Under the pieces are notes generated by a model. It had not been told where the DNA came from. It made no database searches and saw only the letters and a list, made by a program, of their open reading frames with translations. DNA of 64,000 nucleotides from Nitrososphaerota archaeon. Lineage in GTDB: Archaea; Thermoproteota; EX4484-205; JAAOZP01. Below are positions 1-64,000 of this stretch, in pieces. Position 1 is the first letter of the stretch. Each line of letters starts with the position of its first letter. The stretch is from contig JAAOZP010000017.1 in NCBI GenBank assembly GCA_011605725.1, positions 256,001 through 320,000 of the forward strand, in the 5' to 3' direction. Made by a program: the position numbers and the translations under genes.

Positions 1-1
1 C

Positions 2-826
2 GGGATCGCGATATCGGCTGTTGGAATGCTTGCAACAGTAGGCATGACGATTGCGGCTGACGCCTACGGGCCTGTTTCAGACAACGCGAAGGGTATTGCT
101 GAGCAATCCGGCTTGGGCGAGGAGGTTATTGAGGTTGCCGACAGGCTTGACGCTGCAGGGAACACTACTAAAGCCATCACAAAAGGCTTCGCAATAGGTG
201 CCGCTGCACTTACTGTTCTAGCGCTTTTCGCAGCCTATGCTCACCTGGTCGATATTGAAACACTTGACCTGATGAAGCCGGGGGTTGTCGCCGGGGTTTT
301 CCTCGGCGGAATGATGCCGCCGCTGCTTTCAGCCCTCCTAATCCTGGCTGTAGGTAGGAATGCTGAGAGGATGGTTGAGGAGGTTAGACGCCAGTTCAAA
401 GAGATACCCGGGTTGATGGAGGGCAAAGCGAAGCCGGACTACGCTAAATGCGTAGACATCGCTACCAGGGGCGCGATTAAAGAACTTATGCTACCGTGTT
501 CCCTAGCGATAATAGTTCCAGTCTTAACAATGATACTTCTCGGAAAAGAGGCGCTTGCAGGCTTCCTGGCGGGAAGCATCGTTACAGGGATAATATTCGC
601 TCTTTTCATGGCGAACGCTGGAGGACTCTGGGACAACGCTAAGAAATACATAGAGTCTGGGGCTCACGGGGGTAAGGGTTCTGAAGCCCATAAGGCTGCT
701 GTAACCGGGGACACTGTCGGAGACCCGTTTAAAGATACCGCCGGCCCATCGTTGAACACGATGATCACAGTCATGTCGCTAGTTGCCGAGGTCTTCGCCC
801 CACTAATACTTCTATTAGTCTCCTAG
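2..826 (+). CDS. hppA: Membrane-bound H+-translocating pyrophosphatase, C-terminal part (5' truncated by window edge), K+-independent type
   Basis: Motifs [48 protein letters not shown]. The frame is open back to the window start (GIAISAVGM). Lys in GNTTKA marks the K+-independent subfamily. Confidence 0.95.
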
Positions 827-1256
827 AATCACGGATTGCTGAGAGCTTGGAGTAGGGTGCGCACGTGCTAGACGGAGAAGCTGCTCAATGCTTACTTTCG
901 CGCTCAGCTCTTGATTCATAAACCGTTTTTCCCTCAAATCCAAATCTACAGTTGCAAGTTCGTTTATTTCTTCGACTTATTCTGCGGGTTTACGTATACT
1001 AAATGGAGTTCGAGAATTTTAGTTTTAAACTTAGTGAGATACCTGCTGGTGTTGCAAGCAGCGGGTTGAGTTGCCTTGATGAAAACCCGCTTGTATCCAT
1101 GCGATACCTACTTATTCAAAAGCTATCAATATTCCCTTCCACTCTGCAAGCCGCTGAGCTCCGTTAGAATCCTCTACTGGTTCCACGTTGTAACTGCAGC
1201 AGTTAATCTTATAAGCGGGTTTTTCTCACAATGCCGAGAACTGGAGAGGGATCAGG

Positions 1257-4085
1257 ATGTCTAGGCCTTGGCATGCTATGAGTGTCGAGGAAGTTTTAAA
1301 AGAGCTAGGCGTGGGTCGCGAGGGTTTGTCATCACAGGAGGCTTCTGAGCGTCTTAAAAAATATGGGCCTAACGAGATCAAGGAGGTGAAGCGTAGAACA
1401 GCTTTGCAAATGTTCCTAGACGAATTTAAAGATGTATTTATTATTCTACTGATAGCTGCTACGATTTTCTCCGCCATAGTTGGTTACTACGAGATGCTTC
1501 AGGGCGGTGAATTCATGGAGTCGTTTGCAGACGTTATAACGATAAGCGCTATAGTTGTTTTATGCGCAGTCACGGGTTTTGTTCAGGAGTATAGGGCTGA
1601 GAAGGCTGTTGAAGCCCTTAAGAAGCTGGCTGCTCCGAAAGCCCGGGTAATAAGGGATGGTAAAGAAATATTTATACCGGCAAGCGAAGTGGTTCCCGGA
1701 GATATTCTCGCACTTGAGGCGGGTGACCATGTTCCTGCCGACGCTCGCATCATTGAAGCCGTCGAGCTGAAGGCGAGCGAAGCAGTTTTAACCGGAGAAT
1801 CCACTCCAGTTGGGAAAGAGTTGACGGTTCTGAAGGAGGATACTCCGGTATCTGAGAGGAGGAACATGGTTTTCTCCGCGACGCATATTGTCTACGGCAG
1901 GGGGAAGGCTGTTGCGGTAGCAACAGGCATGAACACCGAGTTCGGCAAGATCGCTGAGATGGTTCAAACAGCTGAGGAGGAGGAAACACCCCTGCAGAAG
2001 AAGCTTGACAGGTTCGCCAGTAAAATAGCTAAGGTTGTAATCGCCGTCTGCGTGTTAATTTTCGCCCTTGAAGCCTTTGAAGTAGTTATGCAGATGCATT
2101 TTGAAATCGAGGGCTTTATCCAGGCCTTCATGTCCTCAATAGCCCTAGCTATTTCAGCAGTCCCGGAAGGGCTTCCGGCGATAGTCACCATAGCACTTGC
2201 CCTAGGCGCCAGGGAGTTTGCGAAGCGGAACGCTATTGTGAGACGGTTGTCTTCGGCTGAAAGCCTAGGCGCGGTGACGGTGATATGCTCAGACAAGACT
2301 GGGACAATAACCAAGGGGGAGATGACTGTCCGCCAAATATACGTTGACGGAAAGCTTGTTGAAGTAACTGGAGTAGGATACGAGCCTAAGGGAGATTTCA
2401 GGGTCGGCGATGACCTTGTTGAACCAGGGGGAAGCCTCAGCCTTCTCCTAAGAATAGGCGCGTTATGCAACAATGCCAGCTTGAGGAGGAATGATCAGAA
2501 CAATACTTGGGAGGTCTTCGGAGACCCTACGGAGGGGGCTCTAATCGTCTCAGCCGCTAAGACTGGGCTTTGGAAAGAGGCTTTGGAGAAGAGTTTTCCA
2601 AGAATCGGCGAGATCCCGTTCACCTCCGAGAGGAAACGCATGACCACCATCCATAAAACCCCGGAGGGAGAAGTCCACGCCTACATGAAGGGAGCGCCAG
2701 AAGTCGTTTTAGAAAGATGTAGCCGTATTCTTGAAGACGGTGAGGAGAAGATTTTGACAGAGGAGAGGAGGAGAATGATTCTTGAGGTTAACGAGAAACT
2801 GGCGGGGAATGCTCTGAGAGTGCTTGCAATGGCGTACAGACGCCTACCGGAAACGATGGCGGAGCATCATGATGATGAGGCTGTTGAAAGAGAGATGGTT
2901 TTCGTCGGGCTCCAAGGGATGATTGACCCTCCTAGGGAAGAGGCTATTGAGGCGAATAAGCTTTGCCAGAAAGCAGGCATAAAGACCGTTATGATAACCG
3001 GGGACCATAAGCTGACAGCAGTTGCCGTAGCTAGGGAAGTAGGGATCTATAAAGAGGGAGACTTGGTTTTAACAGGCGGGGAATTGGATAAGTTGAGCGA
3101 CGAGGAGTTTGAGAGGATTGTTGAGAAGGTGACGGTTTACGCTAGGGTTTCCCCTGAGCACAAGCTTAGGATCGTGAACGCTTTGAAGAAGAAGGGCCAC
3201 ATTGTTGCGATGACTGGTGACGGGGTTAACGACGCGCCCGCGGTTAAAGCTGCAGACGTCGGAGTAGCCATGGGGATAACTGGGACGGATGTTACTAAGG
3301 AGGCTTCAGACCTTATTCTTATGGATGACAATTTTGCTACGATCGTTAAGGCTGTTGAACAGGGCAGAGTGATATACGATAATATTCGGAAGTATGCGCG
3401 TTTCCTGTTGGCATGCAATTTCGACGAACTGCTTGTGATAGGAACGTTCGCAATACTCGGCGGAATATTCGGTGAAACAATGTTTCCACTCCCACTCCTG
3501 CCGGCGATGATACTTTGGATAAATCTTGTTACAGATGGTGCGCCAGCAGTCGCTCTAGCGACTGACCCTCCGGATGTGGATGTCATGGATAGGCCGCCCC
3601 GCAAGCCTGAGGAGGGAATAATGCATGGAATGGGAGCGTTCATCATAACATCCTTCATACTGCAAGCAACCGGAACCATTCTTGTTTTCTGCCTAGAATA
3701 CTACGTGTGGCCCTCCCACCCATGGATGCTTCCAGGCGGGATCATAGATGAGGCTGCTAGAGAACTTACCTACAGGGAGGCCACTACAACGGCTTTCGTG
3801 CAAGCGGCGATGTTCGAGCTCTTCGTCGTCTGGAACTGTCGTTCAGAGAAACACAGCGTCTGGAAAATGGGTAGGAAAGCATTCGAGAACAAGTTCTTCG
3901 TCATAGCTGATTTAGCGTCTGTAGCATTAACCCTCGGAATAACCTATATACCCATAACGCAGCAACTATTCCATCTGACAGGTCTAAGCCTAATGGACCT
4001 AGCATACGTTATAGGCGTAGCAAGCTGGGGACTCTTTATATTTCCAGAGCTATTCATGGGTAGGAAAGTCTGGAAGTGGGAGTAG
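1257..4085 (+). CDS. Type II (Ca2+-like) cation-transporting P-type ATPase
   Basis: TGES, PEGL, phosphorylation motif DKTGT, KGAPE, TGD, GDGVNDAP, M6 WINLVTDG; 942 aa. Confidence 0.95.
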   Translation: MSRPWHAMSVEEVLKELGVGREGLSSQEASERLKKYGPNEIKEVKRRTALQMFLDEFKDVFIILLIAATIFSAIVGYYEMLQGGEFMESFADVITISAIVVLCAVTGFVQEYRAEKAVEALKKLAAPKARVIRDGKEIFIPASEVVPGDILALEAGDHVPADARIIEAVELKASEAVLTGESTPVGKELTVLKEDTPVSERRNMVFSATHIVYGRGKAVAVATGMNTEFGKIAEMVQTAEEEETPLQKKLDRFASKIAKVVIAVCVLIFALEAFEVVMQMHFEIEGFIQAFMSSIALAISAVPEGLPAIVTIALALGAREFAKRNAIVRRLSSAESLGAVTVICSDKTGTITKGEMTVRQIYVDGKLVEVTGVGYEPKGDFRVGDDLVEPGGSLSLLLRIGALCNNASLRRNDQNNTWEVFGDPTEGALIVSAAKTGLWKEALEKSFPRIGEIPFTSERKRMTTIHKTPEGEVHAYMKGAPEVVLERCSRILEDGEEKILTEERRRMILEVNEKLAGNALRVLAMAYRRLPETMAEHHDDEAVEREMVFVGLQGMIDPPREEAIEANKLCQKAGIKTVMITGDHKLTAVAVAREVGIYKEGDLVLTGGELDKLSDEEFERIVEKVTVYARVSPEHKLRIVNALKKKGHIVAMTGDGVNDAPAVKAADVGVAMGITGTDVTKEASDLILMDDNFATIVKAVEQGRVIYDNIRKYARFLLACNFDELLVIGTFAILGGIFGETMFPLPLLPAMILWINLVTDGAPAVALATDPPDVDVMDRPPRKPEEGIMHGMGAFIITSFILQATGTILVFCLEYYVWPSHPWMLPGGIIDEAARELTYREATTTAFVQAAMFELFVVWNCRSEKHSVWKMGRKAFENKFFVIADLASVALTLGITYIPITQQLFHLTGLSLMDLAYVIGVASWGLFIFPELFMGRKVWKWE

Positions 4086-4165
4086 CCGAAGGCTAATACC
4101 GGTTTCATACTGTCAAGATTTATAATTAAACTGTGAACCTGATCAAATCAGGTAGGTATACCTTC

Positions 4166-6877
4166 TTAGCGCGCGCTATTTCTCGGGTGAGTCTTGGATG
4201 GAATCCTAAGCAGGAGCTTAGTTACTTCAATGCTGGCTAGGGTTATTAACGATAGGCCAATGGCCCACATGAAGCTAGTTAAATCTGGTTCAACGATTCC
4301 AAGCGCCTGTCTAGAAAGTGGGAAACTGATTAGAATTAGCATAAGTAGTATTTCCCAGGAAACGGCTGCTAACAAAAACTTGTGGGGACGCGTTTCTAAA
4401 ATAGTATATTTCAATGAACGGCAAGTTAGTGCCAGAACCAGTTCAAAAAGAATGAATGTTATGAAAACTCTTGAGCGAGCAAATTCTTCATTTGGGAGAG
4501 ATGCTGAGAAAAACCAAATGAGTAAGGGTACTTCCACTATCAATGCACGCAGAAGAAATGATTTAACTTCTCGAGTGAATATTGTTTCCTTTGGATCTCT
4601 AGGAGGTCTCTTCATTACGTCTGGGTCTGGTGGGCTTACACCTAAGGCTAAGGCGGGGAGACCGTCTGTGGCAAGGTTCACGTAAAGGATTTGTACTGGA
4701 AGCAGTGGCATGGGGAACCCGAGCAGAACCGCTACTGAAAGCATTAATATCTCAACCAGATTCGCCTGCAATAGGTAGGTTAAGTATTTCTTGATGTTGT
4801 CGTAAATCCATCTGCCAAGTTCAATTGCATTCACGATTGTTGCAAAATTGTCATCCGCTAACACCATGTCCGCAGCTTCTTTAGAGACCTCCGTGCCAGT
4901 TATACCCATTGCGACACCGATATCGGCATGTTTTAAGGCAGGTGCGTCGTTAACCCCGTCGCCCGTCATCGCAACAATATGCCCCTTATTTTTCCATGCT
5001 CGAACAATTTTTAGTTTATGCTCAGGCGATACGCGGGCGTAAACCGTCACCTTCTCAACTATATTCTCTAGTTCCCTATCTGACATCTTCTCCAATTCTT
5101 CGCCTGTCAAAACCAAGTCGCCTTCTTTATAGATCTCTACTTCCCTAGCTACTGAAACCGCTGTGAGCTTATGGTCGCCAGTTATCATAACGGTTTTTAT
5201 CCCTACTTGTTTGCATATTTCCACAGACTTTATCGCTTCCTCTCTAGGCGGGTCCATCATGCCAATCAAGCCAAGAAACACCATGTTACTTTCTACAGCT
5301 TCTTCATCTAGATTATTTACATTCTCGCTTGTTCTTTTGTAAGCTATTCCTAAAACCCTAAGGGCGTTTCCAGCCATATCGTTATTAACCATCAATATCT
5401 CTTTCTTCCCTTCTTCGGTTAATTCCTTAATACCGTTAAGTCCATATATGTAGGCGCATTTCTCTAAGACTTTCTCCGGCGCGCCTTTCATACAGAAAAT
5501 TCTATCTCCTTCCGGAGTCAAGTGGACAGTAGTCATAAGTTTTCTCTCAGAGCTGAATGGGACTTCATATATCCGCGGATAATCTTTTCTCAACTCTTGC
5601 CACATGCCAGATTTTGCAGCAGCAACCAGAAGTGCGCCTTCCGTAGGATCTCCCTTAATAAGCCATTTATCATCTTCACGTATCAGTTCAGCATCATTGC
5701 ATAAAAGTGAACACTTCATCAAAAGTTTGAAGCCTTCATCCTGTAAAACCTTTACATCACCACTATCAACATGAAAAATGCCTTCAGGGACATAACCGAC
5801 TCCAGAGACCTCGATAGTATTACCGAGAACATAGATTTTCCGAACAGTCATCTCGCCTTTAGTTAATGTTCCAGTCTTATCCGAGCAGATAACAGTCACT
5901 GTTCCTAAAGTTTCTACAGCCGGCATCCTTCTGACAAGCGCGTTCCTTTTCGCCATTCTGTACATCCCTATGGCAAGGCTACCTGTCACGACAGCTGGCA
6001 AAGCCTCTGGGACTGCCGCCACCGCTAAAGCAACTCCGAAAAGCAAAGCCTCTATTAATGGCATATCCCTATAAAACCCAATTATTACTATGCTGATTAC
6101 TATAGTTAATGCTATTCCTCCAAGCCATTTCCCTATTTCCTTAGCCTTATTCTCTAAGGGAGTCTCCTCTTCTTCAGCAACAGCAACGTCCTTCGCTATT
6201 TTACCAAACTCCGTATTCATGCCCGTTGCAACAACAACCGCCTTTCCTTTTCCGCCGACAACCTCTGTTCCAGAGAAAACCATGTTTTTCCTATCTGAAA
6301 CAGGCGTATCCTCTGGAAGGGGCTCTACGTCTTTAAACACGGGCATGGACTCACCAGTCAAGGAAGCCTCGTTAAGACGCAAGTTGACCGTTTCGATTAA
6401 TCTAGCGTCTGCAGGAACCTTGTCTCCCTCTTTCAACACAAGTATGTCGCCTGGAACCACTTCTCTCAGAGGTATCGCGACCTCTTTAGAATCTCTTACC
6501 ACAGTAACAGTTGGACTGAGCATTTTCTTGAGAGCCTCCAAAGCTTTTTCAGCGCGATACTCCTGGTAAAACCCGAGTATAGCTGACACGAAAACTATGA
6601 CGAGAATAACTAGGGCATCAATGTCATGTCCAGTAGCTAGTGAAAGCAGTGTCGCACCAATTAGAATCAGTATTAGAATATTTTTAAACTGGTTAAGAAA
6701 GATTTTTAAAGGTGAAACCTTTTCCCCGGTGGTAAGCTCGTTGGGACCATGTTTTTCTAGCCTAGCTTTAGCTTCTTCTTCGGACAGCCCTTTAAAGCTT
6801 GTATTAAGTATAAGCAATACCTCGTCAATACTCATGGAATGTGCTTTCCTTGCAATTTCTTCCTCCAGATAAGACAT
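4166..6877 (-). CDS. Second type II cation-transporting P-type ATPase, convergent paralog
   Basis: TGES, PEAL, DKTGT, KGAPE, GDGVNDAP, YVNLATDG. ATG at 6877 (TTG at 6880 is an alternative). Confidence 0.95.
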   Translation of the reverse strand: MSYLEEEIARKAHSMSIDEVLLILNTSFKGLSEEEAKARLEKHGPNELTTGEKVSPLKIFLNQFKNILILILIGATLLSLATGHDIDALVILVIVFVSAILGFYQEYRAEKALEALKKMLSPTVTVVRDSKEVAIPLREVVPGDILVLKEGDKVPADARLIETVNLRLNEASLTGESMPVFKDVEPLPEDTPVSDRKNMVFSGTEVVGGKGKAVVVATGMNTEFGKIAKDVAVAEEEETPLENKAKEIGKWLGGIALTIVISIVIIGFYRDMPLIEALLFGVALAVAAVPEALPAVVTGSLAIGMYRMAKRNALVRRMPAVETLGTVTVICSDKTGTLTKGEMTVRKIYVLGNTIEVSGVGYVPEGIFHVDSGDVKVLQDEGFKLLMKCSLLCNDAELIREDDKWLIKGDPTEGALLVAAAKSGMWQELRKDYPRIYEVPFSSERKLMTTVHLTPEGDRIFCMKGAPEKVLEKCAYIYGLNGIKELTEEGKKEILMVNNDMAGNALRVLGIAYKRTSENVNNLDEEAVESNMVFLGLIGMMDPPREEAIKSVEICKQVGIKTVMITGDHKLTAVSVAREVEIYKEGDLVLTGEELEKMSDRELENIVEKVTVYARVSPEHKLKIVRAWKNKGHIVAMTGDGVNDAPALKHADIGVAMGITGTEVSKEAADMVLADDNFATIVNAIELGRWIYDNIKKYLTYLLQANLVEILMLSVAVLLGFPMPLLPVQILYVNLATDGLPALALGVSPPDPDVMKRPPRDPKETIFTREVKSFLLRALIVEVPLLIWFFSASLPNEEFARSRVFITFILFELVLALTCRSLKYTILETRPHKFLLAAVSWEILLMLILISFPLSRQALGIVEPDLTSFMWAIGLSLITLASIEVTKLLLRIPSKTHPRNSAR

Positions 6878-7120
6878 CAATCTCAGGTTATTAAACCCCT
6901 ATTTATTTTTTTGGGTGGGGGAGGGAGGTTGTTCACATTTAGTTAATACTGAGGGAAACTGGGCGGCATCAGAATGGGAACACAGTAGTTGAAATCCTCT
7001 TACCAAAAAACAATAAATTAGTTTCTCTAAAGAAACATCACCATGTAAGCAAATCAAAGCGACGAGCATTATCAAGCTATAAAAGCTTTGAAATGGAAAG
7101 AAGATTTATAAAAAGGGGTT

Positions 7121-8722
7121 ATGAGTGCTTGCGAGATACATGAATTGACCGATGAACGGAAAATCCCTGCAACCATGTCGACTCAGCACCCGGACAATGC
7201 AAGCCTCCCTAATTGGTGTGAAAAGACGGTTATTAATGGTGATGCAGAAATTTACGAGGCCTATTACGCCTATAGTCAAATTGGTTGCCATGAGGTTATG
7301 TGGGATTCTGAGGGAAAAGATGTTGATACGCGCGTCGTAAGAAAACTTTTAGAAAAACACGCAGATTTCTTTAGAGAACATCAGATTGGAAGAGATGTTT
7401 TCTTAACATATAGGGTTCCGAATCCGAAGATTGAGGGTGCAGAGAAAAAGGTGTTTGTTGAAACTCTATATAATATTGCAGTAGCTTGCGATGTTGCTTC
7501 CACCTTCTATAAGAAAGAGGTTGCACCGATCTTTGAAGTCATTCTTCCCTTTACAACAGATGCTAAGGAACTCATATGGTTATATGAATATTATAGAAGA
7601 ACAATAGCTGCAACAGAAGAAGTGTTTTTAGGTGAAAACATGAAGGTTAAAGATTGGATCGGATGCTTTGGACCTAAGAGTATTGAGGTAATTCCTCTCA
7701 TAGAAGATTTTGAGAGCATTTTGAATGCCGATAAAATAGTAGAACCATATATAAGGGTTGTAAAACCCAGGTATTTGAGAGTTTTTATTGCTAGGTCAGA
7801 CCCTGCTCTCAACTATGGAGTTTTATGTGCAGTCTTACTTTCCAAACTAGCCTTATCAAAGCTGAAACTTCTTGAAAATAAACTAGGTACTAAGATATAT
7901 CCGATATTAGGAGTAGGGACGATGCCTTTTAGAGGACACTTATCTCCGGAAAATATTGAAAATTTCCTACAAGAGTATAGAGGACTATCAACTGTTACAG
8001 TACAATCTGCTTTGAAATATGACTATCCTGTGGAACAAGTGAGAGAATGCATAAATGTCTTGAACAAGATGCTTCCTAATGGGGAGCCGCTACTCGTAGA
8101 TCCTGCAGAAGAAAAGAAAATAGTTAATGTGCTTAAAAAAAGCAAGCAGTTCTATGAAAGGGTTGTTGAAAAGTTAGCACCCCTAATTAATAGCGTAGCT
8201 TCTTATGTTCCAGCTCGGAGAGCCAGAAGGCTTCACATAGGGCTTTTTGGCTATAGTCGAAGAGTTGGAAACGTTGTCCTTCCAAGAGCTATACCTTTCG
8301 CCGCAGCGCTATACTCCTTAGGCATACCACCAGAGTTATTAGGATGCAGGGTTTTTATCGAACTTAAGGAAGATGAATTTAAAATAGTCCAAAAATATTA
8401 TGTCAACTTAAAGCACGATCTGTATGTGGCAGGCGGTTATGTTTCATTGCGTAATATGGAAATGATTAAAGATAATTATACGCGGATAGCTGAAAAAGTT
8501 CACATGAAGCCAGAAATCTTAAAGCAAGCTATTGATGAGGTTTTAAACGACCTTGACGTAATAGAGAAAAACTTTGGTATAAAGTTTGGACCCAGAATCT
8601 ATTCAATGAAGAAGCATGAAAACTTTGTGAATAATTTTCTCCTATCTTATATAGAAGGTGATGAAGCTGGGGCTTCTAATTCTTTAGTAGATGCAGCCAA
8701 AATTAGGAGATGTCTTGGATGA
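7121..8722 (+). CDS. ppcA: Archaeal-type phosphoenolpyruvate carboxylase
   Basis: RKIPATMSTQHPDNA, RVFIARSDPALNYG, PFRGHL, LHIGLFGYSR, LPRAI, C-terminal RRCLG. Confidence 0.93.
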   Translation: MSACEIHELTDERKIPATMSTQHPDNASLPNWCEKTVINGDAEIYEAYYAYSQIGCHEVMWDSEGKDVDTRVVRKLLEKHADFFREHQIGRDVFLTYRVPNPKIEGAEKKVFVETLYNIAVACDVASTFYKKEVAPIFEVILPFTTDAKELIWLYEYYRRTIAATEEVFLGENMKVKDWIGCFGPKSIEVIPLIEDFESILNADKIVEPYIRVVKPRYLRVFIARSDPALNYGVLCAVLLSKLALSKLKLLENKLGTKIYPILGVGTMPFRGHLSPENIENFLQEYRGLSTVTVQSALKYDYPVEQVRECINVLNKMLPNGEPLLVDPAEEKKIVNVLKKSKQFYERVVEKLAPLINSVASYVPARRARRLHIGLFGYSRRVGNVVLPRAIPFAAALYSLGIPPELLGCRVFIELKEDEFKIVQKYYVNLKHDLYVAGGYVSLRNMEMIKDNYTRIAEKVHMKPEILKQAIDEVLNDLDVIEKNFGIKFGPRIYSMKKHENFVNNFLLSYIEGDEAGASNSLVDAAKIRRCLG

Positions 8723-8769
8723 AAAGAAAAATTTTAAATATCCTGCATGGAAAGGTTGGGGGGATCTCT

Positions 8770-8853
8770 ATGGGAAGCGTAAAGGACCTTGAGGTTATCA
8801 AGAGACCTACTCGAGATTTCATGGGTATTGGCCGGTTCCACTTTTCAGACCGG
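8770..8853 (+). pseudogene. purC: 5' fragment (about 28 codons) of archaeal SAICAR synthetase
   Basis: ATG at 8770 reads MGSVKDLEVIKRPTRDFMGIGRFHFSDR, matching the archaeal PurC N-terminus (MGSVKDL...G.F.FSDRYSVFDWG). Similarity ends at DR and the frame stops 11 codons later. Confidence 0.75.
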
Positions 8854-9923
8854 TGGATGTCAGGCTTCCATGCAGCCCTCAGAAGTTGAGGAGCGTTGAA
8901 ACAACCATGCAGCACATTAGGAACAATTATTACAGGAGGCGTGAGGAAGACTGGATACCTGCTAAGACCGCGATGGAGGCTTCACGGTGGCTGGAGGAGA
9001 ACTATAGATGGAAATTCTTCCTATACTTGGACTTCTTCGACCCTCATGAGCCTTGGGACCCGCCGAGATGGTACGTAGATATGTATGATCCATGCTACGA
9101 GGGTGAGGAAGTCGTCTATCCGGCTTACGGGCCTTGCAGCTATCTGACACAGGATGAGCTTCTGCACATCAGGGCCCTGTATGCCGGTGAGGCGGCTTTG
9201 GTTGACAGGTGGATAGGGTTTTTACTTGAAAAGATGAGTACTCTAGGATTGTTTGAGAACACCACTATTGTTTTCACGAGCGACCATGGCTTCTACTTGG
9301 GTGAACACGGGCTAGTAGGTAAATCGGTAATCATAGGTGGAAGCCAGGGTCTAGCTCCCCTATACGAGGAAGTGGCTCACATTCCGCTTCTCATAAGGTT
9401 CCCGGATAATCTTGGCTTAAGAAAAAGTATTAAGGTAAATGCGCTGGTTCAAACACCCGACGTAACTGCTACGGTGCTTGATCTTGCCGGTGTGAAAAGT
9501 TTTACCGGGGCCAGTGTTCAGGGGAAGTCGGTTCTGCCGCTTGTTGAGGGTGAAGCCTCCAGCGTTAGGGACATTGCTGTTTCCACGCCGTCATTAATAA
9601 AGGGAGTAGGAACAGGATAGAGGGCGACAGTAACAACGGACAAGTGGTCGCTAATACTGGCACCTGGGACAAGCATGGAGGATGCTGAAAAAATCGAGAT
9701 TACATTCATAGTTGACGGGGAACCCAGGACGCTTAAACCCGTCGGCAAAATAAACACGGAACTCTACAACCTTAAGTCAGACCCTAAGCAGGAGAGAAAC
9801 CTTGTTTCTGAGGAGACCGAGACGGCTAAAAACATTCAGGCTAAGTTCATAGGGTTTCTCTCGGAGCTTGGGGCCAGCAGAGAAACAATTAGTCCATGGC
9901 TCAAATGCAGAGGATTAAATTAG
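8853..9923 (+). pseudogene. Sulfatase-family remnant: N-terminus missing, internal in-frame TAG at 9618-9620
   Basis: FFLYLDFFDPHEPWDPP, YAGE..LVDRWIG, FTSDHG..GEHG..GK, HIPLLIR, ELYNLKSDPKQERNL. ORFs 8853-9620 and 9675-9923 are in the same frame. No C/SxPxR motif region is present. Confidence 0.85.
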
Positions 9924-10034
9924 TTATTTCTACACAAGCTCTAATACGCGTATCTAAAATTTGTTGCGCTACTAGGCTTATCTAAAACAACGTTAAAGCA
10001 AAACGTTTATATTGCATCGTTTGTTTTTCCGGCT

Positions 10035-10565
10035 ATGGCGGGTTCAGGTTATGAAATAGCTAGGTTTCTCTATTGTTCCGGGCTGTTCGAGGAGGAGGTT
10101 GCCAAGGCGTATAGTCATATGGCTGAAATCACGGTTGACATGGATGTCAAGTGCCTCTTAAACTATATTGCTGACGACTCTTATAAGCACGCTAAGATGT
10201 TTAAGGCTCTCAGCGGTTATCCGGTAAACGTCGGTAAATGTGGTTTTGAAAACTGTGAAAAAGTCTTGGGAAGACTCTGGAGGAACATCACGGAGTATTC
10301 GAGTAGAATTCTGCAGGAGAGCGAAATAAATAAGCACGGGCTCCTAAAGCTGATAGATGGATTAGAGAAGTTTGAGGGCTTCGTGGCGGAAGAGTATATG
10401 ACGGTTTTAAACGTGAAAACCATCGAGCACATGGCAAGGGAGACAGGGCTAAACATTGAGCCTTATGAGATGATATTTGAATGGATAATTGAGGATGAAA
10501 AGAGGCATGAGCAAATTCTAAAGGTCATTAAGAATTTGATCGTAAGAAGTAACAATCAACCGTAA
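10035..10565 (+). CDS. Ferritin-like / rubrerythrin diiron-domain protein
   Basis: Paired E..Y...D(S/E).xH helices: EEEVAKAY..DSYKH and AEEY..DEKRH. Confidence 0.7.
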   Translation: MAGSGYEIARFLYCSGLFEEEVAKAYSHMAEITVDMDVKCLLNYIADDSYKHAKMFKALSGYPVNVGKCGFENCEKVLGRLWRNITEYSSRILQESEINKHGLLKLIDGLEKFEGFVAEEYMTVLNVKTIEHMARETGLNIEPYEMIFEWIIEDEKRHEQILKVIKNLIVRSNNQP

Positions 10566-10707
10566 GATCATTTTAATTTAGGTTTAAAACTTCTTTTAGA
10601 GTGCCAATCCGTTATGTGCTTTCATCTTTACGGGGATGGTTGAAACAGGTTAGGGTATCCTGCAAATAATTCTCTTTACAAGTCGTGGATGGTTTAAACC
10701 ATAAAAT

Positions 10708-10803
10708 CGGGCCCGCTGGGATTCGAACCCAGGCTCTTCGGCTCCGAAGGCTTGCGTGAGGTTAATCCTCTCGACGCCTTTATCCTGGCTTGGCCACGGG
10801 CCC
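10708..10803 (-). tRNA. tRNA-Arg(UCG) with 20-nt intron (10752-10771) at position 29/30; CCA not encoded
   Basis: Acceptor stem GGGCCCG/CGGGCCC; T-arm CTGGG-TTCGAAT-CCCAG. Removing AGAGGATTAACCTCACGCAA gives the anticodon arm TCGGC-CTTCGGA-GCCGA. A bulge-helix-bulge forms at the junctions. Confidence 0.93.
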
Positions 10804-10825
10804 GTAATATACTTGAGCCTCCTCC

Positions 10826-12349
10826 TTAAATCGTTATCTTTTTGAACACTATTTCAGGCTTTCTTATCCTATGCCCGGGTTCAACTGCAAGCTCCCCTGC
10901 TGAGTCCCATCCATAGTCTTCAGGCAATCCTTCTAGATTGAGAATGTTCCAGATCTTCTCGGATGAGCTTGGCAAGTATGGCCGTAAAACTATGGCTAGT
11001 GTCCTCACAGCGTTCACTGAGATGAACAAAGCGTTTGGGTCCTTGGTTTTCCAGGGCTCCTTAACTTGCAGGAACCTGTTGCACTGGATAGCGAAGTCGG
11101 CAACCTCTTTCAAAGCCTTATCTATCTCGTAATTCTCAAACTTCTCCCTCATTACGCTGGGGAGCCTCCTGATGCTTTCAACAAGCTTTAAGCATTCCTC
11201 ATCCTTCTCGTGGCTCCGCGGCTTAGGCACTTCGCCGCCGTAAAGATTCCAGATGAGCGTTAAAGTTCTGTGAATAAAGTTCCCTATGTTTCCAACAAGC
11301 TCCCCGTTAACCCTTTCAATCAGCGCTTTCTCAGTAAAATCACCATCCTCGAAGAAAGGTATGTCTCTCGCGAGAAAATACCTTACAGCGTCAACCTCAT
11401 ACTTCTCCAGCAGCTTAAACGGGTCGACCGCGGTCCCCCTAGACTTTGAAAGCTTCTCCCCGCCTATAGTTATATACCCGTGGACAAGAATGTGCCTGGG
11501 CAGAGGAATGCCGCATGAGAGCAGTATGCTGGGCCATATTACAGAGTGGAACCAGTTTATGCCTTTTCCAATAAGGTGCACGTCCGCAGGCCAGTACTTC
11601 CTGTATTTCTCCCCGTCTGGGTAGCCTAGGGCTGAAACATAGTTAACCAGCGCGTCGACCCAGACGTATATCTTATGCTTAGGGTCGAAAGGAACGCTGA
11701 CACCCCAGCTTATGCGCGACCTGCTTACCGCTAGGTCCTTAAGGCCCTCGGTTTTTATCCTTGCCAGGATCTCCTGTCTCCTTTTTTCAGGTATGATGAA
11801 CCCGGTCTCCTCTACTAGCTTAAGTATCTGCTTCTCATACTTGCTCAGCCTGAAGAAGTAGCACTCCTCCTCAATATACTCAGGCTCTGTCCCATGCTCT
11901 GGACACTTGCCTTCTACGAGGTCTTTCTCAGTCTTATACTCCTCGCAACCGTAGCAGTATAACCCGCTATAGCTACTCTTATAGATATCCCCGTTTTCAA
12001 ACATTTTCGTGAATATTAGTTGGGAGACTCTCCTGTGTCTATCCTCAGTAGTTCTTATGAAGTCATCGTTAGATATGTTGAATGCTTTACAAAGCTCCTG
12101 AAACCTCTTCGCATTCCTGTCTATAAACTCCTTAACCTCTAAACCAGCCTCCCTTGCCGCCCTCTCGTTCTTCGCAGCATTCTCGTCAGTACCTGTGAGG
12201 AAGAAAACATCCCTGCCGGCAAGCCTGTTCCACCTGGCGATTATGTCTGCGCAAACCTTCTCATACAAGTGTCCTAAATGCGGGTAAGCGTTAACATAGT
12301 CGATCGCAGTCGTTATGTAGAATTTCCCCTGCTTCGAGTTCATCGTCAA
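10826..12349 (-). CDS. metG: Methionyl-tRNA synthetase (short, single-knuckle MetRS1-like, no C-terminal OB domain)
   Basis: YITTAIDYVN..PHLGH, LTGTDE, CYGC..CPEH knuckle, YVWVDAL, KLSKS. Confidence 0.93.
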   Translation of the reverse strand: MTMNSKQGKFYITTAIDYVNAYPHLGHLYEKVCADIIARWNRLAGRDVFFLTGTDENAAKNERAAREAGLEVKEFIDRNAKRFQELCKAFNISNDDFIRTTEDRHRRVSQLIFTKMFENGDIYKSSYSGLYCYGCEEYKTEKDLVEGKCPEHGTEPEYIEEECYFFRLSKYEKQILKLVEETGFIIPEKRRQEILARIKTEGLKDLAVSRSRISWGVSVPFDPKHKIYVWVDALVNYVSALGYPDGEKYRKYWPADVHLIGKGINWFHSVIWPSILLSCGIPLPRHILVHGYITIGGEKLSKSRGTAVDPFKLLEKYEVDAVRYFLARDIPFFEDGDFTEKALIERVNGELVGNIGNFIHRTLTLIWNLYGGEVPKPRSHEKDEECLKLVESIRRLPSVMREKFENYEIDKALKEVADFAIQCNRFLQVKEPWKTKDPNALFISVNAVRTLAIVLRPYLPSSSEKIWNILNLEGLPEDYGWDSAGELAVEPGHRIRKPEIVFKKITI

Positions 12350-12607
12350 AAACCTCTTTTTCAGCCGATTTAACCTTATCGCTGAGCGAGAAACTATTAT
12401 TCGCCACGTGCAGCGAAACGTTGCTACATAGGCTTAATCGTCTTGGCAAGCCGGCTTTCCCAGTTTTCTTAATCTACAGCCTTTAAAACCAGTTTCAGAA
12501 ATATTAATGCCGGGAAGAAGTGGTGCTGAAAAGGAGGCTGAAACCTATTTCAGATATATCCGCGGCGAATTCATTAAAAACCGGCGATTTATCGACATCT
12601 TTTAATT

Positions 12608-13345
12608 TTATAGAGCAACATCTAGAACCATCATCGTGATGAATCCTACTACCATGAACAGCATCGTATCCTTACCGAAGCCGCTTGAATGCGCTTCAGG
12701 AATCATCTCGCTACCTATAACATATATCATCGCCCCTGCTCCGAAAGCCAGGAAGAAGGGGAGCAGCCATTGGAAAACTTGTACTAGGAGGGCGCTCAGT
12801 AGGGCTCCCAAGGGTTCAACAACTCCTGATAAAAATCCGAGAAGAACTGCTCTACTCCTGCTCTTGCCGAGCTTCAGGAAGGGTATTGAAACAGAAGCCC
12901 CCTCAGGAAAATCCTGAATAGCTATTCCCGAGGTCAGGGCCCAAGCAGCCTTAAGGTTTCCAGACCCGAATACGACGCCGACAGAAAAGCCCTCTGGTAA
13001 ATTGTGTAGAGTTACTGCAGCTATTATTTTCCTAAGCCTCCCAGCCTTCTCGTCTTCAATCTCCTTCAAAGGATGCTCATGCGGCACGAATACATCGGAT
13101 CCATACATCAGTAGAGATCCCGCTAGGAAACCGATGCTGGAGACAATTATCCCGCCTGTCTCTAACGCGGGTTGGAGTAGGCTGAAGAAGGATGCTGCCA
13201 TCATTATTCCTATTGAGAACCCGAAGAAACAGTCTAGGCTTCTACCTGATAAACCTGTCTTAAAGAAAGCTATCGTTGCACCTAATCCCGTAACAACTGA
13301 GCATACGAACCCGCCGAGGAAAGCGTTAATCAATATGTCGAACAT
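12608..13345 (-). CDS. ZIP (GufA/ZupT-like) metal transporter
   Basis: LHNLPEG, IQDFPEG, PHEH loop, EMIPEAH, multiple TM helices. Confidence 0.9.
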   Translation of the reverse strand: MFDILINAFLGGFVCSVVTGLGATIAFFKTGLSGRSLDCFFGFSIGIMMAASFFSLLQPALETGGIIVSSIGFLAGSLLMYGSDVFVPHEHPLKEIEDEKAGRLRKIIAAVTLHNLPEGFSVGVVFGSGNLKAAWALTSGIAIQDFPEGASVSIPFLKLGKSRSRAVLLGFLSGVVEPLGALLSALLVQVFQWLLPFFLAFGAGAMIYVIGSEMIPEAHSSGFGKDTMLFMVVGFITMMVLDVAL

Positions 13346-13410
13346 GAGGCTGAAATGACGTGGAGGATGTAAAAAATCTTATCCAAACTTTTTATGCTTA
13401 TACCGAGGTT

Positions 13411-13881
13411 TTAGCGTGTTAAGCTCTTTAAGTCTAATAAGCAGGCTTCAGCATGGCCTTTTGGGTTAACTCTTCTATAGATTTTAACTATTCTCCCGTC
13501 TTCACTTATTAGAAAGGTTGTTCTAACGACACTTCTATACGGTGCTTCTTTGTTCACAGGCTCTTCTAAAACGCCATACTTCTTCAAAACCTTGCCTTCA
13601 GGGTCGCTTAGAAGAATGAATGGAATATTGTTCTCCACTTTAAATTTCCTATGAGATTCCACATCGTCCATGCTTATTCCTATTATAACAGTGTCCTCCT
13701 TTCTGAACTTCTCATAGAGCTTGCTGAACTCCCTAGCCTCTTGAGTACATCCTGAGGTCCCATCTTTTGGATAAAAATAGAGCACTACCCTCCTTCCACG
13801 AAAATCTTTAAGGGATACCTTTTCACCATCGTCTGAGACAAGGTTGAAGTCGGGAGCAAAATCTCCTATATTCAACGACAT
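13411..13881 (-). CDS. bcp: Peroxiredoxin, Bcp/PrxQ family
   Basis: APDF.L, VLYFYPKDGTSGCTQEA, RTTFLI. Confidence 0.9.
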   Translation of the reverse strand: MSLNIGDFAPDFNLVSDDGEKVSLKDFRGRRVVLYFYPKDGTSGCTQEAREFSKLYEKFRKEDTVIIGISMDDVESHRKFKVENNIPFILLSDPEGKVLKKYGVLEEPVNKEAPYRSVVRTTFLISEDGRIVKIYRRVNPKGHAEACLLDLKSLTR

Positions 13882-13948
13882 CACCTAAGCAGGTATTGCT
13901 CAAAAACGATATAAGTGTTATACGAAAAAAGAGCTTAAAATGTTCCCA

Positions 13949-14506
13949 CTAGAAACCCGAGTACTTGTCCCTAGGCGCATTGCATACAGGACACCTCTCT
14001 GGAGGCTCTTCCCCAACATACGTGTGTCCACATGTTTGACATATCCAAACCTTGCCTTTCAAAGGCCAGTCTTTCTTTTGATCGACGTAGCCCTTAGCCT
14101 CCTTATATAGCTGAGAATGGATCTTCTCAGCCTCGTATGCCCATTTAAAGCTTAGCTCCGCAGCCTTCTCTCCCTGAAACTTCGCTACCTCCATGTAAGT
14201 CGGGTACATCTCATTAACCTCATAATCCTCTCCCATTATTCCAAGATCAAGGTTTTTAGAAGTATCCCCTGGTCCAGTTGGCGTTCCAGCAGAGACCTTA
14301 AAATCCTCTTTGTAATTCTTAAGCTTATCATAATGGTTCCTAGCATGAACGAACTCTGCAAAAGCTATTGCTTTAAACAGCCTGGCAACATTAGGAAACT
14401 TCTCGTGTTCAGCTATTTCTGCAAAAATCAAGTACCTCATATGCGCCATCGACTCTCCTGCAAAAGCGTTAAGCAGCGAATCCCTAGTAATGGGCCTCAT
14501 GGTCAT
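13949..14506 (-). CDS. rbr: Rubrerythrin
   Basis: AFAGESMA..RY, AEFVHA, GEDYE..MY, AEKIH, C-terminal CQTCG..CPVC. Confidence 0.93.
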   Translation of the reverse strand: MTMRPITRDSLLNAFAGESMAHMRYLIFAEIAEHEKFPNVARLFKAIAFAEFVHARNHYDKLKNYKEDFKVSAGTPTGPGDTSKNLDLGIMGEDYEVNEMYPTYMEVAKFQGEKAAELSFKWAYEAEKIHSQLYKEAKGYVDQKKDWPLKGKVWICQTCGHTYVGEEPPERCPVCNAPRDKYSGF

Positions 14507-14547
14507 GAAAACACTATTTCAATATTTAAGCATTATCCGAAAAAAAA

Positions 14548-14955
14548 TTAATCAGCCGCTGATTTCCAACCTGCTTGAAAAACATTTTTACAGATACTGC
14601 ATCTGGATACATTAATGTTTGGATTAATCTTCTTATGGTTTGTACAGAAATATTTTCTCGACAAAAAATATACTACCATTTTAGATACTTCTTCCTGAAT
14701 CGTGTATTCATCCATCTCCATTCGAACTATTTTATCCGCCAGCTTCTTAACCATATTCTGAAAATCTTTGAATTTCGTAGTTTTTACAAATACACCTCTC
14801 TCATCATTTAGATATCTGGAAACTGCTGATCGCGACAGGTTAAGAAGCTCGGCAGCGTTTTTCCTAGACATCCCTTTTTTAACGAGTTCTCTTGCAAGCG
14901 CGTTTCTTATGGACGGGACCACGTATCTATAGGCCAACTCGAAAACATTATCCAT
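14548..14955 (-). CDS. Archaeal HTH transcriptional regulator with C-terminal C-x2-H...C-x2-C motif
   Basis: E...RYVVPSIR..LARELV..GMS...AA.LL.LSRSAVSRYL..RG, and FCTNH..CSIC. Confidence 0.8.
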   Translation of the reverse strand: MDNVFELAYRYVVPSIRNALARELVKKGMSRKNAAELLNLSRSAVSRYLNDERGVFVKTTKFKDFQNMVKKLADKIVRMEMDEYTIQEEVSKMVVYFLSRKYFCTNHKKINPNINVSRCSICKNVFQAGWKSAAD

Positions 14956-14957
14956 TG

Positions 14958-16292
14958 TTAAACCACGGTTATTCTCTTCTTCACTTCCTCAGGGTTATTA
15001 ACGACCCCCGTCAGGTCTTCGACTATTTCGACAGACCCTATATACTTACCCTCCCTACTCTTAACAGGTACTATCAATACTCTTATCACTCTGTCTCCCA
15101 TCTTGGTCCAAAATTCTCTATGTCCTGATTCTCGCTTAACTTCATCAACCGTTTTCTTAACGATGCTTTCAAGCCTCGGAGGATGGCAGTATTCGAGCCT
15201 TCTGCCTATTATCGTTTTCGTTCTAACAAAACCCTTATGCAGGAAGCTTTCACTGAAAAATTTAACCCTATCGTCAGAGTTTGCAAAGGTTATCTCTAAT
15301 GGCAGTGCCTTGAATACGGCCTTAATCTCTTCAGTATCCAGGAAACCTGTATCAAGATCAATGTCACCGGCACCCTTAACAACGTATGAGTCGGGATTGA
15401 TTCCTTGAGAAGTAATCATCATCCTGAACTCTGGCGGAAGCGAATCAACTTTCTCCCGAGACAGACCCGTATCCGCTTCATACGGCAGAATTGGTTTCGC
15501 ATTAATACTCAATTTTTCACCCTTGGTTTCAACAATATACCCAATCTTTTCGGCAATAGTAGATATGGCCGCCCATTCTCCTTCACTGAGCAGGGTTTGA
15601 ACCGTTGGATAAAGGATCTTGTTCTCCCTGAAAACCAGCTCTGAAATTTCTCTAGCCAGCTCCAAAGCCCTGTTTCCCATTTCAGTGATAAGCACTGGAT
15701 CAAACCTGTTCTCCAACCTATCTAGAAACTCTAATAGCTGCCTCAGCTTAGTCCTTACTTGATCCTCCCTCCCCCATAAAACCCTTGTTGGAGCTATTAT
15801 ACCTCTCCTCTCCAAATACGGGAATATAAGCATCTGAATCTTCCGGTAATGAAGCTTAATATTCATCAGTTTAAGAACAACGTCTTTAATTCTGGCTACG
15901 ATGTTTTTTGCATCTGAACCACTTTCCTCTTGACTTTTAAGCAGTGCAGAAGCGTAGACGGCTAGAATCTCGGATTGTTTAAGTATCAGATCATTCTCTC
16001 TTAATAATAAGTCTAAAGGATGACCTTTTGGAATATCTTTAATTTCTCTAGAATTGAGAGTATCTTTGAAGAGCTCGACGTGAAGATCACATAAATTCAA
16101 TATCTCCTCTATTCTTACACCCTCCTTAACCAACTGTTGCTCTATTAAAGGTATTTCGAAGGGAGATATTGCTGAAATGATGCGTTTATACTTATCCTTA
16201 AGCTCTTCTATGCTCTTACCCGAATGTAGCTCCTTTAGAATTTCTACAACACTCTTCGCTTTCATGTTTAAATCCAAATCATTAGTTGACAT
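14958..16292 (-). CDS. DUF438 / hemerythrin-like / PAS domain protein
   Basis: LCDLHVELF, GHPL..L.REN, HYRK..LIFPYLE, EN.ILYP, and a C-terminal PAS domain with LPLEITF..DRVKFFS and YCHPP. Confidence 0.85.
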   Translation of the reverse strand: MSTNDLDLNMKAKSVVEILKELHSGKSIEELKDKYKRIISAISPFEIPLIEQQLVKEGVRIEEILNLCDLHVELFKDTLNSREIKDIPKGHPLDLLLRENDLILKQSEILAVYASALLKSQEESGSDAKNIVARIKDVVLKLMNIKLHYRKIQMLIFPYLERRGIIAPTRVLWGREDQVRTKLRQLLEFLDRLENRFDPVLITEMGNRALELAREISELVFRENKILYPTVQTLLSEGEWAAISTIAEKIGYIVETKGEKLSINAKPILPYEADTGLSREKVDSLPPEFRMMITSQGINPDSYVVKGAGDIDLDTGFLDTEEIKAVFKALPLEITFANSDDRVKFFSESFLHKGFVRTKTIIGRRLEYCHPPRLESIVKKTVDEVKRESGHREFWTKMGDRVIRVLIVPVKSREGKYIGSVEIVEDLTGVVNNPEEVKKRITVV

Positions 16293-16381
16293 GTGTCAAC
16301 ATTATCTGGTCGGCTTATAAGTGTTTCCCGAAAAACAACATGATGAAAACGCTTATAATTCTCTTTAACGCCCCGATCTGT

Positions 16382-16927
16382 ATGAATGTTCATGATGCAA
16401 TAGAAAATAGGAGGGCTTATCGTGCTATTGAACCGATAAGCGTTTCCGAAGGGCTTATTGAGGATCTTGCTTACCATGCTTCATTAGCCCCGTCGTGTTA
16501 CAATAATCAACCTTGGAGGTTTGTGTTTGTAAAGAGTCGTGAAAAGCTTGAAGAATTATATAAGGCGCTGTCAACCGGGAATAGTTGGGCTAAAAAATCA
16601 TCTTTAATCGTGGCTGTTTACTCTGAGAAGAATTACGATTGTGTTTCAAACGGGCGCGAGTATTATCTTTTTGATACAGGGATGGCTGTTGCATTCCTTA
16701 TTCTAAGGGCGACTGAGCTTGGATTGGTTGCCCATCCGATTGCAGGCTATGAGCCTGAGAAGGTTAGGAATGCCTTGGGAATTAATAAGGAGGCAACTAT
16801 AATCACTTTACTCATAATGGGAAAGCATTCTGAGAAAGCTATTGCCGATCTTTCAAGTAAACAAAGGTCTGCAGAATTAAATAGGCCCCTTCGAAAGGAT
16901 TTTGAAGAAATCGCACGAATCCTTTAG
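16382..16927 (+). CDS. Nitroreductase family protein
   Basis: AIENRRAYR, LAPSCYNNQPWRFV, FDTGMA...L.ATELGL. ATG at 16382 preferred over the upstream start. Confidence 0.9.
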   Translation: MNVHDAIENRRAYRAIEPISVSEGLIEDLAYHASLAPSCYNNQPWRFVFVKSREKLEELYKALSTGNSWAKKSSLIVAVYSEKNYDCVSNGREYYLFDTGMAVAFLILRATELGLVAHPIAGYEPEKVRNALGINKEATIITLLIMGKHSEKAIADLSSKQRSAELNRPLRKDFEEIARIL

Positions 16928-17091
16928 AAGCAGACCAGGGGCGCTAAATATCTGTGCTTGCCGCTTTACTCCTATTTGACTTTTTAGAGGCCTAATCTAA
17001 AGAAGAAGTATATTAAACCCATCTGTTTAGGCGTTCTGCTGCACAGACGTAAAAACATTTAAACACTGAAAATATTTCTTAGACCCTATAA

Positions 17092-19497
17092 ATGAGCGTA
17101 AAAACAGGTCCTAAGATAACGGAGAAAAGATGGTCTCCTGAGATCGAGGAGGAGCTCATAAAGCTCTGGGAGAAGGAGGGTCTGTACAGGTTTGACCCAA
17201 GTAGACCAGGCGAGATATACACTATAGACACTCCTCCGCCCTATATCTCAGCCAAGTGGCACGTGGGGAGCGCGGCTCACTACACTGGAATAGACATGGT
17301 TGCCAGGTATAAGAGGCTCCTAGGCTATAACGTGCACTTTCCGATTGGTTGGGATAGAAACGGTCTGCCCGTGGAAGTAATAGTTGAGAGACAGTACAAT
17401 ATTAGGGTGAAAGATGTTGAAAGAGAGTATTTCATAAATCTATGCAAGCAGGCTCTTGACAGGGTTGAGGCTGAGGTTATAAATCAGGCTAGGAGGCTTG
17501 GACTAAGCTGCGACTTTGAAAACATGTATAGGACTGATTCCCCAGAGTATAGGAGCCTTACTCAGGAGACTTTCATAGAGCTTTGGAGACGGGGCTTAAT
17601 ATATGAGTCTGAAAGACCTACGAATTGGTGTCCAAGATGCGGTACAGCTATTGCGGATGCTGAGGTAGAGTATGTTGAAACAATGTCTAGGCTTTTCTAC
17701 ATTCTTTTCAAGGTTAAGGAGATCGGTGGGGATGTTCAAATAGCGACGACTAGGCCTGAGCTTCTGGCTGGCTGCGATGCTGTAATATTCAATCCGGCGG
17801 ATGAACGGTATTTCTGGCTTGAGGGGAAAACGCTGATAGTTCCGATCTATGGTAAGGAGGTTAGGGTTTTCGCAAACAGCTATGCTAAACCGGATTTCGG
17901 CACGGGGCTGGTGATGATTTGCAGTTACGGCGATACTTCCGACATAAGGCTGTTCCGGGAGCTAGGCTTAAAGCCAACCAGGGTGATAAACGAGAATGCC
18001 ACTTTAACGGAGGAAGCCGGTTTTCTGAAGGGTTTGAGCGTTGAGGAGGCAAGAAGGAGGATCGTGGAGGAGCTTTCCAGAAGAGGTTTACTCGTTAAGG
18101 CCGAAGAGGTTTCGCAAAGAGTCCCCGTGTGTTGGAGGTGTCAGACACGCTTAGAGTTCGTTGAGATGAGCGAGCTTTATCTTAAGCAGGAGGAGTTCAT
18201 AGATAAGGTTAGAGAGGCTTCTAGCAAAATGGTTTTCCACCCTGAGTTCATGAGGCAGATACTGGTTGACTGGATAAACAGCGTGAAAGGAGACTGGCCT
18301 ATTTCCCGAAGAAGGTACTACGCTACTGAGGTCCCTTTATGGTATTGCAGCAAGTGTGGCGAGCCGTATGTCCCTGAGCCTGGGAAATACTATCGTCCTT
18401 GGAAGGATTCTCCTCCTGAGAATGCTAGATGCAGCAAGTGTGGCGGGGCTGACTTTAAAGGTGACGGAAGGGTTCTGGACACCTGGATGGATTCAAGCAT
18501 TTCCCAGCTTTTCGTGACAGGCTACAGGAGGAATGAGGAGCTTTTTAAAAAATCCTGGATATGTTCGCTTAGACCGCAGGGCTATGAGATAATAAGGACT
18601 TGGCTGTACTACTCGATCCTTAGGACTGTTCAGCTTCTTGGCACTCCTCCCTTCAAGGAGGTTAGGATCAGCGGCCTCGGGCTGGATGAGAAGGGTGAGG
18701 CGATGCACAAGTCTAGGGGGAACGTTGTTTTTCCCGACGAGTATATTAAGAAGTACGGGGCTGATGCTTTCAGGTTTTGGGCTGCTTCAGAAGCTAAGCT
18801 TGGCTCGAACTACCGTTTCTCCGAGGAAAGGCTTAAGGGTGCTAGGCTCTTCCTAACCAAGCTGTGGAACATAGGGCGTTTCATATCTTCTTTCGAATAC
18901 TTAGACAGAAAGCCTAGGGAACTGTGTTTCCTGGATAAGCTTGCGTTAAGCGAGCTTAAAAGGGTTTTTGAAGAGGCTAAGAAAGACTATGAATCCCTGG
19001 ATTTCTATGGTCCCTCGAATCTTCTTAGGAACTATGTCTGGAGCTTTTTCGCAGACCATTACCTGGAGGCTGTTAAGCCAAGAGCCTACTTGCAGGGCAC
19101 TAGGGAAGAGGCGGAGTCAGCCTGGTATACTCTCCACAGAGTTCTAAGAGCTTGTCTAGTCGGGCTCTCACCCATCATACCGTTCATAACAGACTACTTG
19201 TTTAGAAACATTTATGGAGAGTCTGTTCTCCACCAGTCTTTCCCAGTGTTTGAGGATGTTGAGCATGTTGAAAACGAGGTTGCAGCACTCTTCATGAATG
19301 TCAACTCAGCTGTCTGGAAGTTTAAGAAAAAGCTTGGCGTTTCCCTAAACGAGGAGATTGGCTACAGGGTTTATGTCCCGGATAGGCTGAAGCCCATGGA
19401 GCATGATTTAGCAAGGATGCATAGGGTTAAAGTGTCTTACGGGTCTCCGAGTGGAGGCTTTGAGGAGGTTGACGGAGTTTTCTTCGAAAAACTCTAG
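17092..19497 (+). CDS. valS: Valyl-tRNA synthetase (archaeal type)
   Basis: IDTPPPY, HVGS (HIGH motif), GWDRNGLP, ATTRPE, WPISRRRYYAT, DTWMDSS, AMHKS (KMSKS variant). Confidence 0.95.
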   Translation: MSVKTGPKITEKRWSPEIEEELIKLWEKEGLYRFDPSRPGEIYTIDTPPPYISAKWHVGSAAHYTGIDMVARYKRLLGYNVHFPIGWDRNGLPVEVIVERQYNIRVKDVEREYFINLCKQALDRVEAEVINQARRLGLSCDFENMYRTDSPEYRSLTQETFIELWRRGLIYESERPTNWCPRCGTAIADAEVEYVETMSRLFYILFKVKEIGGDVQIATTRPELLAGCDAVIFNPADERYFWLEGKTLIVPIYGKEVRVFANSYAKPDFGTGLVMICSYGDTSDIRLFRELGLKPTRVINENATLTEEAGFLKGLSVEEARRRIVEELSRRGLLVKAEEVSQRVPVCWRCQTRLEFVEMSELYLKQEEFIDKVREASSKMVFHPEFMRQILVDWINSVKGDWPISRRRYYATEVPLWYCSKCGEPYVPEPGKYYRPWKDSPPENARCSKCGGADFKGDGRVLDTWMDSSISQLFVTGYRRNEELFKKSWICSLRPQGYEIIRTWLYYSILRTVQLLGTPPFKEVRISGLGLDEKGEAMHKSRGNVVFPDEYIKKYGADAFRFWAASEAKLGSNYRFSEERLKGARLFLTKLWNIGRFISSFEYLDRKPRELCFLDKLALSELKRVFEEAKKDYESLDFYGPSNLLRNYVWSFFADHYLEAVKPRAYLQGTREEAESAWYTLHRVLRACLVGLSPIIPFITDYLFRNIYGESVLHQSFPVFEDVEHVENEVAALFMNVNSAVWKFKKKLGVSLNEEIGYRVYVPDRLKPMEHDLARMHRVKVSYGSPSGGFEEVDGVFFEKL

Positions 19498-20270
19498 GGA
19501 CTAATCATCCTTCTAATCTTATCCAGATAGCTGCAGAACTCCTCCAGGGTGCATGATTTGTTAAGCTGCAGTGAAACATATCCTCCATAGGCATTTGTCT
19601 TCAGCGTTTTAAACACTTTCTCTACAAAGTTTTTCTCACCGTTTTCTAAACAGGCTTCACTTACTGTCACATGGTTCACCAGGGGAACCAGTTTCTCAAG
19701 CATTTTCTCATTAAGCTTACTAAGGCTTTCTAAGTCAAGAGTTAGCCCTATCGTCTCCGACCCAATGTCTTCAATCATGGCTGCCAGCCTATCCATGTTA
19801 GAGTAAGCCTCCTTATCCGTGCTTATGCTTATCTCAACATTGTTCTTCTCAGCCGAGGAAAGAATATTCAGAAGGTTCCTATAGAGAAGTTTAAAATCTT
19901 TTTCACTATATTTTTCTCCACTAACGGGTGTAGCACTCAGCCTCAGCACTCTACAGCCGTTTTCACCGCAGAACTTTATCCAGTTTTTAACATCGTTTAA
20001 ATACTTCTCGTTACTCTTAACATCTCCCCCTAGCAGGTTGAGCTTAAGGTTTAAGACTGCGATACTGCCACCGTTGTTCCTTACCTCGTTGAAAAGCTGT
20101 AGAACCCGCTCCCTGCCTCCAGAATTCGACTCGTCGAGCTCCAGGTTTTTAACACCCTTCTCCAAGCATTTAACCAACGCTTGTTCAAAACCTATGTTCT
20201 CACCAGAGGCCAAGTGGCTTATGCTAGATGTATTAATGCAAATGTTCAATTGATTTCCCACGCCTAACAA
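19494..20270 (-). CDS. Sugar-phosphate isomerase/epimerase-like (xylose-isomerase TIM barrel) protein with degenerate metal sites
   Basis: Family-like segments AEKNNVEISIST, IGSETIGLTLD, LVNHVTVSE, YGGYVSLQ. Confidence 0.65.
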   Translation of the reverse strand: MLGVGNQLNICINTSSISHLASGENIGFEQALVKCLEKGVKNLELDESNSGGRERVLQLFNEVRNNGGSIAVLNLKLNLLGGDVKSNEKYLNDVKNWIKFCGENGCRVLRLSATPVSGEKYSEKDFKLLYRNLLNILSSAEKNNVEISISTDKEAYSNMDRLAAMIEDIGSETIGLTLDLESLSKLNEKMLEKLVPLVNHVTVSEACLENGEKNFVEKVFKTLKTNAYGGYVSLQLNKSCTLEEFCSYLDKIRRMISP

Positions 20271-20485
20271 GTTTCAACACGAATGTTTAACATTCCTCTC
20301 CCCATGTCTGTGAACTGCAGGTTTTACTGTGACGCTTCTCTAGAGGTTTGCTTACGCTACGCTTTTTCGAAGACGGGTTATCCGTATATGCTCCGCTTAC
20401 CATGTTCTGAGCGAGAGATTTATTAGCCACTCTTATTTTAAGCTTTTCCTCCCGCGAGAGGATTCTGCGGAAGATGAAACACGCG

Positions 20486-21853
20486 TCAAAGTATATAGGT
20501 TATCGTGCCCTCCTTAGAGTCTTCAACCAGTATTCCGATCTTTTTAAGGTCGTTCCGAATCCTGTCGGCAAGACTGTAATCCCCAGAAGCCCGAGCCTCT
20601 TCCCTAAGCCTAACCAGTATTTCCGTAAGCCTCCTCTCCCTCTCCGTGGCTTTTTCAACACCCTCCTGGAAGAACCCGAGCATCCTCCAAAGCCTGGAAA
20701 ACCGGTGTAGAAGGCTTTTCGAAACATTATTCCTGCTCGAATCCTCGAGAATCCTGTTGGCAGCATCCATAAGCGTCGCGATAGCGCGAGGCGTGTTGAA
20801 ATCGTTGCATAAATGGTTTAAAACCTGGTTTTCAAGCTCATCAGCCTCCCTGCTCTCACCCTCCTCCCCCTCTCCAAGCCTAACTAGGATTCTCCTAACC
20901 CTGTCAAGCCCCTTTTTAGCAGCCTCTAGGGACCGCTCACTGTAATCCAACGGGCTCCGGTAATGCGTTGAAAGAACGTAGAACCTGAGAGTGTCGGGGT
21001 CAAACCTGTTTAAAACCTCTCTGACCGTCACATAGTTTTTAAGGCTCTTCGACATTTTCTCTCCTCCAACATTTAAAAGCCCATGGTGCATCCATATCTG
21101 TACGAACCTCTTCCCAGTTAATGCTTCGGATTGCGCTCTCTCATTCTCATGATGAGGGAAAACAAGCTCCGTGCCGCCTGCATGTATGTCAAGGGTTTCA
21201 CCCAGGTACTTCATGGCCATCACGCTGCACTCGATATGCCACCCTGGCCTACCTCTCCCCCACGGGCTCTCCCAAGAAGCCTCCCCTGGCTTAGCTGCTT
21301 TCCAAAGTGCAAAGTCAAGCGGATCCCTCTTGTTCTCGCCTGGCTCAACCCTAGCGCCTGCAAGGATATTATCCAGTGATTGGCTTGAAAGCTCCCCGTA
21401 GCCTTGATACTTCCGCACGGAGAAGTAGACGTTGCCGTGAGACTCGTAAGCATAGCCTTTCTCCATCAGCTTCCCCACGAATCCTATTATGTCGGGAATA
21501 TGGTCAGTCACCCTGGGGTTGAAAGTGGGAAGTCTTATTCCGAGTCTCAGAGTATCGATGAAATACTCAACCGTGTATTGGAGTGCAACCTCGCTAGCAG
21601 GCCTACCCTCCTCGACAGACCTACTTATTATCTTGTCGTCGACATCAGTAATGTTTCTCACGAAGATAACCCGGTAACCCAAATACTCTAGAAATCTTCT
21701 AAACGAGTCGTAGATTATTTCCGACCGGGCGTGGCCAAGATGAGCTACATCGTAGACAGTGGGGCCGCACACGTACATTCTGACCTCTCCAGGATGTATT
21801 GGAACCAGTTTCTCAACCTTCTTCGTTAAAGTGTTGTAGATGAAAACATCCAT
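20486..21853 (-). CDS. cysS: Cysteinyl-tRNA synthetase
   Basis: MYVCGPTVYD.AHLGH, DFALWK, GRPGWHIECS, FPHHENE, KMSKS. The start could be 21883 or further upstream. Confidence 0.96.
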   Translation of the reverse strand: MDVFIYNTLTKKVEKLVPIHPGEVRMYVCGPTVYDVAHLGHARSEIIYDSFRRFLEYLGYRVIFVRNITDVDDKIISRSVEEGRPASEVALQYTVEYFIDTLRLGIRLPTFNPRVTDHIPDIIGFVGKLMEKGYAYESHGNVYFSVRKYQGYGELSSQSLDNILAGARVEPGENKRDPLDFALWKAAKPGEASWESPWGRGRPGWHIECSVMAMKYLGETLDIHAGGTELVFPHHENERAQSEALTGKRFVQIWMHHGLLNVGGEKMSKSLKNYVTVREVLNRFDPDTLRFYVLSTHYRSPLDYSERSLEAAKKGLDRVRRILVRLGEGEEGESREADELENQVLNHLCNDFNTPRAIATLMDAANRILEDSSRNNVSKSLLHRFSRLWRMLGFFQEGVEKATERERRLTEILVRLREEARASGDYSLADRIRNDLKKIGILVEDSKEGTITYIL

Positions 21854-22110
21854 GAGGCTTTTCCCAGCCTTGTCCACACTCATTCTCCTGACGGTTTCCA
21901 TTTTATTCTTTTTAAGCATTCCGTGGAAATATAGCTGCGTATTATAATGAAAAATAGGCTTATTTTTAGCTTGAATATCAAGCGTATGCTTAAAGATGCT
22001 TTAGTTGAAAAATGCTCCATCGTGAGCCAGTGTGCCCCCGCGTCAGAAATCCATAAACTAAGGAAGCGTTGAAAAATAGAGCGCGCGCTTCTCCCAACAG
22101 TTCCCATTCA

Positions 22111-23400
22111 TCATTCTCTCAAATACTCTGTTATCCTTCTTCTCTCCCTAATATTCCTGAGAAGCCTGCTTTCCTTAATTATGAGCCCCCAAGGCGTCCT
22201 AAGCCTCTTCATAGCATGGGTTAAAGCGTTTTCAAGGTTTCCGAAAACAGTGGGCTTTCCAGCCAGGGCTTTTCTGACATTCTCCCTAACCAGCCAGACT
22301 CCTGCTGGCAGAAGGTATCCTGGTCCTGCTTCCCTAAGCACCAGCACGGCTGCCTGCCGCCTAACCCTTTTTAGATGCTCGACGACTGCAAGCCTAGCAG
22401 CATAGTAGCAGCCGCCTATCCTAGCGTAGGTTGTTCTCCCTTCAACATCCTCATAGTCTGAGCCTATAGCGACATTCTCCCCACCCCCTATGTTCCAGAC
22501 AGAGCCCGGGTGAAACATTTCGATGAACTCGTAGCACCATTTTCCAGGCATTACGACAACTATGAACCTGTTGTCAATATGCTGGGACTCGTAAACCATG
22601 TACTCCCCGACCTCGGGATATTCTCTGAGGCTCTCAATCATTCTCTCCGCCAGAATGCTGTCCACCGCAGTTATGCTCCACCTTGTTGGGACAAGCCGTC
22701 TGCGCCTACCTATTCCGAAGACAGCTGCGCTCAAAGCCTTTTGAATGGATGAAACAGGAACTCCTGCAGAGTATGCGTTGTAGACTGCTTCTGAAGCCTT
22801 AAGATCCTCATCGTAATATGCTTTCTCAATCACCCGGTTAACCTTGATGCTGCCCGCCTCAAGCCTCTCCACAAGCCCGTAGGGACCGAATGGTTGAGCA
22901 TCCTCGTCGAGGATGAGACGCGCCTTAACCGGCTTGGAGAACTCTAGGGACGCCTCTATAGGTTGGCTTGCCATCGCCATCTCTTGCGTTAGCCCGAAAA
23001 GCCTCCCTGCTTCCCAAGGATTGTTAACGTTAACTCTGAAGATTCCCCTTACGAGGCTAGACCTATACTCTATAAGCTTATCCAGATCTATACTCCACCA
23101 GTATTCAGGCTGGTCAAGAACACTAGTGTCTCCGAAGAAAGGAGGAACAAGAGGCCCAACGCCGACCTTCGGATAGCCTATTCTTCCCACGAAGACCCCG
23201 GGAGGGGAAGACCCATCCATCGCCGTCCTGCTTTCAAGCCTTAGACTAACCACTGGTTGAAGCTTGCTGTAGCGGAGCATTATGGGGCACTGCTTTCTCC
23301 CACAGAGGGCTCTCGAGCCTAGACAGTATATGCATTGGCTTCCGCTGGGCGCATGAACCTCTACTCCACCGGAGGAAGCCCAGGGGAGTAAGGGTTGCAT
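22111..23400 (-). CDS. Nre-family archaeal DNA repair protein
   Basis: N-terminal C4 motif CIYC..LCG..CP, GSSPP.VFVGR.GYPKV, RRLVPTRWSITAVD, GG.YYAARLAV.EHL, and a PIP-like tail RRRITEYL. Confidence 0.9.
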   Translation of the reverse strand: MQPLLPWASSGGVEVHAPSGSQCIYCLGSRALCGRKQCPIMLRYSKLQPVVSLRLESRTAMDGSSPPGVFVGRIGYPKVGVGPLVPPFFGDTSVLDQPEYWWSIDLDKLIEYRSSLVRGIFRVNVNNPWEAGRLFGLTQEMAMASQPIEASLEFSKPVKARLILDEDAQPFGPYGLVERLEAGSIKVNRVIEKAYYDEDLKASEAVYNAYSAGVPVSSIQKALSAAVFGIGRRRRLVPTRWSITAVDSILAERMIESLREYPEVGEYMVYESQHIDNRFIVVVMPGKWCYEFIEMFHPGSVWNIGGGENVAIGSDYEDVEGRTTYARIGGCYYAARLAVVEHLKRVRRQAAVLVLREAGPGYLLPAGVWLVRENVRKALAGKPTVFGNLENALTHAMKRLRTPWGLIIKESRLLRNIRERRRITEYLRE

Positions 23401-23403
23401 GTC

Positions 23404-23796
23404 TTATTCAACCGGTATTCTTCTACCGCGCTTCTTCTTCGTCAATATCACTTCCAGAATACCGTTGTAGTATCTTGCTTTAGCAGGCTCCTCCTCAACC
23501 TTCGTCGGAAGAGGTATTCTAACGCTGTAGTACAATGGGGTTTCCTTGAAAAGCCTCCTCACCGAGGGAGTCTCCTTCCTGCACAATCCTTCGACGACAA
23601 GAGAATCCTCGTAAAGCGTCAGCTTAATATCGTCCTTCTCAACCCCAGGCAGGTCTACACTGATCCTTATCTCGTTCTCGCTTTCAACAATGTTATACAG
23701 CGGTTCCACGCATCCCATGCGTCTAGCCCTCCGCCTCCCAAGGTCCTCCTCGAACACCACCCGCATCTCGTCGAAGAACCTTTCAAAATCCTCCAT
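23404..23796 (-). CDS. Small heat-shock protein (Hsp20/alpha-crystallin)
   Basis: EPLYNI.E, VDLPGVEKDDIKL, A.YYNGILEV.L.K, C-terminal IPVE. Confidence 0.9.
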   Translation of the reverse strand: MEDFERFFDEMRVVFEEDLGRRRARRMGCVEPLYNIVESENEIRISVDLPGVEKDDIKLTLYEDSLVVEGLCRKETPSVRRLFKETPLYYSVRIPLPTKVEEEPAKARYYNGILEVILTKKKRGRRIPVE

Positions 23797-23809
23797 TCTC
23801 TCTCACCTC

Positions 23810-24559
23810 CTAGACAAGGCTCTGCTCCGTCATGGGTGGCAGGCTTCTCATCCTCCTTATCTCATCGTCAGTCCTCCTCATGAGCTCCCTATACTGCATC
23901 CTGATCTCCTCGGCGGAAGCTATTAATGAATCCACCTCCACCTTCTCTAAGCCTATTTGCGGCAGCAGTGTTAAAACCTTTGCTGCCGAGCCAGGGTCAG
24001 GATAGTTCAAGTACGACTGGACGAAAAGCCCGAGCCCATTCATACCGAGTCTTTCAAGCCTCTTAAGGATAAGTGCTTTCGGCCCGAAGAGCAACCCGTC
24101 TCGCAAGATCTCTACATCCTTCATTTTCGAGGCAATCTTTAAGGCTTCCTCGCTTGTCGGCACGGCGTAAACCTTAGGATCCGTTATGTCTATCCTGTAT
24201 GGGTGCGGTATTCCACCTAGGCTTAGAAACAGCCTCGGGTTCTTGCTTTTAACCCAGTCCACTATTTGCCCCACTATGTCGTAAACCCCTTCCTGAGGTA
24301 TTGGAAGCTCAGACCTTAGAATGTAGACATTATCCTTATAGTATATTTCGAACACATCCATAATCTTCCCGTTTCTCATCACCAGCATCGGTGGGAAATC
24401 ATCAGTCTCAAGATACCCTGTTTTCTCAAAACCAAGTTTCGAAAGATAGTGGCTGAGCGATATTGTTCCGACAAGACCCGTATCTGGAATACCTTCAAGT
24501 ATCAACGGCCTGTCGAAAACCGTTTTAACCTCTTCGATAATCATGCTCCTACCAGCCAT
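23810..24559 (-). CDS. Proteasome assembly chaperone (PAC2) family protein
   Basis: EGIPDTGLVGTI, SLGG, YPDPGSA; ends in a coiled-coil tail. Confidence 0.85.
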   Translation of the reverse strand: MAGRSMIIEEVKTVFDRPLILEGIPDTGLVGTISLSHYLSKLGFEKTGYLETDDFPPMLVMRNGKIMDVFEIYYKDNVYILRSELPIPQEGVYDIVGQIVDWVKSKNPRLFLSLGGIPHPYRIDITDPKVYAVPTSEEALKIASKMKDVEILRDGLLFGPKALILKRLERLGMNGLGLFVQSYLNYPDPGSAAKVLTLLPQIGLEKVEVDSLIASAEEIRMQYRELMRRTDDEIRRMRSLPPMTEQSLV

Positions 24560-24597
24560 CTTGCAATACTTATTTCCCCAGGGAGTGTTAAAAAGCT

Positions 24598-25989
24598 TTA
24601 ACCCCGGTTTTCAGGCTCCACATGAATAATTACTTCAACTTTTCCTCCAAGAACGTGTTCAACACGGTGCTCCAGCCTGGAAGCCGCTTCATGAGCCTCC
24701 GCCATGCTCCTACCACCCTCCATGCTGACTGTGAGCTCAATCCTGTTTAAACCGGAGGCTTCTCTAAAAACCCTTATCCTCCTAATTCCTTTAACAGTGT
24801 GAAACTGCTTAACCTCCTCTTCAACAGCCTGTTTAACCTTAAGGTATAGAGAGGAGTTTGAGCCGATTGTCCTGATCGGTGTGACTGCTGAGCCAGCTGT
24901 TTCAACATGAACCATTACGCTGCCAACGTTCTCAACATCTTTCAAAACGTTCCTCTCGACTTCGTCAGCAATCCTGTGGGCTTCAGAAAGACTCATCTCT
25001 CCAGGGACCTCTATGTGCAGTGACACGAACAGTTTACCGTCTGACTGTGAAACAAGAATATCGTGAACGTTCAGAACACCCTTGACTCTCATAACCGAGT
25101 CCTTAACGACTCCACGAAGGCCTTCGGAACCCTTTGGAAGACCATGTACTCTAACAATCACATCCCCCTCAACAATCCTGGAGATTTTATCCTCAACATT
25201 CTTAACGCTCTTCTGAATGCTTGAAACACTGCTCTCCACGGGGACGACCGCGCCGACGTCGACATACGTCTTCCTGTCAAGCCTCCTTACGTTCAAGTAT
25301 GAAACTCCGTCAGCACCATACTCTTCCTCAACAATCCTTCTTATTCTCCTCACCATGGCTGGCGAGACAGTGTCCGTTAGCTCAAGCCCAGTTTCATAGA
25401 GCAGTCTACCGCTGAGATAAACCATCATGGCTGCGAGCAGGATGCCTGCAACAGCGTCTGCATAACTCATGTTGAAGTATCCTGCAAGAACGAAACCGAG
25501 GATAGCCACGATAGTGTCGAAGAAATCAGCCAGCGAGTGAAACAGGCCTGCCTTAACGCTGGACTCGCCTCCGCCTGGAGCCTTTGAAAGCAGGATGATC
25601 CTGGCGAAATCCACGGTTAACGTGTAGGCGAGCGCCAGTACTCCTACTAACCCGGGGTAGACTGGAGACGGGTTGAAGAGTCTTTCGAAGCTTCTCATGA
25701 GAAGCTGGATGACAAGGTAGATGAGCGCGATGCCGCTTGTGAAAGCTCCTAGCGTCTTTATCCTGCTATGGCCGTAAGTATGGCTCTCATCCGCAGGCTT
25801 AAGGCTGACCCTGTAGGTTATGAAAAGCATCCCGGTTATTAGGAAATCATACGCTGCGTGAATCCCGTCTCCGAGAACCGCTAGGCTGTTAGTGAGAATT
25901 CCTGCAGAAACCTCGAGAAGCATTACTGAGCCTATTAGGCATGTGGATGCTAGCTGTGTGTTCAGTATTTTCTCTTCAGATTCTTTCAA
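24598..25989 (-). CDS. Cation diffusion facilitator with three tandem C-terminal metal-binding (dimerisation) domains
   Basis: HAAYD and HSLAD TM sites, PADESHTYGH; repeated SLSEAH..A..VE...VMVHVE and SMAEAH..A..LE...VIIHVEP units. Confidence 0.85.
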   Translation of the reverse strand: MKESEEKILNTQLASTCLIGSVMLLEVSAGILTNSLAVLGDGIHAAYDFLITGMLFITYRVSLKPADESHTYGHSRIKTLGAFTSGIALIYLVIQLLMRSFERLFNPSPVYPGLVGVLALAYTLTVDFARIILLSKAPGGGESSVKAGLFHSLADFFDTIVAILGFVLAGYFNMSYADAVAGILLAAMMVYLSGRLLYETGLELTDTVSPAMVRRIRRIVEEEYGADGVSYLNVRRLDRKTYVDVGAVVPVESSVSSIQKSVKNVEDKISRIVEGDVIVRVHGLPKGSEGLRGVVKDSVMRVKGVLNVHDILVSQSDGKLFVSLHIEVPGEMSLSEAHRIADEVERNVLKDVENVGSVMVHVETAGSAVTPIRTIGSNSSLYLKVKQAVEEEVKQFHTVKGIRRIRVFREASGLNRIELTVSMEGGRSMAEAHEAASRLEHRVEHVLGGKVEVIIHVEPENRG

Positions 25990-26079
25990 ACTCCCTGTTG
26001 AAACGGGGCTTTGAAAAGCTGCTTTTAAGCTTATGCTTCTTTTAAAAACTTAAAACCCGTATCCCAGTCTGTCTCCGCC

Positions 26080-26781
26080 ATGTTTCCAACCGGGGATGAG
26101 ACTAGGCGTTACACTCATCCAATCATAGTATACATGCTGATAGGCTTTAACACCGGTGTCTTCATCCTCGAGTTTTCAGACCCATGGGCTTACGAGCTCA
26201 TGATACTGCAATACGGCTTTATACCTAGGCTTCTGACGCTCGACCCTTTAGAGGGAGTGTTAAGGATGTTTACATCCATGTTTCTCCACGCAGATGTTCT
26301 ACACATCTTCGGCAACATGCTTTTCCTCTACGTTTTTGGAGACAATGTGGAGGACAGGATGGGGCACGTCAAGTTTCTGTTTTTCTATCTTTTCTCCGGC
26401 TTTGCCGCGAGCCTAGCTCACTTCATGATCGACCCTTTTTCAATGGTTCCCGCCATAGGGGCTTCCGGCGCCATCTCCGGCGTCATGGGTGCATACATGG
26501 TTATGTTTCCCTTCGCCAGGGTACGGGTTTTCTACCGTTTCTTCATGGTGAGGCTTCCCGCTGTTGTCTACTTGGGATTCTGGTTCCTGATGCAGCTTTT
26601 CGAAAGCATGCTTCCGGAATACGTTGGAATCGCTTATTGGGCTCATATCGGCGGGTTTATCACTGGAGTAATCGTGGCGCTGCTCTTCTTCAGAAAGGAG
26701 CGTAAACGTCCAGTTGCCCAATACTCCTATTACTACAGTTACTCTACACTACACTGTCAATACCCGGCGGGATATTGGTGA
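26080..26781 (+). CDS. Rhomboid intramembrane serine protease
   Basis: FLHADVLHIFGNM, GASGAISG, AYWAHIGG. Confidence 0.93.
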   Translation: MFPTGDETRRYTHPIIVYMLIGFNTGVFILEFSDPWAYELMILQYGFIPRLLTLDPLEGVLRMFTSMFLHADVLHIFGNMLFLYVFGDNVEDRMGHVKFLFFYLFSGFAASLAHFMIDPFSMVPAIGASGAISGVMGAYMVMFPFARVRVFYRFFMVRLPAVVYLGFWFLMQLFESMLPEYVGIAYWAHIGGFITGVIVALLFFRKERKRPVAQYSYYYSYSTLHCQYPAGYW

Positions 26782-26999
26782 AAGAATTAGAATCATAGAC
26801 TTTCCTTGGGTGCTGGGGCGAGAACAGTAATAGTGAATCCAGGTATCACTCCTATTCTTACGGTTTTTCTGTGAAAACCATATTTTTCCTTAGACGCGAG
26901 TCCGAATCGTCAGATGCTTCTCCGTTGAACCCTCCCAATATTCATCCCAGTGTACTTGCGAACTAGCTTATCGTAAGCCGGCTTCAGCCCGTGGGCTTA

Positions 27000-28001
27000 C
27001 TAACAAATCCTTGGCAACGGTATTCCATGAAGCATGGGTAGGATTCTAACCCCTCCTGCCCTCGTTAAAAGCCTAACCTCGCCAGTCTTAGATCTTCCAG
27101 AGACTCTGCCTATTACACAGGCTTCTCTACTGACCTCAAGCCTTTTCAAAGCCCTTATTGTTTCCTCAGCGTAGCGTCGCGGCGTGAATATGATGAGCCT
27201 GCCTTCGCATCCAAGGTAAAGCGGGTCTATGCCTAGAACCTCGCAGAAGCCTAAAACACTCTCCTTGAACGGTATTTTCTCCTCCTCTACTTCTATCACG
27301 ACCCTAGAGGATTCCGCAACCTCGTTAAGCGAGGTCGCTAAGCCTCCTCTAGTAGGATCTATGAGAGTATGTACAATTATTCCCTTCTTGACGATCGTTT
27401 CCAGAATGCTCGTTAATGGAGCGCAGTCGCTCAAAACATCCGTCTCCAGTTGAAATTCTCCTCTTGCAGCAAGCACAGCAGCCCCATGGTCTCCAACACT
27501 TCCAGTTACAATAATAGTGTCCCCAGGCCTCGCATTCAACGTTGAAACCCTGATGCCCGGGTATACTCTTCCAACACCTGAAGTGTTTATGAAGATCCTA
27601 TCGCACCCTCCCTTCTCAACAACCTTCACGTCTCCAGTCGCTATCTTAACTCCAGCCTTCTCAGCAGCCTCCCCGACGCTTCCAATAATCCTTCTGAGAA
27701 AATCCTCCTCCAACCCTTCCTCCATTATCAGCGACAGGCTCAGGTATTTGGGCTTAGCCCCCATTGTGACAAGATCGTTCACAGTACCGTTGACTGACAA
27801 CATCCCTATGTCGCAACCCTTGACTACAGGAGGCTTCATGACGAAGGAATCAGTTGTGAAAGCAATCCTGCCGCCGCGCGTCTTAAACACAGCCTTGTCA
27901 ACACCCCTGCTGTCAATGTTAAGCCTGCCGGATATTTCTCTGATAAGCTCGTGCATCAGCCTTCCGCCGGCACCATGCTCCAAGATTATTCTCCCGCTCA
28001 T
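27000..28001 (-). CDS. hypE: [NiFe]-hydrogenase maturation protein HypE
   Basis: HGAGG, TTDSF, VNDL, DPTRGG, C-terminal PRIC. Confidence 0.95.
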   Translation of the reverse strand: MSGRIILEHGAGGRLMHELIREISGRLNIDSRGVDKAVFKTRGGRIAFTTDSFVMKPPVVKGCDIGMLSVNGTVNDLVTMGAKPKYLSLSLIMEEGLEEDFLRRIIGSVGEAAEKAGVKIATGDVKVVEKGGCDRIFINTSGVGRVYPGIRVSTLNARPGDTIIVTGSVGDHGAAVLAARGEFQLETDVLSDCAPLTSILETIVKKGIIVHTLIDPTRGGLATSLNEVAESSRVVIEVEEEKIPFKESVLGFCEVLGIDPLYLGCEGRLIIFTPRRYAEETIRALKRLEVSREACVIGRVSGRSKTGEVRLLTRAGGVRILPMLHGIPLPRIC

Positions 28002-28004
28002 TTC

Positions 28005-29093
28005 TCACAACCCCGCGTAGAAGTATGCGGCGCACGTGCCTTCAGATGAAACCATGCATGGGCCAATAGGGTTGTCGGGTCTACAGGCTTTTCTATAGAG
28101 GCTGCATTCAAACGGTTTTCGACTCCCCCTGACGACTTCTCCGCAGAGGCATCCATCAGGCTTAACGGTTTTAACTGGTTTCAAGCCATATTCTTCAACA
28201 GCGTCGAAAGACCTAAACTCCTCCCTTAAAGCCAGGCCGCTTCCCTCTATGAATCCGAGGCCACGCCACTCGGAGTCAACCTGCTTGAAAACCTCGCGCA
28301 TAAGCCTAACCGCCTTAACGTTTCCCTCGTACCTGACAGTCCTCGAGTATTCGTTCTCAACCTCACTCCTTTTTTCAGCAAGCTGCTTCAGTATCATGCG
28401 TATCGCCTCCACGATGTCAACAGGTTCGAAACCGGTTACGACAGCTGGAACACTGTGTTTCCGCACGATTTCAACATAGGGTTTAACGCCTATTATCGTG
28501 CTCACGTGACCCGGAAGCATCAGTCCGTCTATATTAAGATCCTCAGCCTCAAGAAGCCTGTTTAAAGCAGGCGGCATCAGTTTGAAGAGACTTATCAGCC
28601 TAAGATTCCTAATCCCTCTGCTTCTACACTGAAGTATGGTTGAGGCGAAAAGGGGGGAAGTGGTTTCGAAGCCTATTCCCGCCATGACGAATTCCCTTTC
28701 AGGTTCCTTCTCAGCCATTCTAAGAGCATCATAAGGAGAGTAAATAACTCTCACGTCGAGCCCCTCGCCCCTAAGGTTTAACAGGCTCCTGCCGTTAACA
28801 GGAACCCTCATCATGTCTCCGAAAGTAGCTATGGTCTTACCTGCTTCAGCGGCTTGAAAAAGCATTGAGAACCCTGAATCGGGCGTAACGCAGACGGGGC
28901 AGCCTGGGCCAGATATAAGGTCGAGACTATCCTTGAAAAGACTCTTTAAACCATGCCTCGCAACAGTCATCGTGTGCGTCCCACAAACCTCCATTATCTT
29001 GACTTCTCTACCAAGTCTCTCAAGAAGCTCGTTAGCCTTACCAGCTATCCTCCTGACGAGTTCTCCATCCCTATACTCTTGCATGAACCTCAT
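28005..29093 (-). CDS. hypD: Hydrogenase maturation protein HypD
   Basis: MEVCGTHT, GPGCPVC, GFETT, PGHVS, CMVSSEGTC. Confidence 0.96.
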   Translation of the reverse strand: MRFMQEYRDGELVRRIAGKANELLERLGREVKIMEVCGTHTMTVARHGLKSLFKDSLDLISGPGCPVCVTPDSGFSMLFQAAEAGKTIATFGDMMRVPVNGRSLLNLRGEGLDVRVIYSPYDALRMAEKEPEREFVMAGIGFETTSPLFASTILQCRSRGIRNLRLISLFKLMPPALNRLLEAEDLNIDGLMLPGHVSTIIGVKPYVEIVRKHSVPAVVTGFEPVDIVEAIRMILKQLAEKRSEVENEYSRTVRYEGNVKAVRLMREVFKQVDSEWRGLGFIEGSGLALREEFRSFDAVEEYGLKPVKTVKPDGCLCGEVVRGSRKPFECSLYRKACRPDNPIGPCMVSSEGTCAAYFYAGL

Positions 29094-29305
29094 TCTTTAA
29101 ACATCTCCCTAAGCGCCTCCAGCATTTCTAGAGCTGTTTTCTGGTCGAGAACCTCTATGGCGAAGCCAGCGTGAACAATAACATAGTCTCCGACGGAAAT
29201 ATTGTCGACAAGGTCAAGCCTCACGCTCCTACGTGTACCCCCGAACGAGACAATAGCCTCCTCTCCCTTAACCTCCTCAACTCTTCCAGGTATGCCGAGG
29301 CACAA
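29090..29305 (-). CDS. hypC: Hydrogenase assembly chaperone HypC
   Basis: MCLGIP, GDYVIVHAGFAI; TTG start. Confidence 0.95.
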   Translation of the reverse strand: MCLGIPGRVEEVKGEEAIVSFGGTRRSVRLDLVDNISVGDYVIVHAGFAIEVLDQKTALEMLEALREMFKE

Positions 29306-29306
29306 A

Positions 29307-31583
29307 TCACTCCTCCTCCATCAGGCTGCTCGCAACAGCTTGCCCTAGGGATATTCCACCGTCGTTAGTCGGAACAATATTGTTGAAAAAGGCTTGGAAA
29401 CCTTTTTCCTCAGCTAAACGTTTAACCCTTGAGGAAAGTATCCTGTTCTGAAACACTCCTCCAGTTAAAACAACCGTGTCAACTCCCTCTTCAAGCCTTA
29501 TGGTGTCCGCCAGCTCGACAGTGAGCCTGGCGATGGTTTCGTGAAACCTTTGGCTGATTGTTTTAACCGGAGTATTGTCCTTAAGGTCTTCAACTATTGA
29601 GCGTATAATTGGAGCAGTGTCCACAACATACTCTTTCACACCCGTAATTTTAAACGGGTAGGCTCCTCTATCGACTCCTCCAGCAACCATCTCAAGCATT
29701 ACAGCCGGCTCCCCTTCAAAGGTTCTTGTTAAACATATTCCTAAAAGAGCTGAGACAGCGTCGAACATTCTTCCTAATCCGCACGTCATAGGAGTGTTAA
29801 TTCCCCTATCAATCATCCTCTTCAAAAACGTTTTAGCTTTCTCGCTCAGCCCAATGTTGATCTTTAAAGCATCCTCGCCCATTGAATCGTAAAGATAGCT
29901 GAAGGCCATTCTTGCAGGCTCCATAATAGCCTTCTCGCCCCCAGGCATGGGAACATATTTAAAATGGCCCCTCCTAACATATTCCCCTCTCCTAACGACT
30001 AGAAACTCCGACCCCCAGAGGCTCCCGTCCTCCCCGTAGCCTGTCCCGTCGAAAGCTATCCCCAAGACTTCTAAACCCAGGATGTTGTTCTCAGCCATTG
30101 CTGAGACAACATGAGCGTAATGATGCTGAACAGCTGTCTTCTCCCCGTCTAGCGAAGCTCCTATTTGAGTCGAGTAGTACGCTGGGTGAAGGTCGTGGGC
30201 GATCCTGCTGTACTTCAGGTTTAAAAGCCGCTGCATACTTCTAATCGCCTCAAGATACCTTCTCCTGATTAACATGTTCTCCAGATCACCCATATACTGG
30301 CTCATGAAAACCCTGCCTTTTTTCGCTAAAGCGAAAGTATTGTTCAGGTCAGCCCCCATCGCGAGCACACCGTCTACTCTAGGCTCAACCTCAACGGGTT
30401 CAGGCACGAAGCCCCGGCTCCTCCTGACTAGTCTAAGCCTGCCGTCTTGAACGAATCCTACCGAGTCGTCAGCGAAATTAACAATCCTACGGTTATAGGT
30501 GAGAACATAGTCAGCCATATTCTTAAACTTCTTAAACGCTTCACCGTCCCTGAAAACTATCGGCTCTTCAGAAATATTCCCACTCGTCAAAACTATTGCA
30601 GGAGGCTCGATGTTCCTCATGAGAATATGGTGTATCGGCGTATAGGGTAGGAAGACTCCGAGATACCTCATTCCCGGGGCAACCTCTTCGACAACAGGGT
30701 TCGGCTCTCTCTTTTTTGCGAGAATAATCGGGGCGGAATAATGAGTAAGCCATTCTCTCTCAGAATCGTTAAGCTCAACAATACCCTCAGCCTCCTTAAT
30801 ACTCTTAACCATTATGGCGAAAGGCTTATTGCCCCTTCTCTTCCTCCTTCTTAGCTCCAGGACGCTGCTCCTCCTAGTAGCGTCGCAGGCAAGGTGGAAA
30901 CCGCCATACCCTTTAACTGCAACTATGAAGCCACTGTTTATCAGTCTAGCCGCCTCGGAAATAGGGTTTTCAACCTTAATAGGCTTGTCCCCCTGGTAGA
31001 GCCTAACCGTCGGCCCACACCTGCTGCAAGCATTGGGCTCAGCCTTAAACCTTCTGCACGATGGTTCAGAATACTCCTTCTCGCAATCTCTACACATCTT
31101 GAACTTTCTCATACTCGTGTTAACCCTGTCATAAGGCAGTTTCTCAAGTATCGTGAATCGGGGACCGCAGTTTATGCAGTTTATGAACGGGTATAGGTAT
31201 CTCCTATCCTTAGGGTTAAACAGCTCGTTTAAACAATCTTTGCAGACAGCTACGTCAGGTGGGCAAAGCGTCTCAACCTCCTCACTAATTGTCTGCTCAA
31301 CCCTGAACTCTCTGTAGCCTCTCGGAGTTATCCTGGTGCAGGAGAATGTTTTAACAACAGCTCTAGGAGGCTTCTCAACCCTAAGCTTCTCCACGAAGCG
31401 TATACAATCCTCAGGTTTCCCCTCCACCTCTATTATTACACCGTTGCCGGAGTTTAATACGAAACCATTCAGGCCCAGGCTGCTAGCAATACGGTAGACG
31501 AAAGGCCTGTATCCAACTCCCTGCACAATACCGTTTATGTTAATCCGGTATGCTGCCACCTCCTCCGGCTTCTGACTGGGCAT
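29307..31583 (-). CDS. hypF: Carbamoyltransferase HypF
   Basis: GIVQGVGYRPFVY acylphosphatase domain, CxxC zinc fingers, LTSGN, DLHP.Y, QHHYAH, NDGGISLGQ. Confidence 0.96.
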   Translation of the reverse strand: MPSQKPEEVAAYRININGIVQGVGYRPFVYRIASSLGLNGFVLNSGNGVIIEVEGKPEDCIRFVEKLRVEKPPRAVVKTFSCTRITPRGYREFRVEQTISEEVETLCPPDVAVCKDCLNELFNPKDRRYLYPFINCINCGPRFTILEKLPYDRVNTSMRKFKMCRDCEKEYSEPSCRRFKAEPNACSRCGPTVRLYQGDKPIKVENPISEAARLINSGFIVAVKGYGGFHLACDATRRSSVLELRRRKRRGNKPFAIMVKSIKEAEGIVELNDSEREWLTHYSAPIILAKKREPNPVVEEVAPGMRYLGVFLPYTPIHHILMRNIEPPAIVLTSGNISEEPIVFRDGEAFKKFKNMADYVLTYNRRIVNFADDSVGFVQDGRLRLVRRSRGFVPEPVEVEPRVDGVLAMGADLNNTFALAKKGRVFMSQYMGDLENMLIRRRYLEAIRSMQRLLNLKYSRIAHDLHPAYYSTQIGASLDGEKTAVQHHYAHVVSAMAENNILGLEVLGIAFDGTGYGEDGSLWGSEFLVVRRGEYVRRGHFKYVPMPGGEKAIMEPARMAFSYLYDSMGEDALKINIGLSEKAKTFLKRMIDRGINTPMTCGLGRMFDAVSALLGICLTRTFEGEPAVMLEMVAGGVDRGAYPFKITGVKEYVVDTAPIIRSIVEDLKDNTPVKTISQRFHETIARLTVELADTIRLEEGVDTVVLTGGVFQNRILSSRVKRLAEEKGFQAFFNNIVPTNDGGISLGQAVASSLMEEE

Positions 31584-31775
31584 TTAATTTTCCGAAGCAT
31601 TTTACAACAGGATATAAATACGTTTTCTCCGAAATCACTAGTCCGCTCCTGTTTAAAAAGGCTTCAACAAGCATAGTATCAGGGATCATTCATTTTTAAA
31701 AGCGTATCCCCGGGTGCTTAAAGACGCTTGCACACTGCTTGTGGCTAACAGGGGGCTTCCAGACATTTAAAAATA

Positions 31776-32744
31776 TTAAATTGCGAGTAGACTGACCAGC
31801 CTATACTTCTCCTCATCTATCTTTTTAATGCTGGCGTACGAGTCCAGTAGGCTAATGTCCACAACTCTATTATCCCTCAGGCCTACAAGCCTATTCTTCT
31901 TACCTTCAGAAATCAGTTTAACAGCATGGTTTCCGAAGAGGCAGGCTAGGGTTCTCGACCTTGCCGACGGCACCCCGCCCCTTTGAATATGGCCCAGCAC
32001 AGTAACTCTGAAATCATACCCAGTCAACTCTCTGAGCCTTAAAGCTGTTTCGAAAGGGTCTCCCATTGCTCCCTCAGCCTTAACTATTATGCTGGACTTC
32101 TTGCCCAGTGAACCCATTTTCACAAGCCTCTGAGCAACATCTTCGTGAGACACCTGGTGCTCCGGTATAAGTGCGATTTCAGCACCAGAAGCAAGGGCGA
32201 CGTCCACAGCGAGGAACCCGCGATTCCTACCCATAACCTCAACTATGAAAACCCTCTCAAACGTTACTGCAGTATCCCTTATCTTGTCTATCGCCTCCAC
32301 AGCAGTGTTTACGGCAGTGTCGAAACCTATCGTTTCATCGATTCCAGCTATATCGTTGTCGATCGACGCAGCTAACACGGTGACGGGAATACCGCTAGCC
32401 TCGCTAATCTCCTTAGCACCCCTTAAAGACCCGTCTCCACCGATTGCAACCAGCCAGTCGACATTCCTAGACTTAAGGTTTTCCGACGCCTTCTCCAATC
32501 CTTCAGACGTCTTGAAAAGCTCACACCTGCTCGATTTCAGAATGCTTCCACCCGTGTTTATTATTCCACTAACATCCCTAGGACTGAGTTTTCTAAAAAC
32601 GTTTTCTATTAGACCCATGTATCCTCGCTCAACACCAAAAACCTCTAAACCCTGCGAGGCAGCAGACCGGACCAGCGCTCTGATCGCAGCGTTTACACCC
32701 GGAGCATCTCCTCCAGGAGTCACAAGTGCAATATTCATAGGCAA
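31776..32744 (-). CDS. pfkA: ATP-dependent 6-phosphofructokinase, bacterial PfkA type
   Basis: GGDAPG.NAAIR, IGGDGS, SIDND, IGFDTA, VEVMGR, LGHIQRGG. Confidence 0.92.
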   Translation of the reverse strand: MPMNIALVTPGGDAPGVNAAIRALVRSAASQGLEVFGVERGYMGLIENVFRKLSPRDVSGIINTGGSILKSSRCELFKTSEGLEKASENLKSRNVDWLVAIGGDGSLRGAKEISEASGIPVTVLAASIDNDIAGIDETIGFDTAVNTAVEAIDKIRDTAVTFERVFIVEVMGRNRGFLAVDVALASGAEIALIPEHQVSHEDVAQRLVKMGSLGKKSSIIVKAEGAMGDPFETALRLRELTGYDFRVTVLGHIQRGGVPSARSRTLACLFGNHAVKLISEGKKNRLVGLRDNRVVDISLLDSYASIKKIDEEKYRLVSLLAI

Positions 32745-32841
32745 ACACTCTTCAAAAATTCAGTTACCCGAGGGAAATATGCTTTTCCTATATACTACTC
32801 GGATTCAACAGGAGCCTCCTTCGATGTTTCAATGAAGGATG

Positions 32842-33546
32842 TTACCAGTTTTTAGCCAAGCTCCTCCTATATGCCTCTGCCTGAAGCCTCCGGATGGTTT
32901 CAGCCTGCTCAGCAGACAGCGAGTCAGGCTTCCCGCCTGGTTTAAACAGTCCAGCCAGGATTGAGGAGAAAACAGTGATCTTAGCACTCTCCTCCATTAT
33001 CTCCAGCCTGTAGTATGCTTCCCTCAGAGAAGAGCCGAGAGTAATAACGCCATGGTTCTTCAAAAGCATGCAGTCATGCGTTCTCGCAGCCTCCCCGGCT
33101 GCTTCAGCAAGCTCCTGTGAGCCCGGCGGGTAGAAAGGCAGGCTTGCAACCTTCTCCAGGAAAACCGCGTGGTCAGGGTAGAGGGGAGCATTCAGGTTAA
33201 GCCCCACCGTTGTCAGGGCTATGCAGAAAGGAGGGTGAGCATGTATGACGGCGTTAACATCATCCCTGGCTAGGTGGCAGCGGGCTAGAACCCCGACCTC
33301 CATAGATGGTTTTAAAACCCCCTTCACCACTTTAAGCGTCTTCAAATCCACCTCCACGAAGTCCTCGGGTCTAAGCTCCCCAAGGTTGAAGCCACTTGGC
33401 TTAACAAATATCGTGGTGCCACGGCTCAGCCTAGCGCTTAAAGTTCCACCAGGGCCCGTGGCCAGCTTAGTATTATAAATAGCGTGAGCATAGTTGGTGA
33501 GTGCTCTCCTCAATTCTTCCTCAGACGAGTTAATACTGTGCTGCAT
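32842..33546 (-). CDS. Class II aldolase/adducin family protein (fuculose-1-phosphate aldolase-like)
   Basis: KPSG, KPSME, AVIHAHPP, LLKNHG. Confidence 0.88.
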   Translation of the reverse strand: MQHSINSSEEELRRALTNYAHAIYNTKLATGPGGTLSARLSRGTTIFVKPSGFNLGELRPEDFVEVDLKTLKVVKGVLKPSMEVGVLARCHLARDDVNAVIHAHPPFCIALTTVGLNLNAPLYPDHAVFLEKVASLPFYPPGSQELAEAAGEAARTHDCMLLKNHGVITLGSSLREAYYRLEIMEESAKITVFSSILAGLFKPGGKPDSLSAEQAETIRRLQAEAYRRSLAKNW

Positions 33547-33698
33547 CCTGACTGAGAACGTTGTTCAAAATAAAAATATTTTGCCTTCGACAACCGTGTG
33601 CAAAGGTAGGTGACGGTTTCAGGCGTGAACAATTAGGATCAGGCGGTTAGAAAGCCTATTGGGCAGAAGATTCGGTAAGCGGAGAGTAAACACGCGCG

Positions 33699-34673
33699 CT
33701 AAAGATCCAGCCATGTTCCAAGGCCTTTATCCAGAGCCCTCCTGTATATTTCGGGAGCCACTGCCATGTCTTCTAGAGCCAGCCCAAGGTTCATGGCCAT
33801 CGTCCTCTCATCCTCCCTCTCCCTACCGGGCTTAAGACCATTAACTATCTCCCCGAGGTCAGCGTAAGGGTCGGGTGTTGAACGGAAATACCCTATGCTC
33901 CTGTAGTACTGGAACTGCGCATGGTCGTCCGTGCTTATCTTGTCAAACTGGGCCAGCGCTTCCGGCTTCCAATAGCTGTCGAAGTCCAATGCGCTTGCAA
34001 ACCCTCCTGGCTGAAGCCAGTCCCTGCCGATCGCCGGCCTAGGATTCTTCAAAATAGGGCCGGAGGTCACCACGATGTCGCTTTTAACCACGGCTTCCAG
34101 AGGCTCGTTAACACCAATTATTTCAACACCAAGCTTCTCCCCCATATCTTTCACATATTTTTCCTGTGTCTTTTTCGAAATATCGTAAGCGTAGACACGC
34201 CTTATTTTAAACATGCATGCTAAGGCCTCCAGGTTTGTACGTCCCTGCACACCGCAGGCCAGTATACCGACAGTCTCGCTATCGTGTCTAGCCAAGTACT
34301 TTGCTGACAAAGCTGTTGCAGCACCAGTTCGATAAGCAGTTATCCAGGTGCAATCCATGACTGCGTACGGCAGGCCGGTTTCAACATCGTTTAATATGAG
34401 GAGCCCACTTATGTACGGGAGGCCATGCTTATAGTTCTCCGGATAACCGCTAACCCATTTTATTCCGGCTGATTTCATCGACGGGATGTACGCCGGCATC
34501 GCGTGGATGAAAGCATCTGGCTTCGTGTGAATACCTGGTTTAGGAGGCATTTCCACGAGGCCCTGGCCCTTAAGCTTGAAAGCCTCCTCCAGAAGCCCGA
34601 TTATTGTTTTCAAGTCGAGAGCTGCTTTTTCAACATCTGAACGTGACAAGTATAGTAGTCTACGATTGTTCAT
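33699..34673 (-). CDS. Ornithine cyclodeaminase / mu-crystallin family protein
   Basis: MPPK, HAMPAY, GIKWVS.YPEN, RTGAA, G.QG, GLALED.AVA. True start taken at MNNRR (34673). Confidence 0.9.
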   Translation of the reverse strand: MNNRRLLYLSRSDVEKAALDLKTIIGLLEEAFKLKGQGLVEMPPKPGIHTKPDAFIHAMPAYIPSMKSAGIKWVSGYPENYKHGLPYISGLLILNDVETGLPYAVMDCTWITAYRTGAATALSAKYLARHDSETVGILACGVQGRTNLEALACMFKIRRVYAYDISKKTQEKYVKDMGEKLGVEIIGVNEPLEAVVKSDIVVTSGPILKNPRPAIGRDWLQPGGFASALDFDSYWKPEALAQFDKISTDDHAQFQYYRSIGYFRSTPDPYADLGEIVNGLKPGREREDERTMAMNLGLALEDMAVAPEIYRRALDKGLGTWLDL

Positions 34674-34782
34674 CAGCTTATCGGGGCAGGAGCAAGCATA
34701 AAAACATTTTAACACTATTCTGCAGGGTTGTGTAAACAGTTTAAGCAATACTTTTTTAAACAAGTTAGGAATGTTAGGTTTT

Positions 34783-35739
34783 ATGGGCAGCAGGGAATCA
34801 TCAGTAGAATGGTTCAGGAAAGCTAGGCTCGGAATATTCATCCACTGGGGAATCTACTCGATACTTGGAAGAGGAGAATGGGTAATGCATAATGAGAAGA
34901 TAAGCATCCAAGAATATGAGAAGCTTGCAACCCGTTTTAACCCTGTTGGGTTTAACGCTGAGGAATGGGTAAGTGTTTTCAAAGATGCTGGTGCTAAATA
35001 CATTACTTTCACCACTAAGCATCACGACGGCTTCTGCATGTATGATTCCAGGCTCACAGACTACAAGGTTACGAAGACACCTTTCCGCAGAGATGTCTTA
35101 AGAGGGCTGACGGAGGCGGCTAGGAAAGCGGGGCTTAAAGTGTTCTTCTACTACTCTCTTCTAGACTGGCATCATCCGGATTACTATCCTCTTGGGCTAA
35201 CCGGTCAATACTCTGGCAGGAAGCCGGGTGGAGACTGGGGGAAGTATCTGAACTACTATATTGGGCAGGTGAGGGAGCTTTGCGAGAACTATGGTGAAGT
35301 AGGAGGATTCTGGTTCGACGGGTGGTGGGACAAGCCTGATGCTGACTGGCGTTTAAAAGACCTCTACGAGACTATACGTTCACTCCAGCCCTCGGCCCTC
35401 ATAGGCAACAACCATCATGTAGACCCCTTTCCCGGTGAGGATTTTCAAATATTCGAGCAGGATGCTCCAGGAGAAAACACAGCTGGATTCAACAAGGCTA
35501 AGGTTTCAAACCTAGCGTTGGAAACCTGCATGACTATCAACAACAGCTGGGGCTATAATGAGAATGATAGGAACTACAAGTCTAGCGCAGAACTAATAGA
35601 GATTTTGAAGAAAGTTAATGGGCTTGGCGCAAACCTGCTTCTAAACGTTGGACCACTGCCGAGCGGTAGACTTGACCCGGAGCAGGTTAAGAGGCTTAGA
35701 GAAGTCGGTGCATGGGTAAGGAAGAACTATGGTTTTTAA
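34783..35739 (+). CDS. Alpha-L-fucosidase (GH29), catalytic domain only
   Basis: GIFIHWGIYS, TKHHDGF, DWHHPDY, WFDG nucleophile, ETCMTI..SWGY, LLLNVGP. Confidence 0.93.
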   Translation: MGSRESSVEWFRKARLGIFIHWGIYSILGRGEWVMHNEKISIQEYEKLATRFNPVGFNAEEWVSVFKDAGAKYITFTTKHHDGFCMYDSRLTDYKVTKTPFRRDVLRGLTEAARKAGLKVFFYYSLLDWHHPDYYPLGLTGQYSGRKPGGDWGKYLNYYIGQVRELCENYGEVGGFWFDGWWDKPDADWRLKDLYETIRSLQPSALIGNNHHVDPFPGEDFQIFEQDAPGENTAGFNKAKVSNLALETCMTINNSWGYNENDRNYKSSAELIEILKKVNGLGANLLLNVGPLPSGRLDPEQVKRLREVGAWVRKNYGF

Positions 35740-35760
35740 ACTCGTTTAACATGATGCAGA

Positions 35761-36750
35761 ATGCGTAATACTCGAGTAGTCCTCTTTTCGCTCATTCTTT
35801 CAGCAATCTTCTCATACGCATTGCTTTACTCCACGCTTGAGCTCCCAGTTCTTTTAAACGAGCTATTCGCAGAGTTTACTCCTCATTACGGCGCTGGAGA
35901 TTGGAATGAGGCTGAAAAATTCGTGGAATCTGTAAGACCACTGGGCTATCTAAGCCTAGGGGCTACTGTAATCCTGATAGTCCTCGGGTTCGCACTCGGC
36001 AAATACAAGCTGAGCCTCCTGGGTTCAGCCAGCCTTCTCCTCCCAACGTTCAGCTATTTCGCCTCAGTCATGTTCTTCCTATCCGGAATAGGTTTCTTAA
36101 GGATCGTTTGGCTCCCCATTATAGAGCTCTCACCAGGATCCTCAATCTATGAGAAGATAAGTGCTGCAAGCAATATTCTTGAGCTTGGGGACATTGCTTA
36201 CCTGCCATACGACTTTTTAAGAATAGTGTTAAGCCCCTTCGACGGGAAGCATCTTGATGAAACCCTCTTCAAAACAATAGTTTTTGCAGCGTCAATACTG
36301 TTTTTCTCAAGCTGTGCAACATGGTTTTACGCCAGGTTTAAGGGAAAGGGTTTCGCAGACATGCTGGTCTACAATTATTCGAGGCACCCCCAGTACTTAA
36401 GCTTCCTGGTTTGGAGTTACGGGCTACTGGTTTACGACAAGTATGTTTTCACACCTCCAAAAGGAGGTTTCTTCGCGCCCCCGCCACTGCTTTGGGTCAC
36501 CACAGCCCTTATCATTATCGGGGTAGCTCTACGCGAGGAGAAAGATATGCTTAGGAAACACGGTCTGAAGTATGCTGACTACCGGTTTAGAACGCCTTTC
36601 ATGCTTCCGTTGACACGACCAGTTGCAAGGATGCTGAAGACTCCGGTTAAGCTTTTTTTCAAGAAAGATTATCCTGAGAATACGATAGAGATTGCCGTGA
36701 CGCTGACTTTTTACGGTTTAATCCTGCTGGTTCTTTCAGCATTATATTGA
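35761..36750 (+). CDS. Polytopic membrane protein with PEMT/ICMT-like C-terminal motif
   Basis: Several TM helices; Y.YSRHPQY and EE...L..HG..Y.DY...TPF motifs. Confidence 0.65.
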   Translation: MRNTRVVLFSLILSAIFSYALLYSTLELPVLLNELFAEFTPHYGAGDWNEAEKFVESVRPLGYLSLGATVILIVLGFALGKYKLSLLGSASLLLPTFSYFASVMFFLSGIGFLRIVWLPIIELSPGSSIYEKISAASNILELGDIAYLPYDFLRIVLSPFDGKHLDETLFKTIVFAASILFFSSCATWFYARFKGKGFADMLVYNYSRHPQYLSFLVWSYGLLVYDKYVFTPPKGGFFAPPPLLWVTTALIIIGVALREEKDMLRKHGLKYADYRFRTPFMLPLTRPVARMLKTPVKLFFKKDYPENTIEIAVTLTFYGLILLVLSALY

Positions 36751-36840
36751 AAAATTTTCGTTGGAAAAGGGTTTTTACTGGAGATCTTTAAATTAATTCT
36801 TCAAGCTAGTCTTTAATGCTCGTGAAGATTCCTTAAATTT

Positions 36841-36918
36841 CGGTTTAAATCAGTTTACTTTAGTTCATTTCAGTTTAAAAGGGTTTAAGGTTTTTAAACA
36901 ATGGAAAAAGCTTAAATA
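36841..36918 (+). promoter_or_regulatory. Five 10-bp-phased GTT(T/C)A repeats followed by BRE/TATA (GAAAAAG-CTTAAATA)
   Basis: cggtttaaat / cagtttactt / tagttcattt / cagtttaaaa / gggtttaagg at 36841-36890, with a TATA-like box at 36911-36918. Confidence 0.55.
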
Positions 36919-36940
36919 TGCTGGTGAACAATACTACACT

Positions 36941-37037
36941 GAGGGGCGGGGGGAGGGGTCGAAAAGGTGACAGCGACACACGTGGAAAGAAGTACTTTTG
37001 TCAGAGGATCGTCTAAAACCCTAGACCCCTCGTTTCC
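36941..37037 (+). ncRNA. Candidate structured 5' leader or small ncRNA
   Basis: GC-rich segment starting about 23 nt after the TATA box. GAGGGGTC (36953-60) pairs with GACCCCTC (37024-31); inner TGACA/TGTCA; competing GTCTA/TAGAC hairpin. Confidence 0.35.
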
Positions 37038-37054
37038 AAGGAGGTGTTTCACAG

Positions 37055-37261
37055 GTGAGCTGGAGTGAGAGCGAGGAGGAACTGCTCAGATACCTGAAAG
37101 CCGAGCTTAAGAAAATAAGGGAGAAGAAAGACGTCGCCATAGGACAGGATGCCTATACGCTGCTATGCAAGAAGGAGAGGACCTTGATGGAAGAGATTTC
37201 GAAGCTTTACGCTCGGCGTCAGGTTGCGCAGCAGGCGGCTAAGGTTAAGGCTCCTCTTTAA
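37055..37261 (+). CDS. Small coiled-coil hypothetical protein (68 aa)
   Basis: Strong SD AAGGAGGTG before GTG; charged amphipathic helices. Confidence 0.7.
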   Translation: MSWSESEEELLRYLKAELKKIREKKDVAIGQDAYTLLCKKERTLMEEISKLYARRQVAQQAAKVKAPL

Positions 37262-37327
37262 AAATCATAGAGCTAGCGTTTACAAGTTAGACTAAGGTTT
37301 TTAAGCCTGAATCAATCCTCTCAAGTA

Positions 37328-38230
37328 ATGAGTGGGAAGGAAGAGGGCAAGATAGTTTTAACCGGGCTGCTTAAAGAGTATAGAGGCTTTTTCACAAGGG
37401 TAATGGAGTCCGGGGACGAGGATAGAATAAGGCTGGCTGCGGTTTTCAACGACTGGATTGGCGACTCGATGAAGGAGGCAACGGATGCTGCGGAAAAAGC
37501 GTTCCTGCTACGTTCAATTTTCGCAATTGCTAAGAGACTGCTTGAATCAAGGCTTAGCGATGATAGGCTTTCTAAGATAATCTTGATAATCAGCAACCTG
37601 AGGTCGCGGCAAGATTCTCAAGACGCCTTGTTCAACGCTGAATACTTGAAGCTGCAGCTTTTCGAAGACTGTGGGCTAGACTCCGGAGAAATAGACTGGG
37701 AGCTGGTGGACAAGTATCTGGAGCATTGGGCTGAGGCCTCGAGTAAGGATGAGATCGACATTACCTATTATAAGCGGAATGAGGATGGGAAGATAGTTGC
37801 TGACAACAGTAGGATTGCTGAGGCTGGCCCAGCCTTCTTCAAACACTGCTCGGCGGAATGCGTTGAATGGTTCTACAGCATGATGCTTAGGCCAATAGAC
37901 TATACTCCGGACTCGCTGGCTGAGCTTGACAACGTTATCGACACATACTGGCCCAAGGAGCTTTTCAAAGACGTAGATATTGAGGATGAGAAAAACATTT
38001 ATGGCACTATATTGCTGAGGCTGGTCCTCATGACCGGCAGCTTCTTTGGTGAAGTGCTCGTTAGAAACCTTAAGGGCAAGTGGGAGAAAGCTGAACCATC
38101 GGGATGGAGTATTCTCCTGGGAGATTCAAGGATAGACGTGTTCAGGACAGCTGAGGAATCGCTCAGAGGCCCGTCAAGGTTCTACGACGCGTTTAAACTC
38201 GCGGAGAAAATCAGCATATCCGGAGTCTAG
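37328..38230 (+). CDS. Hypothetical protein (acidic, helical)
   Basis: 300-aa ORF. The C-terminal DYTPDSL..LD...G.FFGEVLVRNL.GKW segment resembles DUF3806/DUF6278-like domains (uncertain). Confidence 0.6.
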   Translation: MSGKEEGKIVLTGLLKEYRGFFTRVMESGDEDRIRLAAVFNDWIGDSMKEATDAAEKAFLLRSIFAIAKRLLESRLSDDRLSKIILIISNLRSRQDSQDALFNAEYLKLQLFEDCGLDSGEIDWELVDKYLEHWAEASSKDEIDITYYKRNEDGKIVADNSRIAEAGPAFFKHCSAECVEWFYSMMLRPIDYTPDSLAELDNVIDTYWPKELFKDVDIEDEKNIYGTILLRLVLMTGSFFGEVLVRNLKGKWEKAEPSGWSILLGDSRIDVFRTAEESLRGPSRFYDAFKLAEKISISGV

Positions 38231-38317
38231 CTTTTAAAAAGATGCTTCAAAGGCTTGTGACGTCTCCATAGTGATAAAAACTTTTAAGCCGGTGGAAGCA
38301 AAGCTACGTTAACAGTA

Positions 38318-39346
38318 TTGATTATTCTGCTCACTACAAACCCGGGTATTGAAGACATCGTTGAGAAAGAGGTTGAAGAGGTTTTAGAAGCACGAGCATT
38401 AAGGTTTCACGGTCTTCCTGGTAGGATTAGTGTTGAAATCGGAGAAGAGAAGCTGGGCAAAGTTTTCTCCTTACGCTCAATATATCACGTTGTGAAACAC
38501 GTGTCCGTTTTAGAAATAAGAACAGGGGAAGAAGGCCTGCTTGATATTTACAACGGGTTGAAAAGCATCGAAATAGAGGATTTGAGAAACGTTGAAACCT
38601 TTAGGGTTACGTGTCAGAGAATAGGCGAGCATGCTTTCACCTCTGTCCAAGTTCAGAAGTACGCTGGGCAAGCCCTTGTCGAGAAGTACAGCAGGAAAGT
38701 CAGTTTAAAAAGCTTCGATGTAAACATTGTCTGCGACGTAATAGGGAGTAAATGCTACGTTGGAGTCCAATTAACAAGAGAACCTCTGCATAAGAGGTTT
38801 GAAAGACCTTTCAACCATCCGGCTGCGATAAAAGCGCCACTGGCCTACGGAATGCTGAGAATAGCAGAGGTTAAGAACGGAAGCGTTCTGCTGGATCCTT
38901 TCTGCGGAGGAGGCACAATCCCTATAGAGGCGGCTCAGGTTTGGGACGGTAGGATAACGATTTTCGGCAGTGATATTAACAGCAGGTTTCTAGAGGGCGC
39001 TAGGAAAAACGCTGCAGCAGCAGGGGTTGAGAAACATGTTTCGTTCAGAATTGCGGATGCCCGGAGGCTTGAAGACTACTATGATTCAACCATAGATAGA
39101 GTGGTGACTAATCCTCCATACGGTATCCGTATGGATATGGAGAAGAATCTTAAAGAAACGTACTTCCGCTTTCTACACTCTGCTTCGAAAATAGTTAAGC
39201 CAGACGGCCGGATAGTAGTGATAAGCCTTAAGGCGACGGCTTTCCGAAGCATTGTTTTCAAGACGAAAAGGTTCAAACTGGTTCATGAAAGAGTTGTTGA
39301 AACAGGCGGGCTTTACCCCCACATTTTCGTTTTAGAGAAGCTTTAA
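38318..39346 (+). CDS. trm14: THUMP-domain tRNA (guanine-N2) methyltransferase, Trm14-like
   Basis: LLTTNPGIEDI, THUMP TFRV..RIGEHAFTS, HPAAIK, DPFCGGGTIPIEAA, NPPYG. Confidence 0.85.
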   Translation: MIILLTTNPGIEDIVEKEVEEVLEARALRFHGLPGRISVEIGEEKLGKVFSLRSIYHVVKHVSVLEIRTGEEGLLDIYNGLKSIEIEDLRNVETFRVTCQRIGEHAFTSVQVQKYAGQALVEKYSRKVSLKSFDVNIVCDVIGSKCYVGVQLTREPLHKRFERPFNHPAAIKAPLAYGMLRIAEVKNGSVLLDPFCGGGTIPIEAAQVWDGRITIFGSDINSRFLEGARKNAAAAGVEKHVSFRIADARRLEDYYDSTIDRVVTNPPYGIRMDMEKNLKETYFRFLHSASKIVKPDGRIVVISLKATAFRSIVFKTKRFKLVHERVVETGGLYPHIFVLEKL

Positions 39347-39350
39347 ACAT

Positions 39351-40672
39351 TTACTTGAAGAATTGCGGGAGCCACTCCCTCTCAGCCTCAAACATCTCGT
39401 TAACCATTTTCCTAATGTCTTCAGGCGTCAGCACAGCGGCTGTTAACGGGTCGAACAGAACTGCTTGGTAAGCCAGCTCCCTGTCAGCCTCCAGAGCAGC
39501 CTTAACCGCTAATTCTTGAACATTTATGCTACTCCTGTTTAAGGCGGCGCACTGCGGCGGCAGATCACCCACATAGCAGGGATGCAGCCCACCCTCGTCG
39601 ACGAAACAGGGCACCTCCACGCAACACCCATGGGGCAGGTTCGTTATTATGCCGGTGTTTTCAACATTACCATTTATCCTGCGTGGTTCCCCTGTTTCCA
39701 TGGAGTTGATTATCATAACTCCGTACTCGTGGGAACGCTTTATTTCAACAGGCTCCTCGCCGGAGATCTGTCTCCTTATCTGCTCGTAATGGGGCTTCCA
39801 TGCTTCCTGACATACCTGGTAGTAGAACCATCTCGGCTCACAGTATTTCCTACGCCTCTCCTCGCTAACCCTGAAGTAGGGAACGTATTCTCCAAGATGG
39901 TGGCTCGACTCCGTTATGAAATACCCTAGGGCCTTCATCATCTCAAACCTAACCTTGTCCTTCTCATAGACTTCCGGTTTCTTCATAGCCTCCCAAAGCA
40001 TTGGGTAAGCATCTTTCCCCCGATGCTTGAACTCCAGGAAGAACGCTTGATGATTAATTCCAGCCACCCAGTAGTAAACCTCCTCGTAGGGAACTCCGAT
40101 GTAGCTCGAAAGCTGCATGGCAGTCCCCTGAACACTGTGGCAGAGCCCAACGTTCCTTATTCTCGTCGCCCTGTTCATAGCCCAGCAGTTTATAGCCATC
40201 GGGTTCGCGTAGTTTATCAGTAGAGCATCCGGACAGAGGTCCTCCATGTCCCTGCATATATCGATTAAAACAGGCACTGTCCTAAGGCCTCTGAAAACGC
40301 CGCCCGGTCCAATCGTATCTCCAACCTCCTGGTTCACGCCGTATTTAAGAGGGATGTAGACATCCTTTTCAAACGCTTTCAACCCGCCTATCTGCATCAT
40401 TATTATAACGTACTCTGCGCCGTCGAGAGCCTCCCTCCGGTTGAGCGTGCTGCAAACCCTAACGCTGGGAGCATATTTAGAAGCCATTGTTTTCGCGAGC
40501 CCAGTTATGGTTTCAAGCCGCTCCGCATCAATATCCATCAGGCATAGTTCTGACTCTCTGAGAGCCGGGTAGAGAGAATGTCTGAGATCAGGGTTCTCGC
40601 GAAAACAACGCTTCCAGCCCCGATGAAAGCTATCTTAGGGCCTTTCAAGCCTTCAAGAGGAACTATCCCCAT
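39351..40672 (-). pseudogene. melA: GH4 alpha-galactosidase (MelA-like) with a 1-nt frameshift near 40571
   Basis: ATG 40672 gives KIAFIGAGSVVF..LISDILS in one frame. The adjacent frame gives YPALRESELCLMDID...GDTIGPGG, NYANPM, GLCHSV, AGINH. Confidence 0.85.
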
Positions 40673-40785
40673 GTATAAAAACCTGACTAAGGCTTTCGAA
40701 AACCATTTGAAGCGGCTTGTAAGTAGGTTTCAACTAAACTAAAAGGTTATTAACCCAGGCATGGTATGGAGACAGCGGGGGGAGG

Positions 40786-41178
40786 GTGTTGTCCTCGGAG
40801 AAAGAGGAGAAAAAAGTCAGGGACGTCATGTCTTCTCCTGTCGTCAGCGTTCTCCCAACGGATTCGGTTTTCGAAGCGGCAAGCAGGATGATGAGCCACG
40901 GAGTTGGAGCCGTCGTGGTCGAGTCCGGAGGAAAACCTGAGGGAATAGTGACTGAAAGGGACTTGATCAAAAGGGTTCTGATGGAGGGTAAAGACCCTAA
41001 GAGGGTTGCTTGCAGAGAAATAATGAGCAGGCCTCTCGTCACAATCGACCCGGAGGCGTCTATCCTTAAAGCGGTGACTTTAATGAAGGAAAAAGAGATA
41101 AGGAGGATCGTCGTCGTAAAAGGGGGCAGAATGGTTGGGATAGTGACGGAGAAAGAGCTTATAAAGAACCTCCTTTAG
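40786..41178 (+). CDS. Stand-alone CBS-pair protein
   Basis: VRDVMSSPV, GIVTERDL, IMSRPL, GIVTEKEL. Confidence 0.92.
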   Translation: MLSSEKEEKKVRDVMSSPVVSVLPTDSVFEAASRMMSHGVGAVVVESGGKPEGIVTERDLIKRVLMEGKDPKRVACREIMSRPLVTIDPEASILKAVTLMKEKEIRRIVVVKGGRMVGIVTEKELIKNLL

Positions 41179-41210
41179 AGAAATACTTGAGATTTTTCTC
41201 CATAACCCTG

Positions 41211-43850
41211 CTAGAGGCTAGGCTGTTTCTCAACCGCCGCTTTCCAAGCGCCACTAGTAGTTGCGAGAACCGTGTTGAAACAGGGCTTCAGCATCCTGGT
41301 TAACTGCATTACTGCCCCGGAGGAAGTGTAAGTCAGCTGTGGAGTCCTTCTTCTCGCAAGAATCCTTTTAAGCATGAATACGACTACTGTTAAGGCTACT
41401 AGGGATACGGCCAACAGGTAGAGCCATATTGGTATGCCCACGGTGTAAGTTGAAACACCGGTCTGAAACCTGTTGCCAGCGTTGTCAACAGCCTCAACAT
41501 AGTATTGAACCTCTGTGAAGAAGAATTGAGAAGGTATTGAACCCTTGTAAAGGCCTTCTTGAAGACTCATCACTGTCCTCACCCAAGAGGAGCCCTTGTC
41601 TGTGGAGTAGCATAAGTAGACGTCTCTAACACCTGAAGACTCGTCGAAAACTGTGCACACTACTGTCGCAGCCTCTCCGAAAACAGGGTTTGAAGGCCCT
41701 GATAGACCTGTGATTAATGGTGGCTTAGTGTCAAGTATGAGTGTGAACAAATAGCTACACGTGTCTGAATTGTTCAAATTGTCAGTCAGCCTGATGCTCC
41801 AGCTGTGGCTTCCCTCGCTTAAGCTTACAGTCTTAACATACCTGTCCCCGTCTTTAACCATGAACCCGAGGGGAACACCATCTACCGTCAGTTCAATCTC
41901 CCTGACTCCTGAAGAATCAGTAGTCTTGACAATTATAAAGATTGTTTTAGAGTTTGAAAAGAATCTTCCAGATGGAGAAGCATCCTCAACCCTAGGGGGA
42001 GACTTATCTAGGAAGAACTCCAGTTTCCCCTCAGCCTCAGCATTATCAGCCCTGTCCACGCTATAGTACCTTATCTCATGTCTACCCTCAGAATAGGATG
42101 ATAACCCTAATGCAGCGTTGTAAGCCTCCCAAGGACTATCGTCGACCCTGTAAAATATTTTTTTAACACCGCTCAAATCGTCCTCAGCCGAGAAAACAAG
42201 AAGCGTTGAACCAGAGACATAGAGAGTCCCGTTTGCCTCGTGCTTCGGCTCCGTAATAAGTATCTGTGTGAAAGGCGGAACCTTGTCGACGAGAACAGTA
42301 ACGTTAGCTGTAAAAGTGAAGCCCAGGGCTGAGGCTGTTAAAGTATGGTTTCCAACCTCAGTGTCAAAATAGTCTATCTGAACAGTGCTTAAGCCAGCTG
42401 GAATCGTCACGCTGGTTATTCTGGCCATTGTTCCGGAAAGCCTGAACTCTCCTGATGGTGAGGATGTTGAAAGACTCACGGTTACGTTTAACGTGTTAGT
42501 GGCTTCAAAATCATTAACATCCCTCAGAGATAAGTTTAGACGTGAGAAAACCACGCCTCCAGCCATTTTGAAGCTGCGCGGCTCGATTACAAGCTTTGCA
42601 GGAGGCCCTGCTGTAACGTTGAACGCGTTGCTTTCACCGGTTTTCCCAAGACCTATAGTTGTAATTCTCACGCTTCTGCCAACCTTATTGATAGTTACGC
42701 AGCCAGACCATTTCCCATTGCTGAAGACCCCGGTTTTATTAGGGCTGATCGTGCCAGTCGTGTCTGAAAGAATATTCACCCCATCATAATCAGTCTTAAC
42801 ATTCCCATAGATGTCTCGAGCAATTATGGTTATCTGGAAAGGCGTTGCAACCTGCTTCGGAGAATCTACAGTTTCAATCTGGAAACATTCTAATGGACCT
42901 GGTGTAACCCTCAGGTTTTCAGCGTCGCCAACATAATCAGGGTAGTCCACCGCCTTGACACTTATACTCCATTCTCCAGCCTTCTCCTCATAATAGTAGA
43001 AGTCTGCAAACGTGGCGCCATCCCGTATTGTTAACTCCGTTATTGAATCACCGCCCTGCGTCAATGAGAATCTTCTACTTGACGAGTTTGAGTTTGAATC
43101 CAGCCTAACTCTTAAGGATGAGCGCGTAATCCTTTCACCTGTCTCAGTCTCCCTGTAGACCCTCATCTTGATCCAGCCTCCGGCCTGCATGGAATCCCCT
43201 GAGACTACGAGGTTGAGACGAGGCGGGGAATATTGGACTTCCAGATAAGGATGCTTGCTCGAATCATTATGTTCCCTGGAGTAAAACCAGAAAGGACAGC
43301 TAGATGGGCCCATGCCCTCAGCATAATCGCTCAGCATCCAGCCGAAGTTAGGCTCGTAGACAGCACGGTTTCCAGAGACGAATTTAGCCAGGGAGCTTTT
43401 AACATCAAGCTGAAGCCATTTAGGTTTTTCACCTGTTGAAACTGCTGCTACGAATAAGCCTGCATCCGGCTGATTCCTCCAAGTAATGCTGTTCTCATCC
43501 CAGTCTCCCCCAGTAACCTGGTAGCATGCTAAACTCCTGTTTAAATCCGGAGGATCATACATATATATGTTTAAGATGGCTGAAGTAATGATGGATCCTG
43601 GAGGTATTGCGCTTAAATCGAACATTATGAAGGAACGGTCTCGAAAGCCTTCTCTATAGTTAACCCCTATCTCCCAGTTAGAGCCGAAGTTACGGTCAGG
43701 ATCATCCTCGTAAACCACAGCATCCTTCAAAGGGTAGAATACTCTGGTTGACGGGGCTCCCTGTGTTGCTGACGTGTGGAAGGTGGACCCGTAGATAGAC
43801 GTGTAAACCAGCAGTATGGCAACAACAGCGGGTAGCATTATCCTGTTCAA
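41211..43850 (-). CDS. Large cell-surface protein: signal peptide, DNRLRE-like N-terminal domain, Ig-like repeats, C-terminal TM anchor
   Basis: KDAVVYEDDPDRNFG..RSFIMFDLSAIP.G..ITSA.L, W.ENSITW.NQP, FYSRE..PYLEV; several D..PP...D.aGN Ig-like units; TM segment then basic tail. Confidence 0.75.
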   Translation of the reverse strand: MNRIMLPAVVAILLVYTSIYGSTFHTSATQGAPSTRVFYPLKDAVVYEDDPDRNFGSNWEIGVNYREGFRDRSFIMFDLSAIPPGSIITSAILNIYMYDPPDLNRSLACYQVTGGDWDENSITWRNQPDAGLFVAAVSTGEKPKWLQLDVKSSLAKFVSGNRAVYEPNFGWMLSDYAEGMGPSSCPFWFYSREHNDSSKHPYLEVQYSPPRLNLVVSGDSMQAGGWIKMRVYRETETGERITRSSLRVRLDSNSNSSSRRFSLTQGGDSITELTIRDGATFADFYYYEEKAGEWSISVKAVDYPDYVGDAENLRVTPGPLECFQIETVDSPKQVATPFQITIIARDIYGNVKTDYDGVNILSDTTGTISPNKTGVFSNGKWSGCVTINKVGRSVRITTIGLGKTGESNAFNVTAGPPAKLVIEPRSFKMAGGVVFSRLNLSLRDVNDFEATNTLNVTVSLSTSSPSGEFRLSGTMARITSVTIPAGLSTVQIDYFDTEVGNHTLTASALGFTFTANVTVLVDKVPPFTQILITEPKHEANGTLYVSGSTLLVFSAEDDLSGVKKIFYRVDDSPWEAYNAALGLSSYSEGRHEIRYYSVDRADNAEAEGKLEFFLDKSPPRVEDASPSGRFFSNSKTIFIIVKTTDSSGVREIELTVDGVPLGFMVKDGDRYVKTVSLSEGSHSWSIRLTDNLNNSDTCSYLFTLILDTKPPLITGLSGPSNPVFGEAATVVCTVFDESSGVRDVYLCYSTDKGSSWVRTVMSLQEGLYKGSIPSQFFFTEVQYYVEAVDNAGNRFQTGVSTYTVGIPIWLYLLAVSLVALTVVVFMLKRILARRRTPQLTYTSSGAVMQLTRMLKPCFNTVLATTSGAWKAAVEKQPSL

Positions 43851-43933
43851 CTCTCTCAGAATAGTTACAAGGCCTAAGAATATAACTTTTAGCCCTGCAA
43901 CTCGTTACACTGTGAACAGGCGTATTTAAAAAC

Positions 43934-44878
43934 TCATGCGAGCTTCTCGTTAAGCATTTCTACAAAATCCAGGAGTTTTCCGCGTGGAATCATTGCCCCA
44001 GCCGCGTTAGCATGCCCTCCACCTAAGCCTCCGAGCGCCTCGGCAACGCTCGACGTGATCCTGTGAAGATTCCTTAATCCAATAGATCTAATGCTTAGAT
44101 CGATTTTTTCACCATGCTCATCAGCCGCAACCCCGATTATTGTTTCACCGTAAGCCCTAGCGTAGGTTGCAGCCTTTCCAAGCGACCATTCCACGTTCAC
44201 AACGTACGATACATTACCATGAGTCTTCACCAGGCTTTTCACAACTCGGCGCATCTCCTCGTCTCTCTCTGCCTCCCGTAAAGCCATTTCAACCAGGTTT
44301 CTATCAGCACTCGGAAGCTTGTTTTCAGAAAGATAGTTGACGAGGCTTCTCTTAAAATCGAAATCCATCCTCCTGACTCCCTCCAGCGCAGCCACCAAGA
44401 TGCCGGCTTCCAGGTAGAGCTCCCTCTTATCCCATTTTTCAAGCAGTCTCCTTACCCCGGGCGTGTTATCACTATAGTCGCCTATCGCACCGTAGATTGC
44501 AACCCTGCTCATCTCAGGCTCCAGATCATTCTTAAAACAGGTGTAGGCGAGCTCGGAGGCACATGCGCCCCTAACCCCTTTAAGCGTCCTCACAGGCAGC
44601 TTATTCACGTTCAATCCTTGAGGAAGCGGATGGTGATCCAGGTAGATAACCTCGTTTTTTAAACTAAGCCTCTTAAACTCTGAAATTATCTCATTCTTGT
44701 GCTTCGAGGTTAATGCTACATCAAGTATAATGATGCTTCCGGCTTCAATAGACTTAAGCTCTGACAGAAGACCCGCAGGGTTTGTGAATACTACTTTGGC
44801 ATCCCTCCTTGCAGCTAGGACTATTGAGGCTGCGCAGACTCCGTCGCAATCCCCGTGTGCAAGAATAATCTGCCCCAT
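43934..44878 (-). CDS. DHH/DHHA1 phosphoesterase (RecJ-like)
   Basis: HGDCDG, IIILD, YLDHH, GAIGD, SIRS, GGGHANAAG. Confidence 0.88.
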   Translation of the reverse strand: MGQIILAHGDCDGVCAASIVLAARRDAKVVFTNPAGLLSELKSIEAGSIIILDVALTSKHKNEIISEFKRLSLKNEVIYLDHHPLPQGLNVNKLPVRTLKGVRGACASELAYTCFKNDLEPEMSRVAIYGAIGDYSDNTPGVRRLLEKWDKRELYLEAGILVAALEGVRRMDFDFKRSLVNYLSENKLPSADRNLVEMALREAERDEEMRRVVKSLVKTHGNVSYVVNVEWSLGKAATYARAYGETIIGVAADEHGEKIDLSIRSIGLRNLHRITSSVAEALGGLGGGHANAAGAMIPRGKLLDFVEMLNEKLA

Positions 44879-44946
44879 TCTCCACCTAACTTTGAAACCC
44901 CGCAGTATAAAAAGATGCCTCATCCAAGCAGTGTTTAGCTCACGCT

Positions 44947-46167
44947 TTAAAGCTCTTTCTGCGGATTCATGTTTGCGAAGAATTCTTTAATCTCGTTTAA
45001 ATCACCAGCATAGGAGTTTACGATCCTCGCTTCAACCTCCCTAACGAATTCCCTTGTGAACTCAACGGGCAGCGTAATGTTCTCGTCGATAAGGTCTATT
45101 GCGAGCGGCAGTCCCGTCGCCATGTTGAAGTTTTCAATGCTTGAGAAAAGCATATTCATCACGTAATTCTCTGAGCCGAGCGGAACCTCAAGCTCGAAAG
45201 GCGGATTCTCCTCGCTCACTTTGACTTGAAGCCTGTTAAGCCTGGATTGAAGCTTCTCAGCATAATCCTCGGGCACGCCCAGAACCTTCGCCAGCCTCTC
45301 CACAGCCCATTCGACAGCCTCCTCGAAAGCATCCTTAGGGTCACGGTATTTTTCTCGAATCAAAAGCTCGCTAACCCTGCTGTAAACCCTTTGAAGCTCA
45401 GCTTTTCCAAGAAGCTCCTTATAATCCAGGATTGCAGGCGGATTCATCAAATTATGCAGTATCTGCTTATCCAGATGGTTTACTAAAGGGCTTTTCACAC
45501 CGTCTTTAACAGACAGCCAGCCTCCTATAGCTCTGCTCCTACCTCTTTTAATGATTCCGGCGCATCTTCCAGAATCCATTAGCACACTAGTTATTTTCAA
45601 TATTTCTCCAGTGGTTTTAAAGATTTCCTCCCTGATTTCCCTGGGGACAGGAAGGCTCTTCGCAATCCTCGCGATCCTGAAGAGAGGATACGCGAAGCTG
45701 AGGAAGCTTCCGTCTAAAAGAAGCAGATCCGGGTTTCTCTCAAGAGCCTTCAGAGCCGCCACTCTTTCAAGAAGGGTTTCCTTAACGCTTAGAATTATGC
45801 TGAAAAGCTCTCTACTGTAGGCTTGGCTTTCACCTATGTTTCCAGGAAGATAACCCTCGTCAACAATGTTCTTACCCTTAACCATGATGAACCCTGCAGC
45901 GTACACGGAGAATTTTGCGCCAATAGTCTCAGCAGGCCTCGGGGAGAAGGAGCCGTCGACCGCAGCAATAGATGTTTCCCCTGACTGTCCGAAGCTTAAT
46001 GTTCGCACGTATGGAGCTATCCTGTGTTTCACAGACTCCATTATGAGCCTGAAACCGTCTATTACCCCTATCAGCCTCCTGGCCTCGTCTTCAGCCTTCT
46101 CGTAGAACTGCTCTTGAAGGTCTATCGGGAGCCTGCTCCATGCGGTTTCAGAAGCCATGGACATCAT
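44947..46167 (-). CDS. nurA: NurA-family nuclease
   Basis: IAAVDGS, LLE..AA, LLLLDGS, GIIKR, GLPLAI..IDE; start overlaps the herA stop. Confidence 0.85.
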   Translation of the reverse strand: MMSMASETAWSRLPIDLQEQFYEKAEDEARRLIGVIDGFRLIMESVKHRIAPYVRTLSFGQSGETSIAAVDGSFSPRPAETIGAKFSVYAAGFIMVKGKNIVDEGYLPGNIGESQAYSRELFSIILSVKETLLERVAALKALERNPDLLLLDGSFLSFAYPLFRIARIAKSLPVPREIREEIFKTTGEILKITSVLMDSGRCAGIIKRGRSRAIGGWLSVKDGVKSPLVNHLDKQILHNLMNPPAILDYKELLGKAELQRVYSRVSELLIREKYRDPKDAFEEAVEWAVERLAKVLGVPEDYAEKLQSRLNRLQVKVSEENPPFELEVPLGSENYVMNMLFSSIENFNMATGLPLAIDLIDENITLPVEFTREFVREVEARIVNSYAGDLNEIKEFFANMNPQKEL

Positions 46168-47633
46168 TTCCCCGGCTTGAAAGATATTAAGAGAGGTATC
46201 GGCGACGGGTTCGCCTTCCCAACGAAGTAGAATTGGCCTGGCTTCAGCGAGAGAAGATACTCCCTCTGAATCCCGTAGGGCTTAAGCCAGTTATCAGCCT
46301 CCTGCATGTCGAGCGGGTGAAGAGCTCCGAAGAACTGCGTGTTAAGGTTTCTTCTTACAGCAGCGTTTATACCTATGTCTCCAGCTATCCCTTGAGATAT
46401 TAAAACGATGCAAAGCCTATGTTTCCTCCCCAGAGCACAGAGGTTCTTAATGTGTTCCGTAGTCTCGTATTGGATTCCCCGGGGCTCCCATGGAGCGTAT
46501 TGCGGCCCCTCGTCTATAACGAGCGCTACTCCAAGCGACTCCCCTAGCTCCATACCCTCCTCCAGAAACCTTGCGAGAGAGTTGAAGAAGGAGAGCTTCT
46601 CGTCACTCCCCACCAGGCTCATGTCCACGATTCTAAGACCCTTCTCGTCTCTCCTCAAATCCTCCACGAGGCCCTCGATGCTTAACGAGCCTCTGACAGC
46701 CTCCAGGTCGATCGGCCTAAGCTTCTTGAAACCATACTCCAACCGGCGTAGAGCAGTCCTTTTAAAATCCTCTCTAGTCGAGGACTGTCTAATACTGTTT
46801 TCCAAATGATTCTTCATGTCTAGAAACATTTCTTCAGACGATTTCTGACTCACCTCCTCCCATCTTCTCGAAACATAGTCTTCAAGAGCCTCCCTTACAG
46901 GGTTAGAATCCCTAGCTTGCCCAGTATAGCCGAAGTGCTCGGCCTTCTCCAGTATGTATCTAACTATCGCCTCTTCATCAAGCTTAAGGTAGGAAATTGG
47001 AACCGCCTTATCCTTATAGTGTGGAGCATAGTCTTCACCACTCCAGTCTAGAATCAGAACTTTGAAACCGGATTCAAGAAGAACAGGGACTAGGACGAAC
47101 CTTGTCAACCAGGACTTACCGCTTCCCGTTGCGCCAAACACGCCGACATGGTATGGCAGGAAGGAGCTGTCGAAAGGTATTTTCCAATCCTCATGCCCCT
47201 CTAGACAAGCGTTCCAGACAACCGGCTTGTTCCTCGCAACGTACTCGAGAGGATTGGAAACACCCGGCTTAAACATGTAGACGCTGCTTCTAGGAGGTAT
47301 TATCATCCGGTTCTGCTCAATCCCGTTATCGGTTAAAACCCCTATCACCATTATTTCGAAAGTATATATCTCTCTGGCTCCTGAAGGCACTCCCCCCCTC
47401 TTAGCATATGCGACACTCGGCCTGTAAGCGTTAGCCCTAAGAGCCTCGTTTACCCCGCTTCCGCTTCTAAGAACCCCAAGCACTTCGCCAATAGGCGTCT
47501 CAATCACAACAATCTCCTCAGCCCTAACCTTAAGCTCCTTCTCCTCCTCCAATAGAAGCCTAGCCCTAGTTTCGCTGGAGTCGCTAGCAACAATACCGAT
47601 CTTCTCCAGGTTCCTATCGTCGAGCAGACGCAT
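46164..47633 (-). CDS. herA: HerA-family ATPase/helicase (HAS barrel plus DUF87)
   Basis: HVGVFGATGSGKS, ILDWSGEDY, LVIDEG, GRKHRL..LISQ. Confidence 0.88.
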   Translation of the reverse strand: MRLLDDRNLEKIGIVASDSSETRARLLLEEEKELKVRAEEIVVIETPIGEVLGVLRSGSGVNEALRANAYRPSVAYAKRGGVPSGAREIYTFEIMVIGVLTDNGIEQNRMIIPPRSSVYMFKPGVSNPLEYVARNKPVVWNACLEGHEDWKIPFDSSFLPYHVGVFGATGSGKSWLTRFVLVPVLLESGFKVLILDWSGEDYAPHYKDKAVPISYLKLDEEAIVRYILEKAEHFGYTGQARDSNPVREALEDYVSRRWEEVSQKSSEEMFLDMKNHLENSIRQSSTREDFKRTALRRLEYGFKKLRPIDLEAVRGSLSIEGLVEDLRRDEKGLRIVDMSLVGSDEKLSFFNSLARFLEEGMELGESLGVALVIDEGPQYAPWEPRGIQYETTEHIKNLCALGRKHRLCIVLISQGIAGDIGINAAVRRNLNTQFFGALHPLDMQEADNWLKPYGIQREYLLSLKPGQFYFVGKANPSPIPLLISFKPGK

Positions 47634-47929
47634 GGTTTACCATGTATAAGCATGTTTAAAAAGTTGACCAGCATTACTGTCCTCGTAAAGCTCCCCCAGA
47701 CGCTTAGAAGCCCTCCTGCAAACAGCGTTTTAAAACCGGTGTTTCAACGCTCGGTCGTGGCAAGGCTAACTGAAAAAAAGGGATCTGGCAACCTGATGAT
47801 AATTTTGAAAACAAGCCTCTAAGCATCCATGTGTTGTGACGATTGTTCCTTCATATTGCTTCCTAATGCGGTTTAAAGCCGGCTTCAAGCCACCGGTAGA
47901 GACATGCTAATCTCCCCATATACCGGTAG

Positions 47930-48472
47930 CTATGGAATTACTGCATGCCGAATGAGCTTTGAAAAGATCGCGTATAGACAGATGCCAACCAGGGTTCCGC
48001 TGAGGATCCACAGCGGCTGTCCTTCTAAAACCCCTCTGAAGAATGCGAAGAGCGCTACACATATTCCAATGATTAGAGGTATGAGTTTTAAACCGGATGC
48101 TGGCCTTCTTGTAGCCGGTGCCGTAACCCTCTGCCTCTCAACACGTAGGGTTGCCTCAGAACCCTTAGCCTCCCTGATTCCTGAACGCGTTTGCAAGACC
48201 TCTGAAACTATAATCCTAGCGGCTTCACTAACAGCGTAGACTTCAGCGTTCTCAACCCTTCTCTTCAAGACAAGCCCGTTCCTCTCAAGAACACCCAGGT
48301 GATGGCTTAAGAGCTGTTTAGAATAGCCTAGGGATTTAGATAGTGATGTAGCAGTATCCTCTTTCTCTAGCAGTTTCACCAGTATTCTCATCCTGTGAGG
48401 CTCAGCTGCAGCCTTTATCATGCTAAGCTTCTCCGGCTCCAGCTCCGTCTTTCTGCCTTCGCTCGGCAACAC
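47930..48472 (-). CDS. ArsR-type winged-HTH regulator with two C-terminal TM helices
   Basis: AEPHRMRIL.KL...TATSLSKSLGYSKQLLSHHL.VLE..GLV, then two hydrophobic helices. Confidence 0.8.
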   Translation of the reverse strand: MLPSEGRKTELEPEKLSMIKAAAEPHRMRILVKLLEKEDTATSLSKSLGYSKQLLSHHLGVLERNGLVLKRRVENAEVYAVSEAARIIVSEVLQTRSGIREAKGSEATLRVERQRVTAPATRRPASGLKLIPLIIGICVALFAFFRGVLEGQPLWILSGTLVGICLYAIFSKLIRHAVIP

Positions 48473-48733
48473 CTCTGAAAAGCGCCTAACGCCTTTTAAG
48501 GATTTATGAGAAAGATTTCTGAAACCCGGAGAGTGGTCATGTAAAGTTGTCGAACAAAGTAGGCAGATGTTTGCTAAGGTAAACGGTTTCTACTTGCTGG
48601 TAAACAGAGAATCCAGATGAGACCGTCATCACCCCCAACACCTGCAGTAGCCTTTATCCGCCTGGTTTTCAAGAGGATTAGGGCTTAAATTCTAAGCCCC
48701 GGTCTGGCTGAGAACAGCATATATAAATCTTCC

Positions 48734-48790
48734 GTCAGTAAATTTTTACCTACAGTCAGCGAAAATTTTCGCTTACCTCATACTATAAAT
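48734..48790 (+). promoter_or_regulatory. Perfect 16-bp palindrome AGCGAAAATTTTCGCT (48758-48773) plus a degenerate upstream copy, just 5' of a TATA box
   Basis: gtcag-taaatttttacc-tac / gtcag-cgaaaattttcgct-tac, then CTATAAAT at 48783-48790. Confidence 0.55.
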
Positions 48791-48824
48791 ACACGTTTAA
48801 CAATGCTTCTATACGTGGTGGGGA

Positions 48825-50183
48825 ATGAGCATCGTTAAGACCATCCTGAAGCTCGTTGCAGTAATCGTTTCAGGAAGCCTGGTTAAAAAGCTTTTAGATT
48901 CTATCGGGTATTCCCTCGGCTTAGACCTGGGAGGCTTGACGAGCCTGATCACCGTGGCGGCAATGGTGTTCTTAACCATATACCTATTTTCACCGGGAAA
49001 GTATTTTAAAAACGGTTTGAGAAGGGTCTTTGAAAAAGTATTCTCCTTCCTACTCATCTGGTTGACAGCAGCATTCTCCTCAGCCCTCTTCCACACTAAG
49101 TACTATACTCAAATAGGATTCGTAGTGGCACTCCTATACATTGTCCTAACTATTCGCAAACCCGTGAACATTGGGATTAGGCTGAATAGGCTGAGGATAG
49201 TAAGCAAGGAGGAGCCTGCCCAGCCTGAAGACCACATGATCCTCCTGTCCCTTGCGCCAGTTCCTAGAGTTGCTTTCCTTCACGGGTTTGGCCCAAGCGG
49301 CTTACTGAAATTGTTAACAGGAGGGGCGAGGCTCAGCCTGAAGCTTCCTGAAGACGTCTTTATAGAATCCTTTAAGCATCGCCAGACGCTTAGGCTCAAG
49401 GGAAACCTCTCCACCCTTGTGGAAGCTGTGGGAAAGGGCGTAACGGGCAGTATCGCCATACTCTGTGAAGCCAAGCCCGCAAGAGAGTTTATGAAGATTG
49501 AGGTTGCTTCTGATAATCCGCAGGCTCTCGAGGGGTTCACTGAGAAGCTGAAGGAGACAGGCCCAGGCTCCCAGCATGGTGTACGGCGGGCTTTGGAAGA
49601 ATGGCTCTCTCTGAAACCATACGTAACACCGGTTCCTGAGCTGCTGTATCCAAACCCTATTCTGCTAGCTGGGAGGCTGCTGATAGTGGGTGAGAGAAGG
49701 AATGCGGAGGATCTTGCCCTCCAACTATGCCTCTCGCAGTTAAGGAGGAACTCGGTGAGCCTCGTGGTGGAAGGGAGAGCCGGGAACGTTGAGGATGATG
49801 TGAGAATGAGGCTTGTTGAAAAAGGTTTTAAGCCTAGTGGGAACAGGCTGCTTAAGAAGCCTTTTGAAACCTACAGGTGTCGCGACGGGATGGAGGTGGT
49901 CTTCGCCGACAAGCCGTCCGGCGGGGCCTTTCTTAAGAAAAAACCGTCTAAACCCTTAGTCGCCGTCTGGTTTAGAGACCTTGTTCAAAACCTCGATGTG
50001 AACGCCCCGATCAGAATACTGACGCTTGGAAAACCATGGGCGTGTTCAAGCTTTGAAGCGGACAGCATCATCCTCATAGGCTGCGAGAAGGAGCTGGTCG
50101 AATCGTTTCTACCATCCAGAGGACTTGCACTCGAGGGGAAGACTGTCCTGGTCTCACGACAGGGGGTGAGGGTGCTGAAATGA
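48825..50183 (+). CDS. Membrane protein (about 4 N-terminal TMs) with a degenerate C-terminal P-loop/RecA-like domain
   Basis: Hydrophobic residues 1-110. RLLIVG..AEDLALQL, LVAVWFRD and ADSIILIG follow the RecA-fold pattern but lack GKT and DE. Confidence 0.55.
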   Translation: MSIVKTILKLVAVIVSGSLVKKLLDSIGYSLGLDLGGLTSLITVAAMVFLTIYLFSPGKYFKNGLRRVFEKVFSFLLIWLTAAFSSALFHTKYYTQIGFVVALLYIVLTIRKPVNIGIRLNRLRIVSKEEPAQPEDHMILLSLAPVPRVAFLHGFGPSGLLKLLTGGARLSLKLPEDVFIESFKHRQTLRLKGNLSTLVEAVGKGVTGSIAILCEAKPAREFMKIEVASDNPQALEGFTEKLKETGPGSQHGVRRALEEWLSLKPYVTPVPELLYPNPILLAGRLLIVGERRNAEDLALQLCLSQLRRNSVSLVVEGRAGNVEDDVRMRLVEKGFKPSGNRLLKKPFETYRCRDGMEVVFADKPSGGAFLKKKPSKPLVAVWFRDLVQNLDVNAPIRILTLGKPWACSSFEADSIILIGCEKELVESFLPSRGLALEGKTVLVSRQGVRVLK

Positions 50184-51403
50184 GGGTTGTGTCCGAGCAG
50201 AGCCTAGGATTGCTCGAGGCTTCTGCGAGAATAGGCGTAGCCGGGAGCAATTTCAAGGCTGCTCTCATATACCTGATTCAAAACGTGTTTGAGGATGCTA
50301 AGGTAATCCTGTTCGACTTAAACGACGAGTTTAGCTGCGTGGCAAGAATAGGTTCGACTAGATACTATGAGGTTGTGAAACACGGCATTAACCCGATTAA
50401 ACCTCTGAATCGTGAAAAGGTTGAGCAGTACGTCGAATCAGTTGTGGAGATACTTGACTATTGCTTCGGGACTTTCAACATGAAGAGCATGGTGGCGAAA
50501 GCGCTTTTGAACAGCGTCTTAAGGTCTCCGGAAACCACGATACCTGAGGTTGCTTCAACACTTGACTTTGAAACCCCGGAGGGAGGGTTATCCGTGTACA
50601 CGCCTCTTGAACCATTCACCTTCGGAACCCTGAGGCAAGCGTTTGGCAGAAGGGAAGCGTTCGAGTTCAGCAGCGTTTTGGAGTCAGGAATGGTTTTCAA
50701 CCTCTCCGGGTTTACAGTGGCTTCGCACAAGGTTTTCGCAACGCTTTTGACGCTGGCGAAGCTTATCCAGCTTGAACCCAAGCATAGGACGCTCGTAGTA
50801 GTATGCTACCCAAGCCTGATATGGCCGAGAAACAGGAGGTTTGACAACGCTAGGCTCTTCGTTGAAGAATCCCTAATCGGAGAACTTGAAAGGAAGGAGT
50901 ATTCAATAGTGTTCGCTGAGAAAAACCTGTCACAGGTTTCTGAAAGGGTTTTGGAGAACCTTGACTCGGTAGTCTTCTCACCTCCCTCTGAGGCCACTAA
51001 CCCGTGGAGGATGAGCCCCGCGCCCGAGAGGAATGCTTCAAACTACTCCATGCTCATCCTTGTTAAGAATGGGGAGTATGGTTTTATAGAGGCTCCTGTG
51101 AACATGCTTCTTAAGCCCCTTAGCGAGAAGGAGAGGGAGGCACGTAAGCCAGCCATGAAAATCTTAAGCCTTGACGAGGGGCTGAAGGAGGGGCTTGGCG
51201 AATCCTATGAGGCAGGAGCCAAGATAATTGGGAAGCTAAGGGGACTGGGTGGAAAAGCTGGCTTAAACGAGTTCATAGAAGAAGTGAGAGCCTCACTTGG
51301 CGCAGAGGGCCTCAGGGCTCTTGCCGCGCTCATAAGGCAGGGTTATCTAAAACAAGTTCGCGAGGGTGAGAAGCAACTCCTGGTTTTAACAGGAGGAGAT
51401 TAG
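50180..51403 (+). CDS. Degenerate HerA/VirB4-like (DUF87) ATPase with C-terminal winged helix
   Basis: RIGVAGSNFK (broken Walker A), VILFDLNDEF, GINP, MVFNLS, LVVVCYP (broken Walker B), ERK.YSIVFAEKNLSQVSERVLEN, LAALIRQGYL. Confidence 0.6.
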   Translation: MRVVSEQSLGLLEASARIGVAGSNFKAALIYLIQNVFEDAKVILFDLNDEFSCVARIGSTRYYEVVKHGINPIKPLNREKVEQYVESVVEILDYCFGTFNMKSMVAKALLNSVLRSPETTIPEVASTLDFETPEGGLSVYTPLEPFTFGTLRQAFGRREAFEFSSVLESGMVFNLSGFTVASHKVFATLLTLAKLIQLEPKHRTLVVVCYPSLIWPRNRRFDNARLFVEESLIGELERKEYSIVFAEKNLSQVSERVLENLDSVVFSPPSEATNPWRMSPAPERNASNYSMLILVKNGEYGFIEAPVNMLLKPLSEKEREARKPAMKILSLDEGLKEGLGESYEAGAKIIGKLRGLGGKAGLNEFIEEVRASLGAEGLRALAALIRQGYLKQVREGEKQLLVLTGGD

Positions 51404-51404
51404 G

Positions 51405-52268
51405 ATGAGGAAGCTGAGCACCGGTATTAAGCCGCTGGACGAGCTGACCGGAGGCCTTCCAACAGGTGTTTCAAACCTGGTTTACGGAAGCCCTGGAACA
51501 GGAAAGACCACGATTTCCCTGACCCTGGTGGCTGAGGCTTTAAAGACCTGTAGGGAGAAGGATGTGGTGATAGTTGTAAAAACAGAGGAGTGGGACCCCG
51601 ACCGGCTGAAAACAATATGCGTCGAGAGGGGTATTAGGGAGGAAACCTTGTCAAGGATTAAGATGTATCAGGCCAGCGGCCTCTTCGAGCAGCATAAGGC
51701 GATAGTTGAGACAATACCTAGAGAAGTTGATAAGAACGACTGGGTTCCAGTGCTTATGATCGTCGACTCACTGGTTCCCCATTATCATGCGCAACTATTG
51801 AACACGCCGACTCAACACTTAGCATCCACAGCGAGGATTCTTCAAGGCAAGCTTTCGCTTGAAGTCAACACGCTCGTCGGAATGGCGACGGGCTACGAGT
51901 CGCTTCTCTTAATAACGAGTTGGCGGAGGAGTGAAGCCGCTAGGAGTTTTCAAGAGAAGTCTAGGAGGGAGATGGCGGAAAGCATAGATAAGAAGAGTTT
52001 CTCGATAGACCCTGAAGCCGGGTTCGGTGCCAGGGAGTTCGACGTGATTGGGGGGCAGCATCTCGTTTACATGAGCAAGACCATTCTTAGGATGGTGTCG
52101 ACAAGCCTGGGCGAGGACGTTAAGGCGGTGATCTTGGAGAAATCGCTTTCAAGACCGTCAATGACCTGCTGCTTAGTCAGGATCACTGAGGCAGGCATAG
52201 CACCATATAAGGATATTAATCCGGCACCCGTCGCAGAGATGATTAAGAAGAAAATCCTGAAGGAATAG
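51405..52268 (+). CDS. RecA-superfamily ATPase, RadB/RadA-paralog-like
   Basis: LSTGIKPLDELTGGLP.G...VYGSPGTGKTT, KTE, LMIVDSL, IGGQHL.YMSKTILRM, C.VRITEAGI. Confidence 0.8.
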   Translation: MRKLSTGIKPLDELTGGLPTGVSNLVYGSPGTGKTTISLTLVAEALKTCREKDVVIVVKTEEWDPDRLKTICVERGIREETLSRIKMYQASGLFEQHKAIVETIPREVDKNDWVPVLMIVDSLVPHYHAQLLNTPTQHLASTARILQGKLSLEVNTLVGMATGYESLLLITSWRRSEAARSFQEKSRREMAESIDKKSFSIDPEAGFGAREFDVIGGQHLVYMSKTILRMVSTSLGEDVKAVILEKSLSRPSMTCCLVRITEAGIAPYKDINPAPVAEMIKKKILKE

Positions 52269-52373
52269 GGAGGAATGGCAGCGTGAACAGGCTTCTTCCC
52301 CTCCTCTGCTTCTTCAAGGGTATTGTCCTAATCCTCATCTTAACCCCTCCATTAGTTAGCGTGTCTGCAATGA

Positions 52374-53125
52374 TCATCGAGCTGGCTTATGACGATGGTG
52401 GAGCAGAACTCTTCGCGCGCGCTCATCCCCTTTCTCCCTATTCCACTCGCTGAACTCCTCCCTTATATCGGTTGGGTTAAAAACGCCCCTGGAAATCCTA
52501 ACCAGCTTTTTAAACAAGCCAACGCCGATGCCCTCGTCCGGCACAATCCTCCAGTCCTGAACGATGAACCTTTTATTATCGAAGAGCACCAAATCATAAT
52601 CTACCTCGGCAATTTTCTTCTTTAGAAATTCTCTTCATGTTTCTCTAAGGCTTTCTTTAAAAAGGCGCTCTTTGATTCATCCCACAGCCTGTCCTCCCGG
52701 TTTATCGCATAGTCTATCTCCCCGCTGAAAATCTTCTCAAGTATCTCCCCTGAAGAGAGGTTGGAATAATCCTCGAAGAAGCCCATTTTTCGGAGGAATC
52801 TCATTGAGTTTATCAACCTCCTCCTGATCTTTGGGTTTAGCTGGAGGCGAATATGAAAGAGTCTCCATCCCCCTTCTCTTTCTAACCTTTTAGCCTCATT
52901 CTTCGAGAGAATGACGTATGCCTTTCCCTCAGGTCGTCCAATACTGTAGTATTGACACCCGGTATCCTTAATCCAAATGTTAATTCTGGCGATAACTTCA
53001 GAAATCTTCTTCGGATCTGGTACGCAGTTTCCATCCGCGTTTCTACATTCTAACTTGACCCCCCATATGCTTTCCCCTCACGTCCAAGTGGAGACCGAGC
53101 GAAAAGGACTGTCTTTCCCCTCCAT
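52374..53125 (-). pseudogene. Fragmented hypothetical gene(s)
   Basis: Protein-like stretches in shifting frames: RINIWIKDTGCQYYSI..AYVILSKNEAKRLE; FLRKMGFFEDYSNLSS; LFDNKR..LVRISRGVFNPTDIREE. Confidence 0.45.
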
Positions 53126-53419
53126 GATCCGCGGCTGGAAAGCTCCCCTGGATATACCCACGAGCCTGCTGAACAGGAATTCCAGTTAGCGCGCGATACC
53201 TACTTGGCGTCAAGGTTTAACGGGAGCAGTAAAAGTGAAGAGAGAATTCGAGGAAATAAAGAAAAGAGTTGAAGCAATTATAGCTGCATATAAGCTTGCG
53301 AGGGGCGCTTATAAAAAGAGATTTCCCTCAGAACTCGAGAAGGAAAATTACAAAAAATATCAAGAGTTCCGTAAATCCATCTTGTAAAAATACGGGCTTA
53401 AGAAGAGAAAGTTAAAGAT

Positions 53420-56400
53420 TTAAGCATCACTAGCTATCGAAACACTCAGCTTCCTGACAAGCGCCTTGTCGAAGACCTTCCTCTGCTTAAACTCCTCCTG
53501 CTTCCCCTGGTTCCACTGCTCTACGGGTCTCAGATAACCGACGACCCTCGAGTACACTTCTGTTGTTCTTCCACACTTTGGACACGTGTGCTGCTCTCCC
53601 GAGAGATACCCGTCCTCCGGGCAAATGCTGAAGGTTGGTGTAAGCGTGAAGTAGGGCAGCTTAAAGTTTTCACAAATCTTCCTCACCAGTGACGCGACGG
53701 ATTCAACTGGAGGGTTGCTTTCGCCTAACCACACGTGAGCCACAGTCCCCCCGGTGTATTTTGTTTGAAGAGGATCCTGGAGTCTAAGGTACTCCCAGAG
53801 GTCGTCAGTATAGTAGACGGGCAGGTGGGTTGAGTTCGTGTAGTATGGTGCAGCACCCTTCTTAACCTCCTCCTCGTTCGCAACAATTATGCTCGGGTAG
53901 GTTTTCTTATCTATCCTCGCGAGCCTGTGTGAAGTCCCCTCTGCCGGGGTGGCCTCAAGATTGTATATACTCCCGGTTTCCTCCTGGAAGTCTTGGAGTC
54001 TCTTCCTCATGTAGTCTAGGACTTTGATTGTGAAGCTGAGGCCTTCTGGGTCGCCGATGCTGCATCCTAGGAAGTTTAGGCAGGCTTCGTTCATGCCGAT
54101 TAAGCCTATTGTGCTGAAATGGTTTTTCCAGTATTGGCCGAAAGCCTCCTTGATGTGTCTCAGGTAGAACCTGGAGTATGGGTATAGGCCTGCCTCCGTG
54201 AATTTTTCAAGCCATTTCCTCTTGATTTCTAGGACGTCTTTCGCGAGGACCATCATCCTGTCGAGCCTGGCGAAGAACTCGCCCTCGCTCTTCGACAGGA
54301 AGCCTATCCTAGGCATGTTTATCGTGACGACGCCTATGCTATTGCCACACCAACAAGATTTGCCGTTTCTTCTAACCATTATCACGTGGTTAGGAACTTC
54401 TACGCAATACACCTTCCCCTTGTAATATACCTTGCTGATGTTTCTTTTCCTTAGCCTGTAATATTTAGATTTTTGTACTCCTATTGTCCAGCATTTTTCA
54501 GTATTTATAATTCTTCCTTTTATTTTCGCTCTCTTTTTGCTCTTTCTTATAGATGAAATCATCCCTATCTTTAAAATTATTTCTTGCATGTCTGCAGCCA
54601 ATCTGTCTGAGGAAGTCCAGTAAGTAGTTTGACCAGTAGTTTTCCTTATATGACCATTTCCCTTCACCATCCAATCGAATAAAATTTTCAGCTGTCTTGC
54701 ACTTAAATTCTTTATTTCTTGAGGTATGTACTTTTCATATTTATTTCCAAATTGTCTAAGGTAATTCCAAAGCTGTTTATTGCAAATAACAAAGCTGCGA
54801 GCTTCTTCGCGATAGTTGAAAGGCAACCTATCTAGCAGCTCTTTTATTTCTTTCCTCTTCTTTCTATTAACTTGAGTAATAAAGATTCTGTAGCCATGCT
54901 CTGCAGCAATATTTTCATTATCAACGCTGCCTTCAGTAAGCCAGATACCGAAAAACTTTAACCAGTCATCCATTTTTATTTTTAAGGGCTGAGTTTCATA
55001 TCTTACCCTCGTCCTTTCTTCATTTCCGTATTTTTCTTTAGTACAAATATTGTAGACAGTTACAGGATCACAGTCAAAGTTCTCAGCTATCTGATAAATG
55101 CTCACTCCCTCGGTTTTTAACTTTCTAATTGCTTCCAATTCCTCTTTCGAGAATCTAGAAACAGGTCCTGTGCCACTGAGAATCTCTACTGAAGGCAAGA
55201 CAAAATATTCTTCCTCGTTCCCATTCCAAACACCTTGCTTAGGAATTCTATGCGAGTTTGGATTAAAATCTTTTGCTTCTACAAACTTGTTCCTCCATAC
55301 TTTTCCATCCCGATATTCAACAAACATTCTATGGTTTGGTGTTACTAAAAGGTCTAAGGATTTATGCTTAAAACGAATCATTTCTCCATCCCAATCATAT
55401 TCAAAAATTCTAATCGGCTTATGAATCTCTATTGTTCCATCTTGTTTCCTTGTGAAAATTTCGTCTTCAAGAGTGAGATCTTTAAATTTCTTCCAACCTT
55501 TTGTCGTAAGAATTTCTGTTTCCTCATCATAACACCCGGTTAGGGGGTTGGCGCCGAATAGGCCTCCGCCCCTCTTCTTCAATTCTCTTTTGTCGAGCCT
55601 CAAATGGCAGCAGTTATGCGTAATGTTTCCGAGAGAATGAATAAACAAGTGGTTCCTTTCAAGCTCTACGTCAAAAAACTCCTGTTCTTTTTCAAGCTCT
55701 ATTAACTCACATTTTTTCACTCTTACGAACATTATGTCCCCGTTAATGAATTTCTTGCTCTCCTTAGTATGCGCATCATATCTGGATAGAGTTTCCACTC
55801 CAACCATCCTACTCTTGTTTAAGCCAGGCACCGCATAAGTCGATTTCGCCATCCGCCCAGGAACTCTTTCAAATAGAGTTGGAGTAGCTTGATTACCAAT
55901 CGAGTTTATTTTCGATTTTTTATGCTGGATGTAGATTCTTTGGCTTTTCCTCTTCTCCTTATAGCAAACGGGTATCCCTAATATGGTGAACAGGATTGCC
56001 AAATCCCGCGCCAATTCCCTATCATTAAGATGTATCTCTTTATTTCTCTCGTAACCATCACCTAGGAAGAAGTATTTTAGAAACGCTTTTATAACTGTTG
56101 GCGGAGAATTAAAAATCACTTGTGGCAACCTCCCGTATTTTTTGAATCCAGCATTATAGAAAGCTCTTGCAATGTCTGTAGAATAAACATAGAAGTAACG
56201 AGTATCATATCGCGTATCCTCTTTCTCTCTAACCGAACACTTTAATACGTCTTTTATAAGTTTTTTAACCTTTTTTCTCAACAATGGATTATTATTCCCG
56301 AAAGTGAATTGTAATCCTTTTGGCAACCTATAGGTCTTCAAGTTCTTTCTATTTTCAAAAAGATAGTTTCCATCAGCCGTGAAGAAACCTAATAACTCCG

Positions 56401-59400
56401 CAAGCTTCTCATCGAGAACAAAGCTTCCGATCTTCTCATAGTTGGTAGCGAGAGCGTGACACGAAGATTTTAAAGTTAAAACTATGTCGCCAGGTTTTAC
56501 GTCCTTCGCTAATTTATTGACTATTCCATTTATTGTAACAACGGGAATTAAATGATTTCTTGAGACTCTGATTGTTTTACCGTCTTCTGTAACTATTTTT
56601 ATCATCTTATTATCAGTGACCTTCAGAAAGCGTTTGACCTTCACCCATTCTGTTTTCCAAGTTTCTGGATTAAGAGATAGAACCTCGACTTCTTTAACAG
56701 GATCAGCCCACCCATCGTTTTTAAATTCTCCAGCATATTTTTCAACTACTTGACCTATAGTTTCTCTTCTCACACTTCCACTATTTCTAATCAAAAGTTC
56801 TTCATCAGGGTGCAAACACATTGAGCGAACGTCTTCAGGATTCATGTCGGAGTTGATGAAGTTTGCGAAGTATGGTATTCCGTATTTCGCGGAGGTTTCT
56901 AATACTGTTCTAGTGGTTTCATCGTTCCATTCGAAATCCCTGGTTATGTTTATGGTTGGGATGGGGAAGGTATTGTGGACTAGCAATTGATCGGCAACGA
57001 AGTTTTCGCTTTCTGTAGAGAAATCATAAACCATGCCATTAGAAGGAGTTGCCTTTTCGATTTTTTTGATCTTCAAAAATAGAATATTATTCTTCTCCAC
57101 TTCCTTTAAAGCTGGAGGAATTTCGATTTTTAACCTTTTCGCATATTCAATCACGTTTTTAACCTTTTGTAGAGAAGTAGAATTGGAATGCGAGATTCCA
57201 AATTTCTTAGAGATTCTGATTTTCGTATTTCGATATTTCCTGCCTAAAGAATCGAAATAATACGGTTCTTTTTCTAATATTTTCTCAAAAACCATTTCTA
57301 GGCCGCTTTCCTTTATCGGAATTTTGGAAATGCTGTATGAATCCTTGGGATGCAGTTTTCTATCTCGCCAGACAGTTATTCTCCATGTTGGTTTTCCATC
57401 TCGATAATACTCGGTTAAAGTATGGAAAACTCCTAATTGCTTTAAAAGAACAGAGATACCATATATTAGCTCTCGCGAAACAGAGTTGACAACAATGTTT
57501 TCAGTTAACCAAGCATCACCCTCAAAATAGGCGAGGAGGAAACTTTTTTTAATTTCTTGCGGAGCTTCGAAAATTATCTGAGGAACCCTCCTTCCAGTAC
57601 CGGTCCCAACCTTAAATATTTCAGTTATTACCATTCTCAAGAGTTTTGAATGCACTCTTACCTCTATCAGGTTCCTATCCTTAACTTCGCGTAGGCAGAC
57701 GGGAACCCCACGGAAGATTCTCCTTACTAATTGGGCTACGCGGATAGCCTTTTCTCTCTCTTCTTTCAGGTTGAACCCCAAGCTTATCCCACCTTTTTCA
57801 GCTGAACCCTCAGCGCAATAATACCCTAAGAACTCTGCTAATTCTTTTGTCAGTGGAAGAAGGTTCCTCAACTTTATTGAAGACCCTCTAAGACTTAACT
57901 TCGCCTTTGACAAGTCGAACTCGCTTAAGTAAGCTATATTTTCCAGCGGAAAAACCGGGACATCGTAGGAGTATTCATAGATCCGCTTACCGTATTTCCG
58001 CCTTTGTACAGCTTTTCTAGTTTCCCTGTAGAGTTTTCCCCCTTTGTAAACATCCCTTATGTAAACTCCTCTTACCCCATTCTTAGCAAATTCATTGGCC
58101 AGAGAAATCACCTGGGGCTTTCTTTCTTCTAAGGGCATGAATTTCGGCATGATTAGATAATCACCCTTTTGCAACATTGACGCTTTGAAGCTTTGAAGCT
58201 TTCCCTCTTTCAACACCATAACTGAATGGGAAGGGGTAACCTTAATGTTAAAGCCGCCGCCCGTAAATATTTTTAGAAGACTTTCTGTTGGATGACGAAC
58301 CAGAAAGTTTACTTTGCACCAGTCTATCTTGCCGTCTTTTAATCCTAAGGCCTTTATATCCTGAGCCCTTACGTCTAAAACTTCACAATTGTTTTCCTTG
58401 ATGTAAAGCGGTTTTCCTTTTTCCATCCATTCATCGATATACTCTCCAATTTTTACTAATTTCATCCGTCCAGAATTCTTTATTGGACACAGGCATTCCC
58501 CATCAACACTAAAGACTCTTCCGACAGCGTCTCCCTCAAGCATTACCTCGGCGAGAGCCCTGTTGAAAATATTCATTTCCTCCTGGAATTCCCCGTAGGT
58601 GGCGTCTAGAACCTCCCCGCCTATTATGACGGGTTCGTCACGCATGAAGCCCGGAACCTTGAGGTCGAGTGTCACATTTGAGAAGGGCGTGTTATGGAAA
58701 ACCAGGAGTCCAGCTCCTCCAATAAAGTTCTCTTGAGGCAAATCAACCGAGATATCGTATTCATATTCTTTATCATAGTTGAACTTTTCAACGCCTAGGC
58801 AAATCCTTGCTTCGAAGTCATTAACAAAGTATGTTTTCTTCGGTTTTGAATTTTCTTTGAAAATTCGAATTACGAACCTGTCTCGCCAATTTTTATTATT
58901 CCTATTGAGTTTTTCAGTGTAAACGGCGAATCTAAAATTGTTTTGGCTTAGAAGCAGACTTAGACTTGTGCTCAGTTTTCTCGATGTAGTTAAATAATCC
59001 CAATATTTCGAATATTCTGAACCATCGCCTTTCAGAAGGGTTTTAATAAAGATCTTCTGATATTTGGGAGAAAGGTTGAAGATAAACCAAGGAACAACTT
59101 TATTAAATGATAGGTAGCCGCAGGTTCTGCTAACGACTTCCGCTAAGAGTCCTCTTCCAGTTATTTCAAGAACTGTTTTAGTTTTTCTTCCATTTCTAGA
59201 ATATCCTTTGCCGCGAGCCACTTGACCTAAGGCATTTAAAGCCCTCAAAAGCTTGATGATGTCTCTTGCGTTTTTAGAAGGCGGTTGAGAAACATAGAGG
59301 GGAGTCGAAATAGCTGTATGACCTTCAGAAATATACCAAGCACAAAGTTTTACGAAGTTTTCAAGTAGCTTCCCATTTAAAAACCTCGGATACCATACAT

Positions 59401-61900
59401 CGCTATTCTTAAGTTTAAATTCAACCTTCTGACTCAGATCCCCGTATTTTCTCCAGACGTCGTACCGGATTGATTTTTCCTTTAACCAACTTTCCCAGAT
59501 TCCCCTATCCTTAATTCCAAACTCCTTGTAAAACGGTACGAGGCTCTGCTCTTCCAAAATGATTCTCTCTCTGACTCTTTTCAAAGTATGCGTAGGGTTT
59601 ATCTTAACAAAAACATTCTTTTGAAGACGGGGAAGCTCGTCAATGATTTCCACCAAGTCTATTTCCTCCTTCCTACCTTGATTTTCCAACGACCTTAAGG
59701 CAATGAAGTGGTTTTCTTCGTTCAGATGACGATAATCGTCAGCTATCTTAACATCCTCAGCCGATTTCGGCACTGGATTAAATTCACCGTTAAATCTTGA
59801 GAAGCTGAATAGAGAATGGGCTTTTGAAACCCTTGCCTCGCCACGGTTAGTTCTGATTCTTACGAACTCAGAGTTCTTAGGAACCCTATGCCTTACGAAT
59901 GCTTTAACCCTTGTCCAAACAGCTTTCCCATCTGGATTAAAAGATAAAACTTGGTAATCATCATGGTTCTCCAAGGCATAGCTCTGAGGATGCTTCTCAA
60001 TCACCCTGTAGGGATATTTTTCGAATTCACGGTCAACCAGCCTACCGATCTCAACAACTTTAACCTTCCCCCTCTCCTTAATAACTATTGGCTCATCCCA
60101 GCATAGGCTTTGGAAGCCGACCCTGGTTGGAATGTTCATGTTGAACATGAATTCTTGAAGAGCCTGCTTCACCGACTTGTAGTCGAGCCCGTCGTGTCTT
60201 ATGAAGGGTGCGAGGTAGGTGTCGAAGTTTGAGAAAGCCTGGGCTCCAGCAGCCTCCCCCTGTAGGGTGAACACGAAGTTCACAACATGGCCTAGAGCTA
60301 CTCGGAAATGTTTTGCAGGCTTTGCTGAAACCTTGCCCCTGACTCCTCTAAAACCAGTCATTAAAAGGTCTCTTAAATCCCAGCCTACGCAGTTGCCGGA
60401 TACGACAACTCTACCATTTCTTTCCACGAGTAGAGTCCCATTAGGCACAGTTAGATCGTAAACCTTCCCTTTATATTGAACCAGCTTAGGGTGTTTATTG
60501 AAGATCGGAGTGAGCTGCTTTGTTTGTACTGAAACTATGAATCTCTCGCCATCCCATCTGAGGGTCCCGCTCTTTCCGATTTTTAAAAGACATTCCAACA
60601 CATCTTCAGCGAGTTTTTTCGATCTTGTGGAGAATCTCCTTAATTTCCCATTTTCTATAGTCCCATCCCCCTTAAAGAGGGCAGAGAGAAATATCTCAAT
60701 TTTCTCAGGATCTAAATCCTTAATAAACCGAGGAACAAACTTCTCATCCGATTTTCCGAACTGTTTTAAATAGAAGTAGAGCTCCTTTGAGCAAAACTGA
60801 ATGTGGTCCTTCTCGCTTAAGTTTGGAGAAAACCCTAACCTCTTAATCAGAGAGGCTATCTCCCTTCTGTTTTTCTTATTCCTTTGGCCTATGGAGATTA
60901 TGTAGTCGGGCGAGTTCCTGTCTTTCCTGTCGTGTCTCCAAGCGTTCCCCTCCGCTAGGTACCACCCCATGAACTTGAGAAAAACTTCCATCGGAATCCT
61001 CTTTATGTGTCTTAGCCTATTTCCACCCTTTACCACAGGAATTTGAAAGAATTTAGAATTTCCGCCTCTCCATTTTACCTGTTTAAGAAATTCTGACCTC
61101 CTCTTAAAATTAGTTGGGTTTATGAATTTCCATTTCTTATCTCCTCTTTCTCTGACTAACAACCTGTGTTCAGGCGTTACTCTGAGGCTTAACGACCTGC
61201 TCTCGAAGCAGAATAAAGGACCGGAGTACTCAAATACCTGTTTATCTATGGGATGCTGGTACTCCAAATAACCAGTTTTCAGGTTAACCGTAGCGACCTC
61301 GTCTTGAAGTGTTACGTCTTTAAAGAACTTAAAGCCCTCTTTTGTTAAAACTCTAGTTTGATCGTCAAAGCAGTACGGCCCAAGTATCCCGAGGTTGTGA
61401 ATATGGAAGTCGCCGTTCAAATGGGCTTCCCTTATCTCTGTCCTACCCTTGTTGAAAATCCTGTGAAGCCAGTATTGAGAGATGACTTGAGAAGAAATGT
61501 GGAAGTTTAAAGCCTGCAGCGAGTATGTCGTGTTAGCGTTCTCCTTAACCAGCCAGCTCTTGTTCTCGAGATAGCTGTCGACGAACTCCCTTATCTGAGC
61601 GTGAAGCGCCCTGTAAAGAATGTATGCTTTAGCAACATTGTAGAGATTATTCTCTACGAGTATTTTTTCAACTAGGTCCTGAACCTGCTCAACGTGAGGG
61701 ATTTCGCCGGGCTTCAGCTGTTTCCCTAAGCGTTCAACAACCTGGTTTGAAAGCCTCTCCGCCAGAGCCCTGTCCTGTCCGCCGACGGACTTTATAGCCT
61801 TCCATATCGCTTCAGTAATCTTCTGCCGGTCAAACTCTACTACTCTACCATCCCTCTTAATTATTTTGCTTGGAATGCTGTCTGAATCAATCAGTGACAC
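53420..61900 (-). CDS. nrdD: Anaerobic (class III) ribonucleoside-triphosphate reductase with ATP-cone; 2826-aa precursor with five inteins, about 713 aa after splicing
   Basis: IIKRDG ATP-cone, H..GDFHIH, PY|C, GAQAFS, DVRSM|CC.LRLD, NLEATPAE, YYTNS, glycyl-radical loop YSRVVGYLRPV. SD GGAGGTGA before GTG. Confidence 0.96.
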   Translation of the reverse strand: MSLIDSDSIPSKIIKRDGRVVEFDRQKITEAIWKAIKSVGGQDRALAERLSNQVVERLGKQLKPGEIPHVEQVQDLVEKILVENNLYNVAKAYILYRALHAQIREFVDSYLENKSWLVKENANTTYSLQALNFHISSQVISQYWLHRIFNKGRTEIREAHLNGDFHIHNLGILGPYCFDDQTRVLTKEGFKFFKDVTLQDEVATVNLKTGYLEYQHPIDKQVFEYSGPLFCFESRSLSLRVTPEHRLLVRERGDKKWKFINPTNFKRRSEFLKQVKWRGGNSKFFQIPVVKGGNRLRHIKRIPMEVFLKFMGWYLAEGNAWRHDRKDRNSPDYIISIGQRNKKNRREIASLIKRLGFSPNLSEKDHIQFCSKELYFYLKQFGKSDEKFVPRFIKDLDPEKIEIFLSALFKGDGTIENGKLRRFSTRSKKLAEDVLECLLKIGKSGTLRWDGERFIVSVQTKQLTPIFNKHPKLVQYKGKVYDLTVPNGTLLVERNGRVVVSGNCVGWDLRDLLMTGFRGVRGKVSAKPAKHFRVALGHVVNFVFTLQGEAAGAQAFSNFDTYLAPFIRHDGLDYKSVKQALQEFMFNMNIPTRVGFQSLCWDEPIVIKERGKVKVVEIGRLVDREFEKYPYRVIEKHPQSYALENHDDYQVLSFNPDGKAVWTRVKAFVRHRVPKNSEFVRIRTNRGEARVSKAHSLFSFSRFNGEFNPVPKSAEDVKIADDYRHLNEENHFIALRSLENQGRKEEIDLVEIIDELPRLQKNVFVKINPTHTLKRVRERIILEEQSLVPFYKEFGIKDRGIWESWLKEKSIRYDVWRKYGDLSQKVEFKLKNSDVWYPRFLNGKLLENFVKLCAWYISEGHTAISTPLYVSQPPSKNARDIIKLLRALNALGQVARGKGYSRNGRKTKTVLEITGRGLLAEVVSRTCGYLSFNKVVPWFIFNLSPKYQKIFIKTLLKGDGSEYSKYWDYLTTSRKLSTSLSLLLSQNNFRFAVYTEKLNRNNKNWRDRFVIRIFKENSKPKKTYFVNDFEARICLGVEKFNYDKEYEYDISVDLPQENFIGGAGLLVFHNTPFSNVTLDLKVPGFMRDEPVIIGGEVLDATYGEFQEEMNIFNRALAEVMLEGDAVGRVFSVDGECLCPIKNSGRMKLVKIGEYIDEWMEKGKPLYIKENNCEVLDVRAQDIKALGLKDGKIDWCKVNFLVRHPTESLLKIFTGGGFNIKVTPSHSVMVLKEGKLQSFKASMLQKGDYLIMPKFMPLEERKPQVISLANEFAKNGVRGVYIRDVYKGGKLYRETRKAVQRRKYGKRIYEYSYDVPVFPLENIAYLSEFDLSKAKLSLRGSSIKLRNLLPLTKELAEFLGYYCAEGSAEKGGISLGFNLKEEREKAIRVAQLVRRIFRGVPVCLREVKDRNLIEVRVHSKLLRMVITEIFKVGTGTGRRVPQIIFEAPQEIKKSFLLAYFEGDAWLTENIVVNSVSRELIYGISVLLKQLGVFHTLTEYYRDGKPTWRITVWRDRKLHPKDSYSISKIPIKESGLEMVFEKILEKEPYYFDSLGRKYRNTKIRISKKFGISHSNSTSLQKVKNVIEYAKRLKIEIPPALKEVEKNNILFLKIKKIEKATPSNGMVYDFSTESENFVADQLLVHNTFPIPTINITRDFEWNDETTRTVLETSAKYGIPYFANFINSDMNPEDVRSMCLHPDEELLIRNSGSVRRETIGQVVEKYAGEFKNDGWADPVKEVEVLSLNPETWKTEWVKVKRFLKVTDNKMIKIVTEDGKTIRVSRNHLIPVVTINGIVNKLAKDVKPGDIVLTLKSSCHALATNYEKIGSFVLDEKLAELLGFFTADGNYLFENRKNLKTYRLPKGLQFTFGNNNPLLRKKVKKLIKDVLKCSVREKEDTRYDTRYFYVYSTDIARAFYNAGFKKYGRLPQVIFNSPPTVIKAFLKYFFLGDGYERNKEIHLNDRELARDLAILFTILGIPVCYKEKRKSQRIYIQHKKSKINSIGNQATPTLFERVPGRMAKSTYAVPGLNKSRMVGVETLSRYDAHTKESKKFINGDIMFVRVKKCELIELEKEQEFFDVELERNHLFIHSLGNITHNCCHLRLDKRELKKRGGGLFGANPLTGCYDEETEILTTKGWKKFKDLTLEDEIFTRKQDGTIEIHKPIRIFEYDWDGEMIRFKHKSLDLLVTPNHRMFVEYRDGKVWRNKFVEAKDFNPNSHRIPKQGVWNGNEEEYFVLPSVEILSGTGPVSRFSKEELEAIRKLKTEGVSIYQIAENFDCDPVTVYNICTKEKYGNEERTRVRYETQPLKIKMDDWLKFFGIWLTEGSVDNENIAAEHGYRIFITQVNRKKRKEIKELLDRLPFNYREEARSFVICNKQLWNYLRQFGNKYEKYIPQEIKNLSARQLKILFDWMVKGNGHIRKTTGQTTYWTSSDRLAADMQEIILKIGMISSIRKSKKRAKIKGRIINTEKCWTIGVQKSKYYRLRKRNISKVYYKGKVYCVEVPNHVIMVRRNGKSCWCGNSIGVVTINMPRIGFLSKSEGEFFARLDRMMVLAKDVLEIKRKWLEKFTEAGLYPYSRFYLRHIKEAFGQYWKNHFSTIGLIGMNEACLNFLGCSIGDPEGLSFTIKVLDYMRKRLQDFQEETGSIYNLEATPAEGTSHRLARIDKKTYPSIIVANEEEVKKGAAPYYTNSTHLPVYYTDDLWEYLRLQDPLQTKYTGGTVAHVWLGESNPPVESVASLVRKICENFKLPYFTLTPTFSICPEDGYLSGEQHTCPKCGRTTEVYSRVVGYLRPVEQWNQGKQEEFKQRKVFDKALVRKLSVSIASDA
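54341..55534 (-). mobile_element. nrdD intein 5 (398 aa) with LAGLIDADG domain and HTH insertion
   Basis: NPLTG|CYDEET...WCGN|SIGVVT; VTPNH; GIWLTEG and MVKGNG. Confidence 0.92.
55613..56818 (-). mobile_element. nrdD intein 4 (402 aa) with LAGLIDADG homing endonuclease
   Basis: DVRSM|CLHPDE...ITHN|CCHLRL; GFFTADG and FFLGDG. Confidence 0.92.
56972..58510 (-). mobile_element. nrdD intein 3 (513 aa, Ser1) with LAGLIDADG homing endonuclease
   Basis: GRVF|SVDGE...LLVHN|TFPIPT; VTPSH; GYYCAEG and AYFEGDA. Confidence 0.9.
58691..60109 (-). mobile_element. nrdD intein 2 (473 aa, Ser1) with LAGLIDADG homing endonuclease
   Basis: VGFQ|SLCWDE...LVFHN|TPFSN; AWYISEG and LLKGDG. Confidence 0.9.
60392..61372 (-). 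mobile_element. nrdD intein 1 (327 aa) with LAGLIDADG homing endonuclease
   Basis: GPY|CFDDQT...VVVSGN|CVG; VTPEH; GWYLAEG and ALFKGDG. Confidence 0.92.
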
Positions 61901-62182
61901 TCATGATTCACCTCCAGTAAGACGGTGAAGAACAGGATGAACGCCGAAACTAAACTTTGCCGAGCATCCTGCAACTTTTTCTTTCCTAACCTCAACAGTA
62001 AGCATGCTTCGACTCTCAAAATATAAATTTTCTCTGAAAATTTTTTGATATTGAAAATCCGTTTTCAACAAGGGAAAAAACAGGCTAATCGCTTCCAAAC
62101 GTGTGGACTGAGTAAAACGAAGGCGTTTTAAGAAAAAGGGTAAAGTTTATCCATCTCTCTTCAGCCAAATTACGGAAGAAAC

Positions 62183-63004
62183 GTGAACATGGCGACGGTA
62201 ACACTCATTCTACTCTACGTGGCGACAGGTTTACTGGCACTCTTACTGGCGCCGCTGTATGTTGCTAACCAGCTAACCCTGTTTGAAAACCCGGAGAATC
62301 CGGCTAACATCCTGTATTTAATGTTCTCCATAATCGCGGTTTTCATCATAGTCCTGATCATCGTCAGACTGCGCTTAGAAACATTGTTTAAAGGGCTTTT
62401 CTACTTCAGTGCGATCACGGTTCTAACGATAACGATAAGCATTATTCTCCCGGATTCGCTGCTCTGGCTGACTGTATCACTCTTAGCATCCGTCTCAATA
62501 ATTATCATTCTTAACAAGTTCTACAAGTGGTATATTGCTGACGCAGTCGGCGTTTTCCTGAGCGCAAGCATAGCAGCCTGGTTCGGAGCATCCCTCTCAC
62601 CATCAGTCCTCACAATACTCCTATTGGTGATGGCTGTGTACGACTATTTCGCGGTAAAAACGGGAGGAATGATAAGCCTCGCCGAGAAAACTTTGAGGAT
62701 GAACCTGCCCACGATGGTGATGTCGCCGGTTAAAGAAGTACCTAGGGATTTTAAGAGTAGGGAGGGGGAGAGGAGAGGAGCATTCCTTGGACTGGGAGAC
62801 CTAGCGTTTCCAAACATGCTTACAGTATCAACCTTTCTGGAGACAGGAAGCCCTGTTGCGGCGATAATGGTTTTAAGCAGCAGTGTAGCAGGCCTAATAA
62901 TCGTGCTACACGCGGTTCGACGGTTCAAACAGCCTCAACCAGGATTACCATACATAGGTCTTGGAGCAGTCTTAGGCTGGATTATTACTAAAACCCTTGT
63001 TTAA
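62183..63004 (+). CDS. Presenilin/SPP-like GxGD intramembrane aspartyl protease
   Basis: AVYDYFAV, FLGLGDL, QPGLP (PAL motif), multiple TMs. Confidence 0.9.
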   Translation: MNMATVTLILLYVATGLLALLLAPLYVANQLTLFENPENPANILYLMFSIIAVFIIVLIIVRLRLETLFKGLFYFSAITVLTITISIILPDSLLWLTVSLLASVSIIIILNKFYKWYIADAVGVFLSASIAAWFGASLSPSVLTILLLVMAVYDYFAVKTGGMISLAEKTLRMNLPTMVMSPVKEVPRDFKSREGERRGAFLGLGDLAFPNMLTVSTFLETGSPVAAIMVLSSSVAGLIIVLHAVRRFKQPQPGLPYIGLGAVLGWIITKTLV

Positions 63005-63068
63005 ACAGCTAGCGCGCGAAGGAAGTATAGGTTCCAGAAGCGTTTTTTGCAAACGTGTTCCTGCAGAG

Positions 63069-63254
63069 TTATCTGGTGTCAACGGGCTCGAACAAGTCCC
63101 TGCTGGCCCCGCACATTGGGCAAACCCAGTCTTCCGGAAGGTTTTCGAAAGGAGTTCCAGGAGGGATTTTACTCTCAGGGTCTCCTAGCGTGGGGTCGTA
63201 GATGTACCCGCAGACGGTGCACCTATACTTTTTCAAAGGTTTTTCCTCAGGCAT
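63069..63254 (-). CDS. Rubredoxin
   Basis: [31 protein letters not shown]. Confidence 0.96.
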
Positions 63255-63478
63255 GATTACTCAACTATCAGAGTTTCTGATAATCTTATAAATCTTTAAC
63301 GTGAATCTTGCCATAGGATGATCCGGGTGTTTTCTTTGCTAATAAGTAGGCAGGCTGTGGAGGGATTAGGTTGCCGCGCTACTATGCTTAATTTTCGAGT
63401 CAAAAACCTGCAAACTTTGAAGTACAGCGTGAAACTAAGTGCGTGTTTTAAGGGTAGAGAAAAAGTTGCTTACTAAGG

Positions 63479-63715
63479 CTACTCTACGGGTTCAACAGTT
63501 ATGGCTTGAACCGGACACGTGTCCCTAGCGGACTGAGCGCAGTCGGCAACACTATCGTCGATAATGCCTTCTGAACCTCGGCTTGAAGACCTATACTTGG
63601 ATACAACTTGACTCCTGTTTTCCTCGTCGGGCTCGAAAACATCGGGACATGTGGAATAGCAGACTCCGCACGCTATGCAAGTATCCTTATCGACTTTAAC
63701 TCTGTACTTGGTCAT
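63479..63715 (-). CDS. Single-cluster ferredoxin
   Basis: VDKDTCIACGVCYSTCPDVF...CPVQAI. Confidence 0.93.
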   Translation of the reverse strand: MTKYRVKVDKDTCIACGVCYSTCPDVFEPDEENRSQVVSKYRSSSRGSEGIIDDSVADCAQSARDTCPVQAITVEPVE

Positions 63716-63869
63716 TGTTTCCTCCGCTCATCCGTAAAACACCCTTAATAAAAAGTTTTCTAAGAAGCTTGACGAGGCTGAGCGGCTGTTTTTAATAATG
63801 CTCGTGTTGCGAGGGTTTCTTCAGGATAAAATAAACGGTTAAAAGGTTCGGAAAAAGGCTCTACCTGGA

Positions 63870-64000
63870 TTGGGTAGGACAATACTGTTGACGAACGATG
63901 ACGGCGTGCATTCCCCGGCTTTCAAAGCATTTTGGAGAAGGCTTGTCGACCTTAAGCTCGGGGAGGTTGTCGCGGTTACTCCTGAGCATGAGATGAGCGC
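63870..64000 (+). CDS. surE: 5'/3'-nucleotidase SurE, N-terminal part (runs off window)
   Basis: TTG at 63870 reads GRTILLTNDDGVHSP...VVAVTPEHEMS. Confidence 0.88.
   Translation, partial: MGRTILLTNDDGVHSPAFKAFWRRLVDLKLGEVVAVTPEHEMS

Follow-up and report, generated by a model that had tools for sequence, protein, structure and literature searches.

What does an operon of three genes with ATPase-type folds do in Ca. Brockarchaeota, a hot-spring archaeon in which two of the encoded proteins appear inactive and the third is related to a recombination mediator? We know of no DNA-exchange route in most uncultured Thermoproteota, and the path by which Ced/Ted-imported DNA reaches RadA has been called unclear (PMC11823120). 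A preliminary description, made from the 64,000-nucleotide stretch of DNA analysed here (the window), proposed that the locus encodes a new machine for DNA uptake or recombination. Here we examine the folds, relatives, selection and distribution of its genes.

A tightly coupled operon under purifying selection

The three genes lie on the forward strand at 48825-50183 (gene 1, 452 amino acids), 50180-51403 (gene 2, 407 amino acids) and 51405-52268 (gene 3, 287 amino acids). Genes 1 and 2 share an ATGA overlap at 50180-50183 and genes 2 and 3 are separated by a single base at 51404, confirming the tight coupling reported earlier. Conserved co-occurrence, which a survey of gene neighbourhoods was to reveal, was found throughout the genus: the genes stand side by side in 17 of 17 genomes, are present as a single copy in each member, and are inherited stably among housekeeping genes. 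Gene 2 contains no internal stops in any genus member, and all three genes are under purifying selection (Ka/Ks 0.04-0.39 overall), with values of 0.29-0.39 for gene 1, 0.16-0.22 for gene 2 and 0.04-0.08 for gene 3, the last equalling the constraint on HerA (about 0.05). A neighbouring herA-nurA-DHH group was considered as part of the system and rejected, its adjacency being found in only one subclade of the genus.

Gene 2 is a dead ATPase of the VirB4/CedD type

No match to gene 2 was found in Pfam or NCBIfam, nor in a profile search against PDB sequences. Its predicted model (pLDDT 85.7) comprises an ATPase domain (residues 1-315) and a winged helix (about 331-405), of which residues 341-405 fit known winged helices with Z 8.2-8.3. 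The protein, a member of the FtsK-HerA superfamily, has a RecA-type core with an all-alpha insertion domain; its best structural match is VirB4 (4ag5; Z 22.7, rmsd 3.6 over 301 residues), with HerA (4d2i) at Z 18.6, and Foldseek gave a TM of 0.56, with Sir2-HerA among the matches. A motif table shows that Walker A, Walker B, the arginine finger and the glutamine sensor are absent. Comparison with both folds thus upholds the preliminary description of a VirB4/HerA scaffold that has lost Walker A and B and gained a winged helix, but not its "RK" motif, in which the arginine does not line up with the CedD arginine finger and is not a family-wide feature.

The Walker A Lys-Ser/Thr is kept in none of 27 gene-2 family members across the phylum; with Ka/Ks below 1, this speaks against simple decay of the window copies, an alternative raised at the outset. 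Judged from its sequence, gene 2 clearly exemplifies an ancient prokaryotic pseudo-ATPase under selection, and it is probably a structural subunit, because the scaffold is kept while the motifs for ATP hydrolysis are lost.

The nearest characterised relatives are CedD/TedD (Saci_0667, SiRe_1715; NF053655). A gene-2 family member matches CedD with E 2.8e-18, and CedD is the top NCBIfam match both for gene-2 relatives and for long counterparts of gene 1, although the window proteins have no match to the CedD equivalog NF053655, whose cut-off is 600 bits (best family member 66 bits). In an ATPase tree gene 2 groups away from HerA; the dead ATPases form one group, with a support of only 78 in this quick tree with long branches, so that a single origin of the family is not proven. 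Within its own genome, the closest paralog of gene 2 is an intact ATPase of the CedD type, encoded on contig C11 at the end of a type IV pilus operon, and a T2SSE ATPase was confirmed in a locus orthologous to that operon. The kinship with Ced/Ted systems suggested earlier therefore holds for the ATPases, but points to CedD/TedD rather than to CedB.

The likeness to CedD/TedD extends to both superfamily and parts (a transmembrane anchor, an N-terminal domain and a VirB4/HerA-type ATPase), whereas gene 2 is dead, carries a winged helix and is coupled to recombinase paralogs. HerA of the HerA-NurA system shares the fold of gene 2, and a herA-nurA pair is adjacent in the window; unlike HerA, gene 2 has no HAS barrel in its model, no active ATPase motifs and no conserved NurA partner, the linkage of NurA to the operon being confined to one genus subclade.

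Gene 1 as a probable membrane anchor

Four membrane helices (residues 2-20, 37-55, 72-90 and 92-110) are found in the gene 1 sequence and again in its model (pLDDT 74.5), in which the membrane region (2-110) is followed by an alpha/beta middle domain (about 120-265) and a reduced RecA/ASCE-fold domain (267-452). Residues 267-452 aligned with RecA/ASCE-fold ATPases, Rad51 (3lda, Z 10.3) and VirB4 (4ag5, Z 10.1) being tied, and Walker motifs are absent from this domain, as the preliminary description had it. Structure matches thus recover the P-loop fold in both gene 1 and gene 2. There was no match to gene 1 in Pfam or NCBIfam, and whole-chain searches with Foldseek and Atlas gave nothing beyond weak P-loop matches. 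The helices argue for a role as membrane anchor.

Gene 1 is homologous to counterparts of 355-402 amino acids in related lineages (hhalign probability 89, E 2e-6). Other lineages encode at this position proteins of 961 or 872 amino acids with intact Walker A and B, or of 670 amino acids; the link of the window protein to the 670- and 872-residue ATPases is positional, because sequence comparison did not establish homology (E 0.25-0.42). In some lineages the gene-1 position is occupied by an intact VirB4-like ATPase. Other families have the anchor and the dead ATPase fused, and the soluble domain of the separate anchor resembles the N-terminal domain of VirB4/CedD (E 6e-5; TM 0.59). The proposal of two pseudo-ATPases is therefore accurate for the window, where genes 1 and 2 both lack Walker A and B, but the protein at the gene-1 position is not always dead, since positional counterparts keep these motifs.

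Gene 3 is a RadB-related paralog

The best NCBIfam match of gene 3 is RadB (TIGR02237), scoring 75 bits where the cut-off is 172, and a gene-3 family member aligned over its full length with RadB 2cvf (E 9e-17). Like RadB, gene 3 is a RecA core without the N-terminal HhH domain, and it retains Walker A, the catalytic glutamate and Walker B. Unlike RadB, it has inserts of about 30 residues, a tryptophan at the gamma-phosphate sensor position with no sensor glutamine, and K-S-L in place of the C-terminal basic patch (K/R-H-R; R-H-R in 2cvf), of which some distant family members retain K-H. It is also linked to membrane proteins and falls in a module-specific clade of its own (support 95/92), near RadB-like proteins and apart from KaiC-like ones. 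The earlier label of an intact RadB-like ATPase suits the ATP-binding motifs, but not the missing basic patch or the sensor tryptophan.

Gene 3 looks like a mediator-type paralog rather than a strand-exchange enzyme; RadB itself is a recombination mediator that binds RadA and promotes recombination (PMC5480776). The window genome encodes two RadA proteins. A complex prediction for genes 2 and 3 scored 0.00 against a mark of 0.32, which is evidence neither for nor against their association, and it is gene coupling and gene fusions that suggest the hetero-oligomer originally envisaged.

A membrane-bound regulator and a candidate operator

Divergent from the operon, on the reverse strand at 47930..48472, lies a gene for an ArsR-type HTH regulator (Pfam HTH_5, E 2.4e-8) with two C-terminal membrane helices at residues 127-145 and 156-174 (Ka/Ks 0.23-0.37). 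In many families, most module loci have a gene of this HTH-plus-helices type, either divergently oriented or no more than about 3 kb away. This membrane-bound regulator is a fourth gene of the module, absent from the preliminary description, and is likely the local regulator of the operon. In the forward-strand promoter (48738..48791), two palindromic boxes (48738-48749 and 48758-48773) and a TATA box (48784-48791) are conserved in 12 genus members, and the palindromes constitute a candidate operator. A matrix built from the promoter sites scores 29.6 here, the window's site being in the training set, and just 16.9 at the next-best site in the genome, so that no regulon is seen.

Thirteen bases ahead of the TATA box is an ATTTTC akin to the Sulfolobus UV element (PMC5817253); as half of the genus has ATTTGC instead and no regulon was found, we regard it as a weak lead only.

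Distribution and partners of the module

Of 80 chosen Thermoproteota genomes, 37 encode the dead ATPase, and its usual neighbour is a paralog of the gene-3 type, or else a second RadA with a SWIM protein; the module is spread over about 17 families, including complete genomes of Methanosuratincola. Two separate recombinase-family clades adjoin gene-2 homologs: that of gene 3, and one of full-length RadA that keeps the canonical motifs and the HhH domain. Where RadA is the partner (the RadA form), it is followed in 13 of 13 cases by a protein bearing a SWIM-type CxC-x-CxH motif, which the Pfam SWIM profile does not match, and often by a degenerate RadB-like gene as well. By analogy only, this recalls the eukaryotic Shu complex, described as a SWIM protein with Rad51 paralogs (PMC5727457). 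Shu-like parts are absent from the window's form of the module, and searches of the window genome recovered neither the SWIM protein nor the small "middle" protein that belong to the RadA form (best E 0.32 and 0.06).

Two Caldarchaeum genomes carry the module within a same-strand, Ced-like transfer cluster that includes a CedA-like gene (E 8.5e-8), a CedB-like ATPase (E 1.5e-19) and a pilin-like gene, together with a Hel308-type helicase and ParB. The gene-3 family occurs in 3 of 12 genomes of that genus and the cluster is patchy; no tRNA was found in the flanking stretches examined. The cluster could be a mobile element that has acquired the module. In the 80-genome panel, no genome other than those of Caldarchaeum had both the module and CedA.

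A possible recombinase loader at the membrane

The window genome is 93% complete and gave no match to the CedA/TedA channel with NF041796, a broadened CedA profile or TrbL, although a strongly diverged channel might escape such searches; nor were CedB, VirB6/TrbL or ComEC matched. For the CedA1/TedC (VirB2-like) pilin, a short and divergent family searched with a six-sequence profile, the best match had E 0.18. An active VirB4-like ATPase is absent from the locus, genes 1 and 2 being without Walker A and B, and the intact CedD-like gene lies on C11; several families that carry the module showed no CedD-like gene linked to a pilus operon. The operon as a self-contained DNA uptake machine is consequently unsupported, because CedA, CedB, VirB6 and ComEC were not found. 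CedD is essential to DNA import in Sulfolobales (PMC11823120, PMC11868833).

We see an even chance that the operon instead forms a membrane-tethered recombination-mediator platform, made from Ced and type IV secretion parts and placed at the receiving end of DNA transfer. It would be the Brockarchaeota version of a module long present in Thermoproteota and assembled from such parts, in which gene 1 tethers the complex to the membrane's inner face and gene 2 probably docks, as a structural subunit, either on gene 1 or on an active CedD-like pump from another locus, for which the intact ATPase of the C11 pilus operon is the candidate. The winged helix may bind DNA or recruit a partner, and gene 3, by analogy with RadB, would bind ATP and aid the assembly of RadA on DNA at the membrane, while the promoter palindromes are probably the sites through which the ArsR-type protein controls the operon. 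No described system of this composition was found in the open literature searched, in keeping with the preliminary description.

More tentatively, and with some doubt, the module may be a widespread archaeal machine in which the scaffold of a DNA pump has become a membrane-bound recombinase loader that hands incoming DNA to a dedicated RadA or RadB-like protein, in lineages where no Ced channel was found (Brockarchaeota, Methanomethylicia, Nezhaarchaeales and others). If true, this would point to a new route of DNA entry, perhaps one provided by the pilus operon and its CedD-like pump, and the Shu complex could have a prokaryotic forerunner in the SWIM and RadB-like subunits. The module genetically joins a CedD-type scaffold to dedicated recombinase paralogs and thereby names specific proteins that can be tested.

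Alternative explanations

A less probable reading, though one deserving serious attention, is that the module repairs or recombines the cell's own chromosome at the membrane, the parts derived from type IV secretion surviving as a tether only. Nearly all module-bearing genomes have no channel that we could find, and the single-copy state and HerA-like constraint on gene 3 fit such a role; yet all characterised relatives of genes 1 and 2 are translocation motors, the Caldarchaeum cluster unites the module with a CedA/CedB-like set, and a diverged channel might be missed, TedA and CedA being only 13% identical (PMC9905601).

RecA-fold regulators of archaeal pili are known, and FlaH or KaiC-like proteins are partners of the archaellum. 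Gene 3 and the dead ATPases might likewise gate the assembly of a pilus or secretion machine without acting on DNA, as the kept ATP-binding residues, the missing basic patch and sensor glutamine, and the linked membrane-bound regulator would allow. We think this improbable: the partner in many lineages is a full-length RadA (HhH domain, canonical motifs) with a SWIM-motif protein after it, the Caldarchaeum cluster adds helicase and ParB genes, and gene 3 clusters with RadB-like rather than KaiC-like proteins.

Scarcely more than an outside chance attaches to a defence or exclusion module sensing foreign DNA, from viruses or conjugative elements, as it enters at the membrane. The membrane location suits entry sensing and HerA-fold scaffolds occur in anti-phage complexes (compare the Sir2-HerA matches), but the operon encodes no nuclease or other effector and, unlike defence islands, is stably inherited in single copy among housekeeping genes.

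VirB4/VirD4 of type IV secretion systems offer the last comparison, being likewise tandem ATPase-fold genes of which one is membrane-anchored (gene 2 matching 4ag5 at Z 22.7); unlike them, both window copies are dead, and the locus is chromosomal, vertically kept and without VirB6, relaxase or pilin. That the operon is what is left of an integrated conjugative element, decaying beside an ordinary RadB, as the shrinking of the gene-1 position (961/872 to 670 to 452 to 355-402 amino acids) and the VirB4/VirD4 pairs carried by such archaeal elements (PMC6563490) might suggest, is highly improbable, and the evidence of selection and distribution largely refutes it: adjacency in 17 of 17 genus genomes, a gene 2 free of internal stops, Ka/Ks well below 1 even in the dead domains, and a Walker A missing, phylum-wide, from each of the 27 gene-2 family members.

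Operon architecture

The operon lies in a 2.23 Mb, 93% complete genome, on contig C7 (the window is C7:256001-320000); near-identical loci carry the label Ca. Brockarchaeota. Re-reading of the sequence confirmed three forward-strand open reading frames (genes 1, 2 and 3; window 48825-50183, 50180-51403 and 51405-52268), the first two sharing an ATGA overlap and the last two separated by one base. Only gene 3 has Pfam or NCBIfam family hits. All 17 genomes of the genus, and two sister families as well, have the three genes next to one another, a conserved co-occurrence.

The predicted model of gene 2 (pLDDT 85.7) best matches VirB4 (4ag5; Z 22.7 over 301 residues), followed by DndH, HerA and TrwB, bearing out the P-loop fold on a HerA/VirB4 scaffold proposed in the preliminary description. 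The added winged helix described there is also present, residues 341-405 matching such domains (e.g., that of Rpa2) by structure comparison and Foldseek, and Walker A and Walker B are indeed both replaced in the motif table, as is the Gln sensor. An exhaustive profile search recovered a wider family of identical layout, with the Walker A Lys-Ser/Thr in none of 27 sampled members. CedB, the comparison originally offered, gives way to CedD, the top NCBIfam hit of a family member (E 2.8e-18) and a membrane ATPase that Sulfolobales need to import DNA (PMC11823120, PMC11868833). The dead ATPases form one group in a quick tree (weak support, 78), on the VirB4/CedB/CedD side and apart from HerA.

Gene 1 has four TM helices, as had been estimated, an alpha/beta middle domain, and a reduced RecA-type domain whose P-loop-type fold was likewise anticipated (Z about 10, with Rad51, VirB4, EssC and KaiC tied). 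Homologs of 355-402 aa are present in related lineages; in others the position is occupied by a DUF87 protein of 670 aa whose Walker A is nearly intact, or by VirB4-like ATPases of 872 and 961 aa with every catalytic motif. Sequence comparison of window gene 1 with these long forms gave no demonstrated homology, and the link is positional. The simplest reading is that gene 1 in Brockarchaeota is a membrane VirB4-like ATPase shrunk to an anchor. A conserved gene pair in sister families encodes a 250-283 aa TM and HTH protein, then an intact VirB4-like ATPase (loci L182:6964-9967, L183:1332-4706, L185:6959-9868); two of these ATPases cluster with the long gene 1 counterparts in a quick tree.

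Gene 3 had been called an intact RadB-like ATPase; it retains Walker A, the catalytic Glu and Walker B, but the RadB basic patch is gone and an invariant Trp replaces the sensor Gln. It lacks the N-terminal HhH domain, and its clade is separate in the tree (support 95/92), beside RadB-like proteins and away from RadA. Elsewhere in the genome are two ordinary, full-length RadA genes (C11:75579-76682 and C7:377873-379021, both outside the operon-linked RadA group) and a KaiC-like aRadC, which makes gene 3 an additional paralog specific to the module; its role, by analogy with RadB (PMC5480776), may be that of a recombination mediator.

Divergent from the operon is a gene (47930-48472) whose product combines an ArsR-type HTH with a pair of C-terminal TM helices (Pfam match and TM prediction), and an HTH and TM gene of this type accompanies the module in most lineages. 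Two palindromes directly upstream of the operon TATA box, conserved across the genus and with no close match elsewhere in this genome by genome scan, probably form a local operator for this protein. Closer to arsR, a second conserved repeat (48560-48605), which takes the form of GGTAAAC/GTTTACC palindromes in relatives and has degraded in the window, is a possible second operator.

An undescribed module in four forms

The module, a dead ATPase-winged helix protein with an anchor and a RadB-like or RadA partner, is real, old and undescribed; no account of it was found in the literature searched, in keeping with the earlier claim of novelty. Form A has the order of genes 1-2-3 (Brockarchaeota and some unnamed contigs), and form B an anchor-dead ATPase fusion of 535-700 aa adjoining gene 3. 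Form C (Methanosuratincola, other Methanomethylicia, Nezhaarchaeales, others and one Brockarchaeota-order genome) comprises a TM protein with a VirB4/CedD-like N-terminal domain, the dead ATPase with its winged helix, a small protein and a second full-length RadA, after which many families have a SWIM-motif protein plus a degenerate RadB-like gene. These operon-linked RadAs form one group (support 93/98), and a separate housekeeping RadA is retained in 5/5 form C genomes checked. The SWIM-type family (CxC-x15-17-CxH, 100-150 aa), not recognized by Pfam, directly follows the second RadA at L091:8554-8862, L104:8422-8772, L219:8373-8678 and ten more loci.

Form D is a single same-strand cluster of about 25 kb in two Caldarchaeum genomes (L212:1-12565, L213:1-12236, L174, L175), patchy within its genus. 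It joins transfer-type, Ced/T4SS-like genes (pilin-like, CedA-like, a large 1300-aa CedA-related membrane protein, and two intact ATPases, of which one is CedB-like) to the dead ATPase with its winged helix, a Hel308-type helicase, ParB, gene 3, an AAA+ and further ATPases and a site-2 protease. In a panel of 80 genomes, selected by hand with a bias towards positives and in part used to build the profile, the full-length dead ATPase was found in 37 genomes, CedA-like genes were found in 16, and both together only in the two Caldarchaeum; as kin are not independent, this is a pattern and not a test. In one Brockarchaeota genome, a VirB4-like gene with small membrane genes (L181:6481-11960) looks like an integrated conjugative element.

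Possible function

The operon had been put forward as a candidate DNA uptake/recombination machine. Both ATPase domains are dead and no channel was found in the locus, and therefore the operon cannot import DNA alone; profile searches found no CedA, CedA1, CedB, TrbL/VirB6 or ComEC in this genome. By membership tests on each, the module falls outside Ced, HerA-NurA and RadB; its working is likened to that of a Ced/T4SS accessory coupled with a mediator of the RadB type. A role in recombination is best argued from the two different recombinase-family clades that adjoin the same dead ATPase, other forms adding SWIM, helicase and ParB proteins. A membrane-anchored repair function, with no import at all, we consider unlikely.

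The nearest gene 2 paralog in the genome is an intact CedD-like ATPase (C11:62416-64275), which closes a type IV pilus operon (C11:62416-67749, reverse strand) with a secretion ATPase, two platform-like proteins and a pilin-like gene. This operon, CedD-like ATPase included, recurs at L098, L100, L119-L122, L177, L180 and L184, at a conserved site adjoining adenylate kinase and thermosome genes; a thermosome gene also adjoins cedD in Sulfolobales (L124, L125). The arrangement hints at a DNA pump tied to the pilus in those lineages that yielded no CedA. That the module is instead a switch for a pilus or secretion machine seems to us distinctly unlikely.

From the folds, motif loss, TM helices, coupling, fusions, selection and gene neighbourhoods observed directly for the module, a mechanism for recombination of incoming DNA can be sketched. 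Gene 1 would anchor the complex in the membrane, and gene 2 would serve as scaffold, its winged helix binding DNA or partners; gene 3 would help load RadA, DNA would be delivered by an active CedD-like pump encoded elsewhere, and the ArsR-TM protein would regulate the operon. As a whole, this scheme stands in our judgement at an even chance of being correct.

A defence role is improbable, and a relic more improbable still: Ka/Ks against seven relatives is 0.29-0.39 for gene 1, 0.16-0.22 for gene 2 and 0.04-0.08 for gene 3, low also inside the dead domains of genes 1 and 2, which together with the co-occurrence in 17/17 genomes counters decay.

Neighbouring genes

Further genes nearby lie on the reverse strand. 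At 43934-47633 are a HerA-like ATPase, a NurA-like nuclease and a DHH/DHHA1 gene, without mre11/rad50, which adjoin the module in one subclade only; a second HerA-like/NurA-like pair lies at C5:49141-51889 in the genome, and C7:124685-128784 holds a canonical nurA-herA-mre11 cluster. A secreted, C-terminally anchored, multi-domain surface protein of 879 aa is encoded at 41211-43850. At 53420-61900, where GC drops to about 39%, lies a 2826-aa anaerobic ribonucleotide reductase that, judged from its sequence, seems to be interrupted by several inteins bearing homing-endonuclease domains.
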